DNA of 64,000 bases from Acidobacteriota bacterium (GTDB lineage: Bacteria; Acidobacteriota; UBA6911), in contig DATJPG010000010.1 of the NCBI GenBank assembly GCA_035506515.1, forward strand, positions 7,423-71,422. Reading direction: 5' to 3'. This document shows, piece after piece, positions 1-64,000 of the stretch. The notes under the pieces are model-generated. The model saw nothing but the letters and a program-made list of their open reading frames with translations, made no database searches and had not been told where the DNA came from. The position numbers and the translations under genes were made by a program. How positions within the stretch are numbered: position 1 is the first letter of the stretch; every line of letters starts with the position of its first letter.

Positions 1-841
1 GAGAGCGTTTTGTAGCAAGCAGCGCGGCGGTGGGGGAAGGCGCGGCCGGATTCTTCGCTTCAGCGGATGCCGATTTATCGTTAGGAACGATGCTTTTAGC
101 CAGCTCGCTAATCGTGCGTTGCTCCTGGATGCGATACTCCAAGGTCTTCTGTTGATCTCGGAAACGATCCAAGGCATTCTCGATAGCGACCAGTTGGTTG
201 TTCAATCCGCTCAGCAAGTTCATATTAGCGGTTGCCTGCTCCGGCAGTTCCCCCAGATGGCGTGCTTTGAATTGCGATATCTTCTCGTCAATTGCACCCA
301 GATCCTTCTGCGCTTGACTAAGCTCCTGCTCCATGAACTCGTCTTTGTCCGCGGCCTTTTCTTTCTGAGAATCGCGATTGGTATCGATCAGGATATTTGC
401 AAGGCGTTTTGCGACCGCTTGGGCGACCTGAGGACTGCTGGCAATGTAAGCCATCGTAAAGATATTCCCCGTGGACTTCGATATTTCCAGGTAATTGCGA
501 ATGTCATTCACACGGTCTTCCATTAAAACACTGCTGTCCGCGGCTCGCAGATTAAATTCCTCGACAACCCGTTCGAGGATCGTCCGACTTTCCAGAAGCT
601 GACGAATCGTGTTCATGCGGTCTTCCGTTCGGTCCCGGGCTGCGTTTGGAGACAGATTGTCATCCAGCAATGTTGCCGATTCTACGAGAATCCGCGTTTC
701 AGACCGATATAAGTTGGGCCTCAGCCGCGCAAAAATTGCCGTTCCACCAAAAACAAGAATCATGGCAGCAAGGAAAAACCAGCGCCTTTTCCAAGGAACG
801 GCCAGATAATCGCGCAATTCCCAACGGGTCAGGTCTTTCAT
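1..841 (-). CDS. Polysaccharide chain-length determinant (Wzz/GumC/EpsF-like PCP), partial; the C-terminus runs off the window start
   Basis: My own reverse-complement translation from the ATG at 841 gives MKDLTRWELRDYLAVPWKRRWFFLAAMILVFGGTAIFARL... (cytoplasmic N-terminus, one TM helix, then a long coiled-coil region with no stop down to position 1). It lies immediately downstream of the Wza-like gene on the same strand. It is absent from the ORF track because it runs off the edge. Confidence 0.6.
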   Translation of the reverse strand, partial: MKDLTRWELRDYLAVPWKRRWFFLAAMILVFGGTAIFARLRPNLYRSETRILVESATLLDDNLSPNAARDRTEDRMNTIRQLLESRTILERVVEEFNLRAADSSVLMEDRVNDIRNYLEISKSTGNIFTMAYIASSPQVAQAVAKRLANILIDTNRDSQKEKAADKDEFMEQELSQAQKDLGAIDEKISQFKARHLGELPEQATANMNLLSGLNNQLVAIENALDRFRDQQKTLEYRIQEQRTISELAKSIVPNDKSASAEAKNPAAPSPTAALLATKRS

Positions 842-859
842 GTCGTGTAGATATCCTCC

Positions 860-1447
860 TCAAGGAACAACTATCTGATCGCCGTTTTTCAGCAAGATGT
901 TCTGGCTCATGTTCTTACCGTTTAGCATATCGTTATAGTTAAAAAGAAACGTTATCGATTTACCGTCTTCCTTACGGAAAATTTTGATTTTTTTGCCCTT
1001 AGCATCGATGGTCAGCCCGCCTGCGCGCGCCAGCAGTTCGAGGACGGTCGTTGGCGACCCAATTGTATACACTCCCGGTTTTTGTACCTGGCCCACGATC
1101 GAGACAGATTTGCTGAAGATCCTGGTAATCGTAACGGTCACAATGGGAACTGTTACATAATATTCCTTCAGCTTACCCGCAATCGTGTCCTGCAGTTGTT
1201 TGACGGTCAATCCATCCGCGGTCAAGTCTCCGATCAGGGGCAAACTGATTTTTCCATCAGGGCGGACGACCACATCTTTAATGGAAAGGTCGGCATCCTT
1301 CCAGACGTTTATTGCCATGACATCCTCGACGCCGATGATGTAGTCCTTGTTGGATCCACCGATGGCTTCTTGGGCCGGCTTCTGCGCCGCCGCAATTCCG
1401 CTGAATGCAAACACGAATATGAAAAGAGTGAATGCTGCCCTATGCAT
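860..1447 (-). CDS. Polysaccharide export protein (Wza/EpsE-like, SLBB domain), periplasmic
   Basis: ORF 860..1555 trimmed to the ATG at 1447, which is preceded by an AAGGAGG RBS. Signal peptide MHRAAFTLFIFVFAFSGIAAAQ. Wza-like motifs YIIGVEDVMAINVW and GKISLPLIGDL. Confidence 0.8.
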   Translation of the reverse strand: MHRAAFTLFIFVFAFSGIAAAQKPAQEAIGGSNKDYIIGVEDVMAINVWKDADLSIKDVVVRPDGKISLPLIGDLTADGLTVKQLQDTIAGKLKEYYVTVPIVTVTITRIFSKSVSIVGQVQKPGVYTIGSPTTVLELLARAGGLTIDAKGKKIKIFRKEDGKSITFLFNYNDMLNGKNMSQNILLKNGDQIVVP

Positions 1448-1671
1448 TTTGAAGAACCTCCTTTTAACTTTATCGTCGTAGCATTTACAAACCTTCTTGA
1501 TCTGTATGGAGATAAGAATAAAACTGTATAGACAGGATTCTCGCGTCGTCTTCAAAAAGGCGGTAAAGCAACACCAGGCGGTTGGAATAATTGTGCTGCC
1601 CTATTTGGTCCGTTTGAGATTAGCTTCCCAGCCATTGCTGCCGTATATGGAGTCCCGGTTTATGGGTTCGC

Positions 1672-3024
1672 CTAATGGCGGCTCACGCCCGGAAGAATGA
1701 TTTCGATGCCGGCGTAAATCTCCAGGCGTTTCAGGGGGACTGAGTTATCAAGATTGAATGCCCGGTCCTGATACTCGTAATTTCCGCTAATGCTGGCCAT
1801 AATGTAGCGGAACAGCAGGTACTTGAATCCTGCTCCTGAAATGAACGTATTCTGAAGCACGTGTTCCGCATAGGGTTCAGTACGGTAGTAATATGCTCCC
1901 AGCGTCAAGCTTGATTTCGATGTCAGCCGCTGGTCGAAGGACAGAGAAATAGTGTGCGTGTTGTTTAGTTGGGGAGTCCCGAGTTGATACTGCGCCGCTT
2001 TTGTGTACGATATTGAGAATATGCTTAAGTCCGTTGTGCGGCCGATGGCTGCACTAAAATATGAGGGAATATAGGAATGGCCGGGAGTATCAACCCATTC
2101 CACGCCTCCGTTTCCAAACAGCCGCCACTTTTTGCTTATTTGATATCCAAGACCGCCGCTAAGCCTTTTTAGTTCATCCTGCCGTACACCCGATGCCGTT
2201 TCATAGCGGCCATACATGAAATCGATATTCATATCGTATCTTCGGCTTAACTTGCGTTCAAAGTTCGTGCCGACATTGAATGCATCCGTGTCGTTCACCC
2301 CACTGGTTTCATAACGGAAAACTTGAGAATTGCCTTGGAAGCCGATACTGGTTTTCCTGTCTGGAGAATAGTTGAGCTGAGCGGCACCCCTATTCATGAA
2401 AACCCGTTCGTAGCTATACCCGGATATTCCCGGGCCTATCGGATTTTCTATCGGGAGCCCGGGTGAGAATCCTCCGGAAAGAGAAAGCAGATCTGAAGGC
2501 GCGCTGCGCACTTCATCTGTTGCGATGAAGGTCCAGTGACGGTTTGGCATGGATACAAAACTCACATTTCCCGTATGAAACGTCAGATCTCCTAAATTTG
2601 TTGCGTCGCTGAAGAATCTCTGCTCCAGTGAATAATCCACATGAAATTGGGTCTTTCTTCTTCCCAAGTTAATAAATACCGTAGGCAGAACCAGCATCTC
2701 CCGAGTGTCGGTATCTGAGACTGGCTCCGATTCCAGGATTGTTCTGTCGTAGAGTCCGAATAGGCCAAGAGAGAATCCCGCCTTGTTTCTCGAATTCATC
2801 ACTACCGAATCCTTTAGGGATCGTCCACTTGTCGGCATCTGATAAGCCGCATCGCTAATAGGCTGCTGACCGGATATTGCCTGGTCTTCCTGCGCAGGTT
2901 CGCCCGATGGCCCGTCCTGCGCCAGGATCGGGCCTCCTTGCAGAGAGATCAGGAAAATCAATTGAGTCAGTATGCACAGGCTTATTTTTGCGGCCATGAT
3001 TCGAGTCCCCCAGAGTTGATTCAC
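1672..3024 (-). CDS. Outer-membrane beta-barrel protein associated with polysaccharide export (EpsL-like)
   Basis: 450-aa ORF with N-terminal signal peptide (MAAKISLCILTQLIFLISLQGGPILAQD), a Gly/Tyr-rich sequence with alternating beta-strand character, and an aromatic C-terminal end. It sits between the PTP and Wza genes. The start is either GTG at 3024 or ATG at 2997. Confidence 0.5.
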   Translation of the reverse strand: MNQLWGTRIMAAKISLCILTQLIFLISLQGGPILAQDGPSGEPAQEDQAISGQQPISDAAYQMPTSGRSLKDSVVMNSRNKAGFSLGLFGLYDRTILESEPVSDTDTREMLVLPTVFINLGRRKTQFHVDYSLEQRFFSDATNLGDLTFHTGNVSFVSMPNRHWTFIATDEVRSAPSDLLSLSGGFSPGLPIENPIGPGISGYSYERVFMNRGAAQLNYSPDRKTSIGFQGNSQVFRYETSGVNDTDAFNVGTNFERKLSRRYDMNIDFMYGRYETASGVRQDELKRLSGGLGYQISKKWRLFGNGGVEWVDTPGHSYIPSYFSAAIGRTTDLSIFSISYTKAAQYQLGTPQLNNTHTISLSFDQRLTSKSSLTLGAYYYRTEPYAEHVLQNTFISGAGFKYLLFRYIMASISGNYEYQDRAFNLDNSVPLKRLEIYAGIEIILPGVSRH

Positions 3025-3219
3025 CTCTCTGCTTGTGAGGTTGTCTGTAATCTCTCTTTGTTCTTTGTTGGCGCGTTCACCAAAATACCAATCCTCTTCC
3101 CGGGTATCACTTCCTGATCAAGCAGGAGCCACCCTTCTCACGGTATGCCCCGTCACAATAACAATCGGCCGTATCTACGAATTGATGAGAAAGTAAAATG
3201 AATAACTTTTCCGATGTCC

Positions 3220-3771
3220 CTATATACAAAGCAGGTCCTTTGCCGCATACAAGGATTCCGATATCAACTTGTATGTCCGCGTGAAGCCATCTATTCCATG
3301 CCCGAAAGGATCCGCAATTTCCATGCCTCTGCCTTGATCACTGCTGAGTGCGCCAAGCAGGATGGGGAGGTGGGGACGGTTGCCCTCCATATTTGAAACG
3401 AACACTTCATTATCAAAATCAAAAACAAAGACTGCGGCTGCAGAATTTAGAAGAGAATACGTCAAAGGGCGCGAACGGTGCGGGCTTAAATCCACACCAA
3501 AAGAGAAAGCGGCTTCCACCGCCTCCGGAGGGCATGACCTGCCATAAGGTGGAAGATATCCGGCGGATTGGATTGTCAGTGATGAAGGGAAGATGGTCAT
3601 CGCAAGCCGCTCCGCGAAGGGACTTCTGCAAATATTTCCTCTGCAAACGAACAAGACCGGACCGTCCTTCGCCTTGGCGCTGCTTAGCGTCGCCCGCATC
3701 CGGCGCCGGTATGTTTTCTCGAGTAGCCCATTGGAGGCAAGAAGCCTCTTAAGGCGTGTTTTATAAGGCAT
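3220..3771 (-). CDS. Low-molecular-weight protein-tyrosine phosphatase (Wzb-like)
   Basis: P-loop CX5R motif LFVCRGNICRSPFAE and a DPY-like region (EIADPFGHG). Its size and its place in an EPS locus are typical. The true start may be the internal ATG at 3699. Confidence 0.85.
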   Translation of the reverse strand: MPYKTRLKRLLASNGLLEKTYRRRMRATLSSAKAKDGPVLFVCRGNICRSPFAERLAMTIFPSSLTIQSAGYLPPYGRSCPPEAVEAAFSFGVDLSPHRSRPLTYSLLNSAAAVFVFDFDNEVFVSNMEGNRPHLPILLGALSSDQGRGMEIADPFGHGIDGFTRTYKLISESLYAAKDLLCI

Positions 3772-3830
3772 CAGAGTCTGCTAGTAGGTTAGGAAATGTG
3801 CTAGCTTCAATTTGGACAGGTTCCTGGATA

Positions 3831-5045
3831 TCAGTGACGGCTATCTGCAAGAGCATGCGGCAAAAACCTTCGCATCCAGTTGCCAAAAGCGGCAAGGCCA
3901 GGCATAGGATCCGCGAGTGAGATATCTTCATATCGTAGGCCTGGATACCATGGAATAGCGACCTTCAACAAGCTCCACCAAAAATTAGGGAACGCTGAGG
4001 GCCAGCCGATAGGTTTCCCTTCCCAGACATTTTCCAGGAACACCAGATCTCCCACCAGCGATCGCGAGGTTATCGCTTTTCTGTAACTGACGACTGTTGG
4101 CGGCAGCTTGCCATGCAGAAACCACTCTACAAGAAAGAGAGGATAATTGATGCCACAACAAACGGGGAGATGAATGGATCCCCACGGCCTGGCATTTACT
4201 TCCATAAGTGTGTAACACCCTGTTTGAGGGGAGCGTTTGTATTCAACCATGGCAATGCCCTCGAAACCGACGGCCTGCAGAAGGCTCTCTCCTCCCTTGC
4301 GAAGCAGAGGACTGATTTCCTCCGATATGCGCGCGCTGCTTCCCGAACCTTTAGGGTCTTTTTCTCGCAACCGACGCCACTGGAAAGGGGCGTGCGACTG
4401 TTTGTTGATCAAAAAGCATGAAAATCCGATTCCGTTGCCTTCCACATATTCTTGAACCAGCACATCCCTGACTAGTTGCAGCCGGTTTTGAGCCGCTTTG
4501 ACAAGATCCTCATAGGAGTACGCATAGACAACTCCGCCCGAAATCCCTCCCAAATCCGACCATCGGATGGAAAACCTGTCTTTCATTACCAGTGGGAAGC
4601 CCCAATCACGCACGGTTTCCAATTCTTCTATCCTTGTAATGAGCAATGTCCTCGGCACGGCTATGCCAAGCTTTTGAGCGATCCGAACTGTGTGGTATTT
4701 GTCATTCAATTGTTCAAGGGCAGTATGCGGAGGCAAGCACAAATGTGTGAGCCCTTCAAATTGAAGCCGGTTATAAGAAAGCGGCCAGATCGTGGCATCC
4801 GTCATCGGGATAACCAGATCAAATGGCCTAGCACGGAGGAGAACTGTTAACCATTCGACAAAATGTGGAGCATCCTGTTCCGGCGACGGATACACGTCTG
4901 TGTGGGCGACATAGCGTGAAAAACGTGATGCGGCAAAATGCTCAGAACTGTACGCAAGAGTGACATGGAATCCATTGCGTCCCAATGCTCTGACGCACGT
5001 CAATGCCGCAGTGCTATGACCGTCCAGGACCAGGATTCTAGGCAT
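3831..5045 (-). CDS. ATP-grasp domain protein (predicted ligase)
   Basis: ORF 3831..5162; the likely start is MPRILVLDG at 5045. ATP-grasp-like features: PLVMKDRF...GG.GV, VQEYVEG, and EVNARPWGS near the C-terminus. Confidence 0.6.
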   Translation of the reverse strand: MPRILVLDGHSTAALTCVRALGRNGFHVTLAYSSEHFAASRFSRYVAHTDVYPSPEQDAPHFVEWLTVLLRARPFDLVIPMTDATIWPLSYNRLQFEGLTHLCLPPHTALEQLNDKYHTVRIAQKLGIAVPRTLLITRIEELETVRDWGFPLVMKDRFSIRWSDLGGISGGVVYAYSYEDLVKAAQNRLQLVRDVLVQEYVEGNGIGFSCFLINKQSHAPFQWRRLREKDPKGSGSSARISEEISPLLRKGGESLLQAVGFEGIAMVEYKRSPQTGCYTLMEVNARPWGSIHLPVCCGINYPLFLVEWFLHGKLPPTVVSYRKAITSRSLVGDLVFLENVWEGKPIGWPSAFPNFWWSLLKVAIPWYPGLRYEDISLADPMPGLAAFGNWMRRFLPHALADSRH

Positions 5046-5094
5046 CAATTCGGTTTGATCCCAATGTGCTCCGATGTGAATCGGAGATGCAAAA

Positions 5095-6093
5095 CTATAG
5101 AACACGCCCGCAAAAGGTATTTTCCAGGTGCCATCGAAACCCGTCAAAATCCATGGGCACATAGATTCGACGAAGGTTCAAGCGCGCACCCGGCGAATAG
5201 ACCGGCCCGGCATCGCACGTGACGGCCGTGGCATACCCGATCGTATCCGTAAGGCTGCGTGTCAAATTGTTCCAGTGGGGACTGAGAAAAGGCGATGGAT
5301 ATGAGAAATGAACAACCGGAGCGCCGAGTTTTTCCTCGATGCGCGCTTTGCTATCCCTCAACTCCTTTTCAGCCGCGCTGGCGGGTACATGGGCCAGATT
5401 GGGATGGGTCATGCTATGAGAGCCAATCACATGCCCTGCGTTCCGCAGCATGCTGGCCTGCTGCCATGTCATCATTAAGGGCGGAATTTCTGTAACCGGA
5501 GGGCTTCCCAAAGCATTCTCGATGTCCTGCAATGCACTTTCTTGTTGGTCTCCTGCAAGACAAGCCAGAGTGGAGCACGCGGCGTTGATCGCGCGCTCTC
5601 TTCCCTCTGTAGTATCCACTGGGAAGCGGACGCTGTCCCCGGGATTCAGCCAGCTTCCAACGGAGGCTTTTCCAAAAGCGAAACGCAGACGAACAAACCA
5701 GGGCGCGATGCCGGAATCGATTGAACCCACTGTCAAATAAAACGCTCCTGATATTTTAAATCGGTCCAGAATATCAGCTGCAAGGACGGCATTATCCGAA
5801 AAGCCGTCGTCGAATGTGATGGCGACGGCTCGTGACGGAATGGGATGATGATCGCGCAGTATTTCCAGGACCTGATCTACTCCAAGGACCCTGCAGTGGC
5901 TTGAAACATATCGCATCTGGCTTAAAAACACTTTGGCGGAGTGCGTGATGCCGCAACCTATATTCTCCGCAGATTCGGCCGGATTTTCTCGCACCGAATG
6001 GTACCGGAGAATCGCCAGTTTGGACGCAGTCCAGCGTTGAGAGGCCTGCAACAAGTGGCTCTCTAAAATCGCTCTTTTGATGAGACTTTTCAT
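5095..6093 (-). CDS. Polysaccharide deacetylase (NodB homology domain, PEP-CTERM-locus type)
   Basis: Motifs ITFDDGFSDN and GSHSMTHPNL. Confidence 0.8.
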   Translation of the reverse strand: MKSLIKRAILESHLLQASQRWTASKLAILRYHSVRENPAESAENIGCGITHSAKVFLSQMRYVSSHCRVLGVDQVLEILRDHHPIPSRAVAITFDDGFSDNAVLAADILDRFKISGAFYLTVGSIDSGIAPWFVRLRFAFGKASVGSWLNPGDSVRFPVDTTEGRERAINAACSTLACLAGDQQESALQDIENALGSPPVTEIPPLMMTWQQASMLRNAGHVIGSHSMTHPNLAHVPASAAEKELRDSKARIEEKLGAPVVHFSYPSPFLSPHWNNLTRSLTDTIGYATAVTCDAGPVYSPGARLNLRRIYVPMDFDGFRWHLENTFCGRVL

Positions 6094-6144
6094 TTTCTGC
6101 CGCAGAAAAAGTGAGTCTTCTCCATCCGATGCCTATGCAGACAC

Positions 6145-7227
6145 TCAAGACTTCCCGGAAAGCCCGCGAGGGGATCGAGGATTGCAGGCTTCTTGTCCGA
6201 GGATGCAGGCCAGGCGGACCAATCGTCTAATCCCCGCTGCCTGTGTAAAGAACTGCTGCGCCCGGAGGCGTCCTTTCTCTCCCATGGTTCTTGCTTTTTC
6301 CGGATGATTCCACAATTCCAATATCCGCTCGCGCAGTAACGCGATGTCGCCGGGTGGGACAATGTATCCCGTTTCGCCATCGATAATGTAGTCATGAGCT
6401 GAAACGTCATCCATGGCAATCACCGGTTTCCCATGCCACATTCCGTTACAGAAATTGGCTTCTCCTCCCCCCTTAAGTCCGGTAGAAATCATGGGGATTA
6501 CCACCAAACGGCACAACGCCATCAGCTTGGAGTAAGACGGCTCTGAAGCCGCCAGAGGGATCACGTTGGGCAAGTCTTCGATAGTCTTTATGACTGACGG
6601 ATGAGTACAGCTGATAATAAGCTTTACGTCTGTGCCGCGAATTGCCTCCACTAAAGCCCTATAGTCGCGCTTGCCGTTTCCGCCGGCAAAAACGAAATCA
6701 AGCGTCTGCAAATCTCTCGGGCTTCTTTTCGAATGGTTTGCCTTATAGGGAATGAACATAAAGAGGTTTTCGGGAAGCCCGAAGAAACGGGAATAGTTTT
6801 GCGGTTGTCTGCTCGACCAGAATGTGGCTAGCGAGCAACCGAGGAAACAGCGCCGAGCCAAATAGCGCTTTAACGTGCTTCGCGGTTCGAGATGCGAATC
6901 CCAGAAAAGAATCACTTTTCTTCTGAAAAAAAGGAAGTAATTGAGGAGACAGGCATAGTTCCCCAAAGAGGCACTGCCGTTCGCCAGCACCACTGTTCGG
7001 CCGTCTGCCGCGCACAATAACTGGAACGCCCAGATCAATTCGGAAAGCGGCTTGCAGAAGGAGACCAGACGGCTAAGCGTACAAGGTCGGACTTCCTCTA
7101 CCGGCAGCAATCCCTCCGTATAGACGGAATCGAAGGCTTCATGGGAAATAAGGCGTATTCCTTCCGGCACGCCAAAATGCTCCCCGTCTAGTACCCGCCA
7201 ATCTTTTCTTGCCTCGTCGATGGTCAC
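6145..7227 (-). CDS. Glycosyltransferase family 1 (GT4)
   Basis: C-terminal GT-B motif GGEANFCNGMWHGKPVIAMDDVSAHDYIIDGETGYIV (EX7E). Confidence 0.8.
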   Translation of the reverse strand: MTIDEARKDWRVLDGEHFGVPEGIRLISHEAFDSVYTEGLLPVEEVRPCTLSRLVSFCKPLSELIWAFQLLCAADGRTVVLANGSASLGNYACLLNYFLFFRRKVILFWDSHLEPRSTLKRYLARRCFLGCSLATFWSSRQPQNYSRFFGLPENLFMFIPYKANHSKRSPRDLQTLDFVFAGGNGKRDYRALVEAIRGTDVKLIISCTHPSVIKTIEDLPNVIPLAASEPSYSKLMALCRLVVIPMISTGLKGGGEANFCNGMWHGKPVIAMDDVSAHDYIIDGETGYIVPPGDIALLRERILELWNHPEKARTMGEKGRLRAQQFFTQAAGIRRLVRLACILGQEACNPRSPRGLSGKS

Positions 7228-7285
7228 GAATCCTCCCGGACCGACCTGTCGCGCGTTGTCCTGGGACTTTTCTGAACGTCGGGCA

Positions 7286-8344
7286 CTATGAAAGCGTGGC
7301 TTCCGCTGGCCATAGGCTTTTCCTGTTATCGTTTAAAAACCATGCAATGTTATGCTTGAGAGAAATATTATTTTCTATCCGACGCATTAAATTTTGAGGC
7401 CGGTTTTCAATTTTGGCGCAAATGCAACACACTCGATGGAGGATTTCGCAAATGAGTGCAACCGGCAAGGCGATCTCCGGCGGCTTTCCATAGCCGGCCA
7501 GGAAACCATTCTTAAGCGCATCGATCGTTCGTTTGCTATACAATAAATATGCTTTTTCATCCTCAAAGTTGGTCATCATCTTGAGGAAATCCATGGGCAG
7601 CAAGTCCTCCTGATATCCGAGGAAGTCAATGACGGTGATGCCATTAGCCCCGGCAATAATGTTCCAGTTGCCGAAATCACCATGGCGTCCGGCTACCGGC
7701 GGACGATCTCCGGCCCGATGGATTTGATCCCTGATCAGAGATCGTATGCGTTCTGTCAGGTTTCGAGGGCAACGAGGGTCTGCCGTCCTGTCAATGATGT
7801 TGAGCTTTTGTTCGCACCGCTCCAAGGTGACTGCATAAATGGAAGGACTGGCGAACTGTACTCCGGTAAATTCACGAAGCTTTCTGAGCCACAGACCACA
7901 GAGTCTGTAAAACTCAACCAGCCTATTGAGAGAGTCATGCCTCGTCAGTAACCGGATTCCATTCAGCATCTCCACCAGGAGCTGGCCGTCGACGAATTCC
8001 ATAATGTACAGGTCTTGCTCCGGAACAACAAGGATCGGTCGGGGAACGTTACATCCAGGAACGTTGAGGAACTTTGGGTACAGTTCGCGCAGGATCAAAA
8101 ATTCAACCTGCGCCTGGTTCTCTCTATCCGTTATGCTTTTGTTTGCGGAATGATGCACGATTTGTTTCAATACCAGTTTGCGTTCTCCTCCTGATGTCAA
8201 AGCACGGATGAATATTATCCTGGAAAATGGACGATGAACCGTGTTTATGACACCAACGGATTCCAGCCGAACTCCATCCTGCTCAGAAAGAGTAGTTGCA
8301 ATCAAATCACGTAGATCGAATTGGATTATATCCGGCATTTTCAT
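7286..8344 (-). CDS. Aminoglycoside-phosphotransferase-like (protein-kinase-fold) small-molecule kinase
   Basis: Catalytic-loop motif HGDFGNWNII (HGDxxxxN) and DFLGYQ (DFG-like). Confidence 0.6.
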   Translation of the reverse strand: MKMPDIIQFDLRDLIATTLSEQDGVRLESVGVINTVHRPFSRIIFIRALTSGGERKLVLKQIVHHSANKSITDRENQAQVEFLILRELYPKFLNVPGCNVPRPILVVPEQDLYIMEFVDGQLLVEMLNGIRLLTRHDSLNRLVEFYRLCGLWLRKLREFTGVQFASPSIYAVTLERCEQKLNIIDRTADPRCPRNLTERIRSLIRDQIHRAGDRPPVAGRHGDFGNWNIIAGANGITVIDFLGYQEDLLPMDFLKMMTNFEDEKAYLLYSKRTIDALKNGFLAGYGKPPEIALPVALICEILHRVCCICAKIENRPQNLMRRIENNISLKHNIAWFLNDNRKSLWPAEATLS

Positions 8345-8483
8345 AAAAATGAATATTGGGGCAATTCGGTAGAAGAGGGTATTTCGTTCATCCGCTTTTT
8401 GAAAGAAGCATGGGACCGGGAGGCGAGAAGGATTCCAATAGAACCCAAGTCGTCACGAGCCTTCTGCCGTACGCGTTTTCCGG

Positions 8484-9944
8484 CTAAAGCTCGATGTGTC
8501 CTTGCCACCCGGATGGAGGTCTAAAGCGAAAGAAGTGTTCCTGAACGCCAGCGCGCAGGTGCCTCCATTCGCCCGTGCCATTTCTGAAGAGTATGTCTTC
8601 CGGAGCAAAATCGGCAATCGGCCAGACGGACCGTTCGAATGCATTCCGTATTATGGGAATCTTGCGAAAATTGAAACCTACGATTGTTGCCAGCACGGCA
8701 TCTACCGCCGCTGGATTAAAGCCGGCTGCTAGTATTCCACAAACGCGAGGTTCCGGCTGCATGGGCCCCTCTCCTTCACCGGCCACGATCCCATCCACGA
8801 TGTTTAAGCAGGTTCGCTGGGGAGTGTGGGTCATCTCCCCGTTGCGATCCGCATAACGGAGGATGCGGTTTAGGTCCAGCACGGTGCGCCACAGCGTATC
8901 GTTTCCGTACCAACTTCCCTCGAAAAACTGATCCCGGGAAAAATCTCTGCAAAGCCGCAGCAGGCAACGATTGGCTAATTGCCTTGCCGGGTCGAGAAAG
9001 GAATGGGGCCGGGAATCGATCGCCTCATTCACAGACGATATAGCCCTTTTTAAAAAGGAAGGATGCCTATATTCGTCTCCGCCTTCCTCTATGCTGCCGT
9101 GGCGGTGGTGAGGCAACCAGTCTTTATGGCCGTTAATTCCGACGATATTTTTCAAACTTGCTGTTAATCCCACTTTGCGATGTGTTTTCAATTTCGCAAC
9201 GTTTAATATGCAATCTGCTTCGAGTACCGATTTGGAAACTAGGTATTCGTGCACGGCAGTATTGTGATGGCTCCGCATGTTCTTGCAGTCATAGTTGGTG
9301 ACTCGAAAGCGGGCAAAATCTCCATCGATCGGGTGCAAAAGACTTTCGCTGCCCAAATTAATCCGATGATAGCCCTTTGAATCTCCTGATAATTCAGATT
9401 GTGCTCTGATTCGATGGTTCTCGTCGAGACTGATCGAGGACAAACGTAAATCCATTAGGTGAATCGGCACATCCCATCGTCGCGCCACACGCTCGCAGAT
9501 TTCGTGGAGGCCATGGATCGCGATGATCCTGGTAAAATCTGCGCTCTGAACGGGCGCATCTGCAATAATGATTCGTCCGCTGTGCTTTAAGGCCAGCGCC
9601 GCGTATTCGAGCACGCATCGAATGACCGAACCATGAGTGATGACCGATTCGATGGACCCGCCTTGCGTGTGAATGTGGCGTACAAGATTAGGCTTTATAA
9701 GAACGGTTTGTCCGGGAAAGATGAAATCTCCAAACGGATTCCATCCCGGGGTTCCAAATGCATTTGGATGAAAACCCATCGAATACAGCAGATCCCGAAA
9801 GAGAGCGAAAACGGCATTAGGTTCAGCATTTGTTAGTCCGCGTCCACAAAATTCAGGATACTCACAATCCGGATCAAATGGTGGAGTCTGCGGATATTCC
9901 GATATAGCAGCCGACCTGCAAATAGATACGTTTTCTTCGTTCAT
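8484..9944 (-). CDS. DUF362 domain-containing protein
   Basis: LNVAKLKTHRKVGLTASLKNIVG is the characteristic DUF362 core. Confidence 0.55.
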   Translation of the reverse strand: MNEENVSICRSAAISEYPQTPPFDPDCEYPEFCGRGLTNAEPNAVFALFRDLLYSMGFHPNAFGTPGWNPFGDFIFPGQTVLIKPNLVRHIHTQGGSIESVITHGSVIRCVLEYAALALKHSGRIIIADAPVQSADFTRIIAIHGLHEICERVARRWDVPIHLMDLRLSSISLDENHRIRAQSELSGDSKGYHRINLGSESLLHPIDGDFARFRVTNYDCKNMRSHHNTAVHEYLVSKSVLEADCILNVAKLKTHRKVGLTASLKNIVGINGHKDWLPHHRHGSIEEGGDEYRHPSFLKRAISSVNEAIDSRPHSFLDPARQLANRCLLRLCRDFSRDQFFEGSWYGNDTLWRTVLDLNRILRYADRNGEMTHTPQRTCLNIVDGIVAGEGEGPMQPEPRVCGILAAGFNPAAVDAVLATIVGFNFRKIPIIRNAFERSVWPIADFAPEDILFRNGTGEWRHLRAGVQEHFFRFRPPSGWQGHIEL

Positions 9945-10029
9945 AAATACAAGGGAGATGAAACCGTTTAAAGCGCCACAATACTATCGCAGGCCGCTGA
10001 CCGCACGGGGATGTGCTACAGCCGCGATT

Positions 10030-12201
10030 CTAATTTGGCTTTCTCTTCACAGAATTGACGTCAACTCCCTGGCTCTCGTTTCCCTGGCGGTCAACGCTTG
10101 TTACGCGATAATACGGGGTTTTCCAGGGATCTGCGAGCCAGTCAAGATACTTTGTTGTTCCAACGGGCAACGACGCGATTCGGAATCTCTGATTTGTGGC
10201 AGGCGCGCCTGCAGTTGAATAGTAGATGTTATAGTATCGGATCTTTCCGGCATTTGGAGGCTCGCGCCAAGTCAATTTATAATGGCCGGCAACCCGGGAC
10301 GATTCGATGGTGAGATTTAACGGCGAAGGTGGCGGTGTCTTCCAGAAGTTCTTGAAGCCCCGCGGTTGCACAATAACCGACGTTAGCAATCCAGTCGGAT
10401 CCAGGCTGCACTTTAGGATTTCGGACAGTTCCCTGGATTCAAGCCGCGAATGCTCCTCTGAGGTAACAGCATAATAATAGGTCTGTCCGTTTTTGACCGT
10501 CGCATCTTTGAAAAATGCGGCCAAGGAAACAGTGGGTGTTATTTCAGACCAATCGCTGTCTCCGGTATCGGAGCGCCATACGTGATAGCCCTTAATTTCC
10601 CTGGCGGCGGGGACTGGATCGTTCTCCGTTGGCCAGCCTCGAGATGTATAGGAAGGAAATTTCCAGACCAATTTGATTGCTGCCCCCGCTTTTTCCGCAC
10701 TTAAGTTCTTTGGAGGATAAGGGTAATACGCCACGGCCCAACAGATATATGGATGGTTATCCCCGTGATTATTTAGCCATAGCGCCTGAAATGCGACCTT
10801 TGTTCCATCAGGAGACTGGCTTGGCCTGGGATATCCATTATAGTTGCCGGAATACCCTGGATAATGAAGGCTGACAATCGGGTAGCGGGATGTTTCGTCA
10901 GACGTGTAAAGGTTGCCGTATATATAATCCACCAGCGGATTCACCATTACGACATGGTCTGTCCAGCCGTTCCAGGAATGATGCTGCCCATCGTAGATCC
11001 CCTTCATCATATAATTGGGCAGAAGGGTGTGTGTCCGGGAGTCCCAGAGACGTGTTCCTGCGGCTGATTGTGGATCCGTATATGTTCCTATTACAGCATA
11101 TCGTCCCCATCTATCGAATGCAGGATGGCCAAAATATGGCATGCCGTAAGGATTTGGCGGGCCTTCATCAGATCCGGAACTTTCCACCCTGATTTCGCCA
11201 AATGACTTTCCATCCCAGTCGCTCCAGATAGGTCCGCCGTCAGCCGCGTGCCCGGTCCGATCCATGGTAACAAATAGTGATGATTGGCCCGCATAGTCTC
11301 CCATAATCCACTTTGGATCGGGGCCTGGGGCCCAAACGTCATGCCAGTGCTCCTCTGCTAGAGGGATGTGGTCGGCATAGGGATCTTTCGCGGGACCAAT
11401 GCCCCGGGCAATGCCCCAATGGTATTTTAGGGAAGGTTTTAACCCCAGACGGATGAAATACATCTCAGTGGTTAATATCGGATTCGGGGTTTTAGCGTCA
11501 TGCGGGGAAAAGTCTCTGGCTACGATCCACCCGTCATCGCCACTGACCCCCTCTTTGACTGGCTCTTTGCACTCCATATTTGTGCTGGCGGTATCCAAGA
11601 CTTGAATGCCACTCACACGATTCAAAGCATCCAGAGTGTTTTTATATAGGATATAGCATTTAGATTCGGATACATCGCCTGTGCCGGACCCGAAACTGTA
11701 ATATGCGTTTTCTGTATGAGCCCAGCCAAATCCGTCCAGCGGAATGGTGCGCCGACCATAGCCTTCGCAGACCCTCAGCCCGCTGCCATCCGTGTTTGTA
11801 ACCCACCGGTATCGATAGTCGGACACGATAGCAGGGTTGCGTGTGGTTCGAGCGATGTCGAAAAACCCGATTCGCGATCCGTCGTAGGACCAAATGTTCG
11901 AACCGTGTTCTTTCGAATAGTAATCAGAATTATCGGGCGCTTTAACCAGGATCCAAACTTCTCGCCCGGTTGATTGATCGGTATAGCAGAGTGTCTCCGG
12001 CTGCCACGTATAATGATTGGACGCATCCTCCAGGTACTGTGGTCCCCAATTGGCAGAACCCAGACGACTCTTGCGGCTGACCATTTCATCCAGCATTTCA
12101 ATCGCGGCCCCTTGAGAAGAAATTCGGGCCGCATTAATTCCAAGAATAATAGCGACTGCGACTAATAGAAGGCGTTTCCGCGTCCAATGAATGTTTGCCA
12201 T
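10030..12201 (-). CDS. Secreted protein with a large N-terminal domain of unknown function (possible beta-propeller, glycan-degrading) and two C-terminal fibronectin type III-like domains
   Basis: Signal-anchor MANIHWTRKRLLLVAVAIILGINAA. The C-terminus has W..Y.Y.V FN3 signatures (GYHVWRSDTG...YYYAVTSEE and KIRYYNIYY...YYRVTSVD). Confidence 0.5.
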   Translation of the reverse strand: MANIHWTRKRLLLVAVAIILGINAARISSQGAAIEMLDEMVSRKSRLGSANWGPQYLEDASNHYTWQPETLCYTDQSTGREVWILVKAPDNSDYYSKEHGSNIWSYDGSRIGFFDIARTTRNPAIVSDYRYRWVTNTDGSGLRVCEGYGRRTIPLDGFGWAHTENAYYSFGSGTGDVSESKCYILYKNTLDALNRVSGIQVLDTASTNMECKEPVKEGVSGDDGWIVARDFSPHDAKTPNPILTTEMYFIRLGLKPSLKYHWGIARGIGPAKDPYADHIPLAEEHWHDVWAPGPDPKWIMGDYAGQSSLFVTMDRTGHAADGGPIWSDWDGKSFGEIRVESSGSDEGPPNPYGMPYFGHPAFDRWGRYAVIGTYTDPQSAAGTRLWDSRTHTLLPNYMMKGIYDGQHHSWNGWTDHVVMVNPLVDYIYGNLYTSDETSRYPIVSLHYPGYSGNYNGYPRPSQSPDGTKVAFQALWLNNHGDNHPYICWAVAYYPYPPKNLSAEKAGAAIKLVWKFPSYTSRGWPTENDPVPAAREIKGYHVWRSDTGDSDWSEITPTVSLAAFFKDATVKNGQTYYYAVTSEEHSRLESRELSEILKCSLDPTGLLTSVIVQPRGFKNFWKTPPPSPLNLTIESSRVAGHYKLTWREPPNAGKIRYYNIYYSTAGAPATNQRFRIASLPVGTTKYLDWLADPWKTPYYRVTSVDRQGNESQGVDVNSVKRKPN

Positions 12202-12344
12202 AGTTGTTCCAAGATCCTTGGCCGATACCTATTGCGGTGCTTTCACGTGGATCTGCCGGCAGAGAGCTCAACGGTGCGGCTTTGCATGTCAATGAAAATC
12301 GCGGAATCTCTGCCGGTGTTATCGTGTGAAATATTGCCGATGAA

Positions 12345-13820
12345 TTATTGAAACTGCTCTTTAGATTTGCCAATCTCGGAAAACACAAACCTGAACTTGC
12401 CGGTCGGTGTTTTTGTCAGCGCAGATACCTTTTCAAAGTCGAGGACTACGCCCGAAGGCAGTAGCGGCCTGAAACGCTGACGGATGGAGTCTTTTTGCAT
12501 GGGAGATATGCTCACCAGAGTGCGCAATGCCAGACGATCCGGATGCGTCTGAACGAATTGGTATTCTTGCAGAGAAAGATCTTTCAACATATGGATGAAC
12601 ACTTCTCCGGCGGTTTTTGTGCCATCCCCAAATGTGAATATCTCCGTTGTCCTGCCTATTAGGTTCTTTATGCGCGGCAAACCCCGTCCGCATTTGCAGG
12701 TTCCCGGCGTGCCGGGAATCCCAAGATCCCCGATTTCATAGCGAAGAAAGGGCATTGTGTAATTATTTAGATTCGTTAGTACCAATTGTTTTGCATTGGA
12801 GGAATATGGATCGGGACAATGGGCGAATTCGATGTAATTGTTGAGGGAAACCTCATGCAATTCCGATGAGGCATTGCATTGAATCGCTGTCAGGCTAAAT
12901 TCACGTCCCCCATAGGAGTTATAGGACCGAACCTTGAACACGTCCTCTATGTATGACTGCGTTCTGGAATCAACCGCCTCGGCACAAAGAATCACGGCTT
13001 TTAATGCCTTGAACTCCACATGCTCCCGTTCAACATAGGAGGCAAGCTCTTTGACGGCCGAGACATACCCCCTCAAGATTTTCGGCCGTATCGCGGTGCA
13101 CCATTTCAGGAAGTTGCGTATACGATCTTCGCTTAAATTAAAGGCGTTGATGGCGATTTCTCCGAACTTCAAGAGATCTCTCAATCGCTCCGGGAACGTG
13201 AAGTCTGCTTTGACGTCGCGCACGGCTCCCCACAAAATTGCAGAGGTATCTCCGGGCCTGCAACCCGCCATGTAATACCAACCCCAAAGTCGGGCTGCAT
13301 CTGCGGAATTCAGATAGCGTCGGTCTTGGAAAAACTGCAAAGGTTCTCCTGTAGAGCCACCGGTTGCATTTGCCACCCGGTCCGCTGAGCAGGCGTTATC
13401 TGCAATCATTTGATCTGAATGTTCCCTGATGAGTGCCTTGGTTAATGCCGGCAGTCGCGAATATAGATCGAGGGACGTTATATCTTCGGGGTGTGCCCCG
13501 ATCCGCTTAAATAAGTTTGTATAATAGGGAACATGAGAATATGCATGGCCCAATAACGACCGGATCTTCCTAAATTGCGCTTCACGGATCTGTTCGGTAC
13601 TCCAATATTGAGTTGCAAGAATCTGCTCCAGATCCGGTTTTACATCCCGCAAAGAGAGTGTTTGATATATCCGCGATGCAAACAAGCGTTTACCTCGATA
13701 TCCTGAATTCTTCGAGATCCATGTTCCCCGGTACACGGCCCAAGCTATCGGAATCATGGTCGAATCCGTCTTCAGATAGGGACTTTGAAAATGTGAGAGC
13801 GAGAACAGCGAATGCGGCAA
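12345..13820 (-). CDS. Adenylate-forming enzyme of the PaaK/CapK (phenylacetate-CoA ligase / F390 synthetase-like) family
   Basis: AMP-binding-like motif ATGGSTGEPLQF plus the overall PaaK-family architecture. Homologues are common in capsule/EPS loci. Confidence 0.7.
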   Translation of the reverse strand: MPHSLFSLSHFQSPYLKTDSTMIPIAWAVYRGTWISKNSGYRGKRLFASRIYQTLSLRDVKPDLEQILATQYWSTEQIREAQFRKIRSLLGHAYSHVPYYTNLFKRIGAHPEDITSLDLYSRLPALTKALIREHSDQMIADNACSADRVANATGGSTGEPLQFFQDRRYLNSADAARLWGWYYMAGCRPGDTSAILWGAVRDVKADFTFPERLRDLLKFGEIAINAFNLSEDRIRNFLKWCTAIRPKILRGYVSAVKELASYVEREHVEFKALKAVILCAEAVDSRTQSYIEDVFKVRSYNSYGGREFSLTAIQCNASSELHEVSLNNYIEFAHCPDPYSSNAKQLVLTNLNNYTMPFLRYEIGDLGIPGTPGTCKCGRGLPRIKNLIGRTTEIFTFGDGTKTAGEVFIHMLKDLSLQEYQFVQTHPDRLALRTLVSISPMQKDSIRQRFRPLLPSGVVLDFEKVSALTKTPTGKFRFVFSEIGKSKEQFQ

Positions 13821-15135
13821 TCCAGAGCCAATTATATCGAGTCATGTTATGTCCAAAAATACCCTCGAATAGGAGAAGTAAAACAGAATTCCGGCAAGCG
13901 GAGGCTAAAAGACTGAGACCGGATGAATCTGAACCAGACAGTCTGCGACAGGTTGCTTTGATGACATTGGAATTGTACAGAATTGCCAGGATGAGCAGCA
14001 GAAAAGCCCCTGCACCGAGAATTCCCGTTTCTCCCAATATCTGTCCAACCAAATTGTGAGGGTTTAAACTGACTCCATCAATATGCGCTACTCGGTAATC
14101 TATGAAATTTCCGAGGCCTACTCCGGAAATAGGGAAACGCTTGAATATGGCGATCCCGGCTTTCAATCCTTCAATTCTTCCTTGGGCGGATATTTCTGCA
14201 TTTGTGGGGCCCGATTCAGGATCCCATACCGTCCTTAATCGGTCTCGGTTTGATTCGGGCATGACCACCCAAATCAGAGTCAGAAAGAGCATGCCTGAAA
14301 TCGGAAGCAATATTTTTGACTTAAGCCCGCGCCCACTTAATGCTGTCATCAGAACGAACAAGGCCATGGCCAGCATGCCGCTTCTGCTATTGGTCAGGAT
14401 GGTGGAACTGATCGCTAAAACGAGATATCCCAGGAGAAGATTCCTGTATAAGCGGCGATGTTTCGATACATTAAACCAAAGGGCATCGTGCCTGGTCTTC
14501 CAGAGATAAAACCAGAATGGCATAGAGGCTACAATCGACATAGCCAGCGCATTGGGCCCCCCAAATGATTCCTCGATTCCCACCATGCGCATCACACCCA
14601 TGTCATATCGGTGCTGACCATTCAAGAAAAATTCCCACTGAGCTTTTGAGAGATAGAGAAACATGCTGCCTATGTAAGAGGCGAGAATGAATTGGAGGTC
14701 ACGATAGGAGCGAATGCTCATCATCAAAAGGAAATAGCACACGACCTGAGTAAGGTATTCGTAGAAAGGAGGCCAGGAAGTTGAGAAACTGATCCCCAAA
14801 AGGCCCGACAATGCCAGGGCGATGACAAACATAAAGATAGTGATGGATTGCAGGGAAACGCCAGGCATCTTTGTTTTCCGACTGAAAACCGCAACCAGGA
14901 TTGCAGCAATCGCATAAATCAGCTCAAAGTGAATCGGAGCCAATCGGGGGAATAGTTGTTCCCATGGCCGGATGACAAACAACCCCAAGTAGCCCGCTAC
15001 CATCCAGAGAGGCAATGAATCGGGTAGCCGGGTTTCTGATTTGGATGATGGATCTCCCGATACACCGATGTCGGAGGCTTCAGGGAAGACGTCGCTATTG
15101 CCTGCGGCTTGTACCATTGGATATTTCAGGGACAC
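13690..15135 (-). CDS. O-antigen ligase / Wzy-like polysaccharide polymerase (membrane)
   Basis: About 10 TM segments; Wzy_C-like loop NSRSGMLAMALF...PHNLVGQILGETGILG. Confidence 0.7.
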   Translation of the reverse strand: MSLKYPMVQAAGNSDVFPEASDIGVSGDPSSKSETRLPDSLPLWMVAGYLGLFVIRPWEQLFPRLAPIHFELIYAIAAILVAVFSRKTKMPGVSLQSITIFMFVIALALSGLLGISFSTSWPPFYEYLTQVVCYFLLMMSIRSYRDLQFILASYIGSMFLYLSKAQWEFFLNGQHRYDMGVMRMVGIEESFGGPNALAMSIVASMPFWFYLWKTRHDALWFNVSKHRRLYRNLLLGYLVLAISSTILTNSRSGMLAMALFVLMTALSGRGLKSKILLPISGMLFLTLIWVVMPESNRDRLRTVWDPESGPTNAEISAQGRIEGLKAGIAIFKRFPISGVGLGNFIDYRVAHIDGVSLNPHNLVGQILGETGILGAGAFLLLILAILYNSNVIKATCRRLSGSDSSGLSLLASACRNSVLLLLFEGIFGHNMTRYNWLWIAAFAVLALTFSKSLSEDGFDHDSDSLGRVPGNMDLEEFRISR

Positions 15136-15176
15136 AGTTTCGATGATTTCATGATCTGCAACTACGTTGCTGCGGA

Positions 15177-16700
15177 TTAGCGCACAAATGACAGTCGCTG
15201 CCTCATCAGAGAAAATATCCGCGTAATTCCTTCACGGCCCCAGCGTATTTCCTCAGGTCGATAAAAGTTGAAAGCGAAAAGGATAAAGGGAAATAGCATT
15301 GCGATGGCACCCCGGATGATAAGCGTCAGGTATTGTGAATTCAGGCGGATCGTTTGTCCGAAGAGATAAAGAATAAGAGCGAGAACGAGCATTGAAAATA
15401 TCCTGCGAATTTCAAATGGAATCCGGAATAATTTCTGGCTGATATAATAAATAATGACCAGACGTACACAGAACCCGGCTGCATTGGATGCGGCCGCTGC
15501 TATCAATCCGAATCTTGGTATTAACAGGTAGTTCCATAAAAGGATGACCGCTAGGGCGACTACGCTAAGCATTGCATCCCTGGAAGTTTTTCTCTTTTGA
15601 AGCAAACCGGCCTTGAAATGTGTTTCCAGACCCAAGAAAACGTAAGCGATTGCAACAAGCGGAACGACGATGTGCGCGTTTTGGTACTGAGTGTCTGAAA
15701 AGAGGGCTATCAGGCTTTCGGCGGAATTGGCTAGTATAAGAGAAAAAAATATGGAAAGCATGGCTGCATAGGTTGCGATTCTTCCAACGACCTCACGGTC
15801 GCCGCGTGAATCCCTCACAATTAGTTCTAAACGCCTCGGAGACCAGAATGAATTCAGGGGTCCATTCACAAACCGGTTTACCAGCACGCCGAATTTATGT
15901 CCCAATGCGAATAAGCCTACAAGCGTAAGAGCTTCCGCCGGAGTAAAACCGCTGTTCCACCGAAGGAAGAAACGATTGGAAGAAAATCCTAGCAGCAAGG
16001 CTATTTGCGGGAAGACGAGGGGAAACCCGAAGGCAACCATACGCCGCAAAACCTTCATGGAAAAATGGCATCCAATGCGCCTTAATATAATGACAGCCAG
16101 AACCAATCCCATTAATCCCTGGGTGATGAGTTGTGAAAGAAAGAAACCAAGGATGTCGTAGCCAAGAAATACAATAAAGAGTATGTTCAGCAAAACGGCG
16201 ATTATCAGGGTAATTCCAGAAACGACCAGAAAGAGCCGGGATTGATAAGTCATTCGTAGATAGGTCGATATGGTTTCTGAAATCGTATAGGACCACGCTG
16301 AGAGTATTGCCAACTGAAGACATCGTTTGACTCCACCATCTGCCAGAATAGCCGCAGAGATTGGGCCTGAAACCGCCAGGAAGGAAAATACCAACGGGAT
16401 GCCGATGACAGAGAGTCCTAATAACGCGGTACTGACAACGCGGTCTTTATCCGCTTGTTCCTTCATTTCATAATAGGAGCGAGGCAAAGCCTCGACGACT
16501 CCCATTGCCACGAAGATTGCGATCGCGGATGACAGGATCTCGATCATCTCCATGCCGCCATAGCTCTTCGGGGCGAGGTAGTGCGTATAGATCGGGATCA
16601 TTAGAAATCCCACGGCGCGACTCATCGCGGCACTGATGAAATATATGGACGAATGCCGCCCCATGGATCCGAGTTCTTCACGGATGGAATCTTCTGCCAT
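15177..16700 (-). CDS. Polysaccharide flippase (Wzx, MOP superfamily)
   Basis: 507 aa, 12–14 predicted TM helices, typical PST-family N-terminus. Confidence 0.75.
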   Translation of the reverse strand: MAEDSIREELGSMGRHSSIYFISAAMSRAVGFLMIPIYTHYLAPKSYGGMEMIEILSSAIAIFVAMGVVEALPRSYYEMKEQADKDRVVSTALLGLSVIGIPLVFSFLAVSGPISAAILADGGVKRCLQLAILSAWSYTISETISTYLRMTYQSRLFLVVSGITLIIAVLLNILFIVFLGYDILGFFLSQLITQGLMGLVLAVIILRRIGCHFSMKVLRRMVAFGFPLVFPQIALLLGFSSNRFFLRWNSGFTPAEALTLVGLFALGHKFGVLVNRFVNGPLNSFWSPRRLELIVRDSRGDREVVGRIATYAAMLSIFFSLILANSAESLIALFSDTQYQNAHIVVPLVAIAYVFLGLETHFKAGLLQKRKTSRDAMLSVVALAVILLWNYLLIPRFGLIAAAASNAAGFCVRLVIIYYISQKLFRIPFEIRRIFSMLVLALILYLFGQTIRLNSQYLTLIIRGAIAMLFPFILFAFNFYRPEEIRWGREGITRIFSLMRQRLSFVR

Positions 16701-16708
16701 ATCTGTGT

Positions 16709-17341
16709 CTACTTTTCTGTATCCGGTTTGCTCGAAATATTCTCTGATCCGGGATTTTCCTGACCCCGGTATTTTTTTATTACTGCGGGATTACCAACCG
16801 CTATGGCGTAGTCGGGCACATTTTTTGTGACCACAGCGCCGGCGCCGATAATGGCATGTTTGCCGATGGTGACGCCGGGCAGAATGGTGACGCGATGGCC
16901 TATCCACGCAAAATCATCGATGACAACGTCTTCCCCTTCAAACCCTTCATACCTCTGCGCATCCAGATATCGATGATTCTGGCAAATAACGATGCATTGC
17001 TTCCCCATCATCACGTGCTGGCCTATGATGATCCGAGCGGCGTTTCCGCTGAACAGCGCATCGTCCCCGATGTTTGCGTGATCCTTCATGATCAAATTGG
17101 CACCGTTGTCAAAGTCCACTCTCTTTCCTACTGAAATGACCCTGGCGGATTCGAGCAAAAGGGGACGCACCAAGACTGTCCGAAGCCTGGCAGCGAAGCG
17201 GCCGATAAATCCGAGCTGATCTTTAGAGGGCAAATGTTTGGCGATCAATAGGTAGCAGGAATAGCAGAATATCTTCTTCGGATTCCAATGCTGCCTGTAC
17301 CCGACCCTGTCATTTCGCATTTCCAGACCTTGCTGGGCCAT
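16709..17341 (-). CDS. Hexapeptide-repeat (LbH) O-acetyltransferase
   Basis: Left-handed beta-helix hexapeptide repeats ILPGVTIGKHAIIGAGAVVTKNVPDYAIAVGNPA. Confidence 0.8.
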   Translation of the reverse strand: MAQQGLEMRNDRVGYRQHWNPKKIFCYSCYLLIAKHLPSKDQLGFIGRFAARLRTVLVRPLLLESARVISVGKRVDFDNGANLIMKDHANIGDDALFSGNAARIIIGQHVMMGKQCIVICQNHRYLDAQRYEGFEGEDVVIDDFAWIGHRVTILPGVTIGKHAIIGAGAVVTKNVPDYAIAVGNPAVIKKYRGQENPGSENISSKPDTEK

Positions 17342-17386
17342 CGATGTTCCTCTTAGATTGAGAGACCCATTCGCCAGTAGAACATA

Positions 17387-18631
17387 TCAAAGCCTCAATC
17401 GTGAGACCGGGGCCGTGGCTTCGGCGGATTCTAACCCGCTGTGAGCCGACATACTGTGCACCGGATCCAGCAGTGCATTGTAGAGGGCCTGATAATTCGC
17501 AGAAAGCCGTGCGATTGTCCAGTTGCGCTCGGCTTTCTCGCGAGCGCGTGTCCCCATCTCAAGGGCTTGCTCTGGCGCACGGAGAAGGGAAGCGACTGCC
17601 TCCGATATGGCTTCCGGGTTCTCGGGCTCTATGATGAGTCCTTCCGCTCCATCCTGAATAATCCTCTCGGCATCGCCGACTCGTGTCGCAACAATCGGTT
17701 TTGCCGAAGCCATATATTCAATTAAGACATTTGAAAAGCTCTCTGATATTGAGCATTGGACGGCAATATCGAATGCAGCCATCGCCTCGGCAATTTCGAT
17801 TGCCTTGTCTAAGAAACAAATTCGCTCGCTTATCCTGTGCCGCCGGGCTCGTTCCAACAACTCCTGCTTCTGAGGCCCTCTTCCCACGATGACAAAACAC
17901 GCTGATGGGAATTCTCGCAAGAGTATTTGAGCCGCATCCAGAAAATGGATCAAACCCTTGATGGGCCTTAGATTTGCCACAACTCCAATAACCGGGTATC
18001 TGTTGCCCAGTTCCAGCATTTCTTTCGCTCGATTTGTGGGAACCCGGCCAAACCGGCTGAGATCTACTCCATTTTCGATGAGATGAATCCGGTTTCGGGA
18101 GATATTCTCCTGTTGAACGCATTTTTCGACGACGGCAATTGAATTTGCGACTACGGCGTCTGCCCAGCGAGCCACAATTTTGTTGAAATGAAAGGCCAGG
18201 CGGTTTGCTGACCTCAGGTGATATGCATTGCGCCTGGTGGCAATCAGAATTGGCCGAAGTTTAGAAAATCGGACTGCAATTGCCCCAAGAATTCCCGAAT
18301 CGACCAGGTTTGTTTGAACGATTGCGATCTCTTCTTCCTCTATAAACTTCCGCAAGCGGAGTAGAAGTGTCAGATTCTTCAGGCCCACAAGTCCGCTGCG
18401 GTCAAAATTAACGATCGGGGTGTCTAATTTCAGATCTGACTGAAAGAGTGTCGGCTGGAGCACCCCGATGATAGGAGCAAATGCAGTTTCCCGCAGGCTC
18501 TCTGCCAGCAGAATAAGCTGTTTTTCCGTCCCTGCAGGCTGCAGTTCGTCGATCAGGTAAAGAATTTTGTTGATTTGAGCAGGCAAGGAATTGATCTCGA
18601 AAAGTTGATCAGTCGAGTAACTTTCCGCCAA
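17387..18631 (-). CDS. Glycosyltransferase family 1 (GT4)
   Basis: C-terminal GT-B motifs SISESFSNVLIEYMASAKPIVATRVGDAERIIQDGAEGLII. Confidence 0.8.
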   Translation of the reverse strand: MAESYSTDQLFEINSLPAQINKILYLIDELQPAGTEKQLILLAESLRETAFAPIIGVLQPTLFQSDLKLDTPIVNFDRSGLVGLKNLTLLLRLRKFIEEEEIAIVQTNLVDSGILGAIAVRFSKLRPILIATRRNAYHLRSANRLAFHFNKIVARWADAVVANSIAVVEKCVQQENISRNRIHLIENGVDLSRFGRVPTNRAKEMLELGNRYPVIGVVANLRPIKGLIHFLDAAQILLREFPSACFVIVGRGPQKQELLERARRHRISERICFLDKAIEIAEAMAAFDIAVQCSISESFSNVLIEYMASAKPIVATRVGDAERIIQDGAEGLIIEPENPEAISEAVASLLRAPEQALEMGTRAREKAERNWTIARLSANYQALYNALLDPVHSMSAHSGLESAEATAPVSRLRL

Positions 18632-19676
18632 TCTTGGTTTTTGCGGAAAGGACTCCGCTTTTTGAGCGGAAAATTGTTTGCAGGAATCCCCAACCTAAAC
18701 CCATATGCGTAATGCAGATCGCCAGCGCCACAGGGAAGGCCATAAAAACGCGCCGTTGTTTCAGCGTTTGCAAAGAGGCTGCGCCGAGCAGCAATAATGC
18801 ATATGCTGCGGTCCCGGCCACGAAGAATAGCCGCAGCACACGAGGCGTGAAGGGCAGCAGCAGTGCCGAGAGGGTCAGGGCGATAAAAACAAGAATGAGC
18901 GAAGGGATGGACGTTTCCTTTGTCCAAGAGGCCGGGTGCTTGATGACGAGTTTGGCGCGGCCGGTGCCATATCGCGTCTGTTGATAAAATAAACCGTAAA
19001 AGGTCGAGCGCGGATACGAGTAAATCATAAGATCCGGTGAGGTATATGCGGAGATGCCCGCTACCTTCAGCCGATAGTGAAATTCCACATCTTCCGCGGC
19101 ATCAAAAGATTCGTCAAAATATCCAACTTTATCAAAGACGGATCTATCGTAAGCAAATCCGCTGCTCATCGGATCGATGAATCCCTCATGATCGCTGTAT
19201 ATATAAGAGTTGCGGCTGTGGCCTAACCAGTTCTTTCTGGCCATCGCAATCCAGTAAGCAATCCCTGTGCTGATTTCAGGCACATCGAGTGGCGCCGGGC
19301 GTGCGAGGCAGTAGGCCTGCTGCTTCTCTCGGAGTCCTTCAATGTTGGCAAAGAGCATGCCATTAGGTATATGCACATGGCCATCGATTATCGCAATCAT
19401 CTGGCCTTTGGCCACTCGGAGTCCGATATTTCTTCCACGGCTGGACCAGAGTCCTGGATTTTCCAGCAGGCGAATGTTGATACCGGGATGCGCGTGTATG
19501 AAGTCCTCAACCGCCTTGCATGTCCGGTCCTCTGACTTGCCGTCTACTATAATAATCTCGAAGCGCTCGGGGGGGTAGGTTTGCCGAACCAGCATGTCCA
19601 GTGTTTGCGCAATGAATTTTTCCTCGTTGCGGACCGGCAATATAACACTTAGGTAAATCAAGATCCCTTCCAGCAA
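18609..19676 (-). CDS. Glycosyltransferase family 2 (GT2)
   Basis: N-terminal GT-A fold: ILPVRNEE, IIVDGKSEDRT, DGHVH; C-terminal TM helices. Confidence 0.8.
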   Translation of the reverse strand: MLEGILIYLSVILPVRNEEKFIAQTLDMLVRQTYPPERFEIIIVDGKSEDRTCKAVEDFIHAHPGINIRLLENPGLWSSRGRNIGLRVAKGQMIAIIDGHVHIPNGMLFANIEGLREKQQAYCLARPAPLDVPEISTGIAYWIAMARKNWLGHSRNSYIYSDHEGFIDPMSSGFAYDRSVFDKVGYFDESFDAAEDVEFHYRLKVAGISAYTSPDLMIYSYPRSTFYGLFYQQTRYGTGRAKLVIKHPASWTKETSIPSLILVFIALTLSALLLPFTPRVLRLFFVAGTAAYALLLLGAASLQTLKQRRVFMAFPVALAICITHMGLGWGFLQTIFRSKSGVLSAKTKIGGKLLD

Positions 19677-19687
19677 AATGGCAATCG

Positions 19688-20527
19688 TTAGAGAGAGCTT
19701 CTGTAAAAATCGCGGCCGGTCCTCTGGCTTTCCAGAGGAGTGCCCAATAGTTTTGCCTTCATCAGGTCATAGGTTCCCATGCCAAGAACCCGCCTGGCTG
19801 CATAGAGGACTAAATAGCGGCATCGAATACCCGCCAGCGTTCCGGATTTGGCGGCGATGATACGGCGGATGTAATCCTCCGAATGCGCAGTCTGGATATG
19901 ATTTCGGCGTAGCAGAAGGAGTCCCATCTGCCGGACGACCGTGCGCCCGGGTATCATCGTGGCAAAGGCTTTATATCCCGCTCTGTTTGCAAAGACCGTC
20001 ATCCAATTGCGAAAGTGCCCTCCCACGGGAGCAAACGACGTGACCTCGGTTCCCAGCAGATCTTCTAATGCATTTTTGGATTGCTCTATTTCCTTAGTGG
20101 CTTCTGAAGCGGGCAGCGTGACAAGATAGCCATGCGTGCGTCCATGACTTCCTATCTCCATCCCTGATTGAATCATTTCACGCAGCTGAGATTGTGAGCA
20201 ATAGCCCTTCTTCCCAATGGTATCGGAATTCACAAAAAATGTTGCCCGAAATCCCCGCTTCACCAGAGCCGGAAGCACCAGTTCATAATCCGAGACGAGC
20301 CCATCATCAAAGGTCAAGATGCGCCAGTCCCCACCGACTATTTTGTGGAACTCGCAGACCGTGCAAGTCTGGGACGGTTTAAGAAGAGAGAGTGTCAGGA
20401 CAAGCTTTGTTTCATCGACAGCATATCGCTGGGCAGCGAAATGGATGCTGCTGTTCCGGGCGGCAACCCGAGCGCTGGTGTTTTCTTTTGTGATCCCGTG
20501 AAATGTGATCGCGAGGGCAGAAGTCAA
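19688..20527 (-). CDS. Polysaccharide deacetylase (NodB family)
   Basis: LTFDDGLVSDY and GSHGRTHGYL motifs. Confidence 0.75.
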   Translation of the reverse strand: MTSALAITFHGITKENTSARVAARNSSIHFAAQRYAVDETKLVLTLSLLKPSQTCTVCEFHKIVGGDWRILTFDDGLVSDYELVLPALVKRGFRATFFVNSDTIGKKGYCSQSQLREMIQSGMEIGSHGRTHGYLVTLPASEATKEIEQSKNALEDLLGTEVTSFAPVGGHFRNWMTVFANRAGYKAFATMIPGRTVVRQMGLLLLRRNHIQTAHSEDYIRRIIAAKSGTLAGIRCRYLVLYAARRVLGMGTYDLMKAKLLGTPLESQRTGRDFYRSSL

Positions 20528-21687
20528 GCGATGCGTGCCTCCGGCGCGAGTAACTGCGCATAGATGGCTTCAAGTCGGCGTGTCTGTTCTTCGAAGCTGA
20601 ACCTCGATTGAACCGTTTGGCGAGCCGCCGAACCCATGGATTCGCGCTGCGACTGATTCTTTACGCACTGTATTACCGCATCTGCAAGGAATTCCGGCTT
20701 CCCGGGCGCAACAAGCAGGCCGTTTCGTCCATGTTCCATCAATTCCGGGACGCCGCCCACGGATGTTGCTACGGCGGTCTTCCCAAACGAGAAGGCCTCC
20801 AGCAAAACATTTGGCAGCCCTTCACTGTGAGATGGCAGAATCAACAGGTCCATTGCCCGATAGATATCTTCAATATCCTCTCTAAACCCGATGAAGCGGG
20901 CCCGGTCCGCGATGTTCAGCTCGATCGCCTGCCTTTCCAGTTGTTTGCGACAAGGACCATCACCGCAAATTAGGAACCGGCACTCCTCCGCATGTTTTCC
21001 GATGAGCGCAATGGCCTGGAGGAGGTCCGCATGCCCTTTCTCGGGGCTGAGGCGGCCGGCCGTAACACATAATACGACGTCACTGGGCAAATCGAATTTT
21101 CTAAGAACCCGAGATCGGATCTGTTGTGTGTCGAGTCCCACATCGCGTGTGCAGACAGCATTGTGAACCACCCATGCGCGCCGCGGGGAAACGCCAAGCC
21201 CCTCTATTGTCCGTCGCTGACCCTCCGACACACAGACAACGCCATCCACTTTCTCCAGCGCAAGACGGTCCAGAAACTGGTAAAAGTCGACCTTTAGGTT
21301 CTCTTTTGTGTACCCTCGTGAGAATGCCAGTGTCGGAATGCCCGATGTCTTGCGTATCCATGCGCCCATAACGGTAGATTTGTAGCCATGTACGCATAAC
21401 AGGTGAACACCTTGGGATTGAACTTGCCTTTTGAGTTTTAACCAGGCGCGCAGGTCCAGTGGACTCGCCATGTGTATGCCTATGTTGGCTATGCCGGCTC
21501 TTTTTGCTTGCTTGAGAAAATCATTCTCCTGAGCATCTTCAAGAAAGGAAAATACCATTCCAGAATATTGTGAGGGGTCCAGAAGCTTAAGATGGCCGAC
21601 AATCTGTCGCTCCGGACCGCCATAAAAATTGGTTGCAATGAGATGCGCAACTTTCCATCGATTCTGACAGGGCGCCTGCATATTCAT
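20524..21687 (-). CDS. Glycosyltransferase family 1 (GT4)
   Basis: ORF 20524..22089. The likely start is the ATG at 21687, two nt after the upstream gene's TAA, giving MNMQAPCQNRWKVAHLIATNFYGGPE. C-terminal motif SHSEGLPNVLLEAFSFGKTAVATSVGGVPELMEHGRNGLLV. Confidence 0.75.
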   Translation of the reverse strand: MNMQAPCQNRWKVAHLIATNFYGGPERQIVGHLKLLDPSQYSGMVFSFLEDAQENDFLKQAKRAGIANIGIHMASPLDLRAWLKLKRQVQSQGVHLLCVHGYKSTVMGAWIRKTSGIPTLAFSRGYTKENLKVDFYQFLDRLALEKVDGVVCVSEGQRRTIEGLGVSPRRAWVVHNAVCTRDVGLDTQQIRSRVLRKFDLPSDVVLCVTAGRLSPEKGHADLLQAIALIGKHAEECRFLICGDGPCRKQLERQAIELNIADRARFIGFREDIEDIYRAMDLLILPSHSEGLPNVLLEAFSFGKTAVATSVGGVPELMEHGRNGLLVAPGKPEFLADAVIQCVKNQSQRESMGSAARQTVQSRFSFEEQTRRLEAIYAQLLAPEARIA

Positions 21688-21689
21688 TT

Positions 21690-23069
21690 TTACCGTGGAG
21701 TCCTGTTCCATTGAAGGCTGCTTGTGTGGAATAGCCCGCTGACTGAAATCCAGATCAACCGCATCAAAACAACAGGCACACGGCACAGCAAACCCAAACG
21801 CCTTTTCGTCACTCCCAGGAGGATTATCCCGGATCCAAAATAGAGGACACAAAGAAAGCACAAAATCGTGGAAGCAAGCAGGAGCAGATCCGTGATCCAG
21901 CAGCGGACTATCCACCGGGCTATGGCGCTTGTCGCAATTGCGCAACACAACACGATTAAGAAAATTGGTCGGCTCATAAAGAGCAGCATGCAGCCTGCAT
22001 CCAGCAAACCAATAGAACGTTTGCGGATGCCCGCCCAGAGCAATTTGAATCCCTGGATCCTCGCAAAAGACAGATTGCCCTTCGCCCATCGTTCCCTTTG
22101 AACACTCAATTGCCGGCGATCTGTCGGAAAAGCGGACCGAACCTCCGCCGTTTCGAGGAACCGGACATAAATTCCTTCACGAAACAACTCGAGCGAATAC
22201 TCCAGATCTTCCACAACGGATCGCGCATTCCACGGAATGCGCTGCAGAAGGCTTTTGTGCAAAACCATTCCGGTACCACGGAGCATGACGGGCAGGCGCA
22301 GTCGAGATTTAGCGGAGTAGAACAAGCGATTTTCAATAATATTGCCTACGGAGAGCATATAGCTAATGGGATTCGCGTCGGGATTGGATACGCTATCGGC
22401 AAGTTGGAGAGCGCAGTCCCCCACCTGCATGCGCAGGTCGATTTCCTTAAGCGCATTCGAGTCGAGCACACAATCCGCATCCATCACCACAAAGGCGTCG
22501 CACATAGTCTCCCGGAGTCGTTCAAATCCATAGGAAAGGGCATAGCCTTTTCCCACGCATGTTTCATCCATCCGAACAAGGCATCTGACGCCGAAAGACG
22601 AGGCGATCTCAGCGGTCTTGTCTGAGCAGTTATCGGCGATGACGTATATGTCGAACTTATCCGTCGGGTATTCCAATTCCAAACATGATTGCACCGCCGT
22701 CCCGATGCTGGTTTGTTCATCATGGGCTGGAATGATGATTGTGAACCTATTCGTTGGAGAGGCATATGCAGCCTGTCGATTCTTGGCCGGAATCAGGGAA
22801 ACGACGGCGAGTGCGCAATAATAAAGCATGGCAACAGCCGCTGGCATGAAAAAGACTATGGATACGGCTATTACGACTATTTGGAGGATTTGCAAAAGCT
22901 CCTCACTGAAATGGTTTGGTGTCGACCGGATGCAAACAAAACTATTCTTTTGCCGACGGCATTTCAGAGAATTCGGAATCGCCAATGAAGCGCCGCGGCT
23001 CTGCATAGCTATAGCTTCGCCTCCTCGCTTACATGAAGGAGTCGGCCTAAGCCATTCTGACGGAAGCAA
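21690..23069 (-). CDS. Membrane-bound glycosyltransferase family 2 (GT2, processive-type)
   Basis: FTIIIPAHDE, DIYVIADNCSDKT, VMDADCV, QRERWAKG (QxxRW-like), with flanking TM helices. The start is uncertain; internal ATGs exist at 23006 and 22847. Confidence 0.7.
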   Translation of the reverse strand: MLPSEWLRPTPSCKRGGEAIAMQSRGASLAIPNSLKCRRQKNSFVCIRSTPNHFSEELLQILQIVVIAVSIVFFMPAAVAMLYYCALAVVSLIPAKNRQAAYASPTNRFTIIIPAHDEQTSIGTAVQSCLELEYPTDKFDIYVIADNCSDKTAEIASSFGVRCLVRMDETCVGKGYALSYGFERLRETMCDAFVVMDADCVLDSNALKEIDLRMQVGDCALQLADSVSNPDANPISYMLSVGNIIENRLFYSAKSRLRLPVMLRGTGMVLHKSLLQRIPWNARSVVEDLEYSLELFREGIYVRFLETAEVRSAFPTDRRQLSVQRERWAKGNLSFARIQGFKLLWAGIRKRSIGLLDAGCMLLFMSRPIFLIVLCCAIATSAIARWIVRCWITDLLLLASTILCFLCVLYFGSGIILLGVTKRRLGLLCRVPVVLMRLIWISVSGLFHTSSLQWNRTPR

Positions 23070-23306
23070 TTATGGAAAGATGAAATCCTTCCGTCTTTTT
23101 TTATACAGCCTAACGTCGCATCGGCCGATTTCTTCATTGTGTTAACAATTTTAAGAATTGAGAATTCAATATAATTCCTTTATCTCCTGATACTATGCGC
23201 GATTATTCAGTCATTGAACCAGAGGTGCTTCATGAGCGGCCACTTGAGGTAAGATGGCGCATGCCCACTATTCCAACCGCAGCCACAGTGCCGACTCCGC
23301 GGCAAG

Positions 23307-25427
23307 ATGGGTCTCGTGTGTGGCGGCATTTTCACAGGAGCTTCACTGAGGCGGGACGCGATGTTTAATCTGGCCTATTTAAACTCGCTTTCATTCATCG
23401 TGGGGATTGTTACTGCGATGCTGGTTTTTTTCTTCCGGCGGTTAGGGAACGCGTCCCGGCTGCTTGCGCTGTTTCTGGTACTGTCTTCGTGTTCCGCGGG
23501 CATTCTCGCTTTTCCGTCTTTTATGGATGGAAGAACAATGGGTGCGTTTCTCCGGCTCTCATTCTGTCTGCTCATGGCTGCGGCACCGCTGGGAGTCATC
23601 GTCAGCTGCATGGTTGGCCGCGAGTCGCATCAACGGCTTTTGGGCGAGAGGCGCATTCCTACCTGCTTCATGCTGATCGCTGTGCCCATCGGAATCTTCT
23701 GGATTTACTCTGGATCGCCCTCACACAACCTGCAGCTTCCGCCCGGAGAAGGAGCGCTTGGGCCTGCCGCTTATTTCTGCTCCCTCTATCTCGTGCTGCT
23801 TTCCATCATTGTGCTGGCCAATCTCGAACAGACGCTCCGAAGCGCACAGGAATATGTCCGTTGGGAAATCAAGTTTCTATTGCTGGGAATTGCGGGCAGC
23901 TTCGCATCGGTCATCTACTGCGCTTCGAAAGTGCTTTTATACCCGCCGAGGCTGGGACTTATTTCCCTAAACTCCATGCAGATCTTTCCGCTGGTGTTTC
24001 TTTTTTCCTGCCCCCTCATTCTCGTGTCGTGGAAACGGAGCACCGGGCGATGGAAAGTATCCGTTTCTCCGGGTCTTGTTTACAGATCCGTTACCATCGT
24101 CGGCGTCGGAATCTACCTGATCGTTTCCAGCTTTGCGGCATGGTGGGTGGGACACTGGAATAATTCGGAAAACTCAATAGAAGCGGCATTATTCCTCATC
24201 CTGCTCTTAGTCCTCGCCTTGATTCTTCTGTGGACCGATTTCCGGCACCGGGTGAAGCACTGGATCCGCAGGCATCTTCTTGCCGGCAACTATGACTATC
24301 GCCGGTACTGGCTGGAGGCCAACGAGCGAATCCAGTCCATCGATCCACCGGACGTTGCCGGCGATGCCTTTGCGGACATTGTGCAGAAGGCAGTCGGCGC
24401 AATCGATGTCAGTATCTGGCTGCGACTGGCAAACCCGACGCGGCTGAGGTTGGTTGGAACGCGCGGCGAGGTGTCTTACCCGCCGGGAGGAGAAGTCTCC
24501 GGAGTATTTGAGAGGATTGTTGACCTTGAAAAGCCTACCCCTGTCGACTCATTCGGCTGGGGGCCGTCGCAAGAGCCGATGGCAACTTTTCTGACGCTGA
24601 CAAAGGCGTCGGTCCTTGTCCCGCTACGGTCGGGGAACCGCATGGTGGGACTTCTTACCGTCGGTTCGGATCGCAGTGGGGAACGCTATGACTGGAATGC
24701 GTTGGAGTTCCTTGGTGTGCTTGGGAGACATGCGGCCGGCGAATTCCACAAGACGGACTTGCTCTCCACCCTGGTGGAAACCAAGGAAAATGAAGCATTT
24801 CATGCTTTTTCGACATTTTTGCTGCACGATTTGAAGAATTTCGCCTCAACCCTTTCTCTGATCGCAAAGAATGCGTCCCGCTACCAGGACGATCTCAATT
24901 TCCAGCGTGATGCTTTCCAATCTGTGTCCGATACGGCTGAAAAAATGAAGCGGCTGTGCAACAGCCTGCGGGCCTTTTCAGGGGCGGCGGCGGACAAAAG
25001 GCCCAATAATTTAAATCAGATTGTGCAAAGGGTTGCCGATAACTTTTCTGGAGATTTAGGAGAGCGACTGGTTCTGGATCTTGCTGAAATTCCGCTTGTC
25101 CCTATTGATTCCGAGGATACAGATCGAGTTCTGCGCAACGTGCTGCTAAACGCGCACGAAGCTATTTCGCAGACAGGTACCGTAATAGTTCGAACGCGCA
25201 ACCTCGGTTCACAGGTCGAAGTTTCGGTGGAAGATAACGGATGCGGAATGAAGGCCGAATTCCTCCAAAAAGAGCTCTTTGTGCCGTTTCGTACGACGAA
25301 AAGCGAAGGGTTGGGGATCGGGCTATACCAGACGAAGAAAATAATGGAAGCGCATTGCGGGACGATTCTGGTAGAGAGCCGACCGGGGCACGGGACAGTG
25401 GTGCGGCTGTTGTTCCCGCTGACCTGA
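23307..25427 (+). CDS. prsK: PEP-CTERM system sensor histidine kinase (PrsK-like)
   Basis: Polytopic N-terminal membrane domain, a GAF-like middle region, HisKA H-box FSTFLLHDLKNF, and HATPase_c (EDNGCGM, GLGIGLY). It lies next to the prsR-like regulator and the exosortase gene. Confidence 0.8.
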   Translation: MGLVCGGIFTGASLRRDAMFNLAYLNSLSFIVGIVTAMLVFFFRRLGNASRLLALFLVLSSCSAGILAFPSFMDGRTMGAFLRLSFCLLMAAAPLGVIVSCMVGRESHQRLLGERRIPTCFMLIAVPIGIFWIYSGSPSHNLQLPPGEGALGPAAYFCSLYLVLLSIIVLANLEQTLRSAQEYVRWEIKFLLLGIAGSFASVIYCASKVLLYPPRLGLISLNSMQIFPLVFLFSCPLILVSWKRSTGRWKVSVSPGLVYRSVTIVGVGIYLIVSSFAAWWVGHWNNSENSIEAALFLILLLVLALILLWTDFRHRVKHWIRRHLLAGNYDYRRYWLEANERIQSIDPPDVAGDAFADIVQKAVGAIDVSIWLRLANPTRLRLVGTRGEVSYPPGGEVSGVFERIVDLEKPTPVDSFGWGPSQEPMATFLTLTKASVLVPLRSGNRMVGLLTVGSDRSGERYDWNALEFLGVLGRHAAGEFHKTDLLSTLVETKENEAFHAFSTFLLHDLKNFASTLSLIAKNASRYQDDLNFQRDAFQSVSDTAEKMKRLCNSLRAFSGAAADKRPNNLNQIVQRVADNFSGDLGERLVLDLAEIPLVPIDSEDTDRVLRNVLLNAHEAISQTGTVIVRTRNLGSQVEVSVEDNGCGMKAEFLQKELFVPFRTTKSEGLGIGLYQTKKIMEAHCGTILVESRPGHGTVVRLLFPLT

Positions 25428-25487
25428 GGATCGCTGATTATTAAGAAAGCGGCAGCTCGCCGCCGCTTTGCCAAATGAGATAAGGAC

Positions 25488-26840
25488 ATGTTGCCGAAGC
25501 TGCTGGTTGTGGATGACGATGAGCAGATTCTTCGCCAGATTCGGTGGGCATTGTCGGAGGATTATGCCGTTTACATGGCATCCGACCGGCAGAGCGCCCT
25601 CGATTTGTTCCAAAGGGAAAAAGTTTCGGTCGCACTGCTCGATCTGGGACTGCCCCCTCATCCGCGGGAAGCGGCGGAAGGCCTCCTCGCGCTGGATGAA
25701 ATGATCGCATTGAATCCGCTGGTCAAAGTAATCATCGTTTCCGGCAATTCTGAGCGCAAGAATGCCCTCCGCGCGATCGAGAGAGGAGCGCATGACATAT
25801 TTCCCAAGCCTGTAGACCTCGACGCATTGAAGATCGTATTGAGCCGGGCTTTTAAGCGTCTCGAATTGGAAAAGGAGAGCATCGAGGAACGCCACATGGC
25901 CCAGCGTGTTTCGCTGGAGGAAATGATTGGCCAGAGTCCCGCGATGAAAAATATTTTCGCCGCGGTGCGCAAGGTGGCTTCGACGGAAGTTCCGGTCCTG
26001 ATTCTCGGAGAAAGCGGCACAGGCAAGGAATTGATCGCCAACGCGATCCACAACCGAAGTGCGAGGAACCATGGGCCGTTTGTGGCTATCAACTGCGCTG
26101 CCATACCCGAAACTCTCCTGGAAAGCGAATTGTTCGGACACGAGAAGGGATCTTTCAGCGGGGCAATCGCCCAGAGACGCGGCAAGTTTGAGTATGCCAA
26201 AGGAGGAACCCTCTTCCTCGACGAGATTGGCGATCTGGTCCCTGAACTGCAAGTCAAGATTTTGCGATTCCTGCAGGAGAAAGTGGTGGAGCGCGTGGGC
26301 GGCAGGGAGTCCATCCACGTCGATGCCCGCGTCATCGCGGCCACGAATCAGGACCTGGAAGCGGCCGTCAAGAATGGCAGGTTTCGCGAAGACCTTTATT
26401 TTCGTCTGGCCGTGGTCCGTTTGGTTCTGCCTCCATTGCGCGAACGGGGCGAAGATGTCATTGAGCTCGCACATCACCTCGCGGAGTCTTATTGCCGCGA
26501 AATGAAGAAGCCGCCCATCCGGTTTTCGAAATCGGCGTTGGACGCCATGCGTCGCCATGCGTGGCCGGGGAACGTCCGCGAACTTCAAAACCGTGTCCAG
26601 CGCGCGCTGGTGCTTTCAGACGGCAAGATGATCAATCCCGCCGAGATGGATTTGTTCGAACTGCCGGGCGAGCAAGAGAATCCACTGAGCACCTTGAAGG
26701 AAGCGCGACAGGGGTTTGAACGCGACATTATTGCGCGCGCATTGAAGGAAAATGACGGGAACATATCGAAGACTGCGCGGGCGATTGGGATCAGCCGGCC
26801 CACGCTCTACGAACTTCTGGAGCGCCATGGACTTCGATAA
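25488..26840 (+). CDS. prsR: PEP-CTERM-box sigma-54-dependent response regulator (PrsR-like)
   Basis: Receiver domain (LLVVDDD...D), AAA+ sigma-54 interaction domain (GESGTGKE, GAFTGA-like ESELFGHEKGSFSGA), and C-terminal Fis-type HTH. Confidence 0.85.
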   Translation: MLPKLLVVDDDEQILRQIRWALSEDYAVYMASDRQSALDLFQREKVSVALLDLGLPPHPREAAEGLLALDEMIALNPLVKVIIVSGNSERKNALRAIERGAHDIFPKPVDLDALKIVLSRAFKRLELEKESIEERHMAQRVSLEEMIGQSPAMKNIFAAVRKVASTEVPVLILGESGTGKELIANAIHNRSARNHGPFVAINCAAIPETLLESELFGHEKGSFSGAIAQRRGKFEYAKGGTLFLDEIGDLVPELQVKILRFLQEKVVERVGGRESIHVDARVIAATNQDLEAAVKNGRFREDLYFRLAVVRLVLPPLRERGEDVIELAHHLAESYCREMKKPPIRFSKSALDAMRRHAWPGNVRELQNRVQRALVLSDGKMINPAEMDLFELPGEQENPLSTLKEARQGFERDIIARALKENDGNISKTARAIGISRPTLYELLERHGLR

Positions 26841-27717
26841 TATGAATGGCCGCCTGAGCGGAGAAACACTGAATCTGAAGATTGCCACCGCACTCGCGCT
26901 GCTTCTTGTCTGTTTCGGAATCCTGTATCGCCCAATCATCGGCGAATTGGCGCAGGATTGGCTGCATGACGACAATTGCTCTCATGGCTTTTTAATTGTT
27001 CCGCTCGCTCTTTATTTTGCGTGGGAGCGGCGCCTCAAGTTTGTCCTGGCCAAACAGAGACCCTCATCCACAGGCGCCGTGCTCTTCGCGCCGGCCATAC
27101 TTGCAGCCGCATTAAACATGCATCCCTTCGTGAATCGCATTGCGATGCTGCTGTGTGTTGTGGGCGCAGTAGTTTTTCTCTGCGGATGGGCCCGGTTGAA
27201 GGTGATGTTTTTTCCTATTGCCTTTCTCTTGCTGATGATTCCGATTCCCGCGGTTATATTCAACCCCCTGACATTCCCTCTTCAATTGCTCGCATCCCGC
27301 TTCGGAGAATTGGTTCTGGTTGCGTGCCGTGTCCCGGTGCTGCGGGAGGGAAATATCATGCAGCTGGCAAACACGAGCCTCGAAGTTGCCGAAGCCTGCA
27401 GCGGAATACGGTCGCTGATATCACTTTTGACGCTGGCAATTGTGTATGGATATTTTGTCGAGTCACGGATCTGGGTTCGAATTGCGCTTGCAATCGCCGC
27501 CGTCCCGGTTGCAATTGCCTCGAATGCAATCCGTGTGGCCGGCACCGGGCTGGCAGCTCATTTCTATGGCGCGGAAGCCGCCGAGGGGTTTTTCCATTCA
27601 TTTTCCGGCTGGCTGGTTTTTATAGTGGCCTTTGTATTGCTTTTCGCCCTGCACCGCGTGCTGCTTTTGTTTTTGGCGGCCAGGAAAGCCGCTGAGGGTG
27701 CAATGGAGTCTCCCTGA
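26827..27717 (+). CDS. xrtA: Exosortase A (XrtA/EpsH)
   Basis: 8-TM protein with the exosortase active-site motifs EACSGIRSL (Cys) and ASNAIRVAG (Arg). The ATG at 26827 overlaps the prsR stop by 14 nt (ORF track 26752). Confidence 0.85.
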   Translation: MDFDNMNGRLSGETLNLKIATALALLLVCFGILYRPIIGELAQDWLHDDNCSHGFLIVPLALYFAWERRLKFVLAKQRPSSTGAVLFAPAILAAALNMHPFVNRIAMLLCVVGAVVFLCGWARLKVMFFPIAFLLLMIPIPAVIFNPLTFPLQLLASRFGELVLVACRVPVLREGNIMQLANTSLEVAEACSGIRSLISLLTLAIVYGYFVESRIWVRIALAIAAVPVAIASNAIRVAGTGLAAHFYGAEAAEGFFHSFSGWLVFIVAFVLLFALHRVLLLFLAARKAAEGAMESP

Positions 27718-27730
27718 TGAGGAGCCGCTG

Positions 27731-28396
27731 ATGAACATGTCGATGACGGCCCGAGTTCTTGTTCTTTGCGTCTGCATGCTTGCCGGCACCTGGTTGCTTG
27801 CGCACGACCGGGGACCCGTTTCCGTTCCGCCACGCGATTCGCTGTCGACTCTGCCCATGGAAATCGGTCCATGGAGCGGCCAAAACATGAGCGATCTCAG
27901 CAATGATGCGCGCACGATGCTTCGGGTTACCGATTACACAAACCGCACCTATGTGAAACCGGACCGAACAAGCATTGGATTGTATATCGGGTATCATGCG
28001 GAAGGTGGATTCCACTCGCCGCTTAATTGCCTGCCGGGATCCGGCTGGATCCCCGTCAAAACCGGACGCATCGATCTCCCGGTGCAGTTGCTACCGGAGA
28101 AGAGCGGTTTCATAACGTCGATTCATATCAACCGCATAGTGATTTTAAAAGGTTTGGACAAACAGGTGGTGCTTTACTGGTACCAGGGATGTGGCCGGGT
28201 AATCGCAAGCGAGTACTGGGGACTCATTTATGGGATGGTCGACAAAATGCGTTTAGGGCGTACGGATGCGGCACTGGTACGCATCACCAGCCCGGCAACA
28301 TCGCTGGAACCTGCAGCCGAAAATGCCGCCGGCAACAATGCTGTCGATTTTACCCGACTGATTTTCCCGATGCTCAGCCGCTACATCCCGAATTAG
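27731..28396 (+). CDS. epsI: Exosortase-associated EpsI family protein
   Basis: It immediately follows xrtA. Its GAGGA RBS sits 7 nt before the ATG at 27731. It has an N-terminal TM segment and a periplasmic domain. Confidence 0.75.
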   Translation: MNMSMTARVLVLCVCMLAGTWLLAHDRGPVSVPPRDSLSTLPMEIGPWSGQNMSDLSNDARTMLRVTDYTNRTYVKPDRTSIGLYIGYHAEGGFHSPLNCLPGSGWIPVKTGRIDLPVQLLPEKSGFITSIHINRIVILKGLDKQVVLYWYQGCGRVIASEYWGLIYGMVDKMRLGRTDAALVRITSPATSLEPAAENAAGNNAVDFTRLIFPMLSRYIPN

Positions 28397-28463
28397 GCGT
28401 GCTTCGGTGAGTCAAGAGACAATAGTTGTTCGATACAATTCCTGTATCTAGCTGGAGGAAATT

Positions 28464-31400
28464 ATGAGTAGCTCAAGGCGATATTCGGCCGGGTTGCTTC
28501 TTTGGGCTCTATCGGTTTTGCTGGCGGCCGGGTGTTCCGGGAATCACCAAAAGCATATTGCCAGCGGGAAATCATACCTCGCCCAGGGGAAATACAACGA
28601 GGCACTGATCGAATTCCGGAATGCGGTCAAGGCAAATCCTAATGTGTCCGAAACCCACTACAATCTGGCGATTGGACAGCTCAATGCCGGCCAATTTGGT
28701 GACGCCTATCAATCGTTGATTAAAACGGTCCAGCTGAATTCGAACAACACGGATGCCCAGTTATATCTTGCGGATCTTTTGCTGCTAGAGAGCAAGTTTG
28801 ACGAGGCAAGGCTTAAAGCGGATCTCGTTCTTAAACGCAATCCCGGTAATCTTAAAGCACTCATCATCCTTGGAAATTCGTATTCGCAGATGATCCAGCT
28901 GGACGATTCCGCCGGCGAAATAAAAAGGGGCTTACAGCGAGAACCGCGTTTTCTGCCTTCCTACAAGGATCTTGCCGACAGGAAGGATGCCCGGCGCGAA
29001 GAAAAGCTTGCCGAGGAGTCGTATGCAAAAGCCGCGGCAGCGAACCCGAGCTCCGTGCTGCCGAAAATCGCACTTGCCAACTTTTACATGATCCTCAATC
29101 GACCGGTCGAATCGGAAAAGCTCCTGCAGGAAGCGCTGGCTCAGGACGCGAAATCGGCCGATGTGAACAACGCGCAAGGTTTCTTCTTTCTACAGAACCA
29201 AAGATTGGCCGAAGCGGAGGCCGCCTACACTCGTGTGCGAGATGCCGTCCCGAACGATCCCCTCCCCAAAATTGTGCTGGCAGATTTCCTAATGGGAACC
29301 GGCCAGACAGACCGGGCAATGGATGCCTATCGGAATCTGGCGGCCGAAAGTTCCACGAACATTTTGGGCCGGGCGCGGCTGGCTAATGCGTATCTGTCTC
29401 GCGGGGAATTCGACAAAGCCGGCTCCATCATCGATGAAATTCTGAAAATCGACCCGAAGGATGCGGATGGGCAAGTGCTTCACGGCCAGCTTTTGTTAAT
29501 GCAGAAAAAGGTCCCGGAAGCCATGCAAGCCCTGCAGACGGCTCTGAAAACAAGGCAGACGTCCGCACAAGCCCACTATTTCATGGGGTTGGCTCAGATT
29601 AGCTCAGGCGATGTGCAGAAGGGTGAGTCGGAATTGAAAACGGCTCTAATCCTCGATCCGTCGCTGACGCAGGCATATCTGGCGCTTGCCCGATTGAAGA
29701 TGAATTCAGGCGATTTTCAGAATGCCGCTTCTCTCGCGAGGCAAGCTTTGGATCTTAGTCCCAACCTGGATGATGCGCGGCTCATTCTGGCGGGCGCGCT
29801 TATAAAAACGAAGGATTACCAGAACGCAAGGGCAGAACTGGAATCGTTTGTCGGCAAGAACCCGTCCAATGAGGTCGGCCATCTCAGGCTGGGTGAGGTC
29901 TACAGAGCCCAAGGTAACGTACAGCAGGCCGAGAAGGAGATGGAGTCATCTCTGAAGATAAATCCGCATTACGCGGATGCCTTGGACTCGCTTTCGGATT
30001 TGTATCTTGCCCAGGGGAGTCCGCAGAAAGCTCTGGATCGGATCAACCGGGCCATCGAGCAAAATCCCCAACAGGCAAAACTGTATGAGATCCTCGGGCG
30101 GACGTACGGCAAGATGAAAAATTATGCGAAGGCCGAAGAGGCCTTCTTGAAGGCGGTATCGATTGATCCCAATAACGCGACCTATCGCCAGAGATTGGGC
30201 GCGTTTTATGCCGTGATAGGCAAGAATGACAAGAGTATCGAAACCCTGGAGAAACTGGCCAGGGAGAATCCGGCCAACATTGGATTTAAGTTCGGGCTGG
30301 CGAATGCCTACTTCGATCAGAAATCATATGGAAATGTCGACGCGATCGCGAACGAAATCCTGAAGGCAAATCCGAAGAATCCCGAAGGATTGCTGCTTAA
30401 GGGAAGGACCCTGCTTGCGCAGAACAACGCTGCCGCTGCCGTCGCCCCGCTAAAGCAGGCATTGGATGTGTCGCGGGATTCCGCTGAAGCACAATATCTC
30501 CTGGGACTGGCGTATTTTCAATTGGGGAATCGATCGGGCGCCGAGAAGGCATGGTCCGACGCAGCCCAGAGCCAGAACCGTTCGGCGGCGCCCGCTATCG
30601 CCTTGGCAAAGCTTAAACTTGAATCGAAGAACGCAGATGAGGCAATCCGATACGCCCAACAGGCCAAGACAATCGACCCAGGCAACAAGGAAGCGCAGCT
30701 GATTCAGGGATCGGCCAATCTTCTTAAGAAAGACTACGGGACCGCGACCACCGACCTGGAGTCTTATGTCCACGCCTGTCCTGATGATGCGGTCGGACAA
30801 CAACGTCTGGGCACTGCATACCTGAATATGGGGAATTTCGCCCGTGCCGAATCCCAGTTTGAAGCTGCCCTCAAAATTGACCCGGCTTCCAGGGAGGCGC
30901 TGGTTGGGATCGCAAATCTGTGCATGCACCAGAAGAGACCGGAAAAAGCCATTCAGCGCATAAATCAACAGCTAACGCGTTTAAGCGGTCCGGCTCGGGG
31001 GGGAGCTTTCACCCTCCTGGCCGAGCTTTATTTCCAACAGAAGGACGCTGTTCGTGCTGAAGACGCGCTGAAGAAGGCTATTGAGGCCGACTTGAAAAAT
31101 CCCGCCTATCGCACGGCTCTGGCGGCATTTTACGAGTCGAGTGGAAATCCCGGCAAAAGCGCGGAGGTGATGCAAAACCTGGCGAAGGAGCAACCCGGGA
31201 ATGTCTCGATCAAAAAGCAATTGGCTGCTTTATATACGCAGCAGAAGTCATGGGAGAAGGGAATTCAGGTCATCGACGAAGTCTTGAAGTTGAACGCAAA
31301 GGATTCAGAAGCCCATGTTTTGAAAAGCCGTTTGCTGATCGGGCAAGGGAAGGTGGATGATGCCATATCCGAAGCGCGGAATGCCGTCAATGCCAACCCG

Positions 31401-32468
31401 AAGTCCAACGCAGCCCGCTATGCACTGGGACAGGCTTACTACTCTAAGGATCCTAAGTCGCCGAATGCCGAATCAGCCTGGACCGAAGCGATCAACTCCG
31501 ATCAGCATAACCTTGCTGCCTATCTGGCTTTAAGCCAGCTGAAACTGAACGCGGGCGATTATCCTTCCGCTATTCGATATGCGCAGCAGGCGCTGCGTGT
31601 AGAGCAGAATGCCGACGCTCATTTGCTGATGGGAAAAGCCTATTCGGGCCAGGGCGATGGCAAGAATGCAGCGGAGCAATACCGAGAGTATCTGAAAATC
31701 AAACCGGACGATGTCGAGGTTCGTGCATTGGCGAATGCCCTGCTCAGCGGCGACAGCCCAGCCAAAGAGCTGCAAGCCATCAACCGGGAGATTGCCCGGT
31801 CCCCCGACCAGCCGAAGCTCTACGAAATGCAGGGTCAGGTTTATGCCAGGCAAAAGGACTTTGCAAAAGCCGAACAGTCGTTCCGAAAAGCCCTTTCGCT
31901 CGATGCCAACGACTTCGATGCCCATAATCTTCTCGGAATACTCTACACATTCCAGAACCTCAACGATAAGGCGATCCGGGAGTTCGAAAACGCACTGAAG
32001 ATCAACCCCAAGTCTTCCCAGACTTGGTACAAAATGGGATTAATTTATCAGCAGCAGAGCAATCCTCAAAAAGCGATACAGAACTACCGTGAAGCGCTGA
32101 AGATCGATCCGCTGCATGTCGAGGCGGCAAACAACCTGGCGTGGCTGATCGGTGAAACCGGAGGGAATCTGGGTGAAGCGCTGAGTCTGGCGCGTGCAGC
32201 AAATCAGAAAGCGCCCGATGATCTCAATGTGACCGATACGCTCGGTTGGCTGTATTATCGCAATAAAGCGTATCGTTCTGCCGTGGACGCTCTAAAGGAA
32301 TGTGTTGCGAAAGATCCGAAAAATCCCGTGTTTCGCTATCACCTTGGAATGAGTTACTTTCAATTGGCGGATAAAGCGAATGCAAAAGCTTCCCTGGTGA
32401 AAGCGTTGGAATTAAGCCAAAAATTCAGTGGATCAGAGGAAGCACGGGCAATCCTGGCAAAACTATAG
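28464..32468 (+). CDS. prsT: PEP-CTERM system TPR-repeat lipoprotein (PrsT-like), 1334 aa
   Basis: Lipoprotein signal MSSSRRYSAGLLLWALSVLLAAGCSGN, followed by TPR repeats throughout. Confidence 0.8.
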   Translation: MSSSRRYSAGLLLWALSVLLAAGCSGNHQKHIASGKSYLAQGKYNEALIEFRNAVKANPNVSETHYNLAIGQLNAGQFGDAYQSLIKTVQLNSNNTDAQLYLADLLLLESKFDEARLKADLVLKRNPGNLKALIILGNSYSQMIQLDDSAGEIKRGLQREPRFLPSYKDLADRKDARREEKLAEESYAKAAAANPSSVLPKIALANFYMILNRPVESEKLLQEALAQDAKSADVNNAQGFFFLQNQRLAEAEAAYTRVRDAVPNDPLPKIVLADFLMGTGQTDRAMDAYRNLAAESSTNILGRARLANAYLSRGEFDKAGSIIDEILKIDPKDADGQVLHGQLLLMQKKVPEAMQALQTALKTRQTSAQAHYFMGLAQISSGDVQKGESELKTALILDPSLTQAYLALARLKMNSGDFQNAASLARQALDLSPNLDDARLILAGALIKTKDYQNARAELESFVGKNPSNEVGHLRLGEVYRAQGNVQQAEKEMESSLKINPHYADALDSLSDLYLAQGSPQKALDRINRAIEQNPQQAKLYEILGRTYGKMKNYAKAEEAFLKAVSIDPNNATYRQRLGAFYAVIGKNDKSIETLEKLARENPANIGFKFGLANAYFDQKSYGNVDAIANEILKANPKNPEGLLLKGRTLLAQNNAAAAVAPLKQALDVSRDSAEAQYLLGLAYFQLGNRSGAEKAWSDAAQSQNRSAAPAIALAKLKLESKNADEAIRYAQQAKTIDPGNKEAQLIQGSANLLKKDYGTATTDLESYVHACPDDAVGQQRLGTAYLNMGNFARAESQFEAALKIDPASREALVGIANLCMHQKRPEKAIQRINQQLTRLSGPARGGAFTLLAELYFQQKDAVRAEDALKKAIEADLKNPAYRTALAAFYESSGNPGKSAEVMQNLAKEQPGNVSIKKQLAALYTQQKSWEKGIQVIDEVLKLNAKDSEAHVLKSRLLIGQGKVDDAISEARNAVNANPKSNAARYALGQAYYSKDPKSPNAESAWTEAINSDQHNLAAYLALSQLKLNAGDYPSAIRYAQQALRVEQNADAHLLMGKAYSGQGDGKNAAEQYREYLKIKPDDVEVRALANALLSGDSPAKELQAINREIARSPDQPKLYEMQGQVYARQKDFAKAEQSFRKALSLDANDFDAHNLLGILYTFQNLNDKAIREFENALKINPKSSQTWYKMGLIYQQQSNPQKAIQNYREALKIDPLHVEAANNLAWLIGETGGNLGEALSLARAANQKAPDDLNVTDTLGWLYYRNKAYRSAVDALKECVAKDPKNPVFRYHLGMSYFQLADKANAKASLVKALELSQKFSGSEEARAILAKL

Positions 32469-32732
32469 TAGACCGGCATACGTCGGCTGCCGTTTTCCCA
32501 TCTGGCGCTCATCGCGAAACAGCCTGGATTGATCCTTCTCCAATCTCTTCACTGGAATGCGATCTCTGTTGCGGAGTATATCCCGCAGGCGAAGCGAAAC
32601 ATGACGCGATTCGCCAACGAGGCTGATATGGGCGGGAAAAACACACCTGGGCCTGCAGCTTTTGAGCATCCTATGCTCGCAAACTGTCGATGAGTAACCG
32701 GTAGCTGTTTTATAGAGCAAAGAAGCGGGTCT

Positions 32733-34112
32733 ATGTGGCGTTATCTGGTATTGCGGAAGCTAGGTGCGGTTTTTGTGGAGGCAGTACTGCTGGTTTTTTG
32801 TGTCCTGGCAGCGCATGAAATCCGTTTGCCGGAATGGCACATCAGTTCTGCTGTTCGGGACGGAACGCTCCTCAGAGCGATATTGATGGCGGCGGTTTTT
32901 CAGCTCTCGTTGCATTTGAACGATATCTACGGATATATCGGGAAACGACCTTCTAGAGAGTATGTAGTCCGACTGTGCCAGGCACTGGCGCTGGCAACAG
33001 TCGTTCTTTGCGTGGTCTATTACATAGCCCCGGAACTGATGCTGGGTCGAGGTGTTTTCGGCATCGCGGTGCTCTTGAGTTCCGCTTTTCTGGTTCCGTG
33101 GCACACTCTTGTGCGATTTTACGTGGCCACACTTACTCCCCACACGAACCTCCTGGTGCTTGGAACGGGTAACCTCGCACGCGAAGCCGTGAAGGAGATC
33201 CTTGCACATCCGGAATTGGGGATCAAAGTCCTTGGATTCGTGGGTGATAATCCCAAGATGGTCGGCATCTCGATCGTGAATCCCAAAGTAATAGGAGTCT
33301 ATGATGATCTGCCAGCGCTTGTGGCAAGCCACAAGGTCGACCGCATTGTCGTCGGATTGCAGGACCGCCGGGGCAAACTGCCGATCAAAGAACTCCTCGA
33401 TTTCAAAACCCGCGGCATAGCCATTGAGGATGCCACTACCTTTTATGAGCGCGTCGCCGGGAAAATCCCCATCGAAAACCTCAAACCTAGCTGGATGGTT
33501 TTTAATACCGGCTTTTCAGTGACCAAACGAGCGCTGCTGCGAAAACGCATCCTCTCGGTGCTGATATCGTCGGTTCTGCTGGTCCTGTTTTCCCCCGTCA
33601 TCCTGCTCCTCGCAGTTTTGATTAAGATGGATTCGAAGGGGCCGGTCTTCTATCGCCAGGAAAGAGTGGGCCAGGACGGAAAGACATTCACTCTTGCGAA
33701 ATTCCGTTCCATGTTTACAGATGCCGAAGCACAAACAGGGCCAGTTTGGAGCAAGGAAGTGGATGACCGGATCACGCGTGTAGGCCGCTTCCTGCGCCGG
33801 ACCAGATTTGATGAGCTCCCGCAGTTCTATAATGTGCTTCGAGGGGATATGAGCCTGGTTGGCCCGCGCCCGGAACGCCCGCATTTCGTTCAGCAGCTTG
33901 CCGAATCAATTCCTTATTATCCGCTGCGCCACATTGTGAAGCCGGGTATCACAGGATGGGCGCAGATCAACTACGGCTATGCCAACAGCTTGGAGCACAC
34001 GGTTGAAAAGCTGCAATATGATCTTTTTTACATCAAAAACATGTCGTGGGTCCTCGATTCACTGATCCTTCTCGAAACCATCAAGACGGTTCTGGTCAGA
34101 AAGGGGTCATAG
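32733..34112 (+). CDS. epsB: Undecaprenyl-phosphate sugar phosphotransferase (EpsB/WbaP family, PEP-CTERM-associated priming transferase)
   Basis: N-terminal TM helices plus the C-terminal bacterial sugar-transferase domain: LKMDSKGPVFYRQERVG, KFRSM, DELPQFYNVLRGDMSLVGPRPE. Confidence 0.85.
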   Translation: MWRYLVLRKLGAVFVEAVLLVFCVLAAHEIRLPEWHISSAVRDGTLLRAILMAAVFQLSLHLNDIYGYIGKRPSREYVVRLCQALALATVVLCVVYYIAPELMLGRGVFGIAVLLSSAFLVPWHTLVRFYVATLTPHTNLLVLGTGNLAREAVKEILAHPELGIKVLGFVGDNPKMVGISIVNPKVIGVYDDLPALVASHKVDRIVVGLQDRRGKLPIKELLDFKTRGIAIEDATTFYERVAGKIPIENLKPSWMVFNTGFSVTKRALLRKRILSVLISSVLLVLFSPVILLLAVLIKMDSKGPVFYRQERVGQDGKTFTLAKFRSMFTDAEAQTGPVWSKEVDDRITRVGRFLRRTRFDELPQFYNVLRGDMSLVGPRPERPHFVQQLAESIPYYPLRHIVKPGITGWAQINYGYANSLEHTVEKLQYDLFYIKNMSWVLDSLILLETIKTVLVRKGS

Positions 34113-34435
34113 GCCGTTTACTCGCCGGCCTGCCAGCTTTCACTAATTCGTTGTGAAATCCCCCTCTCCGCCGGGGAGGCAGCTAAAGCTTTACAACTGC
34201 GGGAGTAATTGGATGAAGGATTTCCATTAGCTTCCAATGCAAGAACTGTCGGCGCTGTCGCCGTCAATCCGATCGGAGTCGGGATCGGAATCGGCGTCGC
34301 TACCGGGAATCGCTTTTGGGCGCAACCGGCACAGCGCCCAAACCCGATTGCGATATCCGATCCCAACCCCGATAATGCTGCTTAAGCCGCTTTGAAAGGC
34401 TCATGGGCTAAAGCCTCCGGCTCTGCCGAGGATGC

Positions 34436-34966
34436 TTACTTCCGCCTGTTTGCAGGAAATGCGGGCAGGGGCTGTGAATTGGCCTCCAGGCAGGCCTTGA
34501 TGAAGCGGTCGATGAGATTCCGCACAGTTGATCTGATCTGTTCTTTCCCCAGCGAATTGTTTTGATCGCCGATGATCAGGCCGCGTTTCCACGTGACCGC
34601 AAAATCTTTTAGTCCGTTTGCCTCGATCGTCACGCTTTGCCAAAACTCGACTTGCACATATGCGGAATATCCGAAAACGACTCCGGTTTTTGACTTATCC
34701 AGAAGCACTGTAACGGTGACTGCAAGCATAGGGGAATATTTGCTGTCCACTTCCATCCCCGCAGCTCTGAGCTTTTGCTCCACATCGGCCTTCAATTGCT
34801 GTTCTGTCAACCCAAGAGCAGCGGATGCATCATTCAGCCGTTCGATGACCACCTCGCATCCGCGAATATTCTTCAATGTGTGATTTCTTGTATCCAGCTT
34901 TTCATCAGAACGAGCCGTGGAAGATATGAGGCAAAAGACCAATGCGGGAAGGGCAAAAATTCTCAT
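34436..34966 (-). CDS. Secreted hypothetical protein
   Basis: Signal peptide MRIFALPALVFCLISSTARS; no recognisable domain. Confidence 0.4.
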   Translation of the reverse strand: MRIFALPALVFCLISSTARSDEKLDTRNHTLKNIRGCEVVIERLNDASAALGLTEQQLKADVEQKLRAAGMEVDSKYSPMLAVTVTVLLDKSKTGVVFGYSAYVQVEFWQSVTIEANGLKDFAVTWKRGLIIGDQNNSLGKEQIRSTVRNLIDRFIKACLEANSQPLPAFPANRRK

Positions 34967-35205
34967 TCTATGTTTTTCTCCCTGGAGCGCTACATAAGAG
35001 CCGCCAAAAGCCTTCCTTGAAGCATCTGGATGTACCCATTTTACATTCGATGCGAGTCAGTACAAAGCAAGTTTGCCGCATGCTGCATCCAGTCTTTAAG
35101 GCTTTTAAACCATAACAAATATAAATAAACAATAATAAACAATAAAATACGTGACATTTTTGAGAAAGGATGGTTTAATAGAATTACACGCCAAGGAGAA
35201 ATTAG

Positions 35206-35406
35206 TTGTCCAATGAAATCATGACCATCGAGGAGGTGGCTGAGTACCTCCGCCTGAAGCCGCAAACGATTTACACATGGGCACAGGAGGGGAAAATACC
35301 GGCTGCCAAACTCGGCAATCAGTGGCGCTTCAAGAAGTCGGTCATCGATCGATGGTTTGCCCGGCACTTTGACGACAAGTTTAAGGACCTTTTGAATGAG
35401 GAGTAG
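35206..35406 (+). CDS. Excisionase-family (MerR-like) helix-turn-helix DNA-binding protein
   Basis: TIEEVAEYLRLKPQTIYTWAQEGKIPAAKLGNQWRF. AAGGAG RBS 7 nt before the TTG at 35206 (alternative ATG at 35221). AT-rich promoter region upstream. Confidence 0.6.
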   Translation: MSNEIMTIEEVAEYLRLKPQTIYTWAQEGKIPAAKLGNQWRFKKSVIDRWFARHFDDKFKDLLNEE

Positions 35407-35523
35407 CGAAGGCACGTCGATGCCGTCATTCGGTGATTCCGCAAATGATTTATTAAGCATCCGTCAGGAGCGAATTGGTTTTGAGGATCCCAAACTGAAG
35501 AGTTAAGCAAGCAGGAGACTATC

Positions 35524-36234
35524 ATGGCCAACCGGAAACTCTTGTCGTTTGACTTTTTCCAAAGCTTTCACAGCAATGATGCATTCTATGAAAAAATTAC
35601 CGATGAAACGCAGCTCAAGCCCGAGATCTTGAAGCACCTGGTTCTGGTTCTGCTTTTTTCCATAATCTATGGCGCCATCATGGGGAGCTACAACAGCTTC
35701 TGGCAAGCCGTATCCTCGGCCATAAAGATGCCGGTGCTCATTCTGCTTATTGTTGTCATCTGTTTCCCGGCCTTTTATGTCATCCAGACGGTGCTCGGTT
35801 CCAGGCTCTCGCTCGGTCAGATGATATCGATCATACTCAGCGGCTTTGTGTTTATGACGTGCATCATGGTTTCCTTTTCCACGATTGTTCTCTTTTTTAT
35901 GATCACGGGAAGCAACTACAATTTTCTCAAGTTGCTGCATGTCCTGATCATTGTCGTTGCCGGGTTTTTCGGCATGCGCGCCATCGTGGAAGCGCTTAAA
36001 TATTCATGCGAAAAGAAGAGCGTCTACCCGAAAACAGGCGTGTACGTCTTCCGCATCTGGATATTCATTCTGGCGTTCGTCGGGGCTCAGCTTTCCTGGT
36101 CTCTGCGGCCGTTTATCGGCGCCAAAGATGCCCCTTTTGAAGTGGTCCGGCAAAAATACGGCAATTTTTATGTAGACGTTTTGCAGTCGATGGGCTCAAT
36201 TTTGGTTCCTGCCAAAAAGGCACCTGAAAAATAG
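35524..36234 (+). CDS. Yip1-like / DUF-type integral membrane protein
   Basis: Five predicted TM helices; Yip1-like topology. Confidence 0.4.
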   Translation: MANRKLLSFDFFQSFHSNDAFYEKITDETQLKPEILKHLVLVLLFSIIYGAIMGSYNSFWQAVSSAIKMPVLILLIVVICFPAFYVIQTVLGSRLSLGQMISIILSGFVFMTCIMVSFSTIVLFFMITGSNYNFLKLLHVLIIVVAGFFGMRAIVEALKYSCEKKSVYPKTGVYVFRIWIFILAFVGAQLSWSLRPFIGAKDAPFEVVRQKYGNFYVDVLQSMGSILVPAKKAPEK

Positions 36235-36343
36235 GACCGGTTGGGAAAAGTTACTGCACGCGGGGATGCTGGTTGGACACAGCTTGAGTTACCGAAGACG
36301 GGGAAGTGCGCCTTATCAATCGAAATGGACCAAGGGGCCGGAT

Positions 36344-36694
36344 TCAATTTCCATGAGGCTTCGAACGCACTGTTTGCGGCGTCAGTTTGAGATTGGGGAA
36401 CATGCGGAAGAAGGAATCAAGCGATCGGTCACTTCCATCAAAGATCTCGAGTGTGTCGTTGGGCAAGAAATGCCGCTTCGATAACTCGAGAGACTCCAGC
36501 CGAGCAGCTTCCAGAAAAATTTCCAGGCTGGAATAATCCCGATCATCAAGCACGACATACTCGACGATCTCGCTCCCTCTTTTGGTGACAGCAGCAATCA
36601 CTCTGATCATTGTGATGGTAGTATCCCCGAACTCGATAGAGTTCAATCTGCTTGATAGCTGGGGCTGGTTGGGGACATAGTCTCCGACCTGCAC
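36344..36694 (-). CDS. Hypothetical protein (co-oriented with, and 24 nt downstream of, the peroxiredoxin gene)
   Basis: ORF only; no recognisable motif. Confidence 0.3.
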   Translation of the reverse strand: MQVGDYVPNQPQLSSRLNSIEFGDTTITMIRVIAAVTKRGSEIVEYVVLDDRDYSSLEIFLEAARLESLELSKRHFLPNDTLEIFDGSDRSLDSFFRMFPNLKLTPQTVRSKPHGN

Positions 36695-36718
36695 TGATGC
36701 TTCCTGATGCCCGCTGTG

Positions 36719-37264
36719 TTATCGGTTCAACTTCTTTACCTGGCACGCCTCCACGACTTTTGTCGGGTCGATCGCGTCGCTGTCCAGTTGCATCTCTACC
36801 ACTTTGCCACTCTTGTCGATCAGGTAATTCACCCGGCGCCCCGTTTTTTTCTGCAGGTCGTAAAGGCCGTACATTTTCGTGACCTCTCCGCCCCAGTCGC
36901 TCAGCAGCGGGAATGTCACCCCGATTTTCTCGGCCCACGCCCGGTTTGAAAACGGCGAGTCCATGCTCACACCCAGTACCTGGGTATCGGCGGCTTCCAG
37001 CTTGGCGAGGTTTTGCTGGAAGTTCTGCATCTGCCTGCTTCAACCGCCGGTAAACGCGAAGAGGTAAAACGCAAGCACAACACTTTTCTTCCCCCGGTAA
37101 TCGTGTAACGATATCCGCCCGCCGCTCTGGTCGGTCAGCGTAAAATCCGGAGCGACATCACCTGTCTTCACTTTGGGAGGAGGCGTGTTGCCCGGCTGAT
37201 CCACCGCGTAGCCGCCGGGCAACAGACTGCCCCACAGCAGCAATGCCAGCAATACTCGTCTCAT
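36719..37264 (-). CDS. Prx5/redoxin-type peroxiredoxin with an in-frame TGA at the peroxidatic-Cys position: candidate selenocysteine peroxiredoxin (alternatively a nonsense pseudogene)
   Basis: Two same-frame ORFs (37040..37264 and 36719..37030) are separated only by a TGA at 37040–37042. The joined product is MRRVLLALLLWGSLLPGGYA...VVLAFYLFAFTGG-U-SRQMQNFQQNL...LIDKSGKVV..., where AFTGG[U]S aligns with the Prx5 active-site motif AFTPGCS. An 8-bp perfect hairpin lies 17 nt downstream of the UGA. Confidence 0.6.
36994..37022 (-). promoter_or_regulatory. Candidate bacterial SECIS-like hairpin downstream of the in-frame UGA
   Basis: mRNA CUUCCAGC-AAAACCUCGCCAA-GCUGGAAG (8-bp stem, 13-nt loop) starts 17 nt 3' of the UGA. 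Confidence 0.45.
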
Positions 37265-37626
37265 GGACCCCCCCGATCTTTTGTAGCGAATCCCATACAG
37301 GCACTAACTATGCATATTGTGACACACTGTTGGGTGTTTTGCGATACGGCCTTGTGAGGGGCAGCGAAATGGTTTTCGCTCATAGCAAACCCCTCCATCG
37401 TTTGGGTGAGCTATTGAGCAAAATCCTCAGAAAGCAATTTCGAATACCGGATGTACGCGATTATCGAGGAAGTGAAATCTCCCTGTGACTCATCAAGAGT
37501 CCTCGGAAGTAATCTAGTGCGCAGGGCACGGCCTCCGTTCGCACTGATTATTTCCTGGAATGCTGGACCGCAGTGCTCAGAGCGATGGTAGGATAGGCTT
37601 CATTTTCATGGTCGGGGAGGCGAATA

Positions 37627-38082
37627 ATGCGTCTGCATTTTGGAGCAATTGCCTTTATTGTTCTCATTAGCGCGACCTGTTCCAAGTACAACGGCCCGGA
37701 AACTGGTAACAAACGCAGCCAAAACGAAATTCCTGCCGAGTCAGTCGACCTGAATGGGGATGGAGTTGAAGATCGCGTTAGCATCGTTAAGGATTCTGCT
37801 CGTAATGTAACCCTTACCGCCGAAATCAAGCTGCCAAACGGTATCAAAAAAGAATCGCTGAAGTTTTATGTTGCTCGTGGCAAACAGGATGGTTTTTGCA
37901 GTTGGCCTGTTGAACTGATAGCAGAACCCCTTGACTATGATCCTGACCCTGCTGTTGGCCCACTGCAGGGCTATGTGAAATCAGATCGCACCGTCGGTTT
38001 GAGGATCTCAGATGGCGAGTGTGACGATTTCCATCTCTACTGGAATCACGTTAGCCAGAGCATCGACTGGTGGCGTCCATAA
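37627..38082 (+). CDS. Putative lipoprotein, hypothetical
   Basis: Signal peptide with a lipobox-like ISATC; contains a DLNGDGVED calcium-binding-like motif. Confidence 0.4.
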   Translation: MRLHFGAIAFIVLISATCSKYNGPETGNKRSQNEIPAESVDLNGDGVEDRVSIVKDSARNVTLTAEIKLPNGIKKESLKFYVARGKQDGFCSWPVELIAEPLDYDPDPAVGPLQGYVKSDRTVGLRISDGECDDFHLYWNHVSQSIDWWRP

Positions 38083-38263
38083 GCTTCTCGCCTAGCATGT
38101 TCTCGCTTAAAGAGGAACGCTGTATCGACTGTTTCAAGAACGATTGTCCATAAGTCGCAATGCGGTAAATTATACCCAATCCGCTCTCCAGAGTACTGGT
38201 ATCCGCGCATAGCCGAGCACAAGTCCGAATCTGGAGGCGCTCCGGATGTTTATAGACTTCTGT

Positions 38264-38295
38264 CGTTTTTCTGTTGACAGGCATATAGACATGGG
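38264..38295 (+). promoter_or_regulatory. Putative sigma70 promoter with an embedded palindromic operator upstream of blaI-like gene
   Basis: TTGACA at 38264–38269. The palindrome TAGACATGGGTCTA (38276–38289) lies in the spacer. A -10-like TACATA/CATAAT follows at 38288–38295. Confidence 0.45.
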
Positions 38296-38351
38296 TCTAC
38301 ATAATAATATGGACGCGATCACTTCCCACTTCCGATATCAGAGGATGTACC

Positions 38352-38753
38352 ATGACCGATAAAAATGTCCCGACAGCCGAACTCGAGGTGCTGGCCTGCA
38401 TTCGGCAAATGGAGCAGGCAACAGCGAGGGAGATCCGTGAGCGTATGCACTCATACCGGCCGATGGCTCATGGCTCTGTCGTGAACCTGCTCAAGAGACT
38501 CGAAGCGAAGAAACTCATTACCAAGAAGAAGGGGCCCGTGGGTAAAGCCTTCGTCTACCGGCCGCGCGCCGCCACGGCATCGATCTATGAAGGCGTGCTG
38601 AACCGGCTTTTGAATCGTATCTACGGTGGAGATAGTTTGGCCCTGGTGGCTTCATTATTTGAAACCCGGCCGCCGGATATCCGTGAACTGGAGAAATTGG
38701 AGGAGTTGCTCGAAGAGCTGCGGGCAAAGCACAGCAGAAAGGAATTGCCATGA
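38352..38753 (+). CDS. BlaI/MecI/CopY-family transcriptional repressor
   Basis: Winged-helix N-terminus [39 protein letters not shown], and a C-terminal dimerisation helix. Its ATGA stop/start overlaps the downstream M56 gene. Confidence 0.85.
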
Positions 38754-40564
38754 TCCATCTGATCAACAGAATTGCAGAGGCGTGGTTCCCTTATATGGTG
38801 AGCGCGACCTTGCAGGCGACGGCGTTGACTCTGGTTGTTCTCGGCATGCTCTGGATCGGACGCCGTTGGTCTCCTGCACTGCGCTATGCGCTTATGATGC
38901 TGGCCCTGTGTAAATTTGTGATCCCCCCGATGCTATCCCTGCCCACAGGGCTGTTGAACCACATTCAGGCACAGCAGTGGGCCGAATCGGCGCTATCGCT
39001 GCGTTGCGTAGCACCCATTGCTCAGAGTGTTCTCGGCCCTGTTAGTAATGCCCAACACAGGAGCATGCAGGCTCTCCCCCAGGCTTCTCACCCGAAGCTA
39101 TCGCTCACTACCAACGGGAGACTGTTATTGTTTCATCTTTCCGGAGCATTACTGGTTCTGGCAGTTGTAGCGCTGCAGAAGATTCGCCTTGGCCGGCTTG
39201 CTTCTCGCGCCGCTACAGCCCAAGCCCCTGCCTTGGCGGATACCTATGATGCGCTTTGCCAGAGCATGAAGCTGAGCCGCAAGCCGCGGCTTCTCATTTC
39301 CAGTGACAATCAAGCACCCATAACTTTTGGGGCATGGAAACCGGTAGTGATGCTGCCGCAGGCGCTTGTTTCCGCACTGCCATTACCTGAGATTCGAGTG
39401 ATCCTCGGACATGAACTGGCGCACAATCGCCGGCGAGATCCGTGGATAGCCTGGCTGCAGGTGATCATTTCGGCGTTCTGGTGGTTTAATCCTGTTTATT
39501 GGCTTTTATCCCGAAGCATTCGTGGAGTTCGCGAGGATTGCTGCGATGATATGGTACTGGCCTCAGGACTTGCTTCGCGCGAAGTGTATTGCCGGACGCT
39601 GCTGAAGGCTGCTCGGGCAGCCTTGGAGAATCAAGCCGTAACGCGAGCCGCCTTTGCGTATCTGGGCAAATCGCTGCCGTTGCGACGCAGGCTTAAGAGA
39701 ATCATGAGCGCCAGATTCATCCGCGCTCCGAAGCTTGCCTTGGCCGGGATGCTGTTGATTGTCGCACTCGCACTTGTTCTGCTGCCCGGAGTCGAGCCGC
39801 GCATCCTTGCTCAAAACGCGATCCGCTCTGAATCACACTCCTGGAACATAAATCCTGCCCCACAGGACACGGCTGCGGTTTCGGATGAAGCTTTGAGAGC
39901 CGAGAGCGGATCACCGGATGAAAACCGAAACAAATTGCATGAACCTCCGTCCGGATCCGGGCAGCCCCGAGCCGAGTTGTTTGAGACGGCCCAGAGCCCG
40001 AACGCTCCCAACACCAACGCTCAAATGACACCTAAGCAGCAGTCCCAATTATCTCAAGAAATGGCGATCTCCGAGTATTACGGGTTCCGGAAGTGGCTGG
40101 ATGAGGACGTGGTTTACATCGCTACCCAGGAAGAAAGGGATGCATTCCTGGCTCTAAGGAACAACCAGGAGCGGGACTTTTTCATAGAGCAGTTCTGGGC
40201 CCGTAGAAACCCAAATCCTCCCCTGGCCGATAACCCATTTAAGGAAGAGCACTATCGCCGGATCGCGTATGCAAACCAGCATTTTGCTTCGAGTGTGCCC
40301 GGCTGGAAAACAGATCGAGGGCGGATCTATATCATATACGGCAGGCCGGATGAAATCGAATCTCATCCCATCGGCGGTGCATACACTCGACCGTTTAATG
40401 AAGGGGGTGGAATGACCACTACCTATGCATTTGAGAAATGGCGGTACAGGCATATCGATGGGGTTGGAGACGATATCGAGATCGAATTCGTCGACCTGTC
40501 TGGGACAGGCGATTACCGCATTGCAATGAGCCCGGACGAGAAATTTACGCATTCCGGGCCATAA
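38750..40564 (+). CDS. BlaR1/MecR1-like M56 peptidase signal transducer with a C-terminal GWxTD-type domain
   Basis: Zinc motif [11 protein letters not shown], four N-terminal TM segments, a Pro/Ser-rich linker, and a C-terminal GWxTD-like domain containing [21 protein letters not shown]. Confidence 0.75.
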
Positions 40565-40745
40565 GCTGCGACGCGGGTAATCTTCCGTAAAGATCAGATC
40601 TCCTCGAAGTAGAATTCCAAGACTTTGCGCCGAAAATCCTGTGAGAAGAAGCTATCAATTTTCGACGCGCTCATGTCGCGGTCACTCAAGCTACTTTTGA
40701 GAATAAAACATTTACTTGGTATTCCTAGGTTAATTATCATGGGCC

Positions 40746-41354
40746 ATGCTACTGATCCGAACCCATTTGGGATCTATCGCCGATCCTGCCGTCGGTGCGC
40801 ATGCCGTTCTTAACGCGTCAAATCCCGAAGTTGCTCTTGGTAGTGGCGTGAGCGGGGCAATCCGAACCGCATGTGGTGGTGCAGCGTTTCAGAAAGAAAT
40901 TCGCGAACGACTCATGGAAGAGTTTGGTGGGTCGCTGGAATCAGATGATTGCCTTGTAACATCTGCTGGATGCGCACAATCTTTCCGCTGGGTGCTTCAC
41001 GTGGCTGCTGTCAATTATAGAAAAGCCGACCCTGAAACAGGCGGAGTAAGCGGGCCATTGCGAATTGAGACATGTTTCAGGGCTGCTTTGGCTGCAGCCG
41101 AATCGCTGGCGATTCGGGAGGGACTTCAAGACTCATTTATCTTTGCAACGCCATTACTCGGAGCCGGTCATGGCGGCCTTGGGCCAGTGATTGCAGCTGA
41201 GGTCATGATAGGGACAGTGCGACGATTCATGGCGGAAACTGGCCAGGATTGCTCGATCGCGGAAATAATCTTTGCAGTCATGACTGAGAATGATCGGAGA
41301 CTCATACGCCTTGCGGGTGAGAGGTTCGGTGTCAAAATCGACCACAAAACATAG
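40746..41354 (+). CDS. Macro domain protein (ADP-ribose binding / O-acetyl-ADP-ribose deacetylase-like)
   Basis: AHAVLNASN...LGSGVSGAI matches the macro-domain NAAN...GGGV.GAI motif. Confidence 0.7.
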   Translation: MLLIRTHLGSIADPAVGAHAVLNASNPEVALGSGVSGAIRTACGGAAFQKEIRERLMEEFGGSLESDDCLVTSAGCAQSFRWVLHVAAVNYRKADPETGGVSGPLRIETCFRAALAAAESLAIREGLQDSFIFATPLLGAGHGGLGPVIAAEVMIGTVRRFMAETGQDCSIAEIIFAVMTENDRRLIRLAGERFGVKIDHKT

Positions 41355-41424
41355 AGTTAAAATCGGCTTTCGTGATCCTCCCCATTGTGAGCTTTGTATG
41401 CGTTGGTTGAATCGGCGTTTAAAG

Positions 41425-42624
41425 TTATGGCTTTACCGTCACCATTACCACGCCATGGGACGCCACTGTTGCCGAGAAACTCCCTATAAACTTTCCCAAA
41501 TCTTTATGTGCCCATAAATCCCGCACCGCTGCGGTTAGGTGGGAGGGATAGCCGATTTGCTCCCAGTTCACCGTTATCTCGCGCTTGGCGCTGCCGCGGT
41601 TCAGCAAGATGACCGCGCGATCGCCGTCCTTTAACTGCCTTCCCCAGACCTCGAGGTCGCCGTCTTTCCATACGCGCTGCCCTTCGCGGCCGAGCGGATC
41701 CTGGTCAACCGCAATGACTTCTCTGTTGGTCAGAATATCGTGGATTTCGGGGCTCATGCTGCGGAGATCATTTCCGGCGATGAGAGGAGCGGCCAGCAAC
41801 GCCCACAAACTGAAGTGCGCCTGATACTCCGTCGTGGTCATTCCGCCGTTGCCGACTTCGAGCATATCGGGATCGTTCCAATGCCCCGGCCCGGCGTAGG
41901 AATAGAGTTCCGCTTCCTGGTCAACGATATCGAGCACGCCATAGTTGCAGCAGTTGCCTGGATTCCACTCGCGTTTGCCTGCCCATCGGTCCTGAATGTC
42001 ACCAGTCGAGCGCCACAGGTTGCCGCCGACTTCTTTGCCCCAGAGCCAGGGCTTTGCGGTCCCCCACTCGCAAATGCTGAGCACGATCGGACGGCCGCTG
42101 GCATCGAGCGCGTGCCGGATGTTGGCATAGGAAGCCTTTGCATCCTGCGTGGTGGTGTCGCACCAATCGTACTTCAGGTAATCCACACCCCATGCGGCAT
42201 ATTGAATCGCATCCTGATATTCGTGGCCGAGGCCGCCGGGACGGCCGGCACAGGTTTTCGACCCGGCGTCGGAGTAAATTCCGAACTTCAAACCCAGCGA
42301 ATGAACGTGATCGGCCAACGCCTTGATGCCGTTTGGAAACCGTTGCGGGTCGGCGATGATGTTTGCGTTGGCATCGCGCGACACCTGCCAGCAATCATCA
42401 ATCACAATGTACTGATAACCGGCGTTTTTCATCCCCGATTTCACCATGGCGTCGGCCATTCCGCGCACCAGTTCATCGCTGACGTTGCAGCCGAACTTGT
42501 TCCAGGTGTTCCATCCCATGGGAGGCGTGAGTGCGAGGCCCTTGGATACCGTGCTGTCCTGCGCCAGTGCTGCGCCGCTCAGCGCCAGTGCAAAAAGAAT
42601 CGGGAAAAATAATTTTCTATTCAT
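41425..42624 (-). CDS. Secreted alpha-galactosidase (GH27)
   Basis: Signal peptide; GH27 motifs PPMGWNTWN, YQYIVIDDCW, LKYDWC, CEWG. Confidence 0.8.
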   Translation of the reverse strand: MNRKLFFPILFALALSGAALAQDSTVSKGLALTPPMGWNTWNKFGCNVSDELVRGMADAMVKSGMKNAGYQYIVIDDCWQVSRDANANIIADPQRFPNGIKALADHVHSLGLKFGIYSDAGSKTCAGRPGGLGHEYQDAIQYAAWGVDYLKYDWCDTTTQDAKASYANIRHALDASGRPIVLSICEWGTAKPWLWGKEVGGNLWRSTGDIQDRWAGKREWNPGNCCNYGVLDIVDQEAELYSYAGPGHWNDPDMLEVGNGGMTTTEYQAHFSLWALLAAPLIAGNDLRSMSPEIHDILTNREVIAVDQDPLGREGQRVWKDGDLEVWGRQLKDGDRAVILLNRGSAKREITVNWEQIGYPSHLTAAVRDLWAHKDLGKFIGSFSATVASHGVVMVTVKP

Positions 42625-42886
42625 GTGGATCCGCCTCTTTTTCGGTTGTAATCAGCACTGGATCCCCATGGCAGCGAGTACGGCATATGCTGTCGCCAGG
42701 CATCAAGCGCGAATTGGACGATAAGGCCAAAGCGTGCAATAACTCCAAATTATATCATCCCACTTTTGCGGATCAGAAAATCCCTCCTGGATACTGCAGT
42801 GTTTATTTCGTGAGAGATATAAAAAATGCCAGAAATCTCCAATTGGATTAGATGTCAATTGGAAATTGGCAATTTGTCCTGCGTTT

Positions 42887-45292
42887 TTACACTTTCCCAA
42901 GCGCCTTTAGGACTTTATCCGGAGTCGTCGGATAATCCAGGACCCATTTGCCGGTGGCATTGTGGATCGCTGAGACAGTAACACCCGACATGCTGGCCCC
43001 GATGTTTTCACCGATGCCGCAGGCGCCATAGGCTGCGTATCCCAAGTGACTTTCGTTGATCAGGCATTGGGTAACCGGATAGTCGTTCATCGTCCCTATG
43101 TGGTACCCGATCAAATCGTAATTGAGGGCTACACCGGTGCGGGGACAGAAGATATGCTCCTCTGTGCCGCTTCGGCCCAACCCCATAACAGCGCCGCCGT
43201 ATTGTTGGGCATATGCCCCTTCGGGATTGAACAGGTGTCCGACATCGTTGACGCAAACTATGTTGGTCACCTCGACCATTCCCGTTTCCGTGTCTACCTC
43301 GACCTCGATGAAGTGCGCCTGTCTGGGCATCGCGTACGATTGAGGGTCCGGTGCCCCGTCGGATTCATATACATGGACGCCGCCGGGTACAGGAGGATGA
43401 AAGATTGCAGGATCCTGTGTCCACCAGGCATCCGCCACCTCTCTCACTGTCTTTCGATTGCCTGGGTTCGCTTTCTCGAAAACGAAGCTGTCTTTGATAT
43501 CCAGATCTTCGGGCTTTTTGTCGGGGAAGAGTGGTGGACGTGCGGGACTGGCAAACGAAGCCGGCCTCGGCCTTACAGCATATTCAAGAATTTTCTGTTT
43601 TAGTTGCTGGGCGGCGGGGATTAGCTGGGTATTGATGTAACATGTTCCAAAGGAACCTCCCGGTTGCCAGAGGTGGTAATTCGTATTGTCGGAACGTCGC
43701 TCCAGCATGACCGTGTCTTCGTACTTGAGTCCGGCCTCCGAGGCTACCGCAAGACGCGAGCCCGATTCCGTATCGATCCCCATATCGCTGCGGGCCCCTA
43801 TAATGGCGGCCTTACCTTCACGCAGCGTCACGCATGCGAAGGAGGCACCGGGAGTGGGCGCATACCAGTGCCATTCATTCACGTGGATGAAACCAAGTCC
43901 ATGCATTCTTCCGTTCGGGAGCTTTTTCGTCCCGGGTGGATGCCATTTCTCCTCCCATCCGATCGCCTTTTTGCCTTTGTCGATTACTTCCTTGAGGCTC
44001 CACTTTTCAGGGAATCCGTTTGTCTTCTGATACCGGGTGACCCATTCCCAATCATGGCCGGCGCAGCCGTCGTTTTTCAGGGCGACTTCTGTCGGGTCCA
44101 GCCCCATTTCTGCCGAAACACGCGCAAACATTACGTTGTGTGGGACGCACGTATGGGATCCGTGCCGGAAACACATACTGTGCCCCGTATTGACCAGGGC
44201 CCATTCCTGTGTGCCCAGGATGTTGGGAATTTTGGTGCTGACACGCGTCTTATCAATCGCGGGATTTCGAATCCCAAGCATGTGCCAATGAAGCGCGTTG
44301 ATAGTGCCGTCCTTTTTGACTCCAACCTTGCACTTATAGGTCCCTGCATCGTCGCCGCCGCAATAATAGCCGCTCTCGTCCCAAAGCAGTTTCACGGGTT
44401 TCCCCGCCGCTCTTTTGGCAAGGATCGCGGTGAGGCGGATAAAGGCATAGGAGTAGGAAAGCCATGAAAAGCCGCCGTACCACGAACCCTGGTAGGGCAT
44501 CGTGACGGTGATCTTGGCCCACTCGGCAAGAGGAGCTCGGGGCTTTTCACGGACCGTGTTAGGAGTGGTAACCGTAGCTTGAGGAAGATCCTGGTGATGG
44601 ACCCAGAGATCGAGAAAATCGCCTCTCCACTGGGCAACACAAACAATGGGCTCAACACCTGCCGGCGTATTCCGGGCGCGAGTGATGGTGTATTCAATCA
44701 CCTTGTCGGCTTCCGCGAAACCTACCTCGACATTGCCGAATTCAGTGCGATCGGTAAGAACCGTATTCGGTTCTTTAGCCTTCGGGTTCATGAACTTCAC
44801 CTCAGGCATGATCTTTGGTGCGTCCGGCTTGAGGGATTCCGCCATATCGAGGATGAAGGGCCGTTCTTCCCATTCTATTTTCAGGAGCCGCAGCGCGCGG
44901 TCGCATATTTCTTCGGTGTCGGCCACGACCACGACACCCATCGGGTGCTGGAAGAATTCGGAGGTTCGGGGCAGGGTCAGCAGGTTGTAGTTGCGGGAAA
45001 CCTCAAAGCCCGGCAGCGTCTCGTTGTCGAACTCGATGACCGGGTCATCGTATTTCAAGATGTCCCGCACGCCCACGAGAGCTTCGGCCTGGCTTGAATC
45101 AATGCTCTTGATCCGCGCATGCGCATAGGGAGAAAGGAGGATTTTCGCGTAGAGCATTCCGGGGAGATTGACATCTCTTGTAAAAACCGCCTGTCCGCTG
45201 ACTCTCTCGAATGCGTCCTGCCGGTTGATCGCGCGGCTCATGTCTTTGCTGGTTTCGGGAACTTTCCACGTCCATGGTCGATATTCCGCCAT
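42887..45292 (-). CDS. Xanthine dehydrogenase / aldehyde oxidase family molybdopterin-binding large subunit
   Basis: 801 aa with an N-terminal a/b hammerhead region and Mo-cofactor-binding domains. No adjacent 2Fe-2S or FAD subunit genes. Confidence 0.75.
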   Translation of the reverse strand: MAEYRPWTWKVPETSKDMSRAINRQDAFERVSGQAVFTRDVNLPGMLYAKILLSPYAHARIKSIDSSQAEALVGVRDILKYDDPVIEFDNETLPGFEVSRNYNLLTLPRTSEFFQHPMGVVVVADTEEICDRALRLLKIEWEERPFILDMAESLKPDAPKIMPEVKFMNPKAKEPNTVLTDRTEFGNVEVGFAEADKVIEYTITRARNTPAGVEPIVCVAQWRGDFLDLWVHHQDLPQATVTTPNTVREKPRAPLAEWAKITVTMPYQGSWYGGFSWLSYSYAFIRLTAILAKRAAGKPVKLLWDESGYYCGGDDAGTYKCKVGVKKDGTINALHWHMLGIRNPAIDKTRVSTKIPNILGTQEWALVNTGHSMCFRHGSHTCVPHNVMFARVSAEMGLDPTEVALKNDGCAGHDWEWVTRYQKTNGFPEKWSLKEVIDKGKKAIGWEEKWHPPGTKKLPNGRMHGLGFIHVNEWHWYAPTPGASFACVTLREGKAAIIGARSDMGIDTESGSRLAVASEAGLKYEDTVMLERRSDNTNYHLWQPGGSFGTCYINTQLIPAAQQLKQKILEYAVRPRPASFASPARPPLFPDKKPEDLDIKDSFVFEKANPGNRKTVREVADAWWTQDPAIFHPPVPGGVHVYESDGAPDPQSYAMPRQAHFIEVEVDTETGMVEVTNIVCVNDVGHLFNPEGAYAQQYGGAVMGLGRSGTEEHIFCPRTGVALNYDLIGYHIGTMNDYPVTQCLINESHLGYAAYGACGIGENIGASMSGVTVSAIHNATGKWVLDYPTTPDKVLKALGKV

Positions 45293-45481
45293 CTCAAGCC
45301 TCCGTCGATGGTCTCAGCCCTGCTCTGGTTTTCGTTGCGCAGGAGTCCCTGCTAGTCCAGTAACACAATCTATCATGAGTTGCCCTTTGGGCAAGAAACT
45401 TCCCGTCCACTATGATAGCCTTCCTCCGATTGAAGCCAACCGGACGTGGGGCAAAACTTGAAGGAGTAATGAAGAATCTTC

Positions 45482-46054
45482 ATGACACTCATCTACAACT
45501 ATCTTTTCGTGGCAATATGGCTTAGTTATGCGGTGTATTGGTCGGCGATGTCGGCCAGCGTTAAGGCGACCGAACGCCTCGAGCCGGCATCATCGCGGCT
45601 TGCACGGCTTGTTTTGATGGTGTGCGCGATTGCGCTTATCTGTCTTACAAGAGTTCCGATTCCTTTGCTCAATGAGCGATTTCTGCCGCACGGCACCTGG
45701 GCCTTCTGGAGTGGTGCGGCGATTACCGCATGTGGTCTGCTCTTTTCCGTCTGGGCACGCCGTCACCTCGGAAGAAATTGGAGCCAGGCTGTCACTTTGA
45801 AGAAAGACCACGAACTCATTACAAGCGGCCCCTACGCCCTGGTTCGCCATCCCATCTATACCGGGCTGGTGTTGGGAATCCTCGGCTCTGCGGTGGCCCG
45901 AGGCGAGTGGCGCGGGATAGTTGCGGTAGCGTTGGTTTTCGTCGCACTCTGGCGCAAATTACGGCTTGAGGAGAAATGGATGCGGGAGCAGTTCGGCGAG
46001 TCGTATGAAGCCTACTCTCAAAAGGTGGCGGCGCTGGTGCCTTATATCATTTGA
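45482..46054 (+). CDS. Isoprenylcysteine carboxyl methyltransferase (ICMT)-family membrane methyltransferase
   Basis: HELITSGPYALVRHPIYTG motif and a multi-TM N-terminus. Confidence 0.7.
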   Translation: MTLIYNYLFVAIWLSYAVYWSAMSASVKATERLEPASSRLARLVLMVCAIALICLTRVPIPLLNERFLPHGTWAFWSGAAITACGLLFSVWARRHLGRNWSQAVTLKKDHELITSGPYALVRHPIYTGLVLGILGSAVARGEWRGIVAVALVFVALWRKLRLEEKWMREQFGESYEAYSQKVAALVPYII

Positions 46055-46269
46055 CGCGGCGCAAGGAGACCTGCCTAAAGCTCTCGCCGGTAATGGGAAG
46101 ACATTCAGACAATGAAATTTTCGACACTCCCACGAAGTCCAAAATGTACCAGGTTATCCGCAGCGGACCCGCGGTTTTCCAGGATGCCGTTTCTGGGAAG
46201 TTTGACGCAGGGCGGGATGCGTCGATCCCCATTTAATTGCTCCAACGCCGGTCAGGCCGATCTCCTCGT

Positions 46270-46845
46270 TTATCCCCGATCGAAGAAAATGTTTTTCGCG
46301 GCAACGGAAAGAGGGAGCCCGATGATCATATCCGCATCTAAGACCTTCATCTCCATGGCTCCAGCGCCAATTGTGTACATCAAACGATTGTCGATGTTTA
46401 GTTCCGCGGCCATCTTGACTGCAACGCCCAAGGCAATCCCCAAATCGATGGATTGAAACACGCAAAGAGGGCCGACGAAATCTTCGCCTCGCTTCCCCTT
46501 CTTGGCCTGGATGAACTCCAAACAACTGGGGTATCCGCAAGCTCCGCAGTTGAGCGGATTCTCCGGTTTCTTTGGCATCGTCCCCTTGACTCCAATGAGC
46601 ACAACTGCGGCGGAGGAGCGGACATTCTGGGCATCCCGTTTAAAAATGTCTCCGACGGAGGCCTTTTGGGGCCCGTGGTTTTCTATCGCTTGGGCCAGCC
46701 GTTCCTTATCCTCTCCCTGGATCAGCACCGATTGAATCGTGCTCACCCCGCGCGTTTTGGGAGCCGTCGTAACGGCGGCCATGATCAACTTGGCGGCAGT
46801 GACAATTGTTTCCTGTTCAACTTCGTTTGCTGTGAGAATCGACAT
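46270..46845 (-). CDS. DUF2148-like protein with a ferredoxin-like Cys cluster
   Basis: ORF 46270..46932 trimmed to the ATG at 46845 (GAAAGGA RBS). Motif NCGACGYPSC. Confidence 0.45.
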   Translation of the reverse strand: MSILTANEVEQETIVTAAKLIMAAVTTAPKTRGVSTIQSVLIQGEDKERLAQAIENHGPQKASVGDIFKRDAQNVRSSAAVVLIGVKGTMPKKPENPLNCGACGYPSCLEFIQAKKGKRGEDFVGPLCVFQSIDLGIALGVAVKMAAELNIDNRLMYTIGAGAMEMKVLDADMIIGLPLSVAAKNIFFDRG

Positions 46846-47567
46846 AAATTTCCTTTCTCTGCTGAAACGACCAGTATTATACCGACAAACATATATCGGT
46901 AGATAAGCAGTTTGAGAGGACCGGCTGACCATGAGTCCGATTGGGGAAAGTCACTCCTATCCGGCCCTTTTCAACCCCGAATGTTCCGTTTTTGCCGGTA
47001 CAAACCCACCCCAAAGCAACATTCTTCCCATCATCCTGAACCTTAACTTACGCATTTGAAGCAAAAACTCGGCACCTGGGTCCGGAAAGAGCTTCCTTCT
47101 TCGTGTCTGCGAGGCAATCCATCTCCGGACCGATCTAAAACCGTACTTCCTGTGTTAGTAATTGACTTCTCTCTCGCATGGGAAAGACTTAATCGATAAA
47201 AGAATCTCTCCAAATACCGGCCTGACCGCGATCGCGCAGCCGCATTTAGATATCATCGCCATTGTCTGTTCCCATGCGAAGTATTTTGATCGCAAAAGCA
47301 TTCATGGGCCGGCGATTAAGCAACTGCCGCTTTCCGTCATCATGTGAGAATTGTCACACTCAATATTTCGAGATAGTTCCATAGTCTCTAGGCATGAGTA
47401 TTTGATGCCCAGATTTCCGGCTGGTAGTGGATGGGTCAGCCGGACTAATGTGCAGATAATTATTTACTAGCTGTCCAGACTGAGAGCTCCCCATGGCAAC
47501 AAATTCGATAGATTCTGTCGCCATTCGGAATTCTATAGGCATTCCGCGTTAGTTAAAAAGGAGAACC

Positions 47568-48050
47568 ATGATGTGGAAAAAATCAGAATCGGATGAATTC
47601 CATTCGCAGGCGGCTCCGGCACAACAGACGCAGCCGACTTCGGCTCAAAGAAATACCGTACCTCAGTCGCAGAACAAAGAACACGCCGTCATTGGTTCAA
47701 CGATATTGATTAAGGGAGATTTGAGCGGTGATGAAGATCTTGTGATTGATGGCCGGGTGGAAGGGAAAATCCAGTTCCCACGAAATAGCGTAACGATCGG
47801 CAAAAATGGAACCATCGAAGCCGATATTTATGGAAAAACCATAACGGTCGAGGGGACAGTTGAGGGGAACCTTTACGGGGAGGAACAGCTCATCGTCCGG
47901 CATTCAGGGACTGTACATGGCAATATCGTTGCTCCAAGGGTTGCACTGGAGGATGGATCAAATTTCAAAGGGAATATCGATATGAGTCCGAAGGAGAAGC
48001 TCGGCTCTCCGACGGTTCGCGAAGAATTGATCACAATCAAGCAAGCATAG
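47568..48050 (+). CDS. Bactofilin (CcmA-like, DUF583 beta-helix cytoskeletal protein)
   Basis: Repeated beta-helix turns VIGSTILIKGDLSGDEDLVIDGRVEGKIQF...VEGTVEGNLYGEEQLIVRHSGTVHGNIVA, with a disordered Q/P-rich N-terminus. Confidence 0.75.
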   Translation: MMWKKSESDEFHSQAAPAQQTQPTSAQRNTVPQSQNKEHAVIGSTILIKGDLSGDEDLVIDGRVEGKIQFPRNSVTIGKNGTIEADIYGKTITVEGTVEGNLYGEEQLIVRHSGTVHGNIVAPRVALEDGSNFKGNIDMSPKEKLGSPTVREELITIKQA

Positions 48051-48064
48051 GTCGTCGCTCCAAG

Positions 48065-48670
48065 ATGTTAAAAAAGGGTTCACTCGAACCAATTGAATAT
48101 CGATCGCTGGGTCTGGGTGTGCTCTGCGAGACGCTTCAGGAAGCAGCCACCTGTGACATACTCGAGCTCGGGCCGGTTCGCGGCGATAGCATCGAGTTCT
48201 GGGCTCAATATAAGCCGTCGCTTTACATAGCGGATTTACGCTCCCACTTGCCGTTGCCGGTTATAGCCGAAAATTCCAACGATCCCGAGGCGCCGGAACC
48301 GGATTGGGATCACATCTTAGATCTGCCCGGGGATCGCCGTTTTGATGTAATTCTTGCCTGGGACCTACTAAACTATCTTGAGCTTTCAGCGGCTGCAAGT
48401 CTGGTCCGATATTTAAGCCGGTTTTGCCGGTCTGGAACGATGTTTTTTGCATTGATGTTTGACCAGAAGGAAATGCCTGAGGAGATCACTGTCTACCGAA
48501 TAGTGGATCAAGGGAGGCTCCGCTACGATTGCAGCAGCTCTGCGATGATGGCATGTCCAAGGCATCAGCCTCGAGCCCTCACCGCGATTATGCACCAGTT
48601 CCGAACGTCAAATTCCTTCCGTCTCCAGAATGGCATGGTTGAATATCTTTTTTCCTACGAGGCGCATTAG
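48065..48670 (+). CDS. Hypothetical protein, 14 nt downstream of bactofilin (degenerate Rossmann/methyltransferase-like motifs)
   Basis: ILELGPVRGD and RFDVILAWDLLNYLE resemble SAM-MTase motifs I/II; weak. Confidence 0.35.
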   Translation: MLKKGSLEPIEYRSLGLGVLCETLQEAATCDILELGPVRGDSIEFWAQYKPSLYIADLRSHLPLPVIAENSNDPEAPEPDWDHILDLPGDRRFDVILAWDLLNYLELSAAASLVRYLSRFCRSGTMFFALMFDQKEMPEEITVYRIVDQGRLRYDCSSSAMMACPRHQPRALTAIMHQFRTSNSFRLQNGMVEYLFSYEAH

Positions 48671-48840
48671 CCGTGGATCGGCTGTATCGCCAAAGTTTGA
48701 ACAATTCCGACGATAGCCACCCTCGATTGCAGTCGCTGTCCAGAATTGCTGAACATTTTCTTGTCTTCATTCGTGAAATGTGTCGACCAATTCAGCTAAC
48801 ATAGATAGGCTGCAATGATGAATTTAGAGGGGGATACATA

Positions 48841-49602
48841 TTGCCTGGACTACTCATCATCATCCTTGTGCTCATTCTATTATTCAACCCCGAGCTTTTG
48901 CCCCGCATGGGGGATTGGCTTGGAGGGCAGTCTCGAAAACCTTTGCGCCAGGCCAAGTGGATGTGGAGCTCATTCACCGGCACGGAGGACGAATCGATTC
49001 GGGCGGAACGGGATTATGGGCAGGAGTGCGCTCGCGCGTTCGCGAAGCAGTTTTCGAACAGCGGGTCACGCACAGACCAGGAGTTTGTCGCAAACATCGG
49101 GGCCAGGCTCGCAGATGCCGTAAGAGACCCCCGCCGCAAGTTTCATTTCACGGTCGTTGGATCCACTCTTGCCAATGCCTTTGCACTTCCGGGAGGTTTT
49201 ATATTTATCACCGGATCACTGCTGGATCTGTGTGAGCATGACCGAAACGAGATTGCATTTTTCCTGGGGCACGAAATCGGACACGTCTTGCGAGGCCATG
49301 CGAAAGACCATCTGACGGCAAACGTATTCCTGAACGCAGTCACGGCACGGCTTCCGGCGGCCGGGCAGATGCTCCGTCAGGTGATCAGCAAGGGATATTC
49401 CAGAACGCTGGAATTGGAAGCCGACCAGGAAGCAGCTCGATTAGCTGCCGCGGCCGGATTCGATGCCCGCGCATCCATACTTGCACTCAATCGCTTAGCG
49501 CAAGTTTCCCCCGATGCGTCCGGGTTGGCGGAGTATCTGTCTTCTCATCCGCCAATATCCGAGCGAGTTCGGGGGCTGGGAAAATACCTCCGCCTCGACT
49601 GA
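48841..49602 (+). CDS. M48-family zinc metalloprotease (HtpX/Ste24-like)
   Basis: HEXXH motif FLGHEIGHVLRGH; N-terminal hydrophobic anchor. Confidence 0.75.
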   Translation: MPGLLIIILVLILLFNPELLPRMGDWLGGQSRKPLRQAKWMWSSFTGTEDESIRAERDYGQECARAFAKQFSNSGSRTDQEFVANIGARLADAVRDPRRKFHFTVVGSTLANAFALPGGFIFITGSLLDLCEHDRNEIAFFLGHEIGHVLRGHAKDHLTANVFLNAVTARLPAAGQMLRQVISKGYSRTLELEADQEAARLAAAAGFDARASILALNRLAQVSPDASGLAEYLSSHPPISERVRGLGKYLRLD

Positions 49603-50007
49603 TAACACTTTTGTAGCTCGATTTGCAGGAAGCAGGTCAGGTTCAAAGGCAGCCATGCCTCATTATTGTCAGCCGCGATGAGCAATATTGACCTGATGCA
49701 TGAGCAATAGAGAACTAACAAACGAAATTCCTAATGATATAAAGCACGTGGAGCCGTCCAGCAGGATTTGGTGAGAAGGTGAGTGTCCGCCGGCTCCAGT
49801 GAACGCTATTTATTTTCTCGACGTTTGAGAAAGCGATGGAAACAACACCACAAAAAGTAATTGATAGGGCCGGCTGGCGGGGATTCGCGAAATTGCACAG
49901 CGTTAGGGTTCAAAATGGATGCACGACCAGCATCGTCAATCCGGGAAAAAGCGTTAAACAGCGATCCATAGTGACCAAAGAACTATTTCAATAGGGGGGA
50001 GTTAACC

Positions 50008-50910
50008 ATGTCAAGTACCGCTATCATCACAGTTGCCGCTGTCATCATCGTTATCTGGCTGCTGGGGCAATCCATTCGTACCGTCAGGCCGACCAGCCGG
50101 GGTTTAATCGAGCGATTTGGCAAATACAACCGTTTTGCCAACCCTGGCATTATTTTTCTGATCCCGTTTATCGAGCAGCTGATTCGCGTAAATATTACGG
50201 AAAATATGATAGACGCAGGATTGCAGGAAATTATCACCAGCGATAGCCTGAATGCCCAAGTGGACGCCCAGGTTTACTTTAAAGTACGTACGGATGAATC
50301 GGATGTTAAGGCATCCCAATACAATGTGTTCAACTACAGGGTGCAGATCGTGGCCCTGGCGAGAACAACACTAAGAAACATCATCGGTACCATGACACTA
50401 AAGGATGCCAACAGCGAGCGCGGCAAAATCAACAGTGCACTGTACACGAACCTTTCCACGGAGACCAAGAGTTGGGGGCTTGAGATTGTCCGTACCGAAC
50501 TCAAGGAAATCAATCCTCCGACAGACGTCCAAGAGACGATGAACAAAGTGGTCAAAGCCAGTAACGAAAAGATTGCTGCGATCGACTTTGCGACGGCTCG
50601 TGAAACTCAGGCAGACGGTGAAAGACGCGCCGCTATCAAGGTGGCCGAGGGACAAAGGCAGTCCGCAATCCTGCAGGCTGAAGGTCAGAAACAAGCCAAA
50701 GTGCTGGTGGCTGATGGTGAAGCTCAGGCGATTAAGCTCGTAAATGAAGCGGCCGACCTCTATTTCAGAGGGAATGCGCAGTTGCTTCGGCAACTGCAGG
50801 CGATAGAAACATCCCTCTCCAGCAATTCCAAAATCGTGGTTCCTACAGATTTGATCAATATTATCGGAGGTCTGGTGGGCATCAATGCTCATCCGCCGGC
50901 AGTGAAGTAA
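50008..50910 (+). CDS. SPFH/band-7 domain protein (stomatin/HflC-like)
   Basis: N-terminal TM segment, SPFH core (ERFGKY...TSDSLNAQVDAQVYFKV), and a C-terminal coiled coil. Confidence 0.8.
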   Translation: MSSTAIITVAAVIIVIWLLGQSIRTVRPTSRGLIERFGKYNRFANPGIIFLIPFIEQLIRVNITENMIDAGLQEIITSDSLNAQVDAQVYFKVRTDESDVKASQYNVFNYRVQIVALARTTLRNIIGTMTLKDANSERGKINSALYTNLSTETKSWGLEIVRTELKEINPPTDVQETMNKVVKASNEKIAAIDFATARETQADGERRAAIKVAEGQRQSAILQAEGQKQAKVLVADGEAQAIKLVNEAADLYFRGNAQLLRQLQAIETSLSSNSKIVVPTDLINIIGGLVGINAHPPAVK

Positions 50911-51038
50911 CTCGATGACCGGTTAAGTTCCTTCTTCTTCGGATTTGATCCTACTGGTACAATCGCGGGTGTCCGTTCGTGCACGCGCCAGGGAATGCGT
51001 GCCTGCGGGCGAAGACCAATCAGGACAAGGAGCGTGCT

Positions 51039-52478
51039 GTGAGTGATCCGGAAGAGGAAGACTTTGCCGCCATGTTCGAGGCTTCGCTTCAAGCCAAGCG
51101 ACTCGAGAAGGGCGAAATCGTTGAGGGAAAGATCGTCACCATCGGCCCGGAGGTTGCGCTGGTCGACGTGGGAGGCAAGGGCGAGGCGGTCATCCAGATC
51201 GACGAATTGAGGAACGCCGACGGCGAGGTCGAGGTTGCGATTGGCGATTGCATTCAGGCGATGGTGGTGTCGACGGCGGGGGGGCTGACGCTTTCCCGAA
51301 GGCTGGCGGGAGCGACAGCGACCGATCGGCAGTTTGAAGACGCCTTTCACAGCGGCCTGCCGGTGGAAGGGAAGGTTGAACGGGCGATAAAGGGCGGCTA
51401 CGAGGTGCGCCTCGGCCGACAGCGCGCGTTCTGCCCGATTTCCCAGATCGACGTTCGCGGCGCGGACGCGGCGGCGCACGAAGGGCAGGTCTACCAATTC
51501 CGGATTATCGAGTACAAGGAAGGCGGCTCGAATATCGTCGTCTCCCGGCGGGCGCTCCTCGAGGAGGAGCAGCAGGCGAACGCCGCTGAAGTCCGCAACA
51601 AGATCGTCCCCGGCGCTGTCATGACCGGCCGTGTCACCTCCGTTCGCGATTTCGGCGCCTTCGTCGATCTCGGTGCCGGTGTCCAGGGCCTGCTTCATGT
51701 GTCGGAGATGTCGTGGTCCCGCGTGTCGGCCCCTTCGGAGATCGTCAGATCAGGCGACGAGATCACGGTCAAGGTTCTGCGCATAGACGAGGACAAGCAG
51801 AAGATCTCGCTTGGGTTGAAGCAGCTCTCTGCCGACCCGTGGTCGAGTGTGAGCGAAGCGTATCAAGTAGGCCAGCTGCGGAATGGCCGGGTCACGCGCG
51901 TTGCGCAGTTCGGCGCGTTTGTGGAACTCGAGCCGGGCATCGAAGCGCTGGCCCATTCTTCTACGTTTGCGCCGACCGGAGGATCGGGAGGCTGGTCCGG
52001 ACAGGTCTCGCCAGGGATGACGGGCACATTCGAGATTCTATCCGTCGACCTTGAACAGAAACGGATCGGCGTGGCACTCGTTCACGAAGGCCCGGCGCGG
52101 ACCGAGCAGGCCCCGGGAGCACGGCCCGGCATCGTTCCGGGTGCGCGCCTGACTGGAAAGGTTGAACGACACGAGAAATTCGGCGTGTTCGTCTTTTTGG
52201 CGCCCGGGCGTACCGGTCTCATCCCGCTAAGCGAAACCGGCGTCGCGAAGGAAAGCGATGTCCAGCGAGCCTTTCCGGTCGGGGCCGACGTCGAGGTCAT
52301 CGTGCTGGAAGTCGATCCGTCATGCCGACGCATCCGCCTGAGCGCGAAGGCAGTCATGGAAGCGCGTGAGGCCGAGGAAGTGCGCGAGTGGACGGAACGC
52401 AAGGCTCCATCCGACGAGGGCTTTGGGACACTCGCCGACAAGCTGCGCTCGGCGTTCAAGTCGCGTTCTGAGAAGTAA
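51039..52478 (+). CDS. S1 RNA-binding domain protein (ribosomal protein S1-like, 4–5 S1 domains)
   Basis: Repeated S1 motifs (GKIV.I....A.VD.G; G.V..V.DFGAFV.L; HVSEMSW). A likely GTG start at 51039 has an AAGGAG RBS; alternative starts are GTG 50979 and ATG 51072. Confidence 0.65.
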   Translation: MSDPEEEDFAAMFEASLQAKRLEKGEIVEGKIVTIGPEVALVDVGGKGEAVIQIDELRNADGEVEVAIGDCIQAMVVSTAGGLTLSRRLAGATATDRQFEDAFHSGLPVEGKVERAIKGGYEVRLGRQRAFCPISQIDVRGADAAAHEGQVYQFRIIEYKEGGSNIVVSRRALLEEEQQANAAEVRNKIVPGAVMTGRVTSVRDFGAFVDLGAGVQGLLHVSEMSWSRVSAPSEIVRSGDEITVKVLRIDEDKQKISLGLKQLSADPWSSVSEAYQVGQLRNGRVTRVAQFGAFVELEPGIEALAHSSTFAPTGGSGGWSGQVSPGMTGTFEILSVDLEQKRIGVALVHEGPARTEQAPGARPGIVPGARLTGKVERHEKFGVFVFLAPGRTGLIPLSETGVAKESDVQRAFPVGADVEVIVLEVDPSCRRIRLSAKAVMEAREAEEVREWTERKAPSDEGFGTLADKLRSAFKSRSEK

Positions 52479-52504
52479 TCGATTGAGCTTCCTGGCAGTT
52501 TGTC

Positions 52505-52579
52505 TGGAGCGGGAAACGGGATTCGAACCCGCGACTTCGACCTTGGCAAGGTCGCACTCTACCACTGAGTTATTCCCGC
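52505..52579 (-). tRNA. tRNA-Gly (anticodon GCC)
   Basis: Reverse complement GCGGGAATAACTCAGTGGTAGAGTGCGACCTTGCCAAGGTCGAAGTCGCGGGTTCGAATCCCGTTTCCCGCTCCA folds as a cloverleaf with a 7-bp acceptor stem and anticodon loop TTGCCAA. It closely resembles canonical tRNA-Gly-GCC. Confidence 0.85.
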
Positions 52580-52670
52580 TCGCATGAAATGCAGCGGAAG
52601 GATATTAGCGGAAGCAAGCGGAAAACTCAACCACAAACACAGCTGTCAGCTGTCGGATCTCAGCAGCCTG

Positions 52671-53015
52671 CTAAAAAGCATTTCTGAATAAGGTCACCTC
52701 TGTTCCGAGAACGGAAACGATGTCGAAACGATACGCGTATTGGCCGAGATCGTGATCGGCGATGAAATCCTCGGCGGTACGGCGTAGGGTCTGCTGCTTC
52801 TGCCAATCGACAAATTCCCACGGTTCGCCGAAATCTGCGGAGCTCCGGGTTTTTACCTCCAGGAAAACCAGCAGCGCTCCTTCATAGGCGATGATGTCGA
52901 GTTCGCCAGAGCGGCTGCGATAGCGGCGGGCAAGGATGTCGAAGCCCTGTTTCAGCAGGTAGCGGCAGGCAATACGTTCGCCCTTGCGGCCTCTGAGGAG
53001 ATGCGGCGCAGTCAT
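52671..53015 (-). CDS. YraN-family (UPF0102) putative endonuclease
   Basis: GE.IA..YL...G..IL..N.R...GE.D.I, ...L.F.EVK.R. Confidence 0.7.
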   Translation of the reverse strand: MTAPHLLRGRKGERIACRYLLKQGFDILARRYRSRSGELDIIAYEGALLVFLEVKTRSSADFGEPWEFVDWQKQQTLRRTAEDFIADHDLGQYAYRFDIVSVLGTEVTLFRNAF

Positions 53016-53052
53016 GCATATAGTGTTTGCGCCGACCGGGTTTTATTTCACG

Positions 53053-53154
53053 GAATTTCGGTGACAGTCACCATAACTCCCAAATTGTTCTGTCCTCATC
53101 GAACAGACTTCAGCCTATCCGAATTTAGGAGTTATGGTGACTGTCACCGAAATT
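53053..53154. repeat. Palindromic intergenic repeat, copy A (arms GAATTTCGGTGACAGTCACCATAACTCC / reverse complement)
   Basis: 28-nt arms at 53053–53080 and 53127–53154 are perfect reverse complements. It lies between yraN and cysS. Confidence 0.8.
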
Positions 53155-54543
53155 CTACACGCGTTTCCAGCGGACGCCGTCTTTGGTGTCTTCGAGCTGG
53201 ATACCCTTGGACAGGAGCGACTGGCGGATGCGGTCGGCTTCGGCGAAGTTGCGTTGCCGGCGGGCTGCCTGGCGAGCCTCGATTTGTTGGGCGATTTCTT
53301 CGTCCAGGAGTTCGGATTTTGCACGCAGGATATTGAATACCGCATCGATCTCCTTGAGAAAATCGGTGGCGATGCGGGCATCGCCGCCCGAAAGCGCTTT
53401 CTGGCTGTCTTTCTGATACGCAAGGCGAACGAAATCGAAGATGACGGCGAGGCCGGCCGACGTGTTCAAATCGGCGTCCATCGCTTCTATGAATTTTTCG
53501 CGAGCGGCCTGCAATTCCGCTGCAAACGGGGGACTCGGCGGCTCGTCGGTGGCGATCTCTTTGGCACGGAGCAAGAAATCCTCGAGACGCTGGATCGACG
53601 ATTGCGCCTGGCGCAATCCGTCCATCGTGAAGTTGAGCTGCTTGCGGTAGTGCACCGAGAGCAGCAGATAGCGTATTGCTTCCGGTGAATAGCCTTTATC
53701 GAGCAGGTCGTTCAGCGTAAAGAAATTGCCCAGGGATTTGGACATCTTCTCGCCCTCGACGATCAGAAACTCCGGGTGCACCCAGTAATGCACGAAGGGC
53801 TTTCCTGTTGCACACTCGCTCTGCGCTATCTCGTTTTCGTGGTGAGGGAATACCAGATCCACGCCGCCGCAATGGATGTCGAATGTTTCGCCGAGATACT
53901 TCATGCTCATCGCGCTGCACTCGATGTGCCATCCGGGGCGCCCCGGGCCTATCGCGGTGTCCCAAAAGTCCTCCCCCTCTTTTTTCGCTTTCCAAAGAAC
54001 GAAATCGCGCGCGTTCTCCTTGTCATACTTGTCCGTGTCGACACTCGCTCCCGCCTGCGCGCCGCTGAAATCGGCCTTGCTGAGCCTGCCGTATCCGGGA
54101 AACCGGGCGATGCTGAAATACACCGATCCGTCCTTGCGATACGTGTATCCCTTTTCCTCGAGCTTTTGTATCAAGGCGACCATTTCGGGTATATGGTCCG
54201 TTGCACGCGGCATCAACCCGGGCATCTCGATCCGGAGCGTCTTGCAGTCGGCGAGAAAAGCCTCGGTGTATCTCAACGTGTAGTCCCGCAGCGTCATGCC
54301 CTGCGCGCGCGCGTTGTGGATCGTCTTGTCGTCCACGTCGGTGATGTTCATGACGTGGACTACGCGGTAGTGGCGATATTCGAGGTACCGGCGCAGCAGG
54401 TCCTGGAAGACGAAGGTGCGAAAGTTGCCGATGTGGGCGTAGTCGTAGACCGTCGGGCCGCAGATGTAGAAGCGGACCACGCCTTCTTCGATGGGATGAA
54501 ATTCCTCCTCCGCGTTGGTGAGGGTGTTATGCAATCTCAGCAT
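53155..54543 (-). CDS. cysS: Cysteine--tRNA ligase
   Basis: Class I HIGH (HIGN) and KMSKS motifs; zinc/cysteine-binding residues; 462 aa. Confidence 0.9.
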   Translation of the reverse strand: MLRLHNTLTNAEEEFHPIEEGVVRFYICGPTVYDYAHIGNFRTFVFQDLLRRYLEYRHYRVVHVMNITDVDDKTIHNARAQGMTLRDYTLRYTEAFLADCKTLRIEMPGLMPRATDHIPEMVALIQKLEEKGYTYRKDGSVYFSIARFPGYGRLSKADFSGAQAGASVDTDKYDKENARDFVLWKAKKEGEDFWDTAIGPGRPGWHIECSAMSMKYLGETFDIHCGGVDLVFPHHENEIAQSECATGKPFVHYWVHPEFLIVEGEKMSKSLGNFFTLNDLLDKGYSPEAIRYLLLSVHYRKQLNFTMDGLRQAQSSIQRLEDFLLRAKEIATDEPPSPPFAAELQAAREKFIEAMDADLNTSAGLAVIFDFVRLAYQKDSQKALSGGDARIATDFLKEIDAVFNILRAKSELLDEEIAQQIEARQAARRQRNFAEADRIRQSLLSKGIQLEDTKDGVRWKRV

Positions 54544-54659
54544 AGATCGTCGTCTCCAGAAGGGAAATGGTGGAGGGAATAAGACAAAATTGCAACCACG
54601 AATTACACGAATTACACAAAATTTCGGGATGCGGCAGCTTGTGCCGTACTCCGAAGGAA

Positions 54660-56228
54660 CTATTTCGCTACGCGAAGTAAGTAGAGGTTGGCTTGAGTGC
54701 AGAGAGGGGTGACCGTGACGCTTCGGAGGACCGGGATGGTTTTGGTGACGACTAAGGCTGTGGGGTGGGACTGCAGGAATTCTGCAAGCGACTCTGGAGA
54801 ATCGAGATCTTCCACAATTTGGTAGTTGGTATAGTAGTGGAGAGTGTGGTGGAAGAACTGGTAGGTGACTATGGGTTCGCCGGTCGTTCGCAGGCTCAGC
54901 GCCTGATGCGCGATTTCACGCGTGGAGTGGTATGCGCCGAGGACGGGAAATGCGAATTGCGCGACGGCGACGAGCAGAACGACTCCCTGCAAGGCAGTGG
55001 CGATAAAAGCGCGCCGGACCTGTGATTTGAAGCCGAATGCAAATGCGAAAACTGCGGGGATCAGAACTGCGGCTGAAAGGATCAGCCCGATACCCCAATG
55101 GCCGCCATAGTTTTTGTTGAAGAAGATAGGGGCTGCGATAGCCATGCCGACGGAAAGAATCAACTGCAAAACCATGGCGGCGCGCATGCCGGATGTTTTT
55201 GCCGATCCATCAATCCAGCGCGAAACGCGAATGCCCAGAATTAACGCCAGCGGAGGCAGCGACGGAAGAATATAGCCGGCGAGTTTTGATCCTGAAAGCG
55301 AAAAGAAAATCATTGGGACCAGAAACCAGCAGGCCAGGAAAACTACCGCAGGGTTCCACTCGCGCCAGCGGCGCAGACTCTGTAATGGCGACTTTGAAAG
55401 AAGAATCAACAGCCAGCCGCTCCATGGAAAAATGAGCGCCAGCAGGACTGGGATGTAAAAATAAAAGGGCTGCGAGTGATGATGGATGTCGGTGAAAAAG
55501 CGCGCGATGTTGTGATTTATGAAAAATGATGCGATAAAGGCAAAGCCGTTCTGACGAAAAGCCAGCCAGAACCATGGGATTGAGACAGCGCCCGTGATGA
55601 TGATCCCGGGGATAACTCGCCAGCGGCGCAGCACGCCGGCTCGATCGTCCAGCAGCCAAATGCAAAGTCCGATGCCGGCTGCCAGAATCAGGGCGACGGG
55701 ACCTTTGGCTAAGATCGCCAGTCCCAGGAAAATGTAGGCGAGGAGTACTCTGGGCCCGATGTTTTTTTCGATGGCTGCTGCAAGGATTGCCATGGCGATC
55801 GTGAAGCAGCAGGTGAAAGGCATGTCGGTGGACGCGCCGCGGCCGTAACCGGCGAATCCAAGACTGGTAAGCAGGACGGCTGCGCTTAAAAAACCGGCGA
55901 GGCGAGTGGTAAGCACTGAAGCAAGCCAGAAAACGGATAAGGCTGCTATCACGGCGCAGGCGACTGGAGCGATTCTTGCGGCGGTTTCGTGGCTTTTTAA
56001 AACCGAATAGAAGGGAATCGTCAGCCAATAGTAGAGCGGGGGTTTCTCAAGCCAGGGATTGCCCTCAAGGGTAGGCGTTACCCATTTCCCCTGGTCGTGC
56101 ATTTCCTGGGCGATTCTGGCGTACCTAGGTTCATCGGCTCCGGTGAGCGGAAGCGAGCCGAGGCGGAAGAAAAGCGTTGCCAGGGAGATTACGAACAGAA
56201 CTATCAGGGAAGGGAGCGTGCGCTGCAC
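54660..56228 (-). CDS. GT39-family (ArnT/PMT-like) phospholipid-carrier-dependent glycosyltransferase
   Basis: ORF 54660..56273. The first 15 codons are encoded by repeat copy B, so the probable start is GTG at 56228, giving MQRTLPSLIVLFVISL.... Motif DEPRYARIAQEM, followed by about 12 TM helices. Confidence 0.65.
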   Translation of the reverse strand: MQRTLPSLIVLFVISLATLFFRLGSLPLTGADEPRYARIAQEMHDQGKWVTPTLEGNPWLEKPPLYYWLTIPFYSVLKSHETAARIAPVACAVIAALSVFWLASVLTTRLAGFLSAAVLLTSLGFAGYGRGASTDMPFTCCFTIAMAILAAAIEKNIGPRVLLAYIFLGLAILAKGPVALILAAGIGLCIWLLDDRAGVLRRWRVIPGIIITGAVSIPWFWLAFRQNGFAFIASFFINHNIARFFTDIHHHSQPFYFYIPVLLALIFPWSGWLLILLSKSPLQSLRRWREWNPAVVFLACWFLVPMIFFSLSGSKLAGYILPSLPPLALILGIRVSRWIDGSAKTSGMRAAMVLQLILSVGMAIAAPIFFNKNYGGHWGIGLILSAAVLIPAVFAFAFGFKSQVRRAFIATALQGVVLLVAVAQFAFPVLGAYHSTREIAHQALSLRTTGEPIVTYQFFHHTLHYYTNYQIVEDLDSPESLAEFLQSHPTALVVTKTIPVLRSVTVTPLCTQANLYLLRVAK

Positions 56229-56243
56229 TGTCCGGCTCGCATG

Positions 56244-56345
56244 GAATTTCGGTGACAGATGCCTTAATTCCAAAATTCAGATGAATTGATGAAAAATCGC
56301 AACGCCTGAAAAATATGGGAATTAAGGCATTTGTCACCGAAATTC
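56244..56345. repeat. Palindromic intergenic repeat, copy B
   Basis: Arms GAATTTCGGTGACAGATGCCTTAATTCC (56244–56271) and GGAATTAAGGCATTTGTCACCGAAATTC (56318–56345), with one mismatch. Core TGAAAAATCGCAACGCCTGAA. Confidence 0.8.
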
Positions 56346-56346
56346 G

Positions 56347-56376
56347 AAAAAAAGGGGCGACCAAATCGGTCGCCCC
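56347..56376 (-). terminator. Rho-independent terminator downstream of groEL
   Basis: Minus strand: GGGGCGACC-GATTT-GGTCGCCCC followed by TTTTTTT. Confidence 0.7.
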
Positions 56377-56416
56377 GTATGCTTGAAAACGGCAGCTTGC
56401 TGCCGCAATTCTAAAA

Positions 56417-58072
<1,656 letters not shown>

Positions 58073-58082
58073 TCAGTTTGAG

Positions 58083-58370
58083 TTATCCCAAAATCGCGAG
58101 AATTTCCTCTTCGCGCATGATGAGGTAGTCCTGGTCATCGACTTTAATCTCAGTACCGGAATATTTTCCGAAGAGGATCCTGTCGCCCTTCTTGACGTCC
58201 ATGGCGGCACGCTTGCCGTCATCCGTGATTTTCCCCGGACCGGCTGCAACCACTTCGCCTTCCATGGGTTTTTCTTTGGCTGTGTCGGGAATGATGATGC
58301 CACCCTTCACAATTTCTTTCTCTTCTACGCGTTTTACTAGAACCCGATCGTGCAAAGGCCTAACATTCAT
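58083..58370 (-). CDS. groS: Co-chaperonin GroES (Hsp10)
   Basis: [19 protein letters not shown]...; ATG at 58370 with an AGAGGAG RBS (ORF track 58397). Confidence 0.9.
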
Positions 58371-58433
58371 AGATGATCTCCTCTCTTTAAGGGCCACTTA
58401 TAAGGCGTCTCGCTAGATTATTCCCCGCCCGGA

Positions 58434-58460
58434 TTAGCACTCTCCTAGGGCGAGTGCCAA
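58434..58460 (-). promoter_or_regulatory. CIRCE operator (HrcA binding site) upstream of groES
   Basis: TTAGCACTC-N9-GAGTGCCAA matches the CIRCE consensus TTAGCACTC-N9-GAGTGCTAA with one mismatch. It lies 64 nt upstream of the groES start. Confidence 0.75.
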
Positions 58461-58501
58461 TAGTATAAGAGCCATCCTTGCGTTGTCAACCTGAGCACCA
58501 A

Positions 58502-58603
58502 GAATTTCGGTGACAGATACCTTAATTCCCAAATTCAAGTGAATTGATGAAAAACCGCAACGCTTGAAGAATTTGGGAATTGAGGCATTTGTCACCGAAA
58601 TTC
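58502..58603. repeat. Palindromic intergenic repeat, copy C
   Basis: Arms GAATTTCGGTGACAGATACCTTAATTCCC / GGGAATTGAGGCATTTGTCACCGAAATTC. The core is nearly identical to copy B. Confidence 0.8.
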
Positions 58604-58682
58604 ACCGAATCTTAATAAAAATCACATCATTGCTTCACAATCATTCTGTAAATCTTTCCGAGAATTGATATTAGGAGGAAAT

Positions 58683-59537
58683 ATGAAGAAGCTGGGATTG
58701 GCAATAACCCTTATCTTTGCACTCATTTTGGCCGGGTGCGGTGGCGGAAAGAGCGCTTCGAACGCCGTCAGGTCCGTCACCATCAAGGGTTCCGACACGA
58801 TGGTGATCTTGGGACAGCGCTGGGCTGAAACATACATGAAAGAGCATCCAGATAAACGAATCCAGGTAACCGGCGGAGGATCCGGCACTGGAATCGCCGC
58901 CTTGATCAACGGCGGAACCGACATCTGCGAAGCTTCGCGGCCCATGAAGGATAAAGAGAAGGAAATGGTCCGCGCCCGTCATAACAAAGAGGTGACCGAA
59001 ATACCCGTCGCCCTGGATGGAATCGCTATTTACGTCCCGGAATCCTCATCCATGCAAACCATCACGATGCCGCAGCTCAAATCCATCTTTACCGGCACGA
59101 TCACCAACTGGCGCGATGTCGGCGGCAAAGACCAGCGGATTGTCGCCTATAGCCGCGAAAACAATTCCGGCACATATGTCTTTTTCAAAGAGCACGTCCT
59201 CAACAACGAGGATTTCGCACGCGATATCCAGACGCTGCCGGGAACGGCGGCGGTCGTCAACGCGGTATCCAAGGACCCGGCATCTGTAGGCTATGGTGGA
59301 ATCGCATATGCGACAGGCATTAAGGCTCTTTCGGTAAAAAAGGACGATGCATCCGAGGCCATCAAGCCAACGATGGAATCAGTCGAATCGGGCAGATATC
59401 CGCTATCCCGGAGCCTCTACTTTTATACTGTCGGACAGCCTGCGGGCGAAATTAAGGAATTCATCGACTGGGTATTGAGTCCCGAAGGGCAAAAGATATG
59501 CGAAGCGGTGGGGTATTATCCTCTGAACCGGAGATAG
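58683..59537 (+). CDS. pstS: Phosphate ABC transporter substrate-binding lipoprotein PstS
   Basis: AGGAGG RBS; lipoprotein signal MKKLGLAITLIFALILAGCGG; PBP motifs GSDTM, TGGGSGTGIAAL. Confidence 0.85.
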   Translation: MKKLGLAITLIFALILAGCGGGKSASNAVRSVTIKGSDTMVILGQRWAETYMKEHPDKRIQVTGGGSGTGIAALINGGTDICEASRPMKDKEKEMVRARHNKEVTEIPVALDGIAIYVPESSSMQTITMPQLKSIFTGTITNWRDVGGKDQRIVAYSRENNSGTYVFFKEHVLNNEDFARDIQTLPGTAAVVNAVSKDPASVGYGGIAYATGIKALSVKKDDASEAIKPTMESVESGRYPLSRSLYFYTVGQPAGEIKEFIDWVLSPEGQKICEAVGYYPLNRR

Positions 59538-60499
59538 TGTTGTTTACGCAGCGTGACGCGGGCCGATCCGGCGCCCTGACCGATCGAATTGCCGGGACTG
59601 CAATTCGAGGCAGCGCCTTCGTGGCAATCCTGTCGCTTATCCTGATTTTCATCTTCATAGGCAAGGAAGCCCTCCCCATATTCACCTCGGCCGAGATACG
59701 GAAAGAAGCGAACCTGGGCAGGCTCTTCCTGCCCCGGGCGCCACGCGCGGGCGCGGACACGGAGCTTACATGGCAACCGGTATCGGAGAACCCAAAATAC
59801 TCGCTCCTGCCGCTCCTGGCCGGTACGCTGAAAGTGACCGTCATCGCCGTGATTATCGCGATTCCGCTAGCCGTACTAGCGGCTCTCTACACCGCTGAGT
59901 TCGCGCCTCCCTGGGCGCGGGAGACTGTCAAGCCCGCCATCGAACTCCTGGCCGGCATTCCGAGCGTTGTCGTCGGCTTTTTCTGCCTGATGGTGCTGGC
60001 CGGCTGGCTGCAGCGCACGTTTGGCTGGACCTTTCGCCTTAATGCGGTGACGGCAGGGATCGGGCTGAGTCTCGCGGTAATCCCGATCGTGTACACCGTT
60101 TGCGAAGACGCGTTTTCGTCAGTGCCGCAGACATTCCGCGAAGGCTCGATCGCCATGGGTGCTTCGTCGTGGCAGACCGCATCGCGCGTCGTGCTCCCCG
60201 CCGGAATGCCGGGGGTCCTTGCGGCGTGTGTCCTCGGCTTCGGCCGGGCCATCGGCGAGACGATGATCGTCCTCATGGCTTCGGGGAATGCGGCTATTCT
60301 TTCGCTTTCCCCCACGGATTCCATCCGCACTTTTTCCGCCACGATTGCGGCGGAGCTGGGCGAGGTTGTAGTCGGCAGTCCCCATTACCATGTGCTGTTT
60401 TTCATCGGGGCTTTTTTGTTCCTGATCACTTTCGTCATCAATCTGTTCGGCCATTGGTGGGTAGGCCGCCTTCAGAAAAGGCTACAGGGAGCGTCGTAA
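59537..60499 (+). CDS. pstC: Phosphate ABC transporter permease PstC
   Basis: GTG overlapping the pstS TAG (taGTG); six TM helices; EAA-like loop. Confidence 0.8.
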   Translation: MLFTQRDAGRSGALTDRIAGTAIRGSAFVAILSLILIFIFIGKEALPIFTSAEIRKEANLGRLFLPRAPRAGADTELTWQPVSENPKYSLLPLLAGTLKVTVIAVIIAIPLAVLAALYTAEFAPPWARETVKPAIELLAGIPSVVVGFFCLMVLAGWLQRTFGWTFRLNAVTAGIGLSLAVIPIVYTVCEDAFSSVPQTFREGSIAMGASSWQTASRVVLPAGMPGVLAACVLGFGRAIGETMIVLMASGNAAILSLSPTDSIRTFSATIAAELGEVVVGSPHYHVLFFIGAFLFLITFVINLFGHWWVGRLQKRLQGAS

Positions 60500-60503
60500 G
60501 AGA

Positions 60504-61412
60504 ATGATCGAGCGAAGCAGAGTGGTTGGCGGGCTGTTCCAGTTCTTCTGCATTGTCGCCTGCGCCCTCATCATCGTAATGCTGGTTGTGATTTTGGGGA
60601 ACATTGTCGCCAACGGAGCCGGCTCCATCACTCTAGGTTTCCTCACGAAAGCTCCGGAATCCGGCATGAAAAGCGGAGGCATTTTCCCCGCGATATTCGG
60701 CACATTTGCGCTGGTCGTTCTGATGACGATTGCCGTGATCCCGCTGGGCGTGGCGACTGCGATTTATATGCATGAATACGCGCCCAAGCGGTCGCGCATC
60801 GTGCACCTCGTCCGCCTTGCCATTCAGAACCTGGCCGGCGTGCCGGCGATCGTGTTCGGGCTTTTCGGGCTGGGATTCTTCATCGAGTTTGTCGGCCGGG
60901 GAATCGATAAGGCATTTTATGGAGGCAACCTCGTTTACGGGCAGCCGGCGATTGTCTGGGCGGCGCTGACGCTCGCGTTGCTGACGATGCCGACCGTCGT
61001 GGTGGCGACCGAAGAGGCGCTCCGCGCGATCCCACAGAGCTATCGCGAGGTGGCGTATTCGCTGGGAGCGACGCGCTGGCAGGTGATCCGGCGTGTGGTG
61101 CTGCCGCAGGCGGTGGGGGGGATTCTGACGGGCGGCATTCTCGCGGTGAGCCGTGGATCAGGCGAAGTCGCGCCGGTCATGTTTACGGGCGCAGCGTATT
61201 TTCTGCCGGAACTGCCGAAGCAACTGAACAATCAGTTCATGGAACTCGGCTATCACGTTTATGTGCTGACGACCCAGTCGCCGGATGTTGAAGCGACCAA
61301 GCCGATTCTATACGCGACGGTGCTGGTGCTTCTGTCGCTCACATTCCTGCTGAACTTCAGCGCGATCATGATCCGCGCGCAAATCCGTAAGCGGCTGCGC
61401 TATGGGCGTTAA
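60504..61412 (+). CDS. pstA: Phosphate ABC transporter permease PstA
   Basis: Permease with six TM helices, adjacent to pstC. Confidence 0.85.
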   Translation: MIERSRVVGGLFQFFCIVACALIIVMLVVILGNIVANGAGSITLGFLTKAPESGMKSGGIFPAIFGTFALVVLMTIAVIPLGVATAIYMHEYAPKRSRIVHLVRLAIQNLAGVPAIVFGLFGLGFFIEFVGRGIDKAFYGGNLVYGQPAIVWAALTLALLTMPTVVVATEEALRAIPQSYREVAYSLGATRWQVIRRVVLPQAVGGILTGGILAVSRGSGEVAPVMFTGAAYFLPELPKQLNNQFMELGYHVYVLTTQSPDVEATKPILYATVLVLLSLTFLLNFSAIMIRAQIRKRLRYGR

Positions 61413-61418
61413 TTTCCC

Positions 61419-61517
61419 AGTTTCGGTGACAGCTACCTTCATTCCCAATTTCAGATACGTTGGGGAAAAATCGCAAAGCTTGAGGAATTTGGAAATGAAG
61501 GTAGCGGTCACCAAAAG
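61419..61517. repeat. Palindromic intergenic repeat, copy D (more divergent)
   Basis: Arms AGTTTCGGTGACAGCTACCTTCATTCCC / GGAAATGAAGGTAGCGGTCACCAAAAGT. Core GGAAAAATCGCAAAGCTTGAGG. Confidence 0.7.
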
Positions 61518-61532
61518 TTTAGGAAGGCAATT

Positions 61533-62282
61533 GTGATTGAGGGCCAGGTGAAGGTTGAGGATCTGAAAGTCCATGTGAACGGGACGGAGATTCTGAAAGG
61601 TATCTGCCTGGAGGCCCGGCGCGGCGAAATCCTTTCGATTATCGGTCCGGCAGGTGCGGGCAAGACCACGTTCCTGCGCTGCCTGAACCGCATGGCGGAA
61701 CTTGATCTGGATTTCAAAATTTCCGGCAATATCCTGCTCGATGGGCAGTCCATTTACGATTCCGATGTCGCAATGCTCCGCCGCAAGGTCGGAATGGTTT
61801 TTTCGGTGCCGGTGCCTCTGCCGATGTCCGTTTACGAAAACCTGACCTTCGGCCTGCGGCTTTCATCCGGGTCCCGCAGGAGCTACGACGAGCGCGTGGA
61901 AAAAGCCTTGCGCGCGGCATATCTCTGGGACGAAATGAAGGACCGGCTGAAGGAGCCGGCGCGCAACCTTTCGGGAGGGCAGCAGCAGCGCCTGTGTCTG
62001 GCGCGCACGCTCGCGCTCGAGCCGCACGTGCTGTTGCTCGATGAGCCGTGTTCGGGCCTGGATCCGATCTCGACGGCGCGGATCGAAGAAGCGTTGAGGA
62101 GCTTGAAAACCAATCTGGCGATTATTTTGGTTACGAACAACGTCAAGCAGGCTGCCCGGGCGTCGGATCGAACGGCATTCTTCCTGTTCGGAGAACTGAT
62201 TGAGCTCGAGCCGATAGAAAAGCTGTTCACTACTCCGCGGGACCGGCGCACCGCGGACTACATATCGGGGCGATTCGGTTAA
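61533..62282 (+). CDS. pstB: Phosphate ABC transporter ATP-binding protein PstB (copy 1)
   Basis: Walker A GPAGAGKTT, signature LSGGQQQR, Walker B LLLDEP, C-terminal ...YISGRFG. GTG start with an AGGAAGG RBS. Confidence 0.85.
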   Translation: MIEGQVKVEDLKVHVNGTEILKGICLEARRGEILSIIGPAGAGKTTFLRCLNRMAELDLDFKISGNILLDGQSIYDSDVAMLRRKVGMVFSVPVPLPMSVYENLTFGLRLSSGSRRSYDERVEKALRAAYLWDEMKDRLKEPARNLSGGQQQRLCLARTLALEPHVLLLDEPCSGLDPISTARIEEALRSLKTNLAIILVTNNVKQAARASDRTAFFLFGELIELEPIEKLFTTPRDRRTADYISGRFG

Positions 62283-62285
62283 GAG

Positions 62286-62387
62286 GAATTTCGGTGACAG
62301 ACACCATAACTCCCCAATTCTCTAGAGATATAGGCTATCAGTCAGATCGCCTGAATTTGGGGGTTATGGCGTCTGTCACCGAAATTC
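62286..62387. repeat. Palindromic intergenic repeat, copy E
   Basis: Arms GAATTTCGGTGACAGACACCATAACTCCCC / GGGGGTTATGGCGTCTGTCACCGAAATTC. The arm variant matches copy A. Confidence 0.8.
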
Positions 62388-62400
62388 TACAGAGCTATTT

Positions 62401-63156
62401 ATGACGGCGAAAATTGAAACGAAGGGGCTGAATCTCTGGTATGGGAATTTTCACGCTCTGATGGATGTGAGCCTTTCCATCCGCCCGAGAGCCATTACCG
62501 CGATCATCGGTCCGTCCGGTTGTGGCAAGTCGACACTGCTGCGCGTCATCAATCGTATGAATGAAATCATCCCGAACGTCAAAGTCACGGGAGACGTCCT
62601 GCTCGACGGCAAATCCATTTATGACGGCGACATCAATCTGCGACAGCTGCGCAAACGCGTCGGCATGGTTTTCCAACGGCCCAATCCATTCCCGCTGTCC
62701 GTCTTCGAAAACGTCGCCTATGGTCCGAAGATTCACAGCCTGGCGAAGGGCGAAGAGCTAGCCATGCGCGTCGAAAGCAGCCTGCGCGCCACCGGCCTCT
62801 GGGATGAGCTGAAGAGCAAGCTCGGCGCTTCGGCTCTGTCGCTCACGCCCGAGCAGCAGCAACGCATCTGCATCTCGAGACTGCTTGCGGTCGAACCGGA
62901 AATCCTGCTGATGGACGAACCGGCGTCCGCGCTCGACCCGATCGCTACGGCGCGCATCGAAGAGCTGATGCTGGAACTCAAGGACAGATACACAATCCTC
63001 ATTGTCACGCACAACATGCAACAGGCGGCCCGCATTTCGGATGATACCGCGTTCATGCTGTTGGGAGAGCTGGTCGAAGTCGGAGAGACCCAAACCATTT
63101 TCACCAAAAACTCCGATCCGAGGACGGAGCAATACATATCGGGGAGGTTCGGTTAA
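62401..63156 (+). CDS. pstB: Phosphate ABC transporter ATP-binding protein PstB (copy 2)
   Basis: Walker A GPSGCGKST, LTPEQQQR, LLMDEP, C-terminal ...YISGRFG. Confidence 0.85.
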   Translation: MTAKIETKGLNLWYGNFHALMDVSLSIRPRAITAIIGPSGCGKSTLLRVINRMNEIIPNVKVTGDVLLDGKSIYDGDINLRQLRKRVGMVFQRPNPFPLSVFENVAYGPKIHSLAKGEELAMRVESSLRATGLWDELKSKLGASALSLTPEQQQRICISRLLAVEPEILLMDEPASALDPIATARIEELMLELKDRYTILIVTHNMQQAARISDDTAFMLLGELVEVGETQTIFTKNSDPRTEQYISGRFG

Positions 63157-63833
63157 TGCGCCACTTGGACGAAAAGATACAGGAGTTGCTTGAGAGGCTT
63201 CTCCTGATGGGCCGCCTGGCGGAATCGATGGTTCAGGCCGCGCTCAGGGTTCTGATTGAGCGCAACGAGTCGCTCGGCGCCGAAATTTATCGCAAAGAAG
63301 AGGAGGTGAACAACCTCCAGATTGAAATCGACGATAGCGCCGTCACGCTGACGGCGCTGCAGCAGCCGGTCGGCACGGACGTGCGTTTCCTGTTCATGGC
63401 CTCCCGCATCGCGACCGAGCTAGAGCGGATCGGCGACCAGGCGGTCAATATTATTCAAAATGCCAATCATGTGATCAAAGCACCGCCGCTCAAGCCGCTG
63501 GTGGACTTGCCGCTGATGGGGGAGATCGCGGAGCGGATGGTGCGTGACAGCCTGGAAGCGCTGGTTGAAAAGGACTGTTCTGCGGCGAACCGGGTGCTGG
63601 AAGAAGAGAAAAAGGTCGACGCATACCGCGACCAGATTTTCCGTGTTCTCCTGACCCACATGATGGCCGATCCCGGGACGATCGCACGCGCGCTCGCCTT
63701 GATCCTGATCTCGCGCAACCTCGAACGGGTGGGGGACCACGCCACGAATATCGCGGAAGAAGTCATTTACATGGTGGAAGGGCGGGAAGTGCGCCACCGC
63801 CACGAAAGCAGTACACGAACAACCACATCCTGA
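63156..63833 (+). CDS. phoU: Phosphate signalling complex protein PhoU
   Basis: Two PhoU repeats (E..D.VDAYRDQIFR; RIGDQAVNI / RVGDHATNIAE). Its ATG overlaps the pstB2 stop (TAATG). Confidence 0.9.
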   Translation: MRHLDEKIQELLERLLLMGRLAESMVQAALRVLIERNESLGAEIYRKEEEVNNLQIEIDDSAVTLTALQQPVGTDVRFLFMASRIATELERIGDQAVNIIQNANHVIKAPPLKPLVDLPLMGEIAERMVRDSLEALVEKDCSAANRVLEEEKKVDAYRDQIFRVLLTHMMADPGTIARALALILISRNLERVGDHATNIAEEVIYMVEGREVRHRHESSTRTTTS

Positions 63834-63840
63834 GCTCACT

Positions 63841-64000
63841 GTGTCCAAGGCAATTATTCTGGTCATCGATGACGAAGCGGATCTGATCGAGCTGGTCCGA
63901 TACAATCTCGAGCGGGAAGGGTACACCGTGATCGGTGCTTCGGACGGCGAATCCGGATTTGCTCGGGCCGTAACCGAGAAGCCCGATGCGATTGTCGTAG
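63841..64000 (+). CDS. phoB: Phosphate regulon response regulator (PhoB-like), N-terminal receiver domain only (truncated by window end)
   Basis: (M)SKAIILVIDDEADLIELVRYNLEREGYTV...PDAIVV; GTG start. Confidence 0.65.
   Translation, partial: MSKAIILVIDDEADLIELVRYNLEREGYTVIGASDGESGFARAVTEKPDAIVV

Follow-up and report, generated by a model that had tools for sequence, protein, structure and literature searches.

A probable selenocysteine peroxiredoxin gene with an in-frame UGA and two conserved downstream RNA hairpins in soil Acidobacteria

On the minus strand of the window, the 64-kb stretch of DNA analyzed here, two open reading frames (ORFs) encoding 74 and 103 amino acids (aa) (37264..37040 and 37030..36719) lie in a single frame. 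Read as one gene (36719..37264), they run from an ATG at 37264..37262 to a TAA at 36721..36719, and the sole in-frame stop before that end is a TGA at 37042..37040. The extent of the gene is based on this translation, on a match to the Pfam family AhpC-TSA, and on 83 distinct homologous genes that align without gaps and contain no further stop. The original prediction had the ORFs split only by the TGA; the shared frame was borne out, but three more codons (AGC AGG CAG) precede the ATG at which the second ORF restarts. The read-through sequence around the UGA is ...AFYLFAFTGG-[TGA]-SRQMQNFQ..., and the precursor, a peroxiredoxin of the AhpC/TSA fold, has 181 residues when the one at the UGA is counted, which corrects an earlier length of 178 aa. 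TGA is an ordinary stop in the window, where it terminates 5 of the 24 Pfam-supported genes, and the only internal in-frame TGA among these 24 genes is that of the peroxiredoxin gene.

The match to AhpC-TSA (PF00578) covers residues 35 to 157, with an E value of 3.5e-36 and a score of 124.3 bits (cut-off, 26). The Redoxin family also matches, at 83.6 bits, below the score of AhpC-TSA. The protein had been assigned to the Prx5 type, with which it shares the superfamily, the thioredoxin fold, and a T-x-x-C active site in addition to the Redoxin match. That assignment is rejected, given the order of the two Pfam scores and the identity of the top PDB matches by sequence and by fold, which are AhpE and BCP; no Prx5 structure is found among the 60 sequence matches or the 50 fold matches listed. 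The protein is classed as an AhpE/BCP-like peroxiredoxin. Entries for Mycobacterium tuberculosis AhpE take the first seven places among the PDB sequence matches (E ~1e-24), and BCP follows by a small margin (2e-22). A Foldseek search with the modelled Cys homologue P0011 places AhpE (7.0e-14) a close second to the Burkholderia ambifaria alkyl hydroperoxide reductase 5enu (2.6e-14), with AhpE holding most of the top ranks; the AlphaFold model used has a pLDDT of 78, with values under 50 at the active-site loop. In NCBIfam, every model scores short of its cut-off. The nearest are PRK09437 (BCP), at 81.8 bits versus 140, and NF040737 (PrxU), at 71.9 bits versus an equivalog cut-off of 270, and the protein thus does not belong to the PrxU orthologue group.

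The UGA (37040..37042) is codon 75 and, as had been proposed, falls on the peroxidatic Cys: an alignment places it on Cys45 of M. tuberculosis AhpE. In the T-x-x-U active-site motif, the Thr is Thr72, encoded at 37049..37051 by ACC, the codon also used in 79 of 83 relatives. The conserved peroxiredoxin active-site Arg, Arg144 (36833..36835), aligns with R116 of AhpE. T72-G-G-U75 and R144 are invariant in the relatives and match the T-G-I-C45 motif and R116 of AhpE. The Pro of the PxxxTxxC/U motif is absent, its place being taken by Leu68 here and by Ile or Val in relatives; it is present in the Cys homologue P0011, and other Cys relatives also do without it. A C-terminal Cys, Cys174 (36743..36745; codon +99 from the UGA), is conserved in 83 of 83 relatives, has a counterpart in most Cys-type relatives, and is a candidate resolving residue. 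Residues 1 to 20 (37205..37264) form a predicted Sec-type signal peptide, MRRVLLALLLWGSLLPGGYA followed after the cleavage site by VDQ, with a basic N terminus, a hydrophobic core, and a small-x-small cleavage motif. Relatives have the same pattern (MK..LLALLLAGSLLPASYA followed by AD), 3' of a GAGAGGAGAG-type ribosome-binding site, and the enzyme is probably exported.

Comparison with M. tuberculosis AhpE (Rv2238c), a 1-Cys enzyme and the best sequence match among solved structures, shows a shared active-site string, (L/F)AFTG(I/G)(C/U), with U75 on the peroxidatic Cys45 and R144 on R116. However, identity is only ~35%, the proposed Sec stands in place of Cys, and the conserved C-terminal Cys has no counterpart in AhpE. 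AhpE is also a cytoplasmic protein of Actinobacteria, whereas the acidobacterial protein is predicted to be exported. BCP/PrxQ, the second-best group in both the PDB and the NCBIfam searches, has a similar monomeric small-peroxiredoxin architecture, but besides the score below its cut-off, the protein lacks the CxxxxC resolving Cys and has its candidate resolving Cys in the C-terminal helix. No description of a Sec-containing AhpE turned up in a literature search.

The UGA is conserved at every related locus at which the site could be read (166/166), in genomes of Terriglobia and in soil metagenomes. Relatives are encoded in ~590 species-level genomes and ~580 metagenome stretches, and these loci derive from the best 80 of each; nearly all belong to Terriglobia, a dominant soil bacterial group. 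Complete genomes are among the carriers, one example being chromosome OY969419.1, with the gene at ~2.54 Mb. They comprise 87 of 87 readable loci in genome or metagenome assemblies, all labelled Acidobacteriota except for one metagenome-assembled genome (MAG) labelled Binatia, and 79 of 79 readable loci in JGI metagenomes. None of these readable loci has an ordinary sense codon at the site, one of the findings that the original prediction had listed as counting against it. The 83 distinct genes, at 63 to 99.8% nucleotide identity, are free of indels and of further stops between codons -38 and +107, and the frames on both flanks of the UGA are intact and under purifying selection. TGA is also present at the site in relatives with only 36 to 47% protein identity. 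Homologues have Cys at the aligned position: TGT in P0011 and TGC in P0060. Among full-length representatives of 50%-identity clusters that were inspected, 11 of 17 have Cys at the site.

Directly 5' of the UGA, two Gly codons (37043..37048) read GGC GGT here and GGT GGT in most relatives. Their codon choice is unusually fixed, with GGT in 74 of 82 and 78 of 83 genes, and GGTGGT precedes the UGA in 113 of 148 distinct sequences; the other Gly codons of the gene mostly favor GGC. Codons -3 to +25 (36965..37051) show suppressed synonymous change and mark the extent of RNA-level constraint. Mean normalized codon entropy is 0.39 inside this stretch versus 0.68 outside it (Mann-Whitney p = 5e-5).

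Two hairpins lie within the constrained stretch. The hairpin of the original prediction was found as described, at 37022..36994 (H1; +20 to +48 from the U of the UGA). It starts 17 nt 3' of the UGA and has the sequence CUUCCAGC-AAAACCUCGCCAA-GCUGGAAG, in which CUUCCAGC and GCUGGAAG form an 8-bp stem around a 13-nt loop. Its folding energy is -11.0 kcal/mol, and none of 200 dinucleotide shuffles folds as well. The seven core pairs of H1 are paired in 94 to 100% of 148 distinct sequences, which show invariance only and no compensatory changes; synonymous sites within it are fixed (TTC in 82/82 genes and CTG in 83/83). A second hairpin, H2 (36969..36987; +55 to +73), was detected with RNAalifold and has an 8-bp stem (AUACCCAG/CUGGGUGU), a 3-nt loop of GUA (GUN in relatives), and a folding energy of -9.5 kcal/mol. 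All of its cells are paired across 78 sequences, and two pairs have changed on both sides. Among the 148 distinct sequences, pair +62:+66 is GC in 116, AU in 25, and GU in 7, while pair +56:+72 is CG in 83, UG in 48, and UA in 17 and is never C-A. Synonymous sites are fixed in H2 as well (ACC and GGT, each in 83/83). A consensus with both hairpins has 98% of its cells paired, with the compensatory changes located in H2, which is the better supported of the two. Both hairpins are kept in a member with TGA at 63% nucleotide identity, while in two Cys homologues H1 is absent and H2 is degraded or absent. H1 and H2 are therefore under selection at the RNA level. A third, long-range helix (-7 to -2 with +49 to +54) is 93% paired, but 29 of 78 sequences break one of its pairs and it cannot form with a ribosome on the UGA; for these reasons, it was left out of the model. 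All further copies of the hairpin motifs that were sought proved to be chance matches.

Taken singly, H1 and H2 each depart from the standard bacterial SECIS model, which specifies a loop of 3 to 9 nt with a G in its first two positions, a distance of 16 to 37 nt from the UGA, and a folding energy of no more than -7.5 kcal/mol (PMC13188914). The energies of H1 and H2 are both below that threshold, and, as in the consensus underlying bSECISearch (Escherichia coli fdhF type), each is a stable stem-loop that lies inside the reading frame shortly after the UGA. The spacing of H1 is the usual one, its loop lying 25 nt past the UGA, but the loop is too large (13 nt) and, in this window and in 19 other distinct sequences, neither of its first two positions is a G. 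H2, in contrast, conforms to the loop and stem rules, with an 8-bp stem and an N1-G-U-N-N2 apical motif in which N1 and N2 are paired, but its loop starts 60 nt past the UGA. The proposal that H1 is a bacterial SECIS element thus holds for its position and not for its loop, and it had overlooked H2. The more distant Sec-type relatives L093, L094, and L098 have just one hairpin, at the position of H1; it is of the canonical type, and its loop, GGC or GGG, lies ~23 nt past the UGA. The covariance-model check gave no support either: a scan of 36900..37100 with every Rfam model, at E values up to 10, matched no SECIS family and returned one chance match to an unrelated sRNA. Rfam models of bacterial SECIS elements are lineage restricted, so this is weak negative evidence. 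At gathering thresholds, the only Rfam match in the whole window is a tRNA-Gly.

No gene for SelA, SelB, SelD, or tRNA-Sec is present in the window, in which ARAGORN found only the tRNA-Gly and a Pfam search covered 30 ORFs. The same holds for ~1.27 Mb of sequence from 167 related loci (87 + 80), in which tblastn and ARAGORN found no sel genes or tRNA-Sec. The tblastn queries were SelA, SelB, and FdhA of Solibacter usitatus (supplement of PMC1794560). A search with S. usitatus SelA matches only Bryobacteraceae-like proteins, at identities of at least 73%, and is uninformative about contigs that carry the peroxiredoxin gene. Other UGA-interrupted genes were sought as well. In the window, the candidates made up of two long halves appeared by inspection to be neighboring genes or antisense ORFs, and in the 1.27 Mb of related loci, the only candidates were off-frame shadows of conserved neighbors. 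SelD, SelA, and SelB are listed for Koribacter versatilis, Terriglobus saanensis, and S. usitatus, and also for Acidobacteriaceae strains KBS 83, KBS 89, KBS 96, and TAA166 (Peng et al. 2016, Table S1).

Taken as a whole, these data make it very probable that the locus holds a single unbroken gene, that its product is an exported peroxiredoxin of the AhpE/BCP-like kind, and that selenocysteine is the peroxidatic residue of this enzyme. The original prediction had left a recent nonsense pseudogene as the alternative; the parent would be a Cys peroxiredoxin, with a single-base change separating TGT or TGC from TGA. That reading, or a sequencing error, is now scarcely credible: the TGA is present at all 166 readable independent loci, in many species-level genomes and metagenomes and at nucleotide identities as low as 63%, purifying selection and intact frames on both sides mark the 83 distinct genes, and relatives at 36 to 47% protein identity have it too. 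Together with the Cys homologues and the selected downstream RNA, this upholds the selenoprotein candidate over the pseudogene. It is also very unlikely that the UGA simply terminates translation, leaving a 74-residue exported fragment and possibly a separately initiated 103-residue C-terminal half. The public gene calls that we inspected do show two ORFs, with an ATG 12 nt past the TGA, but the halves make up one thioredoxin-fold domain, so that neither could fold or catalyze alone, and the catalytic residue would be lost. By eye, no ribosome-binding site precedes the internal ATG, and none of the 83 aligned distinct genes shifts frame within the three codons between TGA and ATG. Uninterrupted Cys homologues also conserve the Met that follows the UGA, which indicates a structural residue rather than a start.

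The possibility that the UGA is recoded by a suppressor or near-cognate tRNA (Cys, Trp, or Ser), with the hairpins serving as a read-through stimulator, is improbable, if somewhat less so than termination. It would accommodate the lack of Sec machinery in the window and in the 1.27 Mb of related loci, as well as a downstream RNA that misfits the standard SECIS model; furthermore, unusual tRNAs of Acidobacteria may act as nonsense suppressors, and opal decoding by Cys-tRNA(UCA) occurs in other phyla (Mukai et al., PMC5389517). However, selenoproteins are marked as a rule by just such a UGA, located exactly where homologues have a redox-active Cys, and T-x-x-U peroxiredoxins are an established selenoprotein family. 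Recoding to Cys has no obvious advantage where TGT or TGC suffices, and Trp or Ser as the peroxidatic residue would abolish catalysis. The loop of H2 has the G-U motif of the SelB type, and related Acidobacteria are reported to have SelA, SelB, and SelD (Peng et al. 2016). The inserted residue is thus most readily understood as selenocysteine.

Under the selenocysteine reading, translation would start at 37264, as given by the sequence, and at the UGA (37042..37040) SelB carrying Sec-tRNA(Sec) would outcompete release factor 2 owing to the structured RNA of H1 and H2 just downstream. The loop of H2 carries the G-U typical of SelB-binding SECIS hairpins. How the recoding signal is built may be explained by a bipartite SECIS, in which H2, 60 nt out, would be the hairpin that binds SelB and would be brought within range by the invariant H1; with H1 left out of the count, 31 nt separate the UGA from the H2 loop. 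We regard this arrangement as tentative and rather doubtful. The 181-residue precursor would then be exported via its signal peptide, giving a mature protein of ~17 kDa. By the chemistry of the family, Thr72 and Arg144 would activate the selenolate of Sec75, which would reduce a hydroperoxide and so turn into a selenenic acid, which Cys174 probably resolves to a selenenylsulfide; an extracytoplasmic thiol reductant would presumably recycle the latter.

Sec peroxiredoxins are already known, and another one is no surprise: the "Prx, TxxU" family is among the commonest selenoprotein families of bacteria (PMC13188914). As in that family, the prototype of which is PrxU of Eubacterium acidaminophilum, the protein has the AhpC/TSA fold, a peroxidatic position in T-x-x-U that is proposed to be Sec, homologues containing Cys, and a stem-loop within the ORF 3' of the UGA. 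Unlike that family, it has no Pro at the first position of the PxxxTxxU motif (PMC13188914) and carries a predicted signal peptide, and its RNA has two hairpins rather than one canonical SECIS hairpin. An exported AhpE-like enzyme points to selenium-dependent peroxide defense outside the cytoplasm, possibly against lipid hydroperoxides. The conserved two-hairpin RNA, which misfits the consensus used by SECIS tools, is a testable case of how far the spacing and loop rules can be stretched. If the SECIS is bipartite, consensus-based searches would miss such selenoprotein genes, so that surveys may show none; this may help to explain why some Acidobacteriaceae with SelA, SelB, and SelD are without a known selenoprotein in the surveys published.

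The gene is common in soil Acidobacteria, yet in the public gene calls and names that we inspected it is either split into halves of ~75 and 103 aa or read with TGA as Trp (code 4). Because the UGA gene is misannotated in this way, selenium use by soil Acidobacteria is probably undercounted. Where the gene is cut in two, the name given to the two fragments in the annotations inspected is "peroxiredoxin," and the JGI name for some relatives is "mycoredoxin-dependent peroxiredoxin."

The peroxiredoxin gene runs in one frame on the minus strand, from an ATG at 37264 to a TAA at 36721..36719, and the TGA at 37042..37040 (codon 75) is the sole TGA that interrupts it. The two same-frame open reading frames (ORFs) of the original prediction are present in the ORF list (74 aa, 37264..37040; 103 aa, 37030..36719). 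They had been described as separated by the TGA alone, but the TGA is followed by three sense codons (AGC AGG CAG) before the ATG of the second ORF, so the read-through product has 181 residues rather than 178.

A search at the protein level recovered hundreds of “peroxiredoxin” fragments of 103 aa (80 to 98% identity) sharing one starting Met, along with a few full-length proteins having Trp or Cys at the UGA site, and in every contig inspected a 78-aa AhpC/TSA ORF lies 9 nt ahead of the 103-aa ORF. The codon at the site is TGA in 87/87 loci in which it is readable and in 79/79 such JGI metagenome loci. Across 83 distinct genes (63 to 99.8% nucleotide identity), the alignment contains no indels from codon −38 to codon +107, counted from the UGA, and no stop other than the TGA. 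A nonsense pseudogene, the alternative offered originally, is excluded by these counts. Many of the 50%-identity cluster representatives, down to 35% identity, are fragments of about 100 aa beginning at the same Met, which points to further UGA forms; two were verified as TGA in the DNA. Scanning GTDB with one genome per species yielded 592 stretches encoding a relative, and the best 80 of these, inspected for taxonomy, belong to Acidobacteriota (Korobacteraceae, Acidobacteriaceae, Acidoferrum, Angelobacter, and other Terriglobia) except for one MAG labelled as Binatia. Two MAGs, MFD05377.bin.2.25 and MFD05377.bin.1.126, each have two copies of the UGA gene on separate contigs (loci L044/L049 and L030/L043). 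In the 250-aa predicted protein P0252, a complete domain of the Cys type (YAFSGGC) precedes a second copy ending in ...YAFTGG; this locus may be a tandem or fused pair of a Cys form and a UGA form, judging the TGA from the protein sequence.

In the public names and gene calls examined, the gene is handled as two fragments. Trp occupies the catalytic position in the “full-length” JGI proteins P0001, P0002, P0003, P0008, P0009, P0010, and P0013, and in some JGI proteins this Trp is the same TGA translated under genetic code 4. For P0008 (loci L091 and L092), the codon behind the Trp is TGA in the DNA, indicating that the gene caller used genetic code 4 on short contigs, an artefact that conceals selenoproteins.

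The TGA falls on the peroxidatic Cys, as originally proposed: the aligned codon is TGT in the homologue P0011 and TGC in the homologue P0060, and in the alignment with Mycobacterium tuberculosis AhpE the UGA coincides with the peroxidatic Cys (LAFTGIC). Among 17 full-length representatives of 50%-identity clusters that were inspected, 11 have Cys within the same (F/Y/L)AF(T/S)xxC string. The assignment to the Prx5 type did not hold. Pfam ranks AhpC-TSA (3.5e-36, 124 bits) above Redoxin (84 bits), and among solved structures the nearest are those of M. tuberculosis AhpE (E about 1e-24), followed by BCP proteins, with no Prx5 entry among the 60 matches shown. When the Cys homologue P0011 was modelled with AlphaFold (pLDDT 78, but low around the active-site loop), AhpE and BCP again ranked first among its matches. 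The protein is therefore AhpE/BCP-like. No NCBIfam model reaches its cutoff (BCP, 81.8 versus 140; PrxU, 71.9 versus 270). Thr72, Sec75, and Arg144 are conserved in relatives, R144 aligning with R116 of M. tuberculosis AhpE, and the Pro of PxxxTxxC is replaced by Leu, Ile, or Val. A C-terminal Cys, Cys174, occurs in 83/83 relatives and in most Cys forms, and the N terminus resembles a Sec-type signal peptide, as it does in relatives.

The predicted hairpin (H1; CUUCCAGC-AAAACCUCGCCAA-GCUGGAAG) was located on the minus strand at 37022..36994, 17 nt past the UGA, with a folding energy of −11.0 kcal/mol that none of 200 dinucleotide shuffles equalled. Selection at the RNA level is evident around the UGA, where synonymous variation in the 83 genes is much reduced from codon −3 to codon +25 (normalised codon entropy averages 0.39, versus 0.68 elsewhere; Mann-Whitney P = 5e-5). 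Degenerate codons that are invariant or nearly so include GGT-GGT 5′ of the UGA, TTC (82/82), CTG (83/83), ACC (83/83), and GGT (83/83). RNAalifold predicts two hairpins from 78 distinct sequences. In H1 (+20..+48 from the U of the UGA), the seven core pairs are 94 to 100% paired across 148 distinct sequences, in which they show invariance or G-U wobble only and no compensatory change. The second hairpin, H2 (+55..+73; minus strand, 36987..36969), has an 8-bp stem with a GUN loop, is 99 to 100% paired, and includes two pairs that vary on both sides: +62:+66 (GC 116, AU 25, GU 7) and +56:+72 (CG 83, UG 48, UA 17, and never C-A). Both hairpins are whole in a UGA member of 63% identity whose active-site string differs (FSPT-U). 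In the TGT homologue H1 is missing and H2 is weakened; in the TGC homologue neither is present. Thus, a conserved recoding structure coupled to the UGA is present, and H1 is only part of it. The H1 arm sequence recurs about 460 nt downstream in a TTCCAG-N13-CTGGAA hairpin at 36509-36533, inside an orphan ORF (36344..36694), probably by chance; similar stray matches occur at L044 and L075.

The published bacterial SECIS model has a loop of 3 to 9 nt with a G within its first two positions, a UGA-to-loop distance of 16 to 37 nt, and an energy of at most −7.5 kcal/mol (PMC13188914). H1 fits in distance (25 nt to the loop) and energy but not in its loop, which is 13 nt long; in 20 of the 148 distinct sequences, the window copy included, the loop also lacks a G at its first two positions. 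H2 has the exact N1-G-U-N-N2 loop motif, yet it lies 60 nt from the UGA; a bipartite SECIS whose SelB-binding loop is that distant is a tentative reading that we regard as rather unlikely. No Rfam family matches the UGA/hairpin region. The two-hairpin arrangement extends to UGA forms of 47 to 63% identity (L095, L096, L097, and L091, with a shorter H1 variant in L096). More distant UGA forms (36 to 45% identity; L093, L094, and L098) show just one hairpin, canonical in form (3-nt loop, GGC or GGG) and placed about 23 nt past the UGA at the site of H1, and are without H2, which suggests a switch of SECIS architecture during the evolution of one protein family.

We consider it very probable that this is a genuine selenoprotein gene. 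That the UGA acts as a terminator, or is recoded to a residue other than Sec, are minor alternatives. TGA is an ordinary stop in the window DNA, ending 5 of the 24 Pfam-supported genes, and among those 24 an internal in-frame TGA occurs only in the peroxiredoxin gene. The window contains no selA, selB, or selD, its only tRNA being tRNA-Gly, and neither these genes nor tRNA-Sec occurs inside the flanks of 167 related loci; a search with SelA of Solibacter usitatus as the query returned close Bryobacteraceae-like proteins only, none of which could be tied to a contig bearing the peroxiredoxin gene. SelD, SelA, and SelB have been reported for “Candidatus Koribacter versatilis” (11 selenoproteins), Terriglobus saanensis, S. 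usitatus, and Acidobacteriaceae KBS 83/89/96 and TAA166 (Peng et al. 2016, Tables S1 and S2; Zhang et al. 2006). T. saanensis, KBS 89, and TAA166 have all three proteins and zero known selenoproteins (Peng et al. 2016, Tables S1 and S2), and their selenoproteomes may have gone undetected.

If the gene does encode a selenoprotein, SelB with Sec-tRNA(Sec) would read UGA 75, aided by the H1 and H2 structure, and the precursor would be exported. Sec75, with Thr72 and Arg144, would reduce a hydroperoxide, forming a selenenic acid that Cys174 would resolve to a selenenylsulfide, from which an extracytoplasmic thiol system would regenerate the enzyme. No thiol reductant gene adjoins the window copy. 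Peroxiredoxins with a T-x-x-U motif are an established selenoprotein family, among the ten commonest in bacteria according to published surveys. Unlike those described, this one belongs to an AhpE-like branch, has a predicted signal peptide and a conserved C-terminal Cys, lacks the motif Pro, and is encoded with a two-hairpin RNA outside the SECIS consensus. Our literature search found no description of a Sec-containing AhpE.

Among related loci, 85 have a TetR-family regulator within the fetched flank (divergent and upstream where inspected) and 60 have an alpha/beta hydrolase (directly downstream where inspected), but the window copy has neither neighbour. It is flanked by orphan ORFs (176, 139, 116, and 151 aa; no Pfam match), a lower-GC stretch (GC of 0.46 at 34.5 to 36 kb), and, beginning about 1.1 kb from its start on the opposite strand, a pair of genes (38352-40564) for a BlaI/penicillinase-repressor-type regulator and then a BlaR1 M56 peptidase with a GWxTD domain. 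The region from 34436 to 38082 may be variable. Genes for a histidine kinase, a sigma-54 response regulator, the exosortase EpsH, and a 1334-aa TPR protein stand in series at 23307-32468, which looks like a PEP-CTERM/exosortase-type exopolysaccharide locus, and glycosyltransferase, polysaccharide deacetylase, ATP-grasp, and DUF362 genes lie farther upstream (1672-9944). Neither the ORF at 10030-12201 (723 aa) nor that at 1672-3024 (450 aa) matches Pfam at E values up to 1e-5. The gene at 42887-45292 encodes a molybdenum hydroxylase of 801 aa, from the xanthine dehydrogenase/aldehyde oxidase family.

Follow-up and report, generated by a model that had tools for sequence, protein, structure and literature searches.

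A new family of palindromic intergenic elements in Acidobacteriota, probably REPINs associated with a RAYT-type Y1/HUH transposase

The five palindromes of about 102 nt listed in Table 1 are very probably REPINs, head-to-head doublets of REP-like units, spread by a RAYT of the Y1/HUH type. They lie in a stretch of 64,000 nt of Acidobacteriota DNA (hereafter the window), where a preliminary description had already located all of them. Their presence is far beyond chance: the window contains 10 occurrences of the 12-mer TTTCGGTGACAG, with at most one mismatch allowed, where 0.29 would be expected, and none of 100 shuffles equalled this number. The palindromes are members of a family that is dispersed over at least four Acidobacteriota MAGs, and an 18-mer search located it in 120 or more metagenome stretches as well; the host group is an uncultured soil Acidobacteriota clade. 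The family is new, the kind of system (REP/REPIN) well known. Of the origins considered in the preliminary description, the occurrence at many loci in several genomes contradicts a local duplication of five copies alone and, together with a RAYT gene flanked by the same arms, places the suggested REP/MITE-like family on its REP/RAYT branch.

Table 1. Positions of the five window copies and loci at which the RAYT gene is flanked by arms
Feature	Position	Strand	Description
Copy A	53053-53155	.	103-nt probable REPIN between cysS stop and yraN (UPF0102) start
Copy B	56244-56345	.	102-nt probable REPIN between PMT and groEL
Copy C	58502-58603	.	102-nt probable REPIN in the control region between the divergent groES and pstS
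Copy D	61418-61519	.	102-nt probable REPIN between pstA and pstB1
Copy E	62286-62387	.	102-nt probable REPIN between pstB1 and pstB2
Arm-flanked RAYT loci	L099 (10390-11186), L140, L166, L167, L168		inverted arms around a 229-aa ORF

Each element consists of two inverted 34-nt REP-like arms (AATTTCGGTGACAGTCACCATAAC..AAATT) flanking a fast-evolving spacer. In the window copies we measured arms of 34-35 nt and a centre of about 32-35 nt, which replaces the 28-30 nt and 40-45 nt reported before. The arm is itself a 34-nt imperfect palindrome, in which an inner CC(C/G)AAATT is the pairing partner of the outer foot AATTTCGG and the core is GGTGAC-N-GTCACC; the palindromic-unit test gave AATTTCGG...CCGAAATT as the arm ends around this core. 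As a lone single-stranded DNA the arm folds at -6 to -6.8 kcal/mol in metagenome variants and at -11.3 kcal/mol in the 27-nt singlet; the window variant folds weakly (consensus -3.4 kcal/mol, copy B nothing). Because the two arms are inverted around a spacer of about 32 nt, they pair along about 34 bp when the element as a whole folds up as a hairpin. In folding calculations, either strand of every window copy formed a long hairpin, with energies of -40 to -66 kcal/mol and z-scores from -6.5 to -13. The nested central hairpin that had been described is predicted in some of these copies but is not conserved.

The pairing between the arms has been maintained through sequence change. Of all arm cells, 96.6% are paired, changes on both sides were seen in 13 of 34 pairs (74 cells), and the covariation score of 0.185, against 0.078 in shuffles, was not reached in any of 500 shuffles. 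Variability is lowest in the columns of the core GGTGAC-N-GTCACC and of its foot. A comparison of two MAGs whose nucleotide identity is about 95% showed differences of 3% in the arms, 5-8% in the flanks and 16% in the spacers, the centre thus changing faster than all its surroundings. Mismatches in the arms on the sense strand comprise 20 G.U and 25 A.C cases, without preference for G.U, and since they show no transcript-strand bias, the constraint on the hairpin appears to act at the level of DNA.

With a 25-nt arm pattern, 29 loci were found in four Acidobacteriota MAGs (11, 9, 7 and 2, these being matches in the parts of the genomes scanned and not copy numbers per genome), and the further 8 or so singletons are about as many as chance would give. 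An arm HMM retrieved 306 arms and 101 paired elements, most commonly of about 102 nt. The size classes are 27, ~89, ~102 and ~190 nt, and solo arms are present as well as the 27-nt singlets; one such singlet in L012 is followed by AATTATTTTTT. The interior type shared by copies B, C and D has spread as a unit, turning up again at loci that are not orthologous (two in L028, others in L054 and L153). In the window the five copies are locally clustered (p ~0.002, scan-statistic approximation), since an HMM built from them found no further copy at positions 1-50000.

The gene junctions occupied by the five copies, read from Pfam labels, agree with those given previously. Copy A, whose arms are nearly identical to the family consensus, does abut cysS: the stop codon (TAG, - strand) overlaps its last base. 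Copy B adjoins the intrinsic terminator of groEL (56354-56376 and its T-run) and lies upstream of PMT, 15 nt from the called start; the longest PMT ORF begins inside the copy, 15 codons before the called start, codons that had been described as spurious. The arms of B have diverged, but in step, so that pairing is kept. Its interior is of the same subfamily as those of C and D, and the three have the core TGAAAAAYCGCAAMGCYTGA in common, as had been noted; C is 91% identical to B. The arm variant ascribed jointly to A and E is not shared, A having GTCACCATAACTCC and E GACACCATAACTCC. Copy C is 12 nt from the -35 box of groES, with the pstS start about 80 nt downstream. Copy D, the most decayed of the five, begins 5 nt past the pstA stop and ends 13 nt short of the GTG start of pstB1, from which an AGGAAGG ribosome-binding site separates it. 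Copy E begins 3 nt past the pstB1 stop and ends 13 nt short of the pstB2 ATG.

Across the family, 80 of 85 unique elements lie outside long ORFs, and copies occur in tandem, convergent and divergent gene contexts. A check for target-site duplications in 89 unique elements was negative, flanking direct repeats of 2-8 nt being no more common than in shuffled pairings, and no conserved flank or target motif was detected in the same set. A scan for intrinsic terminators reported the groEL terminator beside copy B and none of the five elements, and their 3' flanks contain no T-run. In Rfam 15 only a tRNA passes the gathering score; sub-threshold matches of the elements to plant and animal miRNA precursors are due to the long hairpin. 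The earlier alternative of a structured small RNA or terminator module is unsupported, given the fast centre, the lack of a U-tract, the mixed gene contexts and the lack of G.U preference on the sense strand.

The RAYT that it had been proposed to look for was found, very probably in the same genome as the window. In four related genomes a 229-aa Y1/HUH transposase is bracketed by the same inverted arms, the unit from arm to arm measuring about 800 nt. The protein matches Pfam Y1_Tnp (PF01797) with E=6e-12, and its top NCBIfam family is the REP-associated tyrosine transposase (NF047646), although its 72 bits are below the curated equivalog cut-off of 80. The closest solved relative is TnpA-REP of E. 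coli (4ER8, E=8.6e-7), followed by 2EC2 and 2XM3. The HUH and Tyr motifs are invariant, and a C-terminal extension is conserved. Every RAYT found adjoins the same sigma-54 activator and Kdp genes, the RAYTs being 70-98% identical; because all copies are at this one syntenic locus, the association of arms and RAYT has been seen once in evolution. The arms that flank the gene are of the ..CCTCGAAATT variant, those in the window of the ..CTCCCAAATT variant. The RAYT at L166 is very likely in the same MAG as the window, judging for a genome that is not closed from the shared assembly sample and the nearby accession numbers (HTY61481 for the RAYT and HTY60879 for the window PstB1, 602 numbers apart). 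The G+C content is 58% at L166, 53% in the whole window and about 57% in its last 14 kb. A relative, L043, carries a true IS200-like gene with GTAG-type REPs, whose sequence is unrelated to this family.

By analogy with REP/RAYT and IS200/IS605 systems, this RAYT, presumably a single-copy and vertically inherited gene, may recognise the folded single-stranded arm DNA, cut and rejoin it without target-site duplication and thereby spread non-autonomous elements through extragenic DNA; the same analogy makes it the likely enzyme behind the window copies. The local cluster would then mark permissive or preferred insertion sites. Once transcribed, copies A, D, E and perhaps B should form long double-stranded RNA hairpins just past stop codons. 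Like the REPs of E. coli, such hairpins could block 3' exonucleases, be targeted by RNase III or slow translation termination in the gene upstream.

Precedents for REPIN-RAYT systems are those of Pseudomonas fluorescens SBW25 and the E. coli BIMEs with TnpA-REP/RayT (Bertels and Rainey 2011, PMC3116915; Di Nocera 2013, PMC3733652; Quentin 2018, PMC6006769). As in these, inverted short palindromic units and a spacer form one long hairpin that is preserved by compensatory changes, the elements are dispersed in extragenic DNA as singlets, doublets and clusters and also lie within ABC-transporter operons, target-site duplications are absent, and such units border a Y1/HUH gene at a single conserved locus. 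However, the canonical GT[AG]G foot is absent: neither GTAG nor GTGG occurs at either foot, and the conserved end is (G/T)AATTTCGG. Since RAYT subclasses with atypical feet have been described (Quentin et al., PMC6006769), this excludes the canonical classes and not a REP-RAYT system. The present system also differs in its unit, which is 34 nt long with a weak stem of its own, in its arm sequence, which is unlike the Solibacter usitatus REPs of Quentin et al. (PMC6006769), in its RAYT of 229 aa, with the conserved extension and a score just below the equivalog cut-off, and in its host, an uncultured Acidobacteriota clade. With the IS200/IS605 family it shares the Y1/HUH catalytic fold (the PDB matches 2EC2 and 2XM3, after 4ER8), insertion without duplication and structured ends. 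The ends of those elements, however, are subterminal hairpins and not mutual inverted repeats, and they multiply whole, including their gene, whereas here the gene was seen at a single locus and hairpins of about 100 nt multiply.

The long, near-perfect termini and the size of about 100 nt would suit a classical MITE, an internally deleted IS derivative with 34-bp terminal inverted repeats on which a DDE transposase acts in trans, using double-stranded DNA. The palindromic MITEs of about 100-150 nt, Correia (Neisseria), ERIC/IRU and RUP, are comparable not only in size and termini but also in being intergenic, co-transcribed with their neighbours, predicted to form long dsRNA hairpins and divided into several size classes; moreover, the classes of 89, 102 and 190 nt resemble deletion derivatives, and the ~800-nt unit holds a transposase gene between the same termini. 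Yet in about 1 Mb of inspected loci the termini enclose the Y1/HUH gene and no other coding unit, hence no DDE transposase, and this gene is present at one conserved chromosomal locus across species instead of in many copies. We know of no Y1 transposase partner of Correia, ERIC/IRU or RUP, and the TA target duplication, IHF site and outward promoters of Correia were not seen here. The missing target-site duplication and target motif, as well as the occurrence of REP-like solo arms and 27-nt singlets, also speak against a MITE, and we regard this reading as largely refuted and very improbable. Even less credible, to the point of being negligible, are paired operators, in which a dimeric DNA-binding protein would bind the 13-bp palindrome GGTGAC-N-GTCACC, possibly with a link to the phosphate regulon, as CTGTCAC resembles a Pho-box half-site. 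The low variability of core and foot would fit, as would the enrichment of pattern matches at pst/phoU loci (window, L007, L012, L024, L025 and L037) and the phoU gene of L012, which is bracketed by 27-nt singlets. But the majority of copies are at gene 3' ends or within operons and not at promoters, most loci have unrelated functions, and the direct repeats at 11-bp spacing of PhoB-type boxes are absent. In B, C and D, the inner half of the 13-mer is mutated and the change compensated on the other arm, which argues that the pairing between arms and not an operator is conserved.

A host-selected cis-acting RNA, with mobility secondary, is also unlikely. Here a hairpin behind the stop codon would control mRNA decay, RNase III processing or translation termination and so tune the relative expression of neighbours such as pstA, pstB1 and pstB2. 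The covariation of the arms is compatible with this, and 49 of 76 gene 3' ends facing an element are within -12 to +8 nt of it, compared with 9 of 62 gene starts (Fisher p=2e-9). REPs of E. coli reportedly stabilise upstream mRNA (Newbury et al. 1987) and, about 15 nt or less from a stop codon, are said to lower translation of the upstream gene (Liang, Rudd and Deutscher 2015). In addition, of the 7 related genomes for which sequence was available at the pstB1|pstB2 junction, 6 have a palindromic insert of ~75-400 nt there; three or more families that are unrelated to one another are represented among these inserts. On the other side, the balance of G.U and A.C mismatches does not point to selection at the transcript level, the spacer varies freely, some copies are in divergent promoter regions and some between convergent genes, and L042 has no insert at all at sites A, B, D and E, four of the five. 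Short gaps leave the post-stop position as the only harmless site, which could by itself produce the bias.

With the elements taken as REPINs, it is conceivable, though we think it rather unlikely, that the site next to the stop codon, above all in pstA|pstB1|pstB2, is repeatedly refilled by unrelated palindromes because the host selects for some long hairpin. If so, the hairpin would uncouple or throttle the phosphate transporter cistrons, for instance by stalled termination or RNase III cleavage, and the REPIN/RAYT system would be a supplier of regulatory hairpins. Unrelated palindrome families occupy the pst-operon junctions of the window in sister species, and long pstB1|pstB2 gaps occur in two more genomes, known from gene coordinates alone. 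In a related reading, REP sites may be break-points at which whole operons, such as a second pst-phoU operon of 4.5 kb, are gained or lost between genomes of 95% identity.

Judged from their sequence and organization, the five palindromes of the window (copies A-E) are members of a REPIN-type family, i.e. head-to-head dimers (doublets) of a REP-like arm, with a cognate REP-associated tyrosine transposase (RAYT) and an atypical foot. The preliminary description had proposed a REP/MITE-like family or a small RNA or terminator module, and the first of these readings is thus supported and sharpened. All five copies were recovered at intergenic positions and in the gene contexts it gave (see table). 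They are 102-103 nt long and consist of arms of 34-35 nt around a centre of about 32-35 nt; the arm length of 28-30 nt put forward earlier was too short. With at most one mismatch, the terminal 12-mer TTTCGGTGACAG is present at 10 places in the window, where 0.29 would be expected. Each copy is predicted to fold into one long hairpin on either strand (-40 to -66 kcal/mol, z -6.5 to -13), which answers the folding check that had been suggested. An HMM of the five copies did not detect a further copy in the first 50 kb of the window, and the five are thus clustered (p ~0.002). A near-match at position 36580 is coding sequence and not an element. G+C content is ~48-55% over most of the window (compared here as positions 1-50000) and 52.5-58.5% (mostly ~57%) in 50001-64000, the last 14 kb, where all five elements lie.

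Positions of the elements and of associated features (L-numbers denote DNA loci from related MAGs or metagenome contigs; P0127 is the RAYT protein encoded in L166)
Feature	Location	Context or sequence
Copy A	window 53053-53155	between cysS stop and yraN; stop codon overlapped by one base
Copy B	window 56244-56345	after groEL intrinsic terminator, before PMT gene
Copy C	window 58502-58603	between groES promoter/CIRCE region and pstS
Copy D	window 61418-61519	5 nt past pstA stop; ends 13 nt ahead of next start
Copy E	window 62286-62387	3 nt past pstB1 stop; ends 13 nt ahead of next start
tRNA gene	window 52508-52579 (- strand)	between S1-domain protein gene and yraN; Rfam 71 bits
groEL intrinsic terminator	window 56354-56376 (- strand)	GGGGCGACC...GGTCGCCCC then T7; ends exactly at start of copy B
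groES promoter	within window 58441-58489, just left of copy C	TTGACA-16-TATACT, 11/12 matches
CIRCE operator	within window 58441-58489, just left of copy C	TTAGCACTC-N9-GAGTGCCAA
Arms flanking P0127	L166 9882-9915 and 10689-10721	downstream arm overlaps P0127 stop codon
~190-nt class	L046, L057, L060, L066, L071, L091, L130, L150, L160; L024 1472-1656; L037 3139-3337	
TTCCACCAGGTGGAA-type module beside arms	many loci, e.g. L084 374-470, L141 965-1060, L095 697-720, L024 1657-1668	
Genes ending inside arm	L037 ~3326-3340; L099 10380-10401; L166 10700-10725	phoB homologue (L037)
Unrelated hairpins at junctions of copies C, D, E	L044 3300-3400, 4145-4250, 230-500; L045 1800-2215	
Second doublet-like palindrome family	L043 10797-10890; L005 ~6880-7033	CCTT(G/C)GAGTGCGGC(G/A)GCTTG...; pstB1/pstB2 junction (L043), CAVRAD MAG (L005)
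PstB-end/foot resemblance	window 62270-62300; L012 4805-4840; L007 2740-2775; L028 5310-5335	
IS200-type Y1 transposase	L043 1967-3205	148 aa, NF033573; between cysS and PMT, relative with same gene order

The consensus arm, GAATTTCGGTGACAGTCACCATAAC(T/C)(C/T)C(C/G)AAATT, is itself an imperfect palindrome. Around the 13-nt core GGTGAC-N-GTCACC, the inner pairing partner of the outer AATTTCGG is CCGAAATT or CGAAATT, and in the window variant CCCAAATT. A 27-nt singlet, GAATTTCGGTGAC-N-GTCACCGAAATTC, occurs as well. A 15-nt palindrome, TTCCACCAGGTGGAA (variants e.g. CGCCTGGCGG), often adjoins either end of an arm, giving BIME-like mosaic arrays. The family thus shares the grammar of singlets, head-to-head dimers and mosaics described for REP/BIME systems (Di Nocera et al., PMC3733652; Quentin et al., PMC6006769). 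Its arm is unrelated in sequence to the REPs of Solibacter usitatus (Quentin et al., Table S1). Interiors are less uniform: those of the ~102-nt copies fall into several subfamilies, and orienting all of these copies by their interior was abandoned because the type found in copies B, C and D is present in just 7 of 42. Elements of ~190 nt share a moderately conserved, A+T-rich interior, which ends in ...GTAACTYCTTTGTTTTCATAGGGAAT beside one arm. This resembles the ATTTTGTGAAATAAAAA that separates the RAYT start from the arm upstream of it, and the elements may thus have arisen from the RAYT unit by internal deletion. Palindromes built of tandem heptamers, (AGGAATC)n and (CAGGAGT)n, were seen in L008 (4150-4360) and L030 (6540-6740), one of them nested within an element of the family. 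Canonical RAYT-associated REPs are defined by a GT[AG]G foot. The present family lacks it and thereby widens the range of sequences thought to be recognised by RAYT-type enzymes.

The window belongs to a metagenome contig (ENA ERZ27256505, k141_5173762), which at NCBI carries the label of an Acidobacteriota MAG. When one genome per species was scanned with a 25-nt degenerate arm pattern, 38 loci were found, 29 of which lie in four Acidobacteriota MAGs (CAVXIH01, CAVRAD01, CAZTHE01 and the Bryobacterales MAG PMTT01). Eight are singletons, about as many as expected by chance, and one is a good copy in a Woeseiaceae MAG. This well-formed 89-nt copy (L017, 6291-6379), in a marine sand MAG labelled as Gammaproteobacteria, points to either horizontal transfer or an error in binning. 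When metagenome contigs were scanned with an 18-mer, at least 120 stretches matched, and the arm HMM, run over all fetched DNA, yielded 306 arms, 101 paired elements and 104 solo arms, with length classes of 27, ~89, ~102 (the commonest) and ~190 nt. Many arm-bearing metagenome contigs are just 1-3 kb long, some with the arm close to the contig end; the elements are points where metagenome assemblies break. Rfam, at gathering and E-value thresholds, gave only miRNA-like hairpin noise for the elements, and a literature search for the arm sequence found no relevant paper. To our knowledge, REPIN/RAYT systems have so far barely been described in Acidobacteriota, to which an uncharacterised family and its RAYT are now added.

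A RAYT, which the preliminary description had named as a search target, is not present within the 64-kb window but was found on other contigs, bracketed by arms of the family. An ORF of 229 aa, lying in both L099 and L140 between inverted arms spaced 797-799 nt, matches Pfam Y1_Tnp (E=6e-12 and 4e-13); its best NCBIfam model is NF047646, REP-associated tyrosine transposase, with 66-72 bits, just below the equivalog cut-off of 80. Searched against the PDB as a single sequence, the RAYT gave no match, but a profile of 12 homologues placed E. coli TnpA-REP (4ER8, E=8.6e-7) first among solved relatives, above the IS200/IS605 transposases. Neither the HUH histidines nor the catalytic tyrosine (RYIELNP) vary. 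P0127, a homologue with 73% identity, is encoded on another contig of the window's own assembly sample, ERZ27256505. Due to this common sample and to NCBI accessions only 602 numbers apart (HTY61481 for P0127, HTY60879 for the PstB1 of the window), both very likely belong to one MAG. L166, L167 and L168 share the arm-RAYT-arm architecture, with MTHFR/FlpD genes on one side and a sigma-54 activator and Kdp genes on the other; a sigma-54 activator gene also adjoins the RAYT in L099, and L140 carries the same unit. Such recurrence at one locus is in keeping with the way RAYTs are usually inherited, vertically and at a single site. Two other candidates were rejected. The Y1 transposase of L043 is of the IS200 type, shows no similarity to the real RAYT and has no family arms at its locus; several REPs of the GTAG type (CTACCGGGGG...CCCCCGGTAG) and tandem TGGGGCTATTGACC repeats flank it, so that this neighbourhood also houses a separate REP system. 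In L025, the inverted arms that lie far apart on either side of a phoU-like gene are solo arms placed so by coincidence and not an autonomous element.

Several comparisons bear on the mobility of the elements. In L042, which has the same gene order and a PstB1 87% identical to that of the window, no element is present at sites A, B, D and E, where gaps of 40-77 nt are found. The interior type of copies B, C and D also occurs at unrelated loci in other genomes, so that whole doublets spread as units. L012 had been considered as an orthologous empty site for pstS/pstC, but it is a paralogous second pst operon in a MAG 95% identical to the CAVXIH MAG. Structural differences between two 95%-identical MAGs coincide with REP sites. 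The complete second pstSCAB-phoU operon of L012 (1041-5546; 4.5 kb, with a doublet and two 27-nt singlets inside it) gives way in L028 to a single 103-nt doublet (3479-3581), and one boundary of this difference falls exactly on the repeat. L018 (3905-5112) differs from L020 (4785-4851) by a 1.2-kb gene-bearing segment between two bounding doublets; L030 (6501-6760) and L036 (7232-7524) have identical outer feet (GGATTTCGGTG...CACCGAAATCC) and wholly different interiors; and between L028 (5325-5426) and L031 (6702-7261) a doublet has its 5' arm replaced by ~530 nt.

The suggested check for target-site duplications revealed neither direct repeats of 2-8 nt nor a flanking target motif among 89 unique elements, which argues against a MITE mobilised by a DDE-type transposase and fits Y1/HUH chemistry. 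By analogy to REP/RAYT and IS200/IS605 systems, the RAYT would recognise single-stranded DNA in its folded form, with the invariant foot and core as the probable site, and would then cleave and rejoin DNA, thereby copying or moving doublets. The pattern of constraint bears on the remaining alternatives. Among 40 distinct copies of ~102 nt, pairing holds for 96.6% of arm cells, and 13 of 34 pairs have changed on both sides, values reached by none of 500 shuffles. The columns TT, GGTGAC and CC are invariant. Constraint thus acts on sequence in the foot and core, and on pairing in the rest. Between orthologous elements of two MAGs ~95% identical in flanking DNA, arms differ by 3%, flanks by 5-8% and spacers by 16%. 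The spacer is thus the freest part, which speaks against a small RNA acting through its loop. Selection at the RNA level was also not apparent from a strand test: for 33 elements between co-directional genes, the arms show 20 G.U and 25 A.C mismatches on the strand inferred to be sense, i.e. no bias. Lacking a transcript signature, the constraint appears strand-symmetric and looks to act at the DNA level.

Copies A, D and E would be transcribed within operons, and by analogy to E. coli REPs could give ~34-bp RNA helices starting 0-5 nt after the stop codon, which could stop 3' exonucleases, recruit RNase III or hinder ribosomes at termination. This E. coli REP biology reportedly goes back to Newbury 1987, Khemici and Carpousis 2004, and Liang, Rudd and Deutscher 2015. 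That the host exploits hairpins at stop codons is a reading to which we assign a low probability: the same junctions are refilled repeatedly by palindromes, as it would predict, but the unbiased strand test and the empty sites of L042 argue for hairpins that are tolerated rather than needed.

Placement at gene ends is pronounced. Among gene 3' ends facing an element, 49 of 76 lie within -12 to +8 nt of it, compared with 9 of 62 gene starts (p=2e-9). Genes of the -12 class owe their final two codons and stop to the arm (TTT CGG TGA, Phe-Arg-stop), as do the phoB homologue of L037 and the sigma-54 activator gene beside the RAYT. For annotation, the elements explain genes with repeat-supplied ends as well as spurious N-terminal extensions (PMT and PstB1 homologues). 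The junctions themselves turn over, and in sister species other palindromes occupy them. In the relatives closest by PstB1 identity (L044, L045), the very junctions of copies C, D and E hold unrelated hairpins rich in G+C and REP-like units (e.g. GGGCTGAAGCCCGCACCCACATG). L044 (PstB1 94% identical) has such hairpins of ~75 nt at pstA/pstB1 and pstB1/pstB2. At pstB1/pstB2, L043 has a 94-nt palindrome of yet another family and L045 has 414 nt of assorted REP-like hairpins. CAZTHE and CAVXIH have the window's family at those pst junctions, but its form differs: there are copies of 89 and 183 nt, a half element and a decayed relic. At the L005 site of the second palindrome family, the 95%-identical CAVXIH MAG has a different sequence. 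Stop-codon placement and palindrome turnover at identical junctions are the parts worth following, and form a natural comparative data set for asking if selection favours REP-type hairpins through effects on mRNA or merely tolerates them.

PstB-type ATPase genes have a conserved sequence coding for the C-terminus, ..(A/G)ATTCGG(T/G)TAA, that resembles the repeat foot AATTTCGGTGA, and elements are repeatedly found after genes with such ends; this could be a coincidence or a clue to target choice. In CAVXIH, pstB1 and pstB2 appear split across frames in tblastn (L037, 5263-5481 and 5680-6425), which probably reflects long-read assembly errors rather than pseudogenes.
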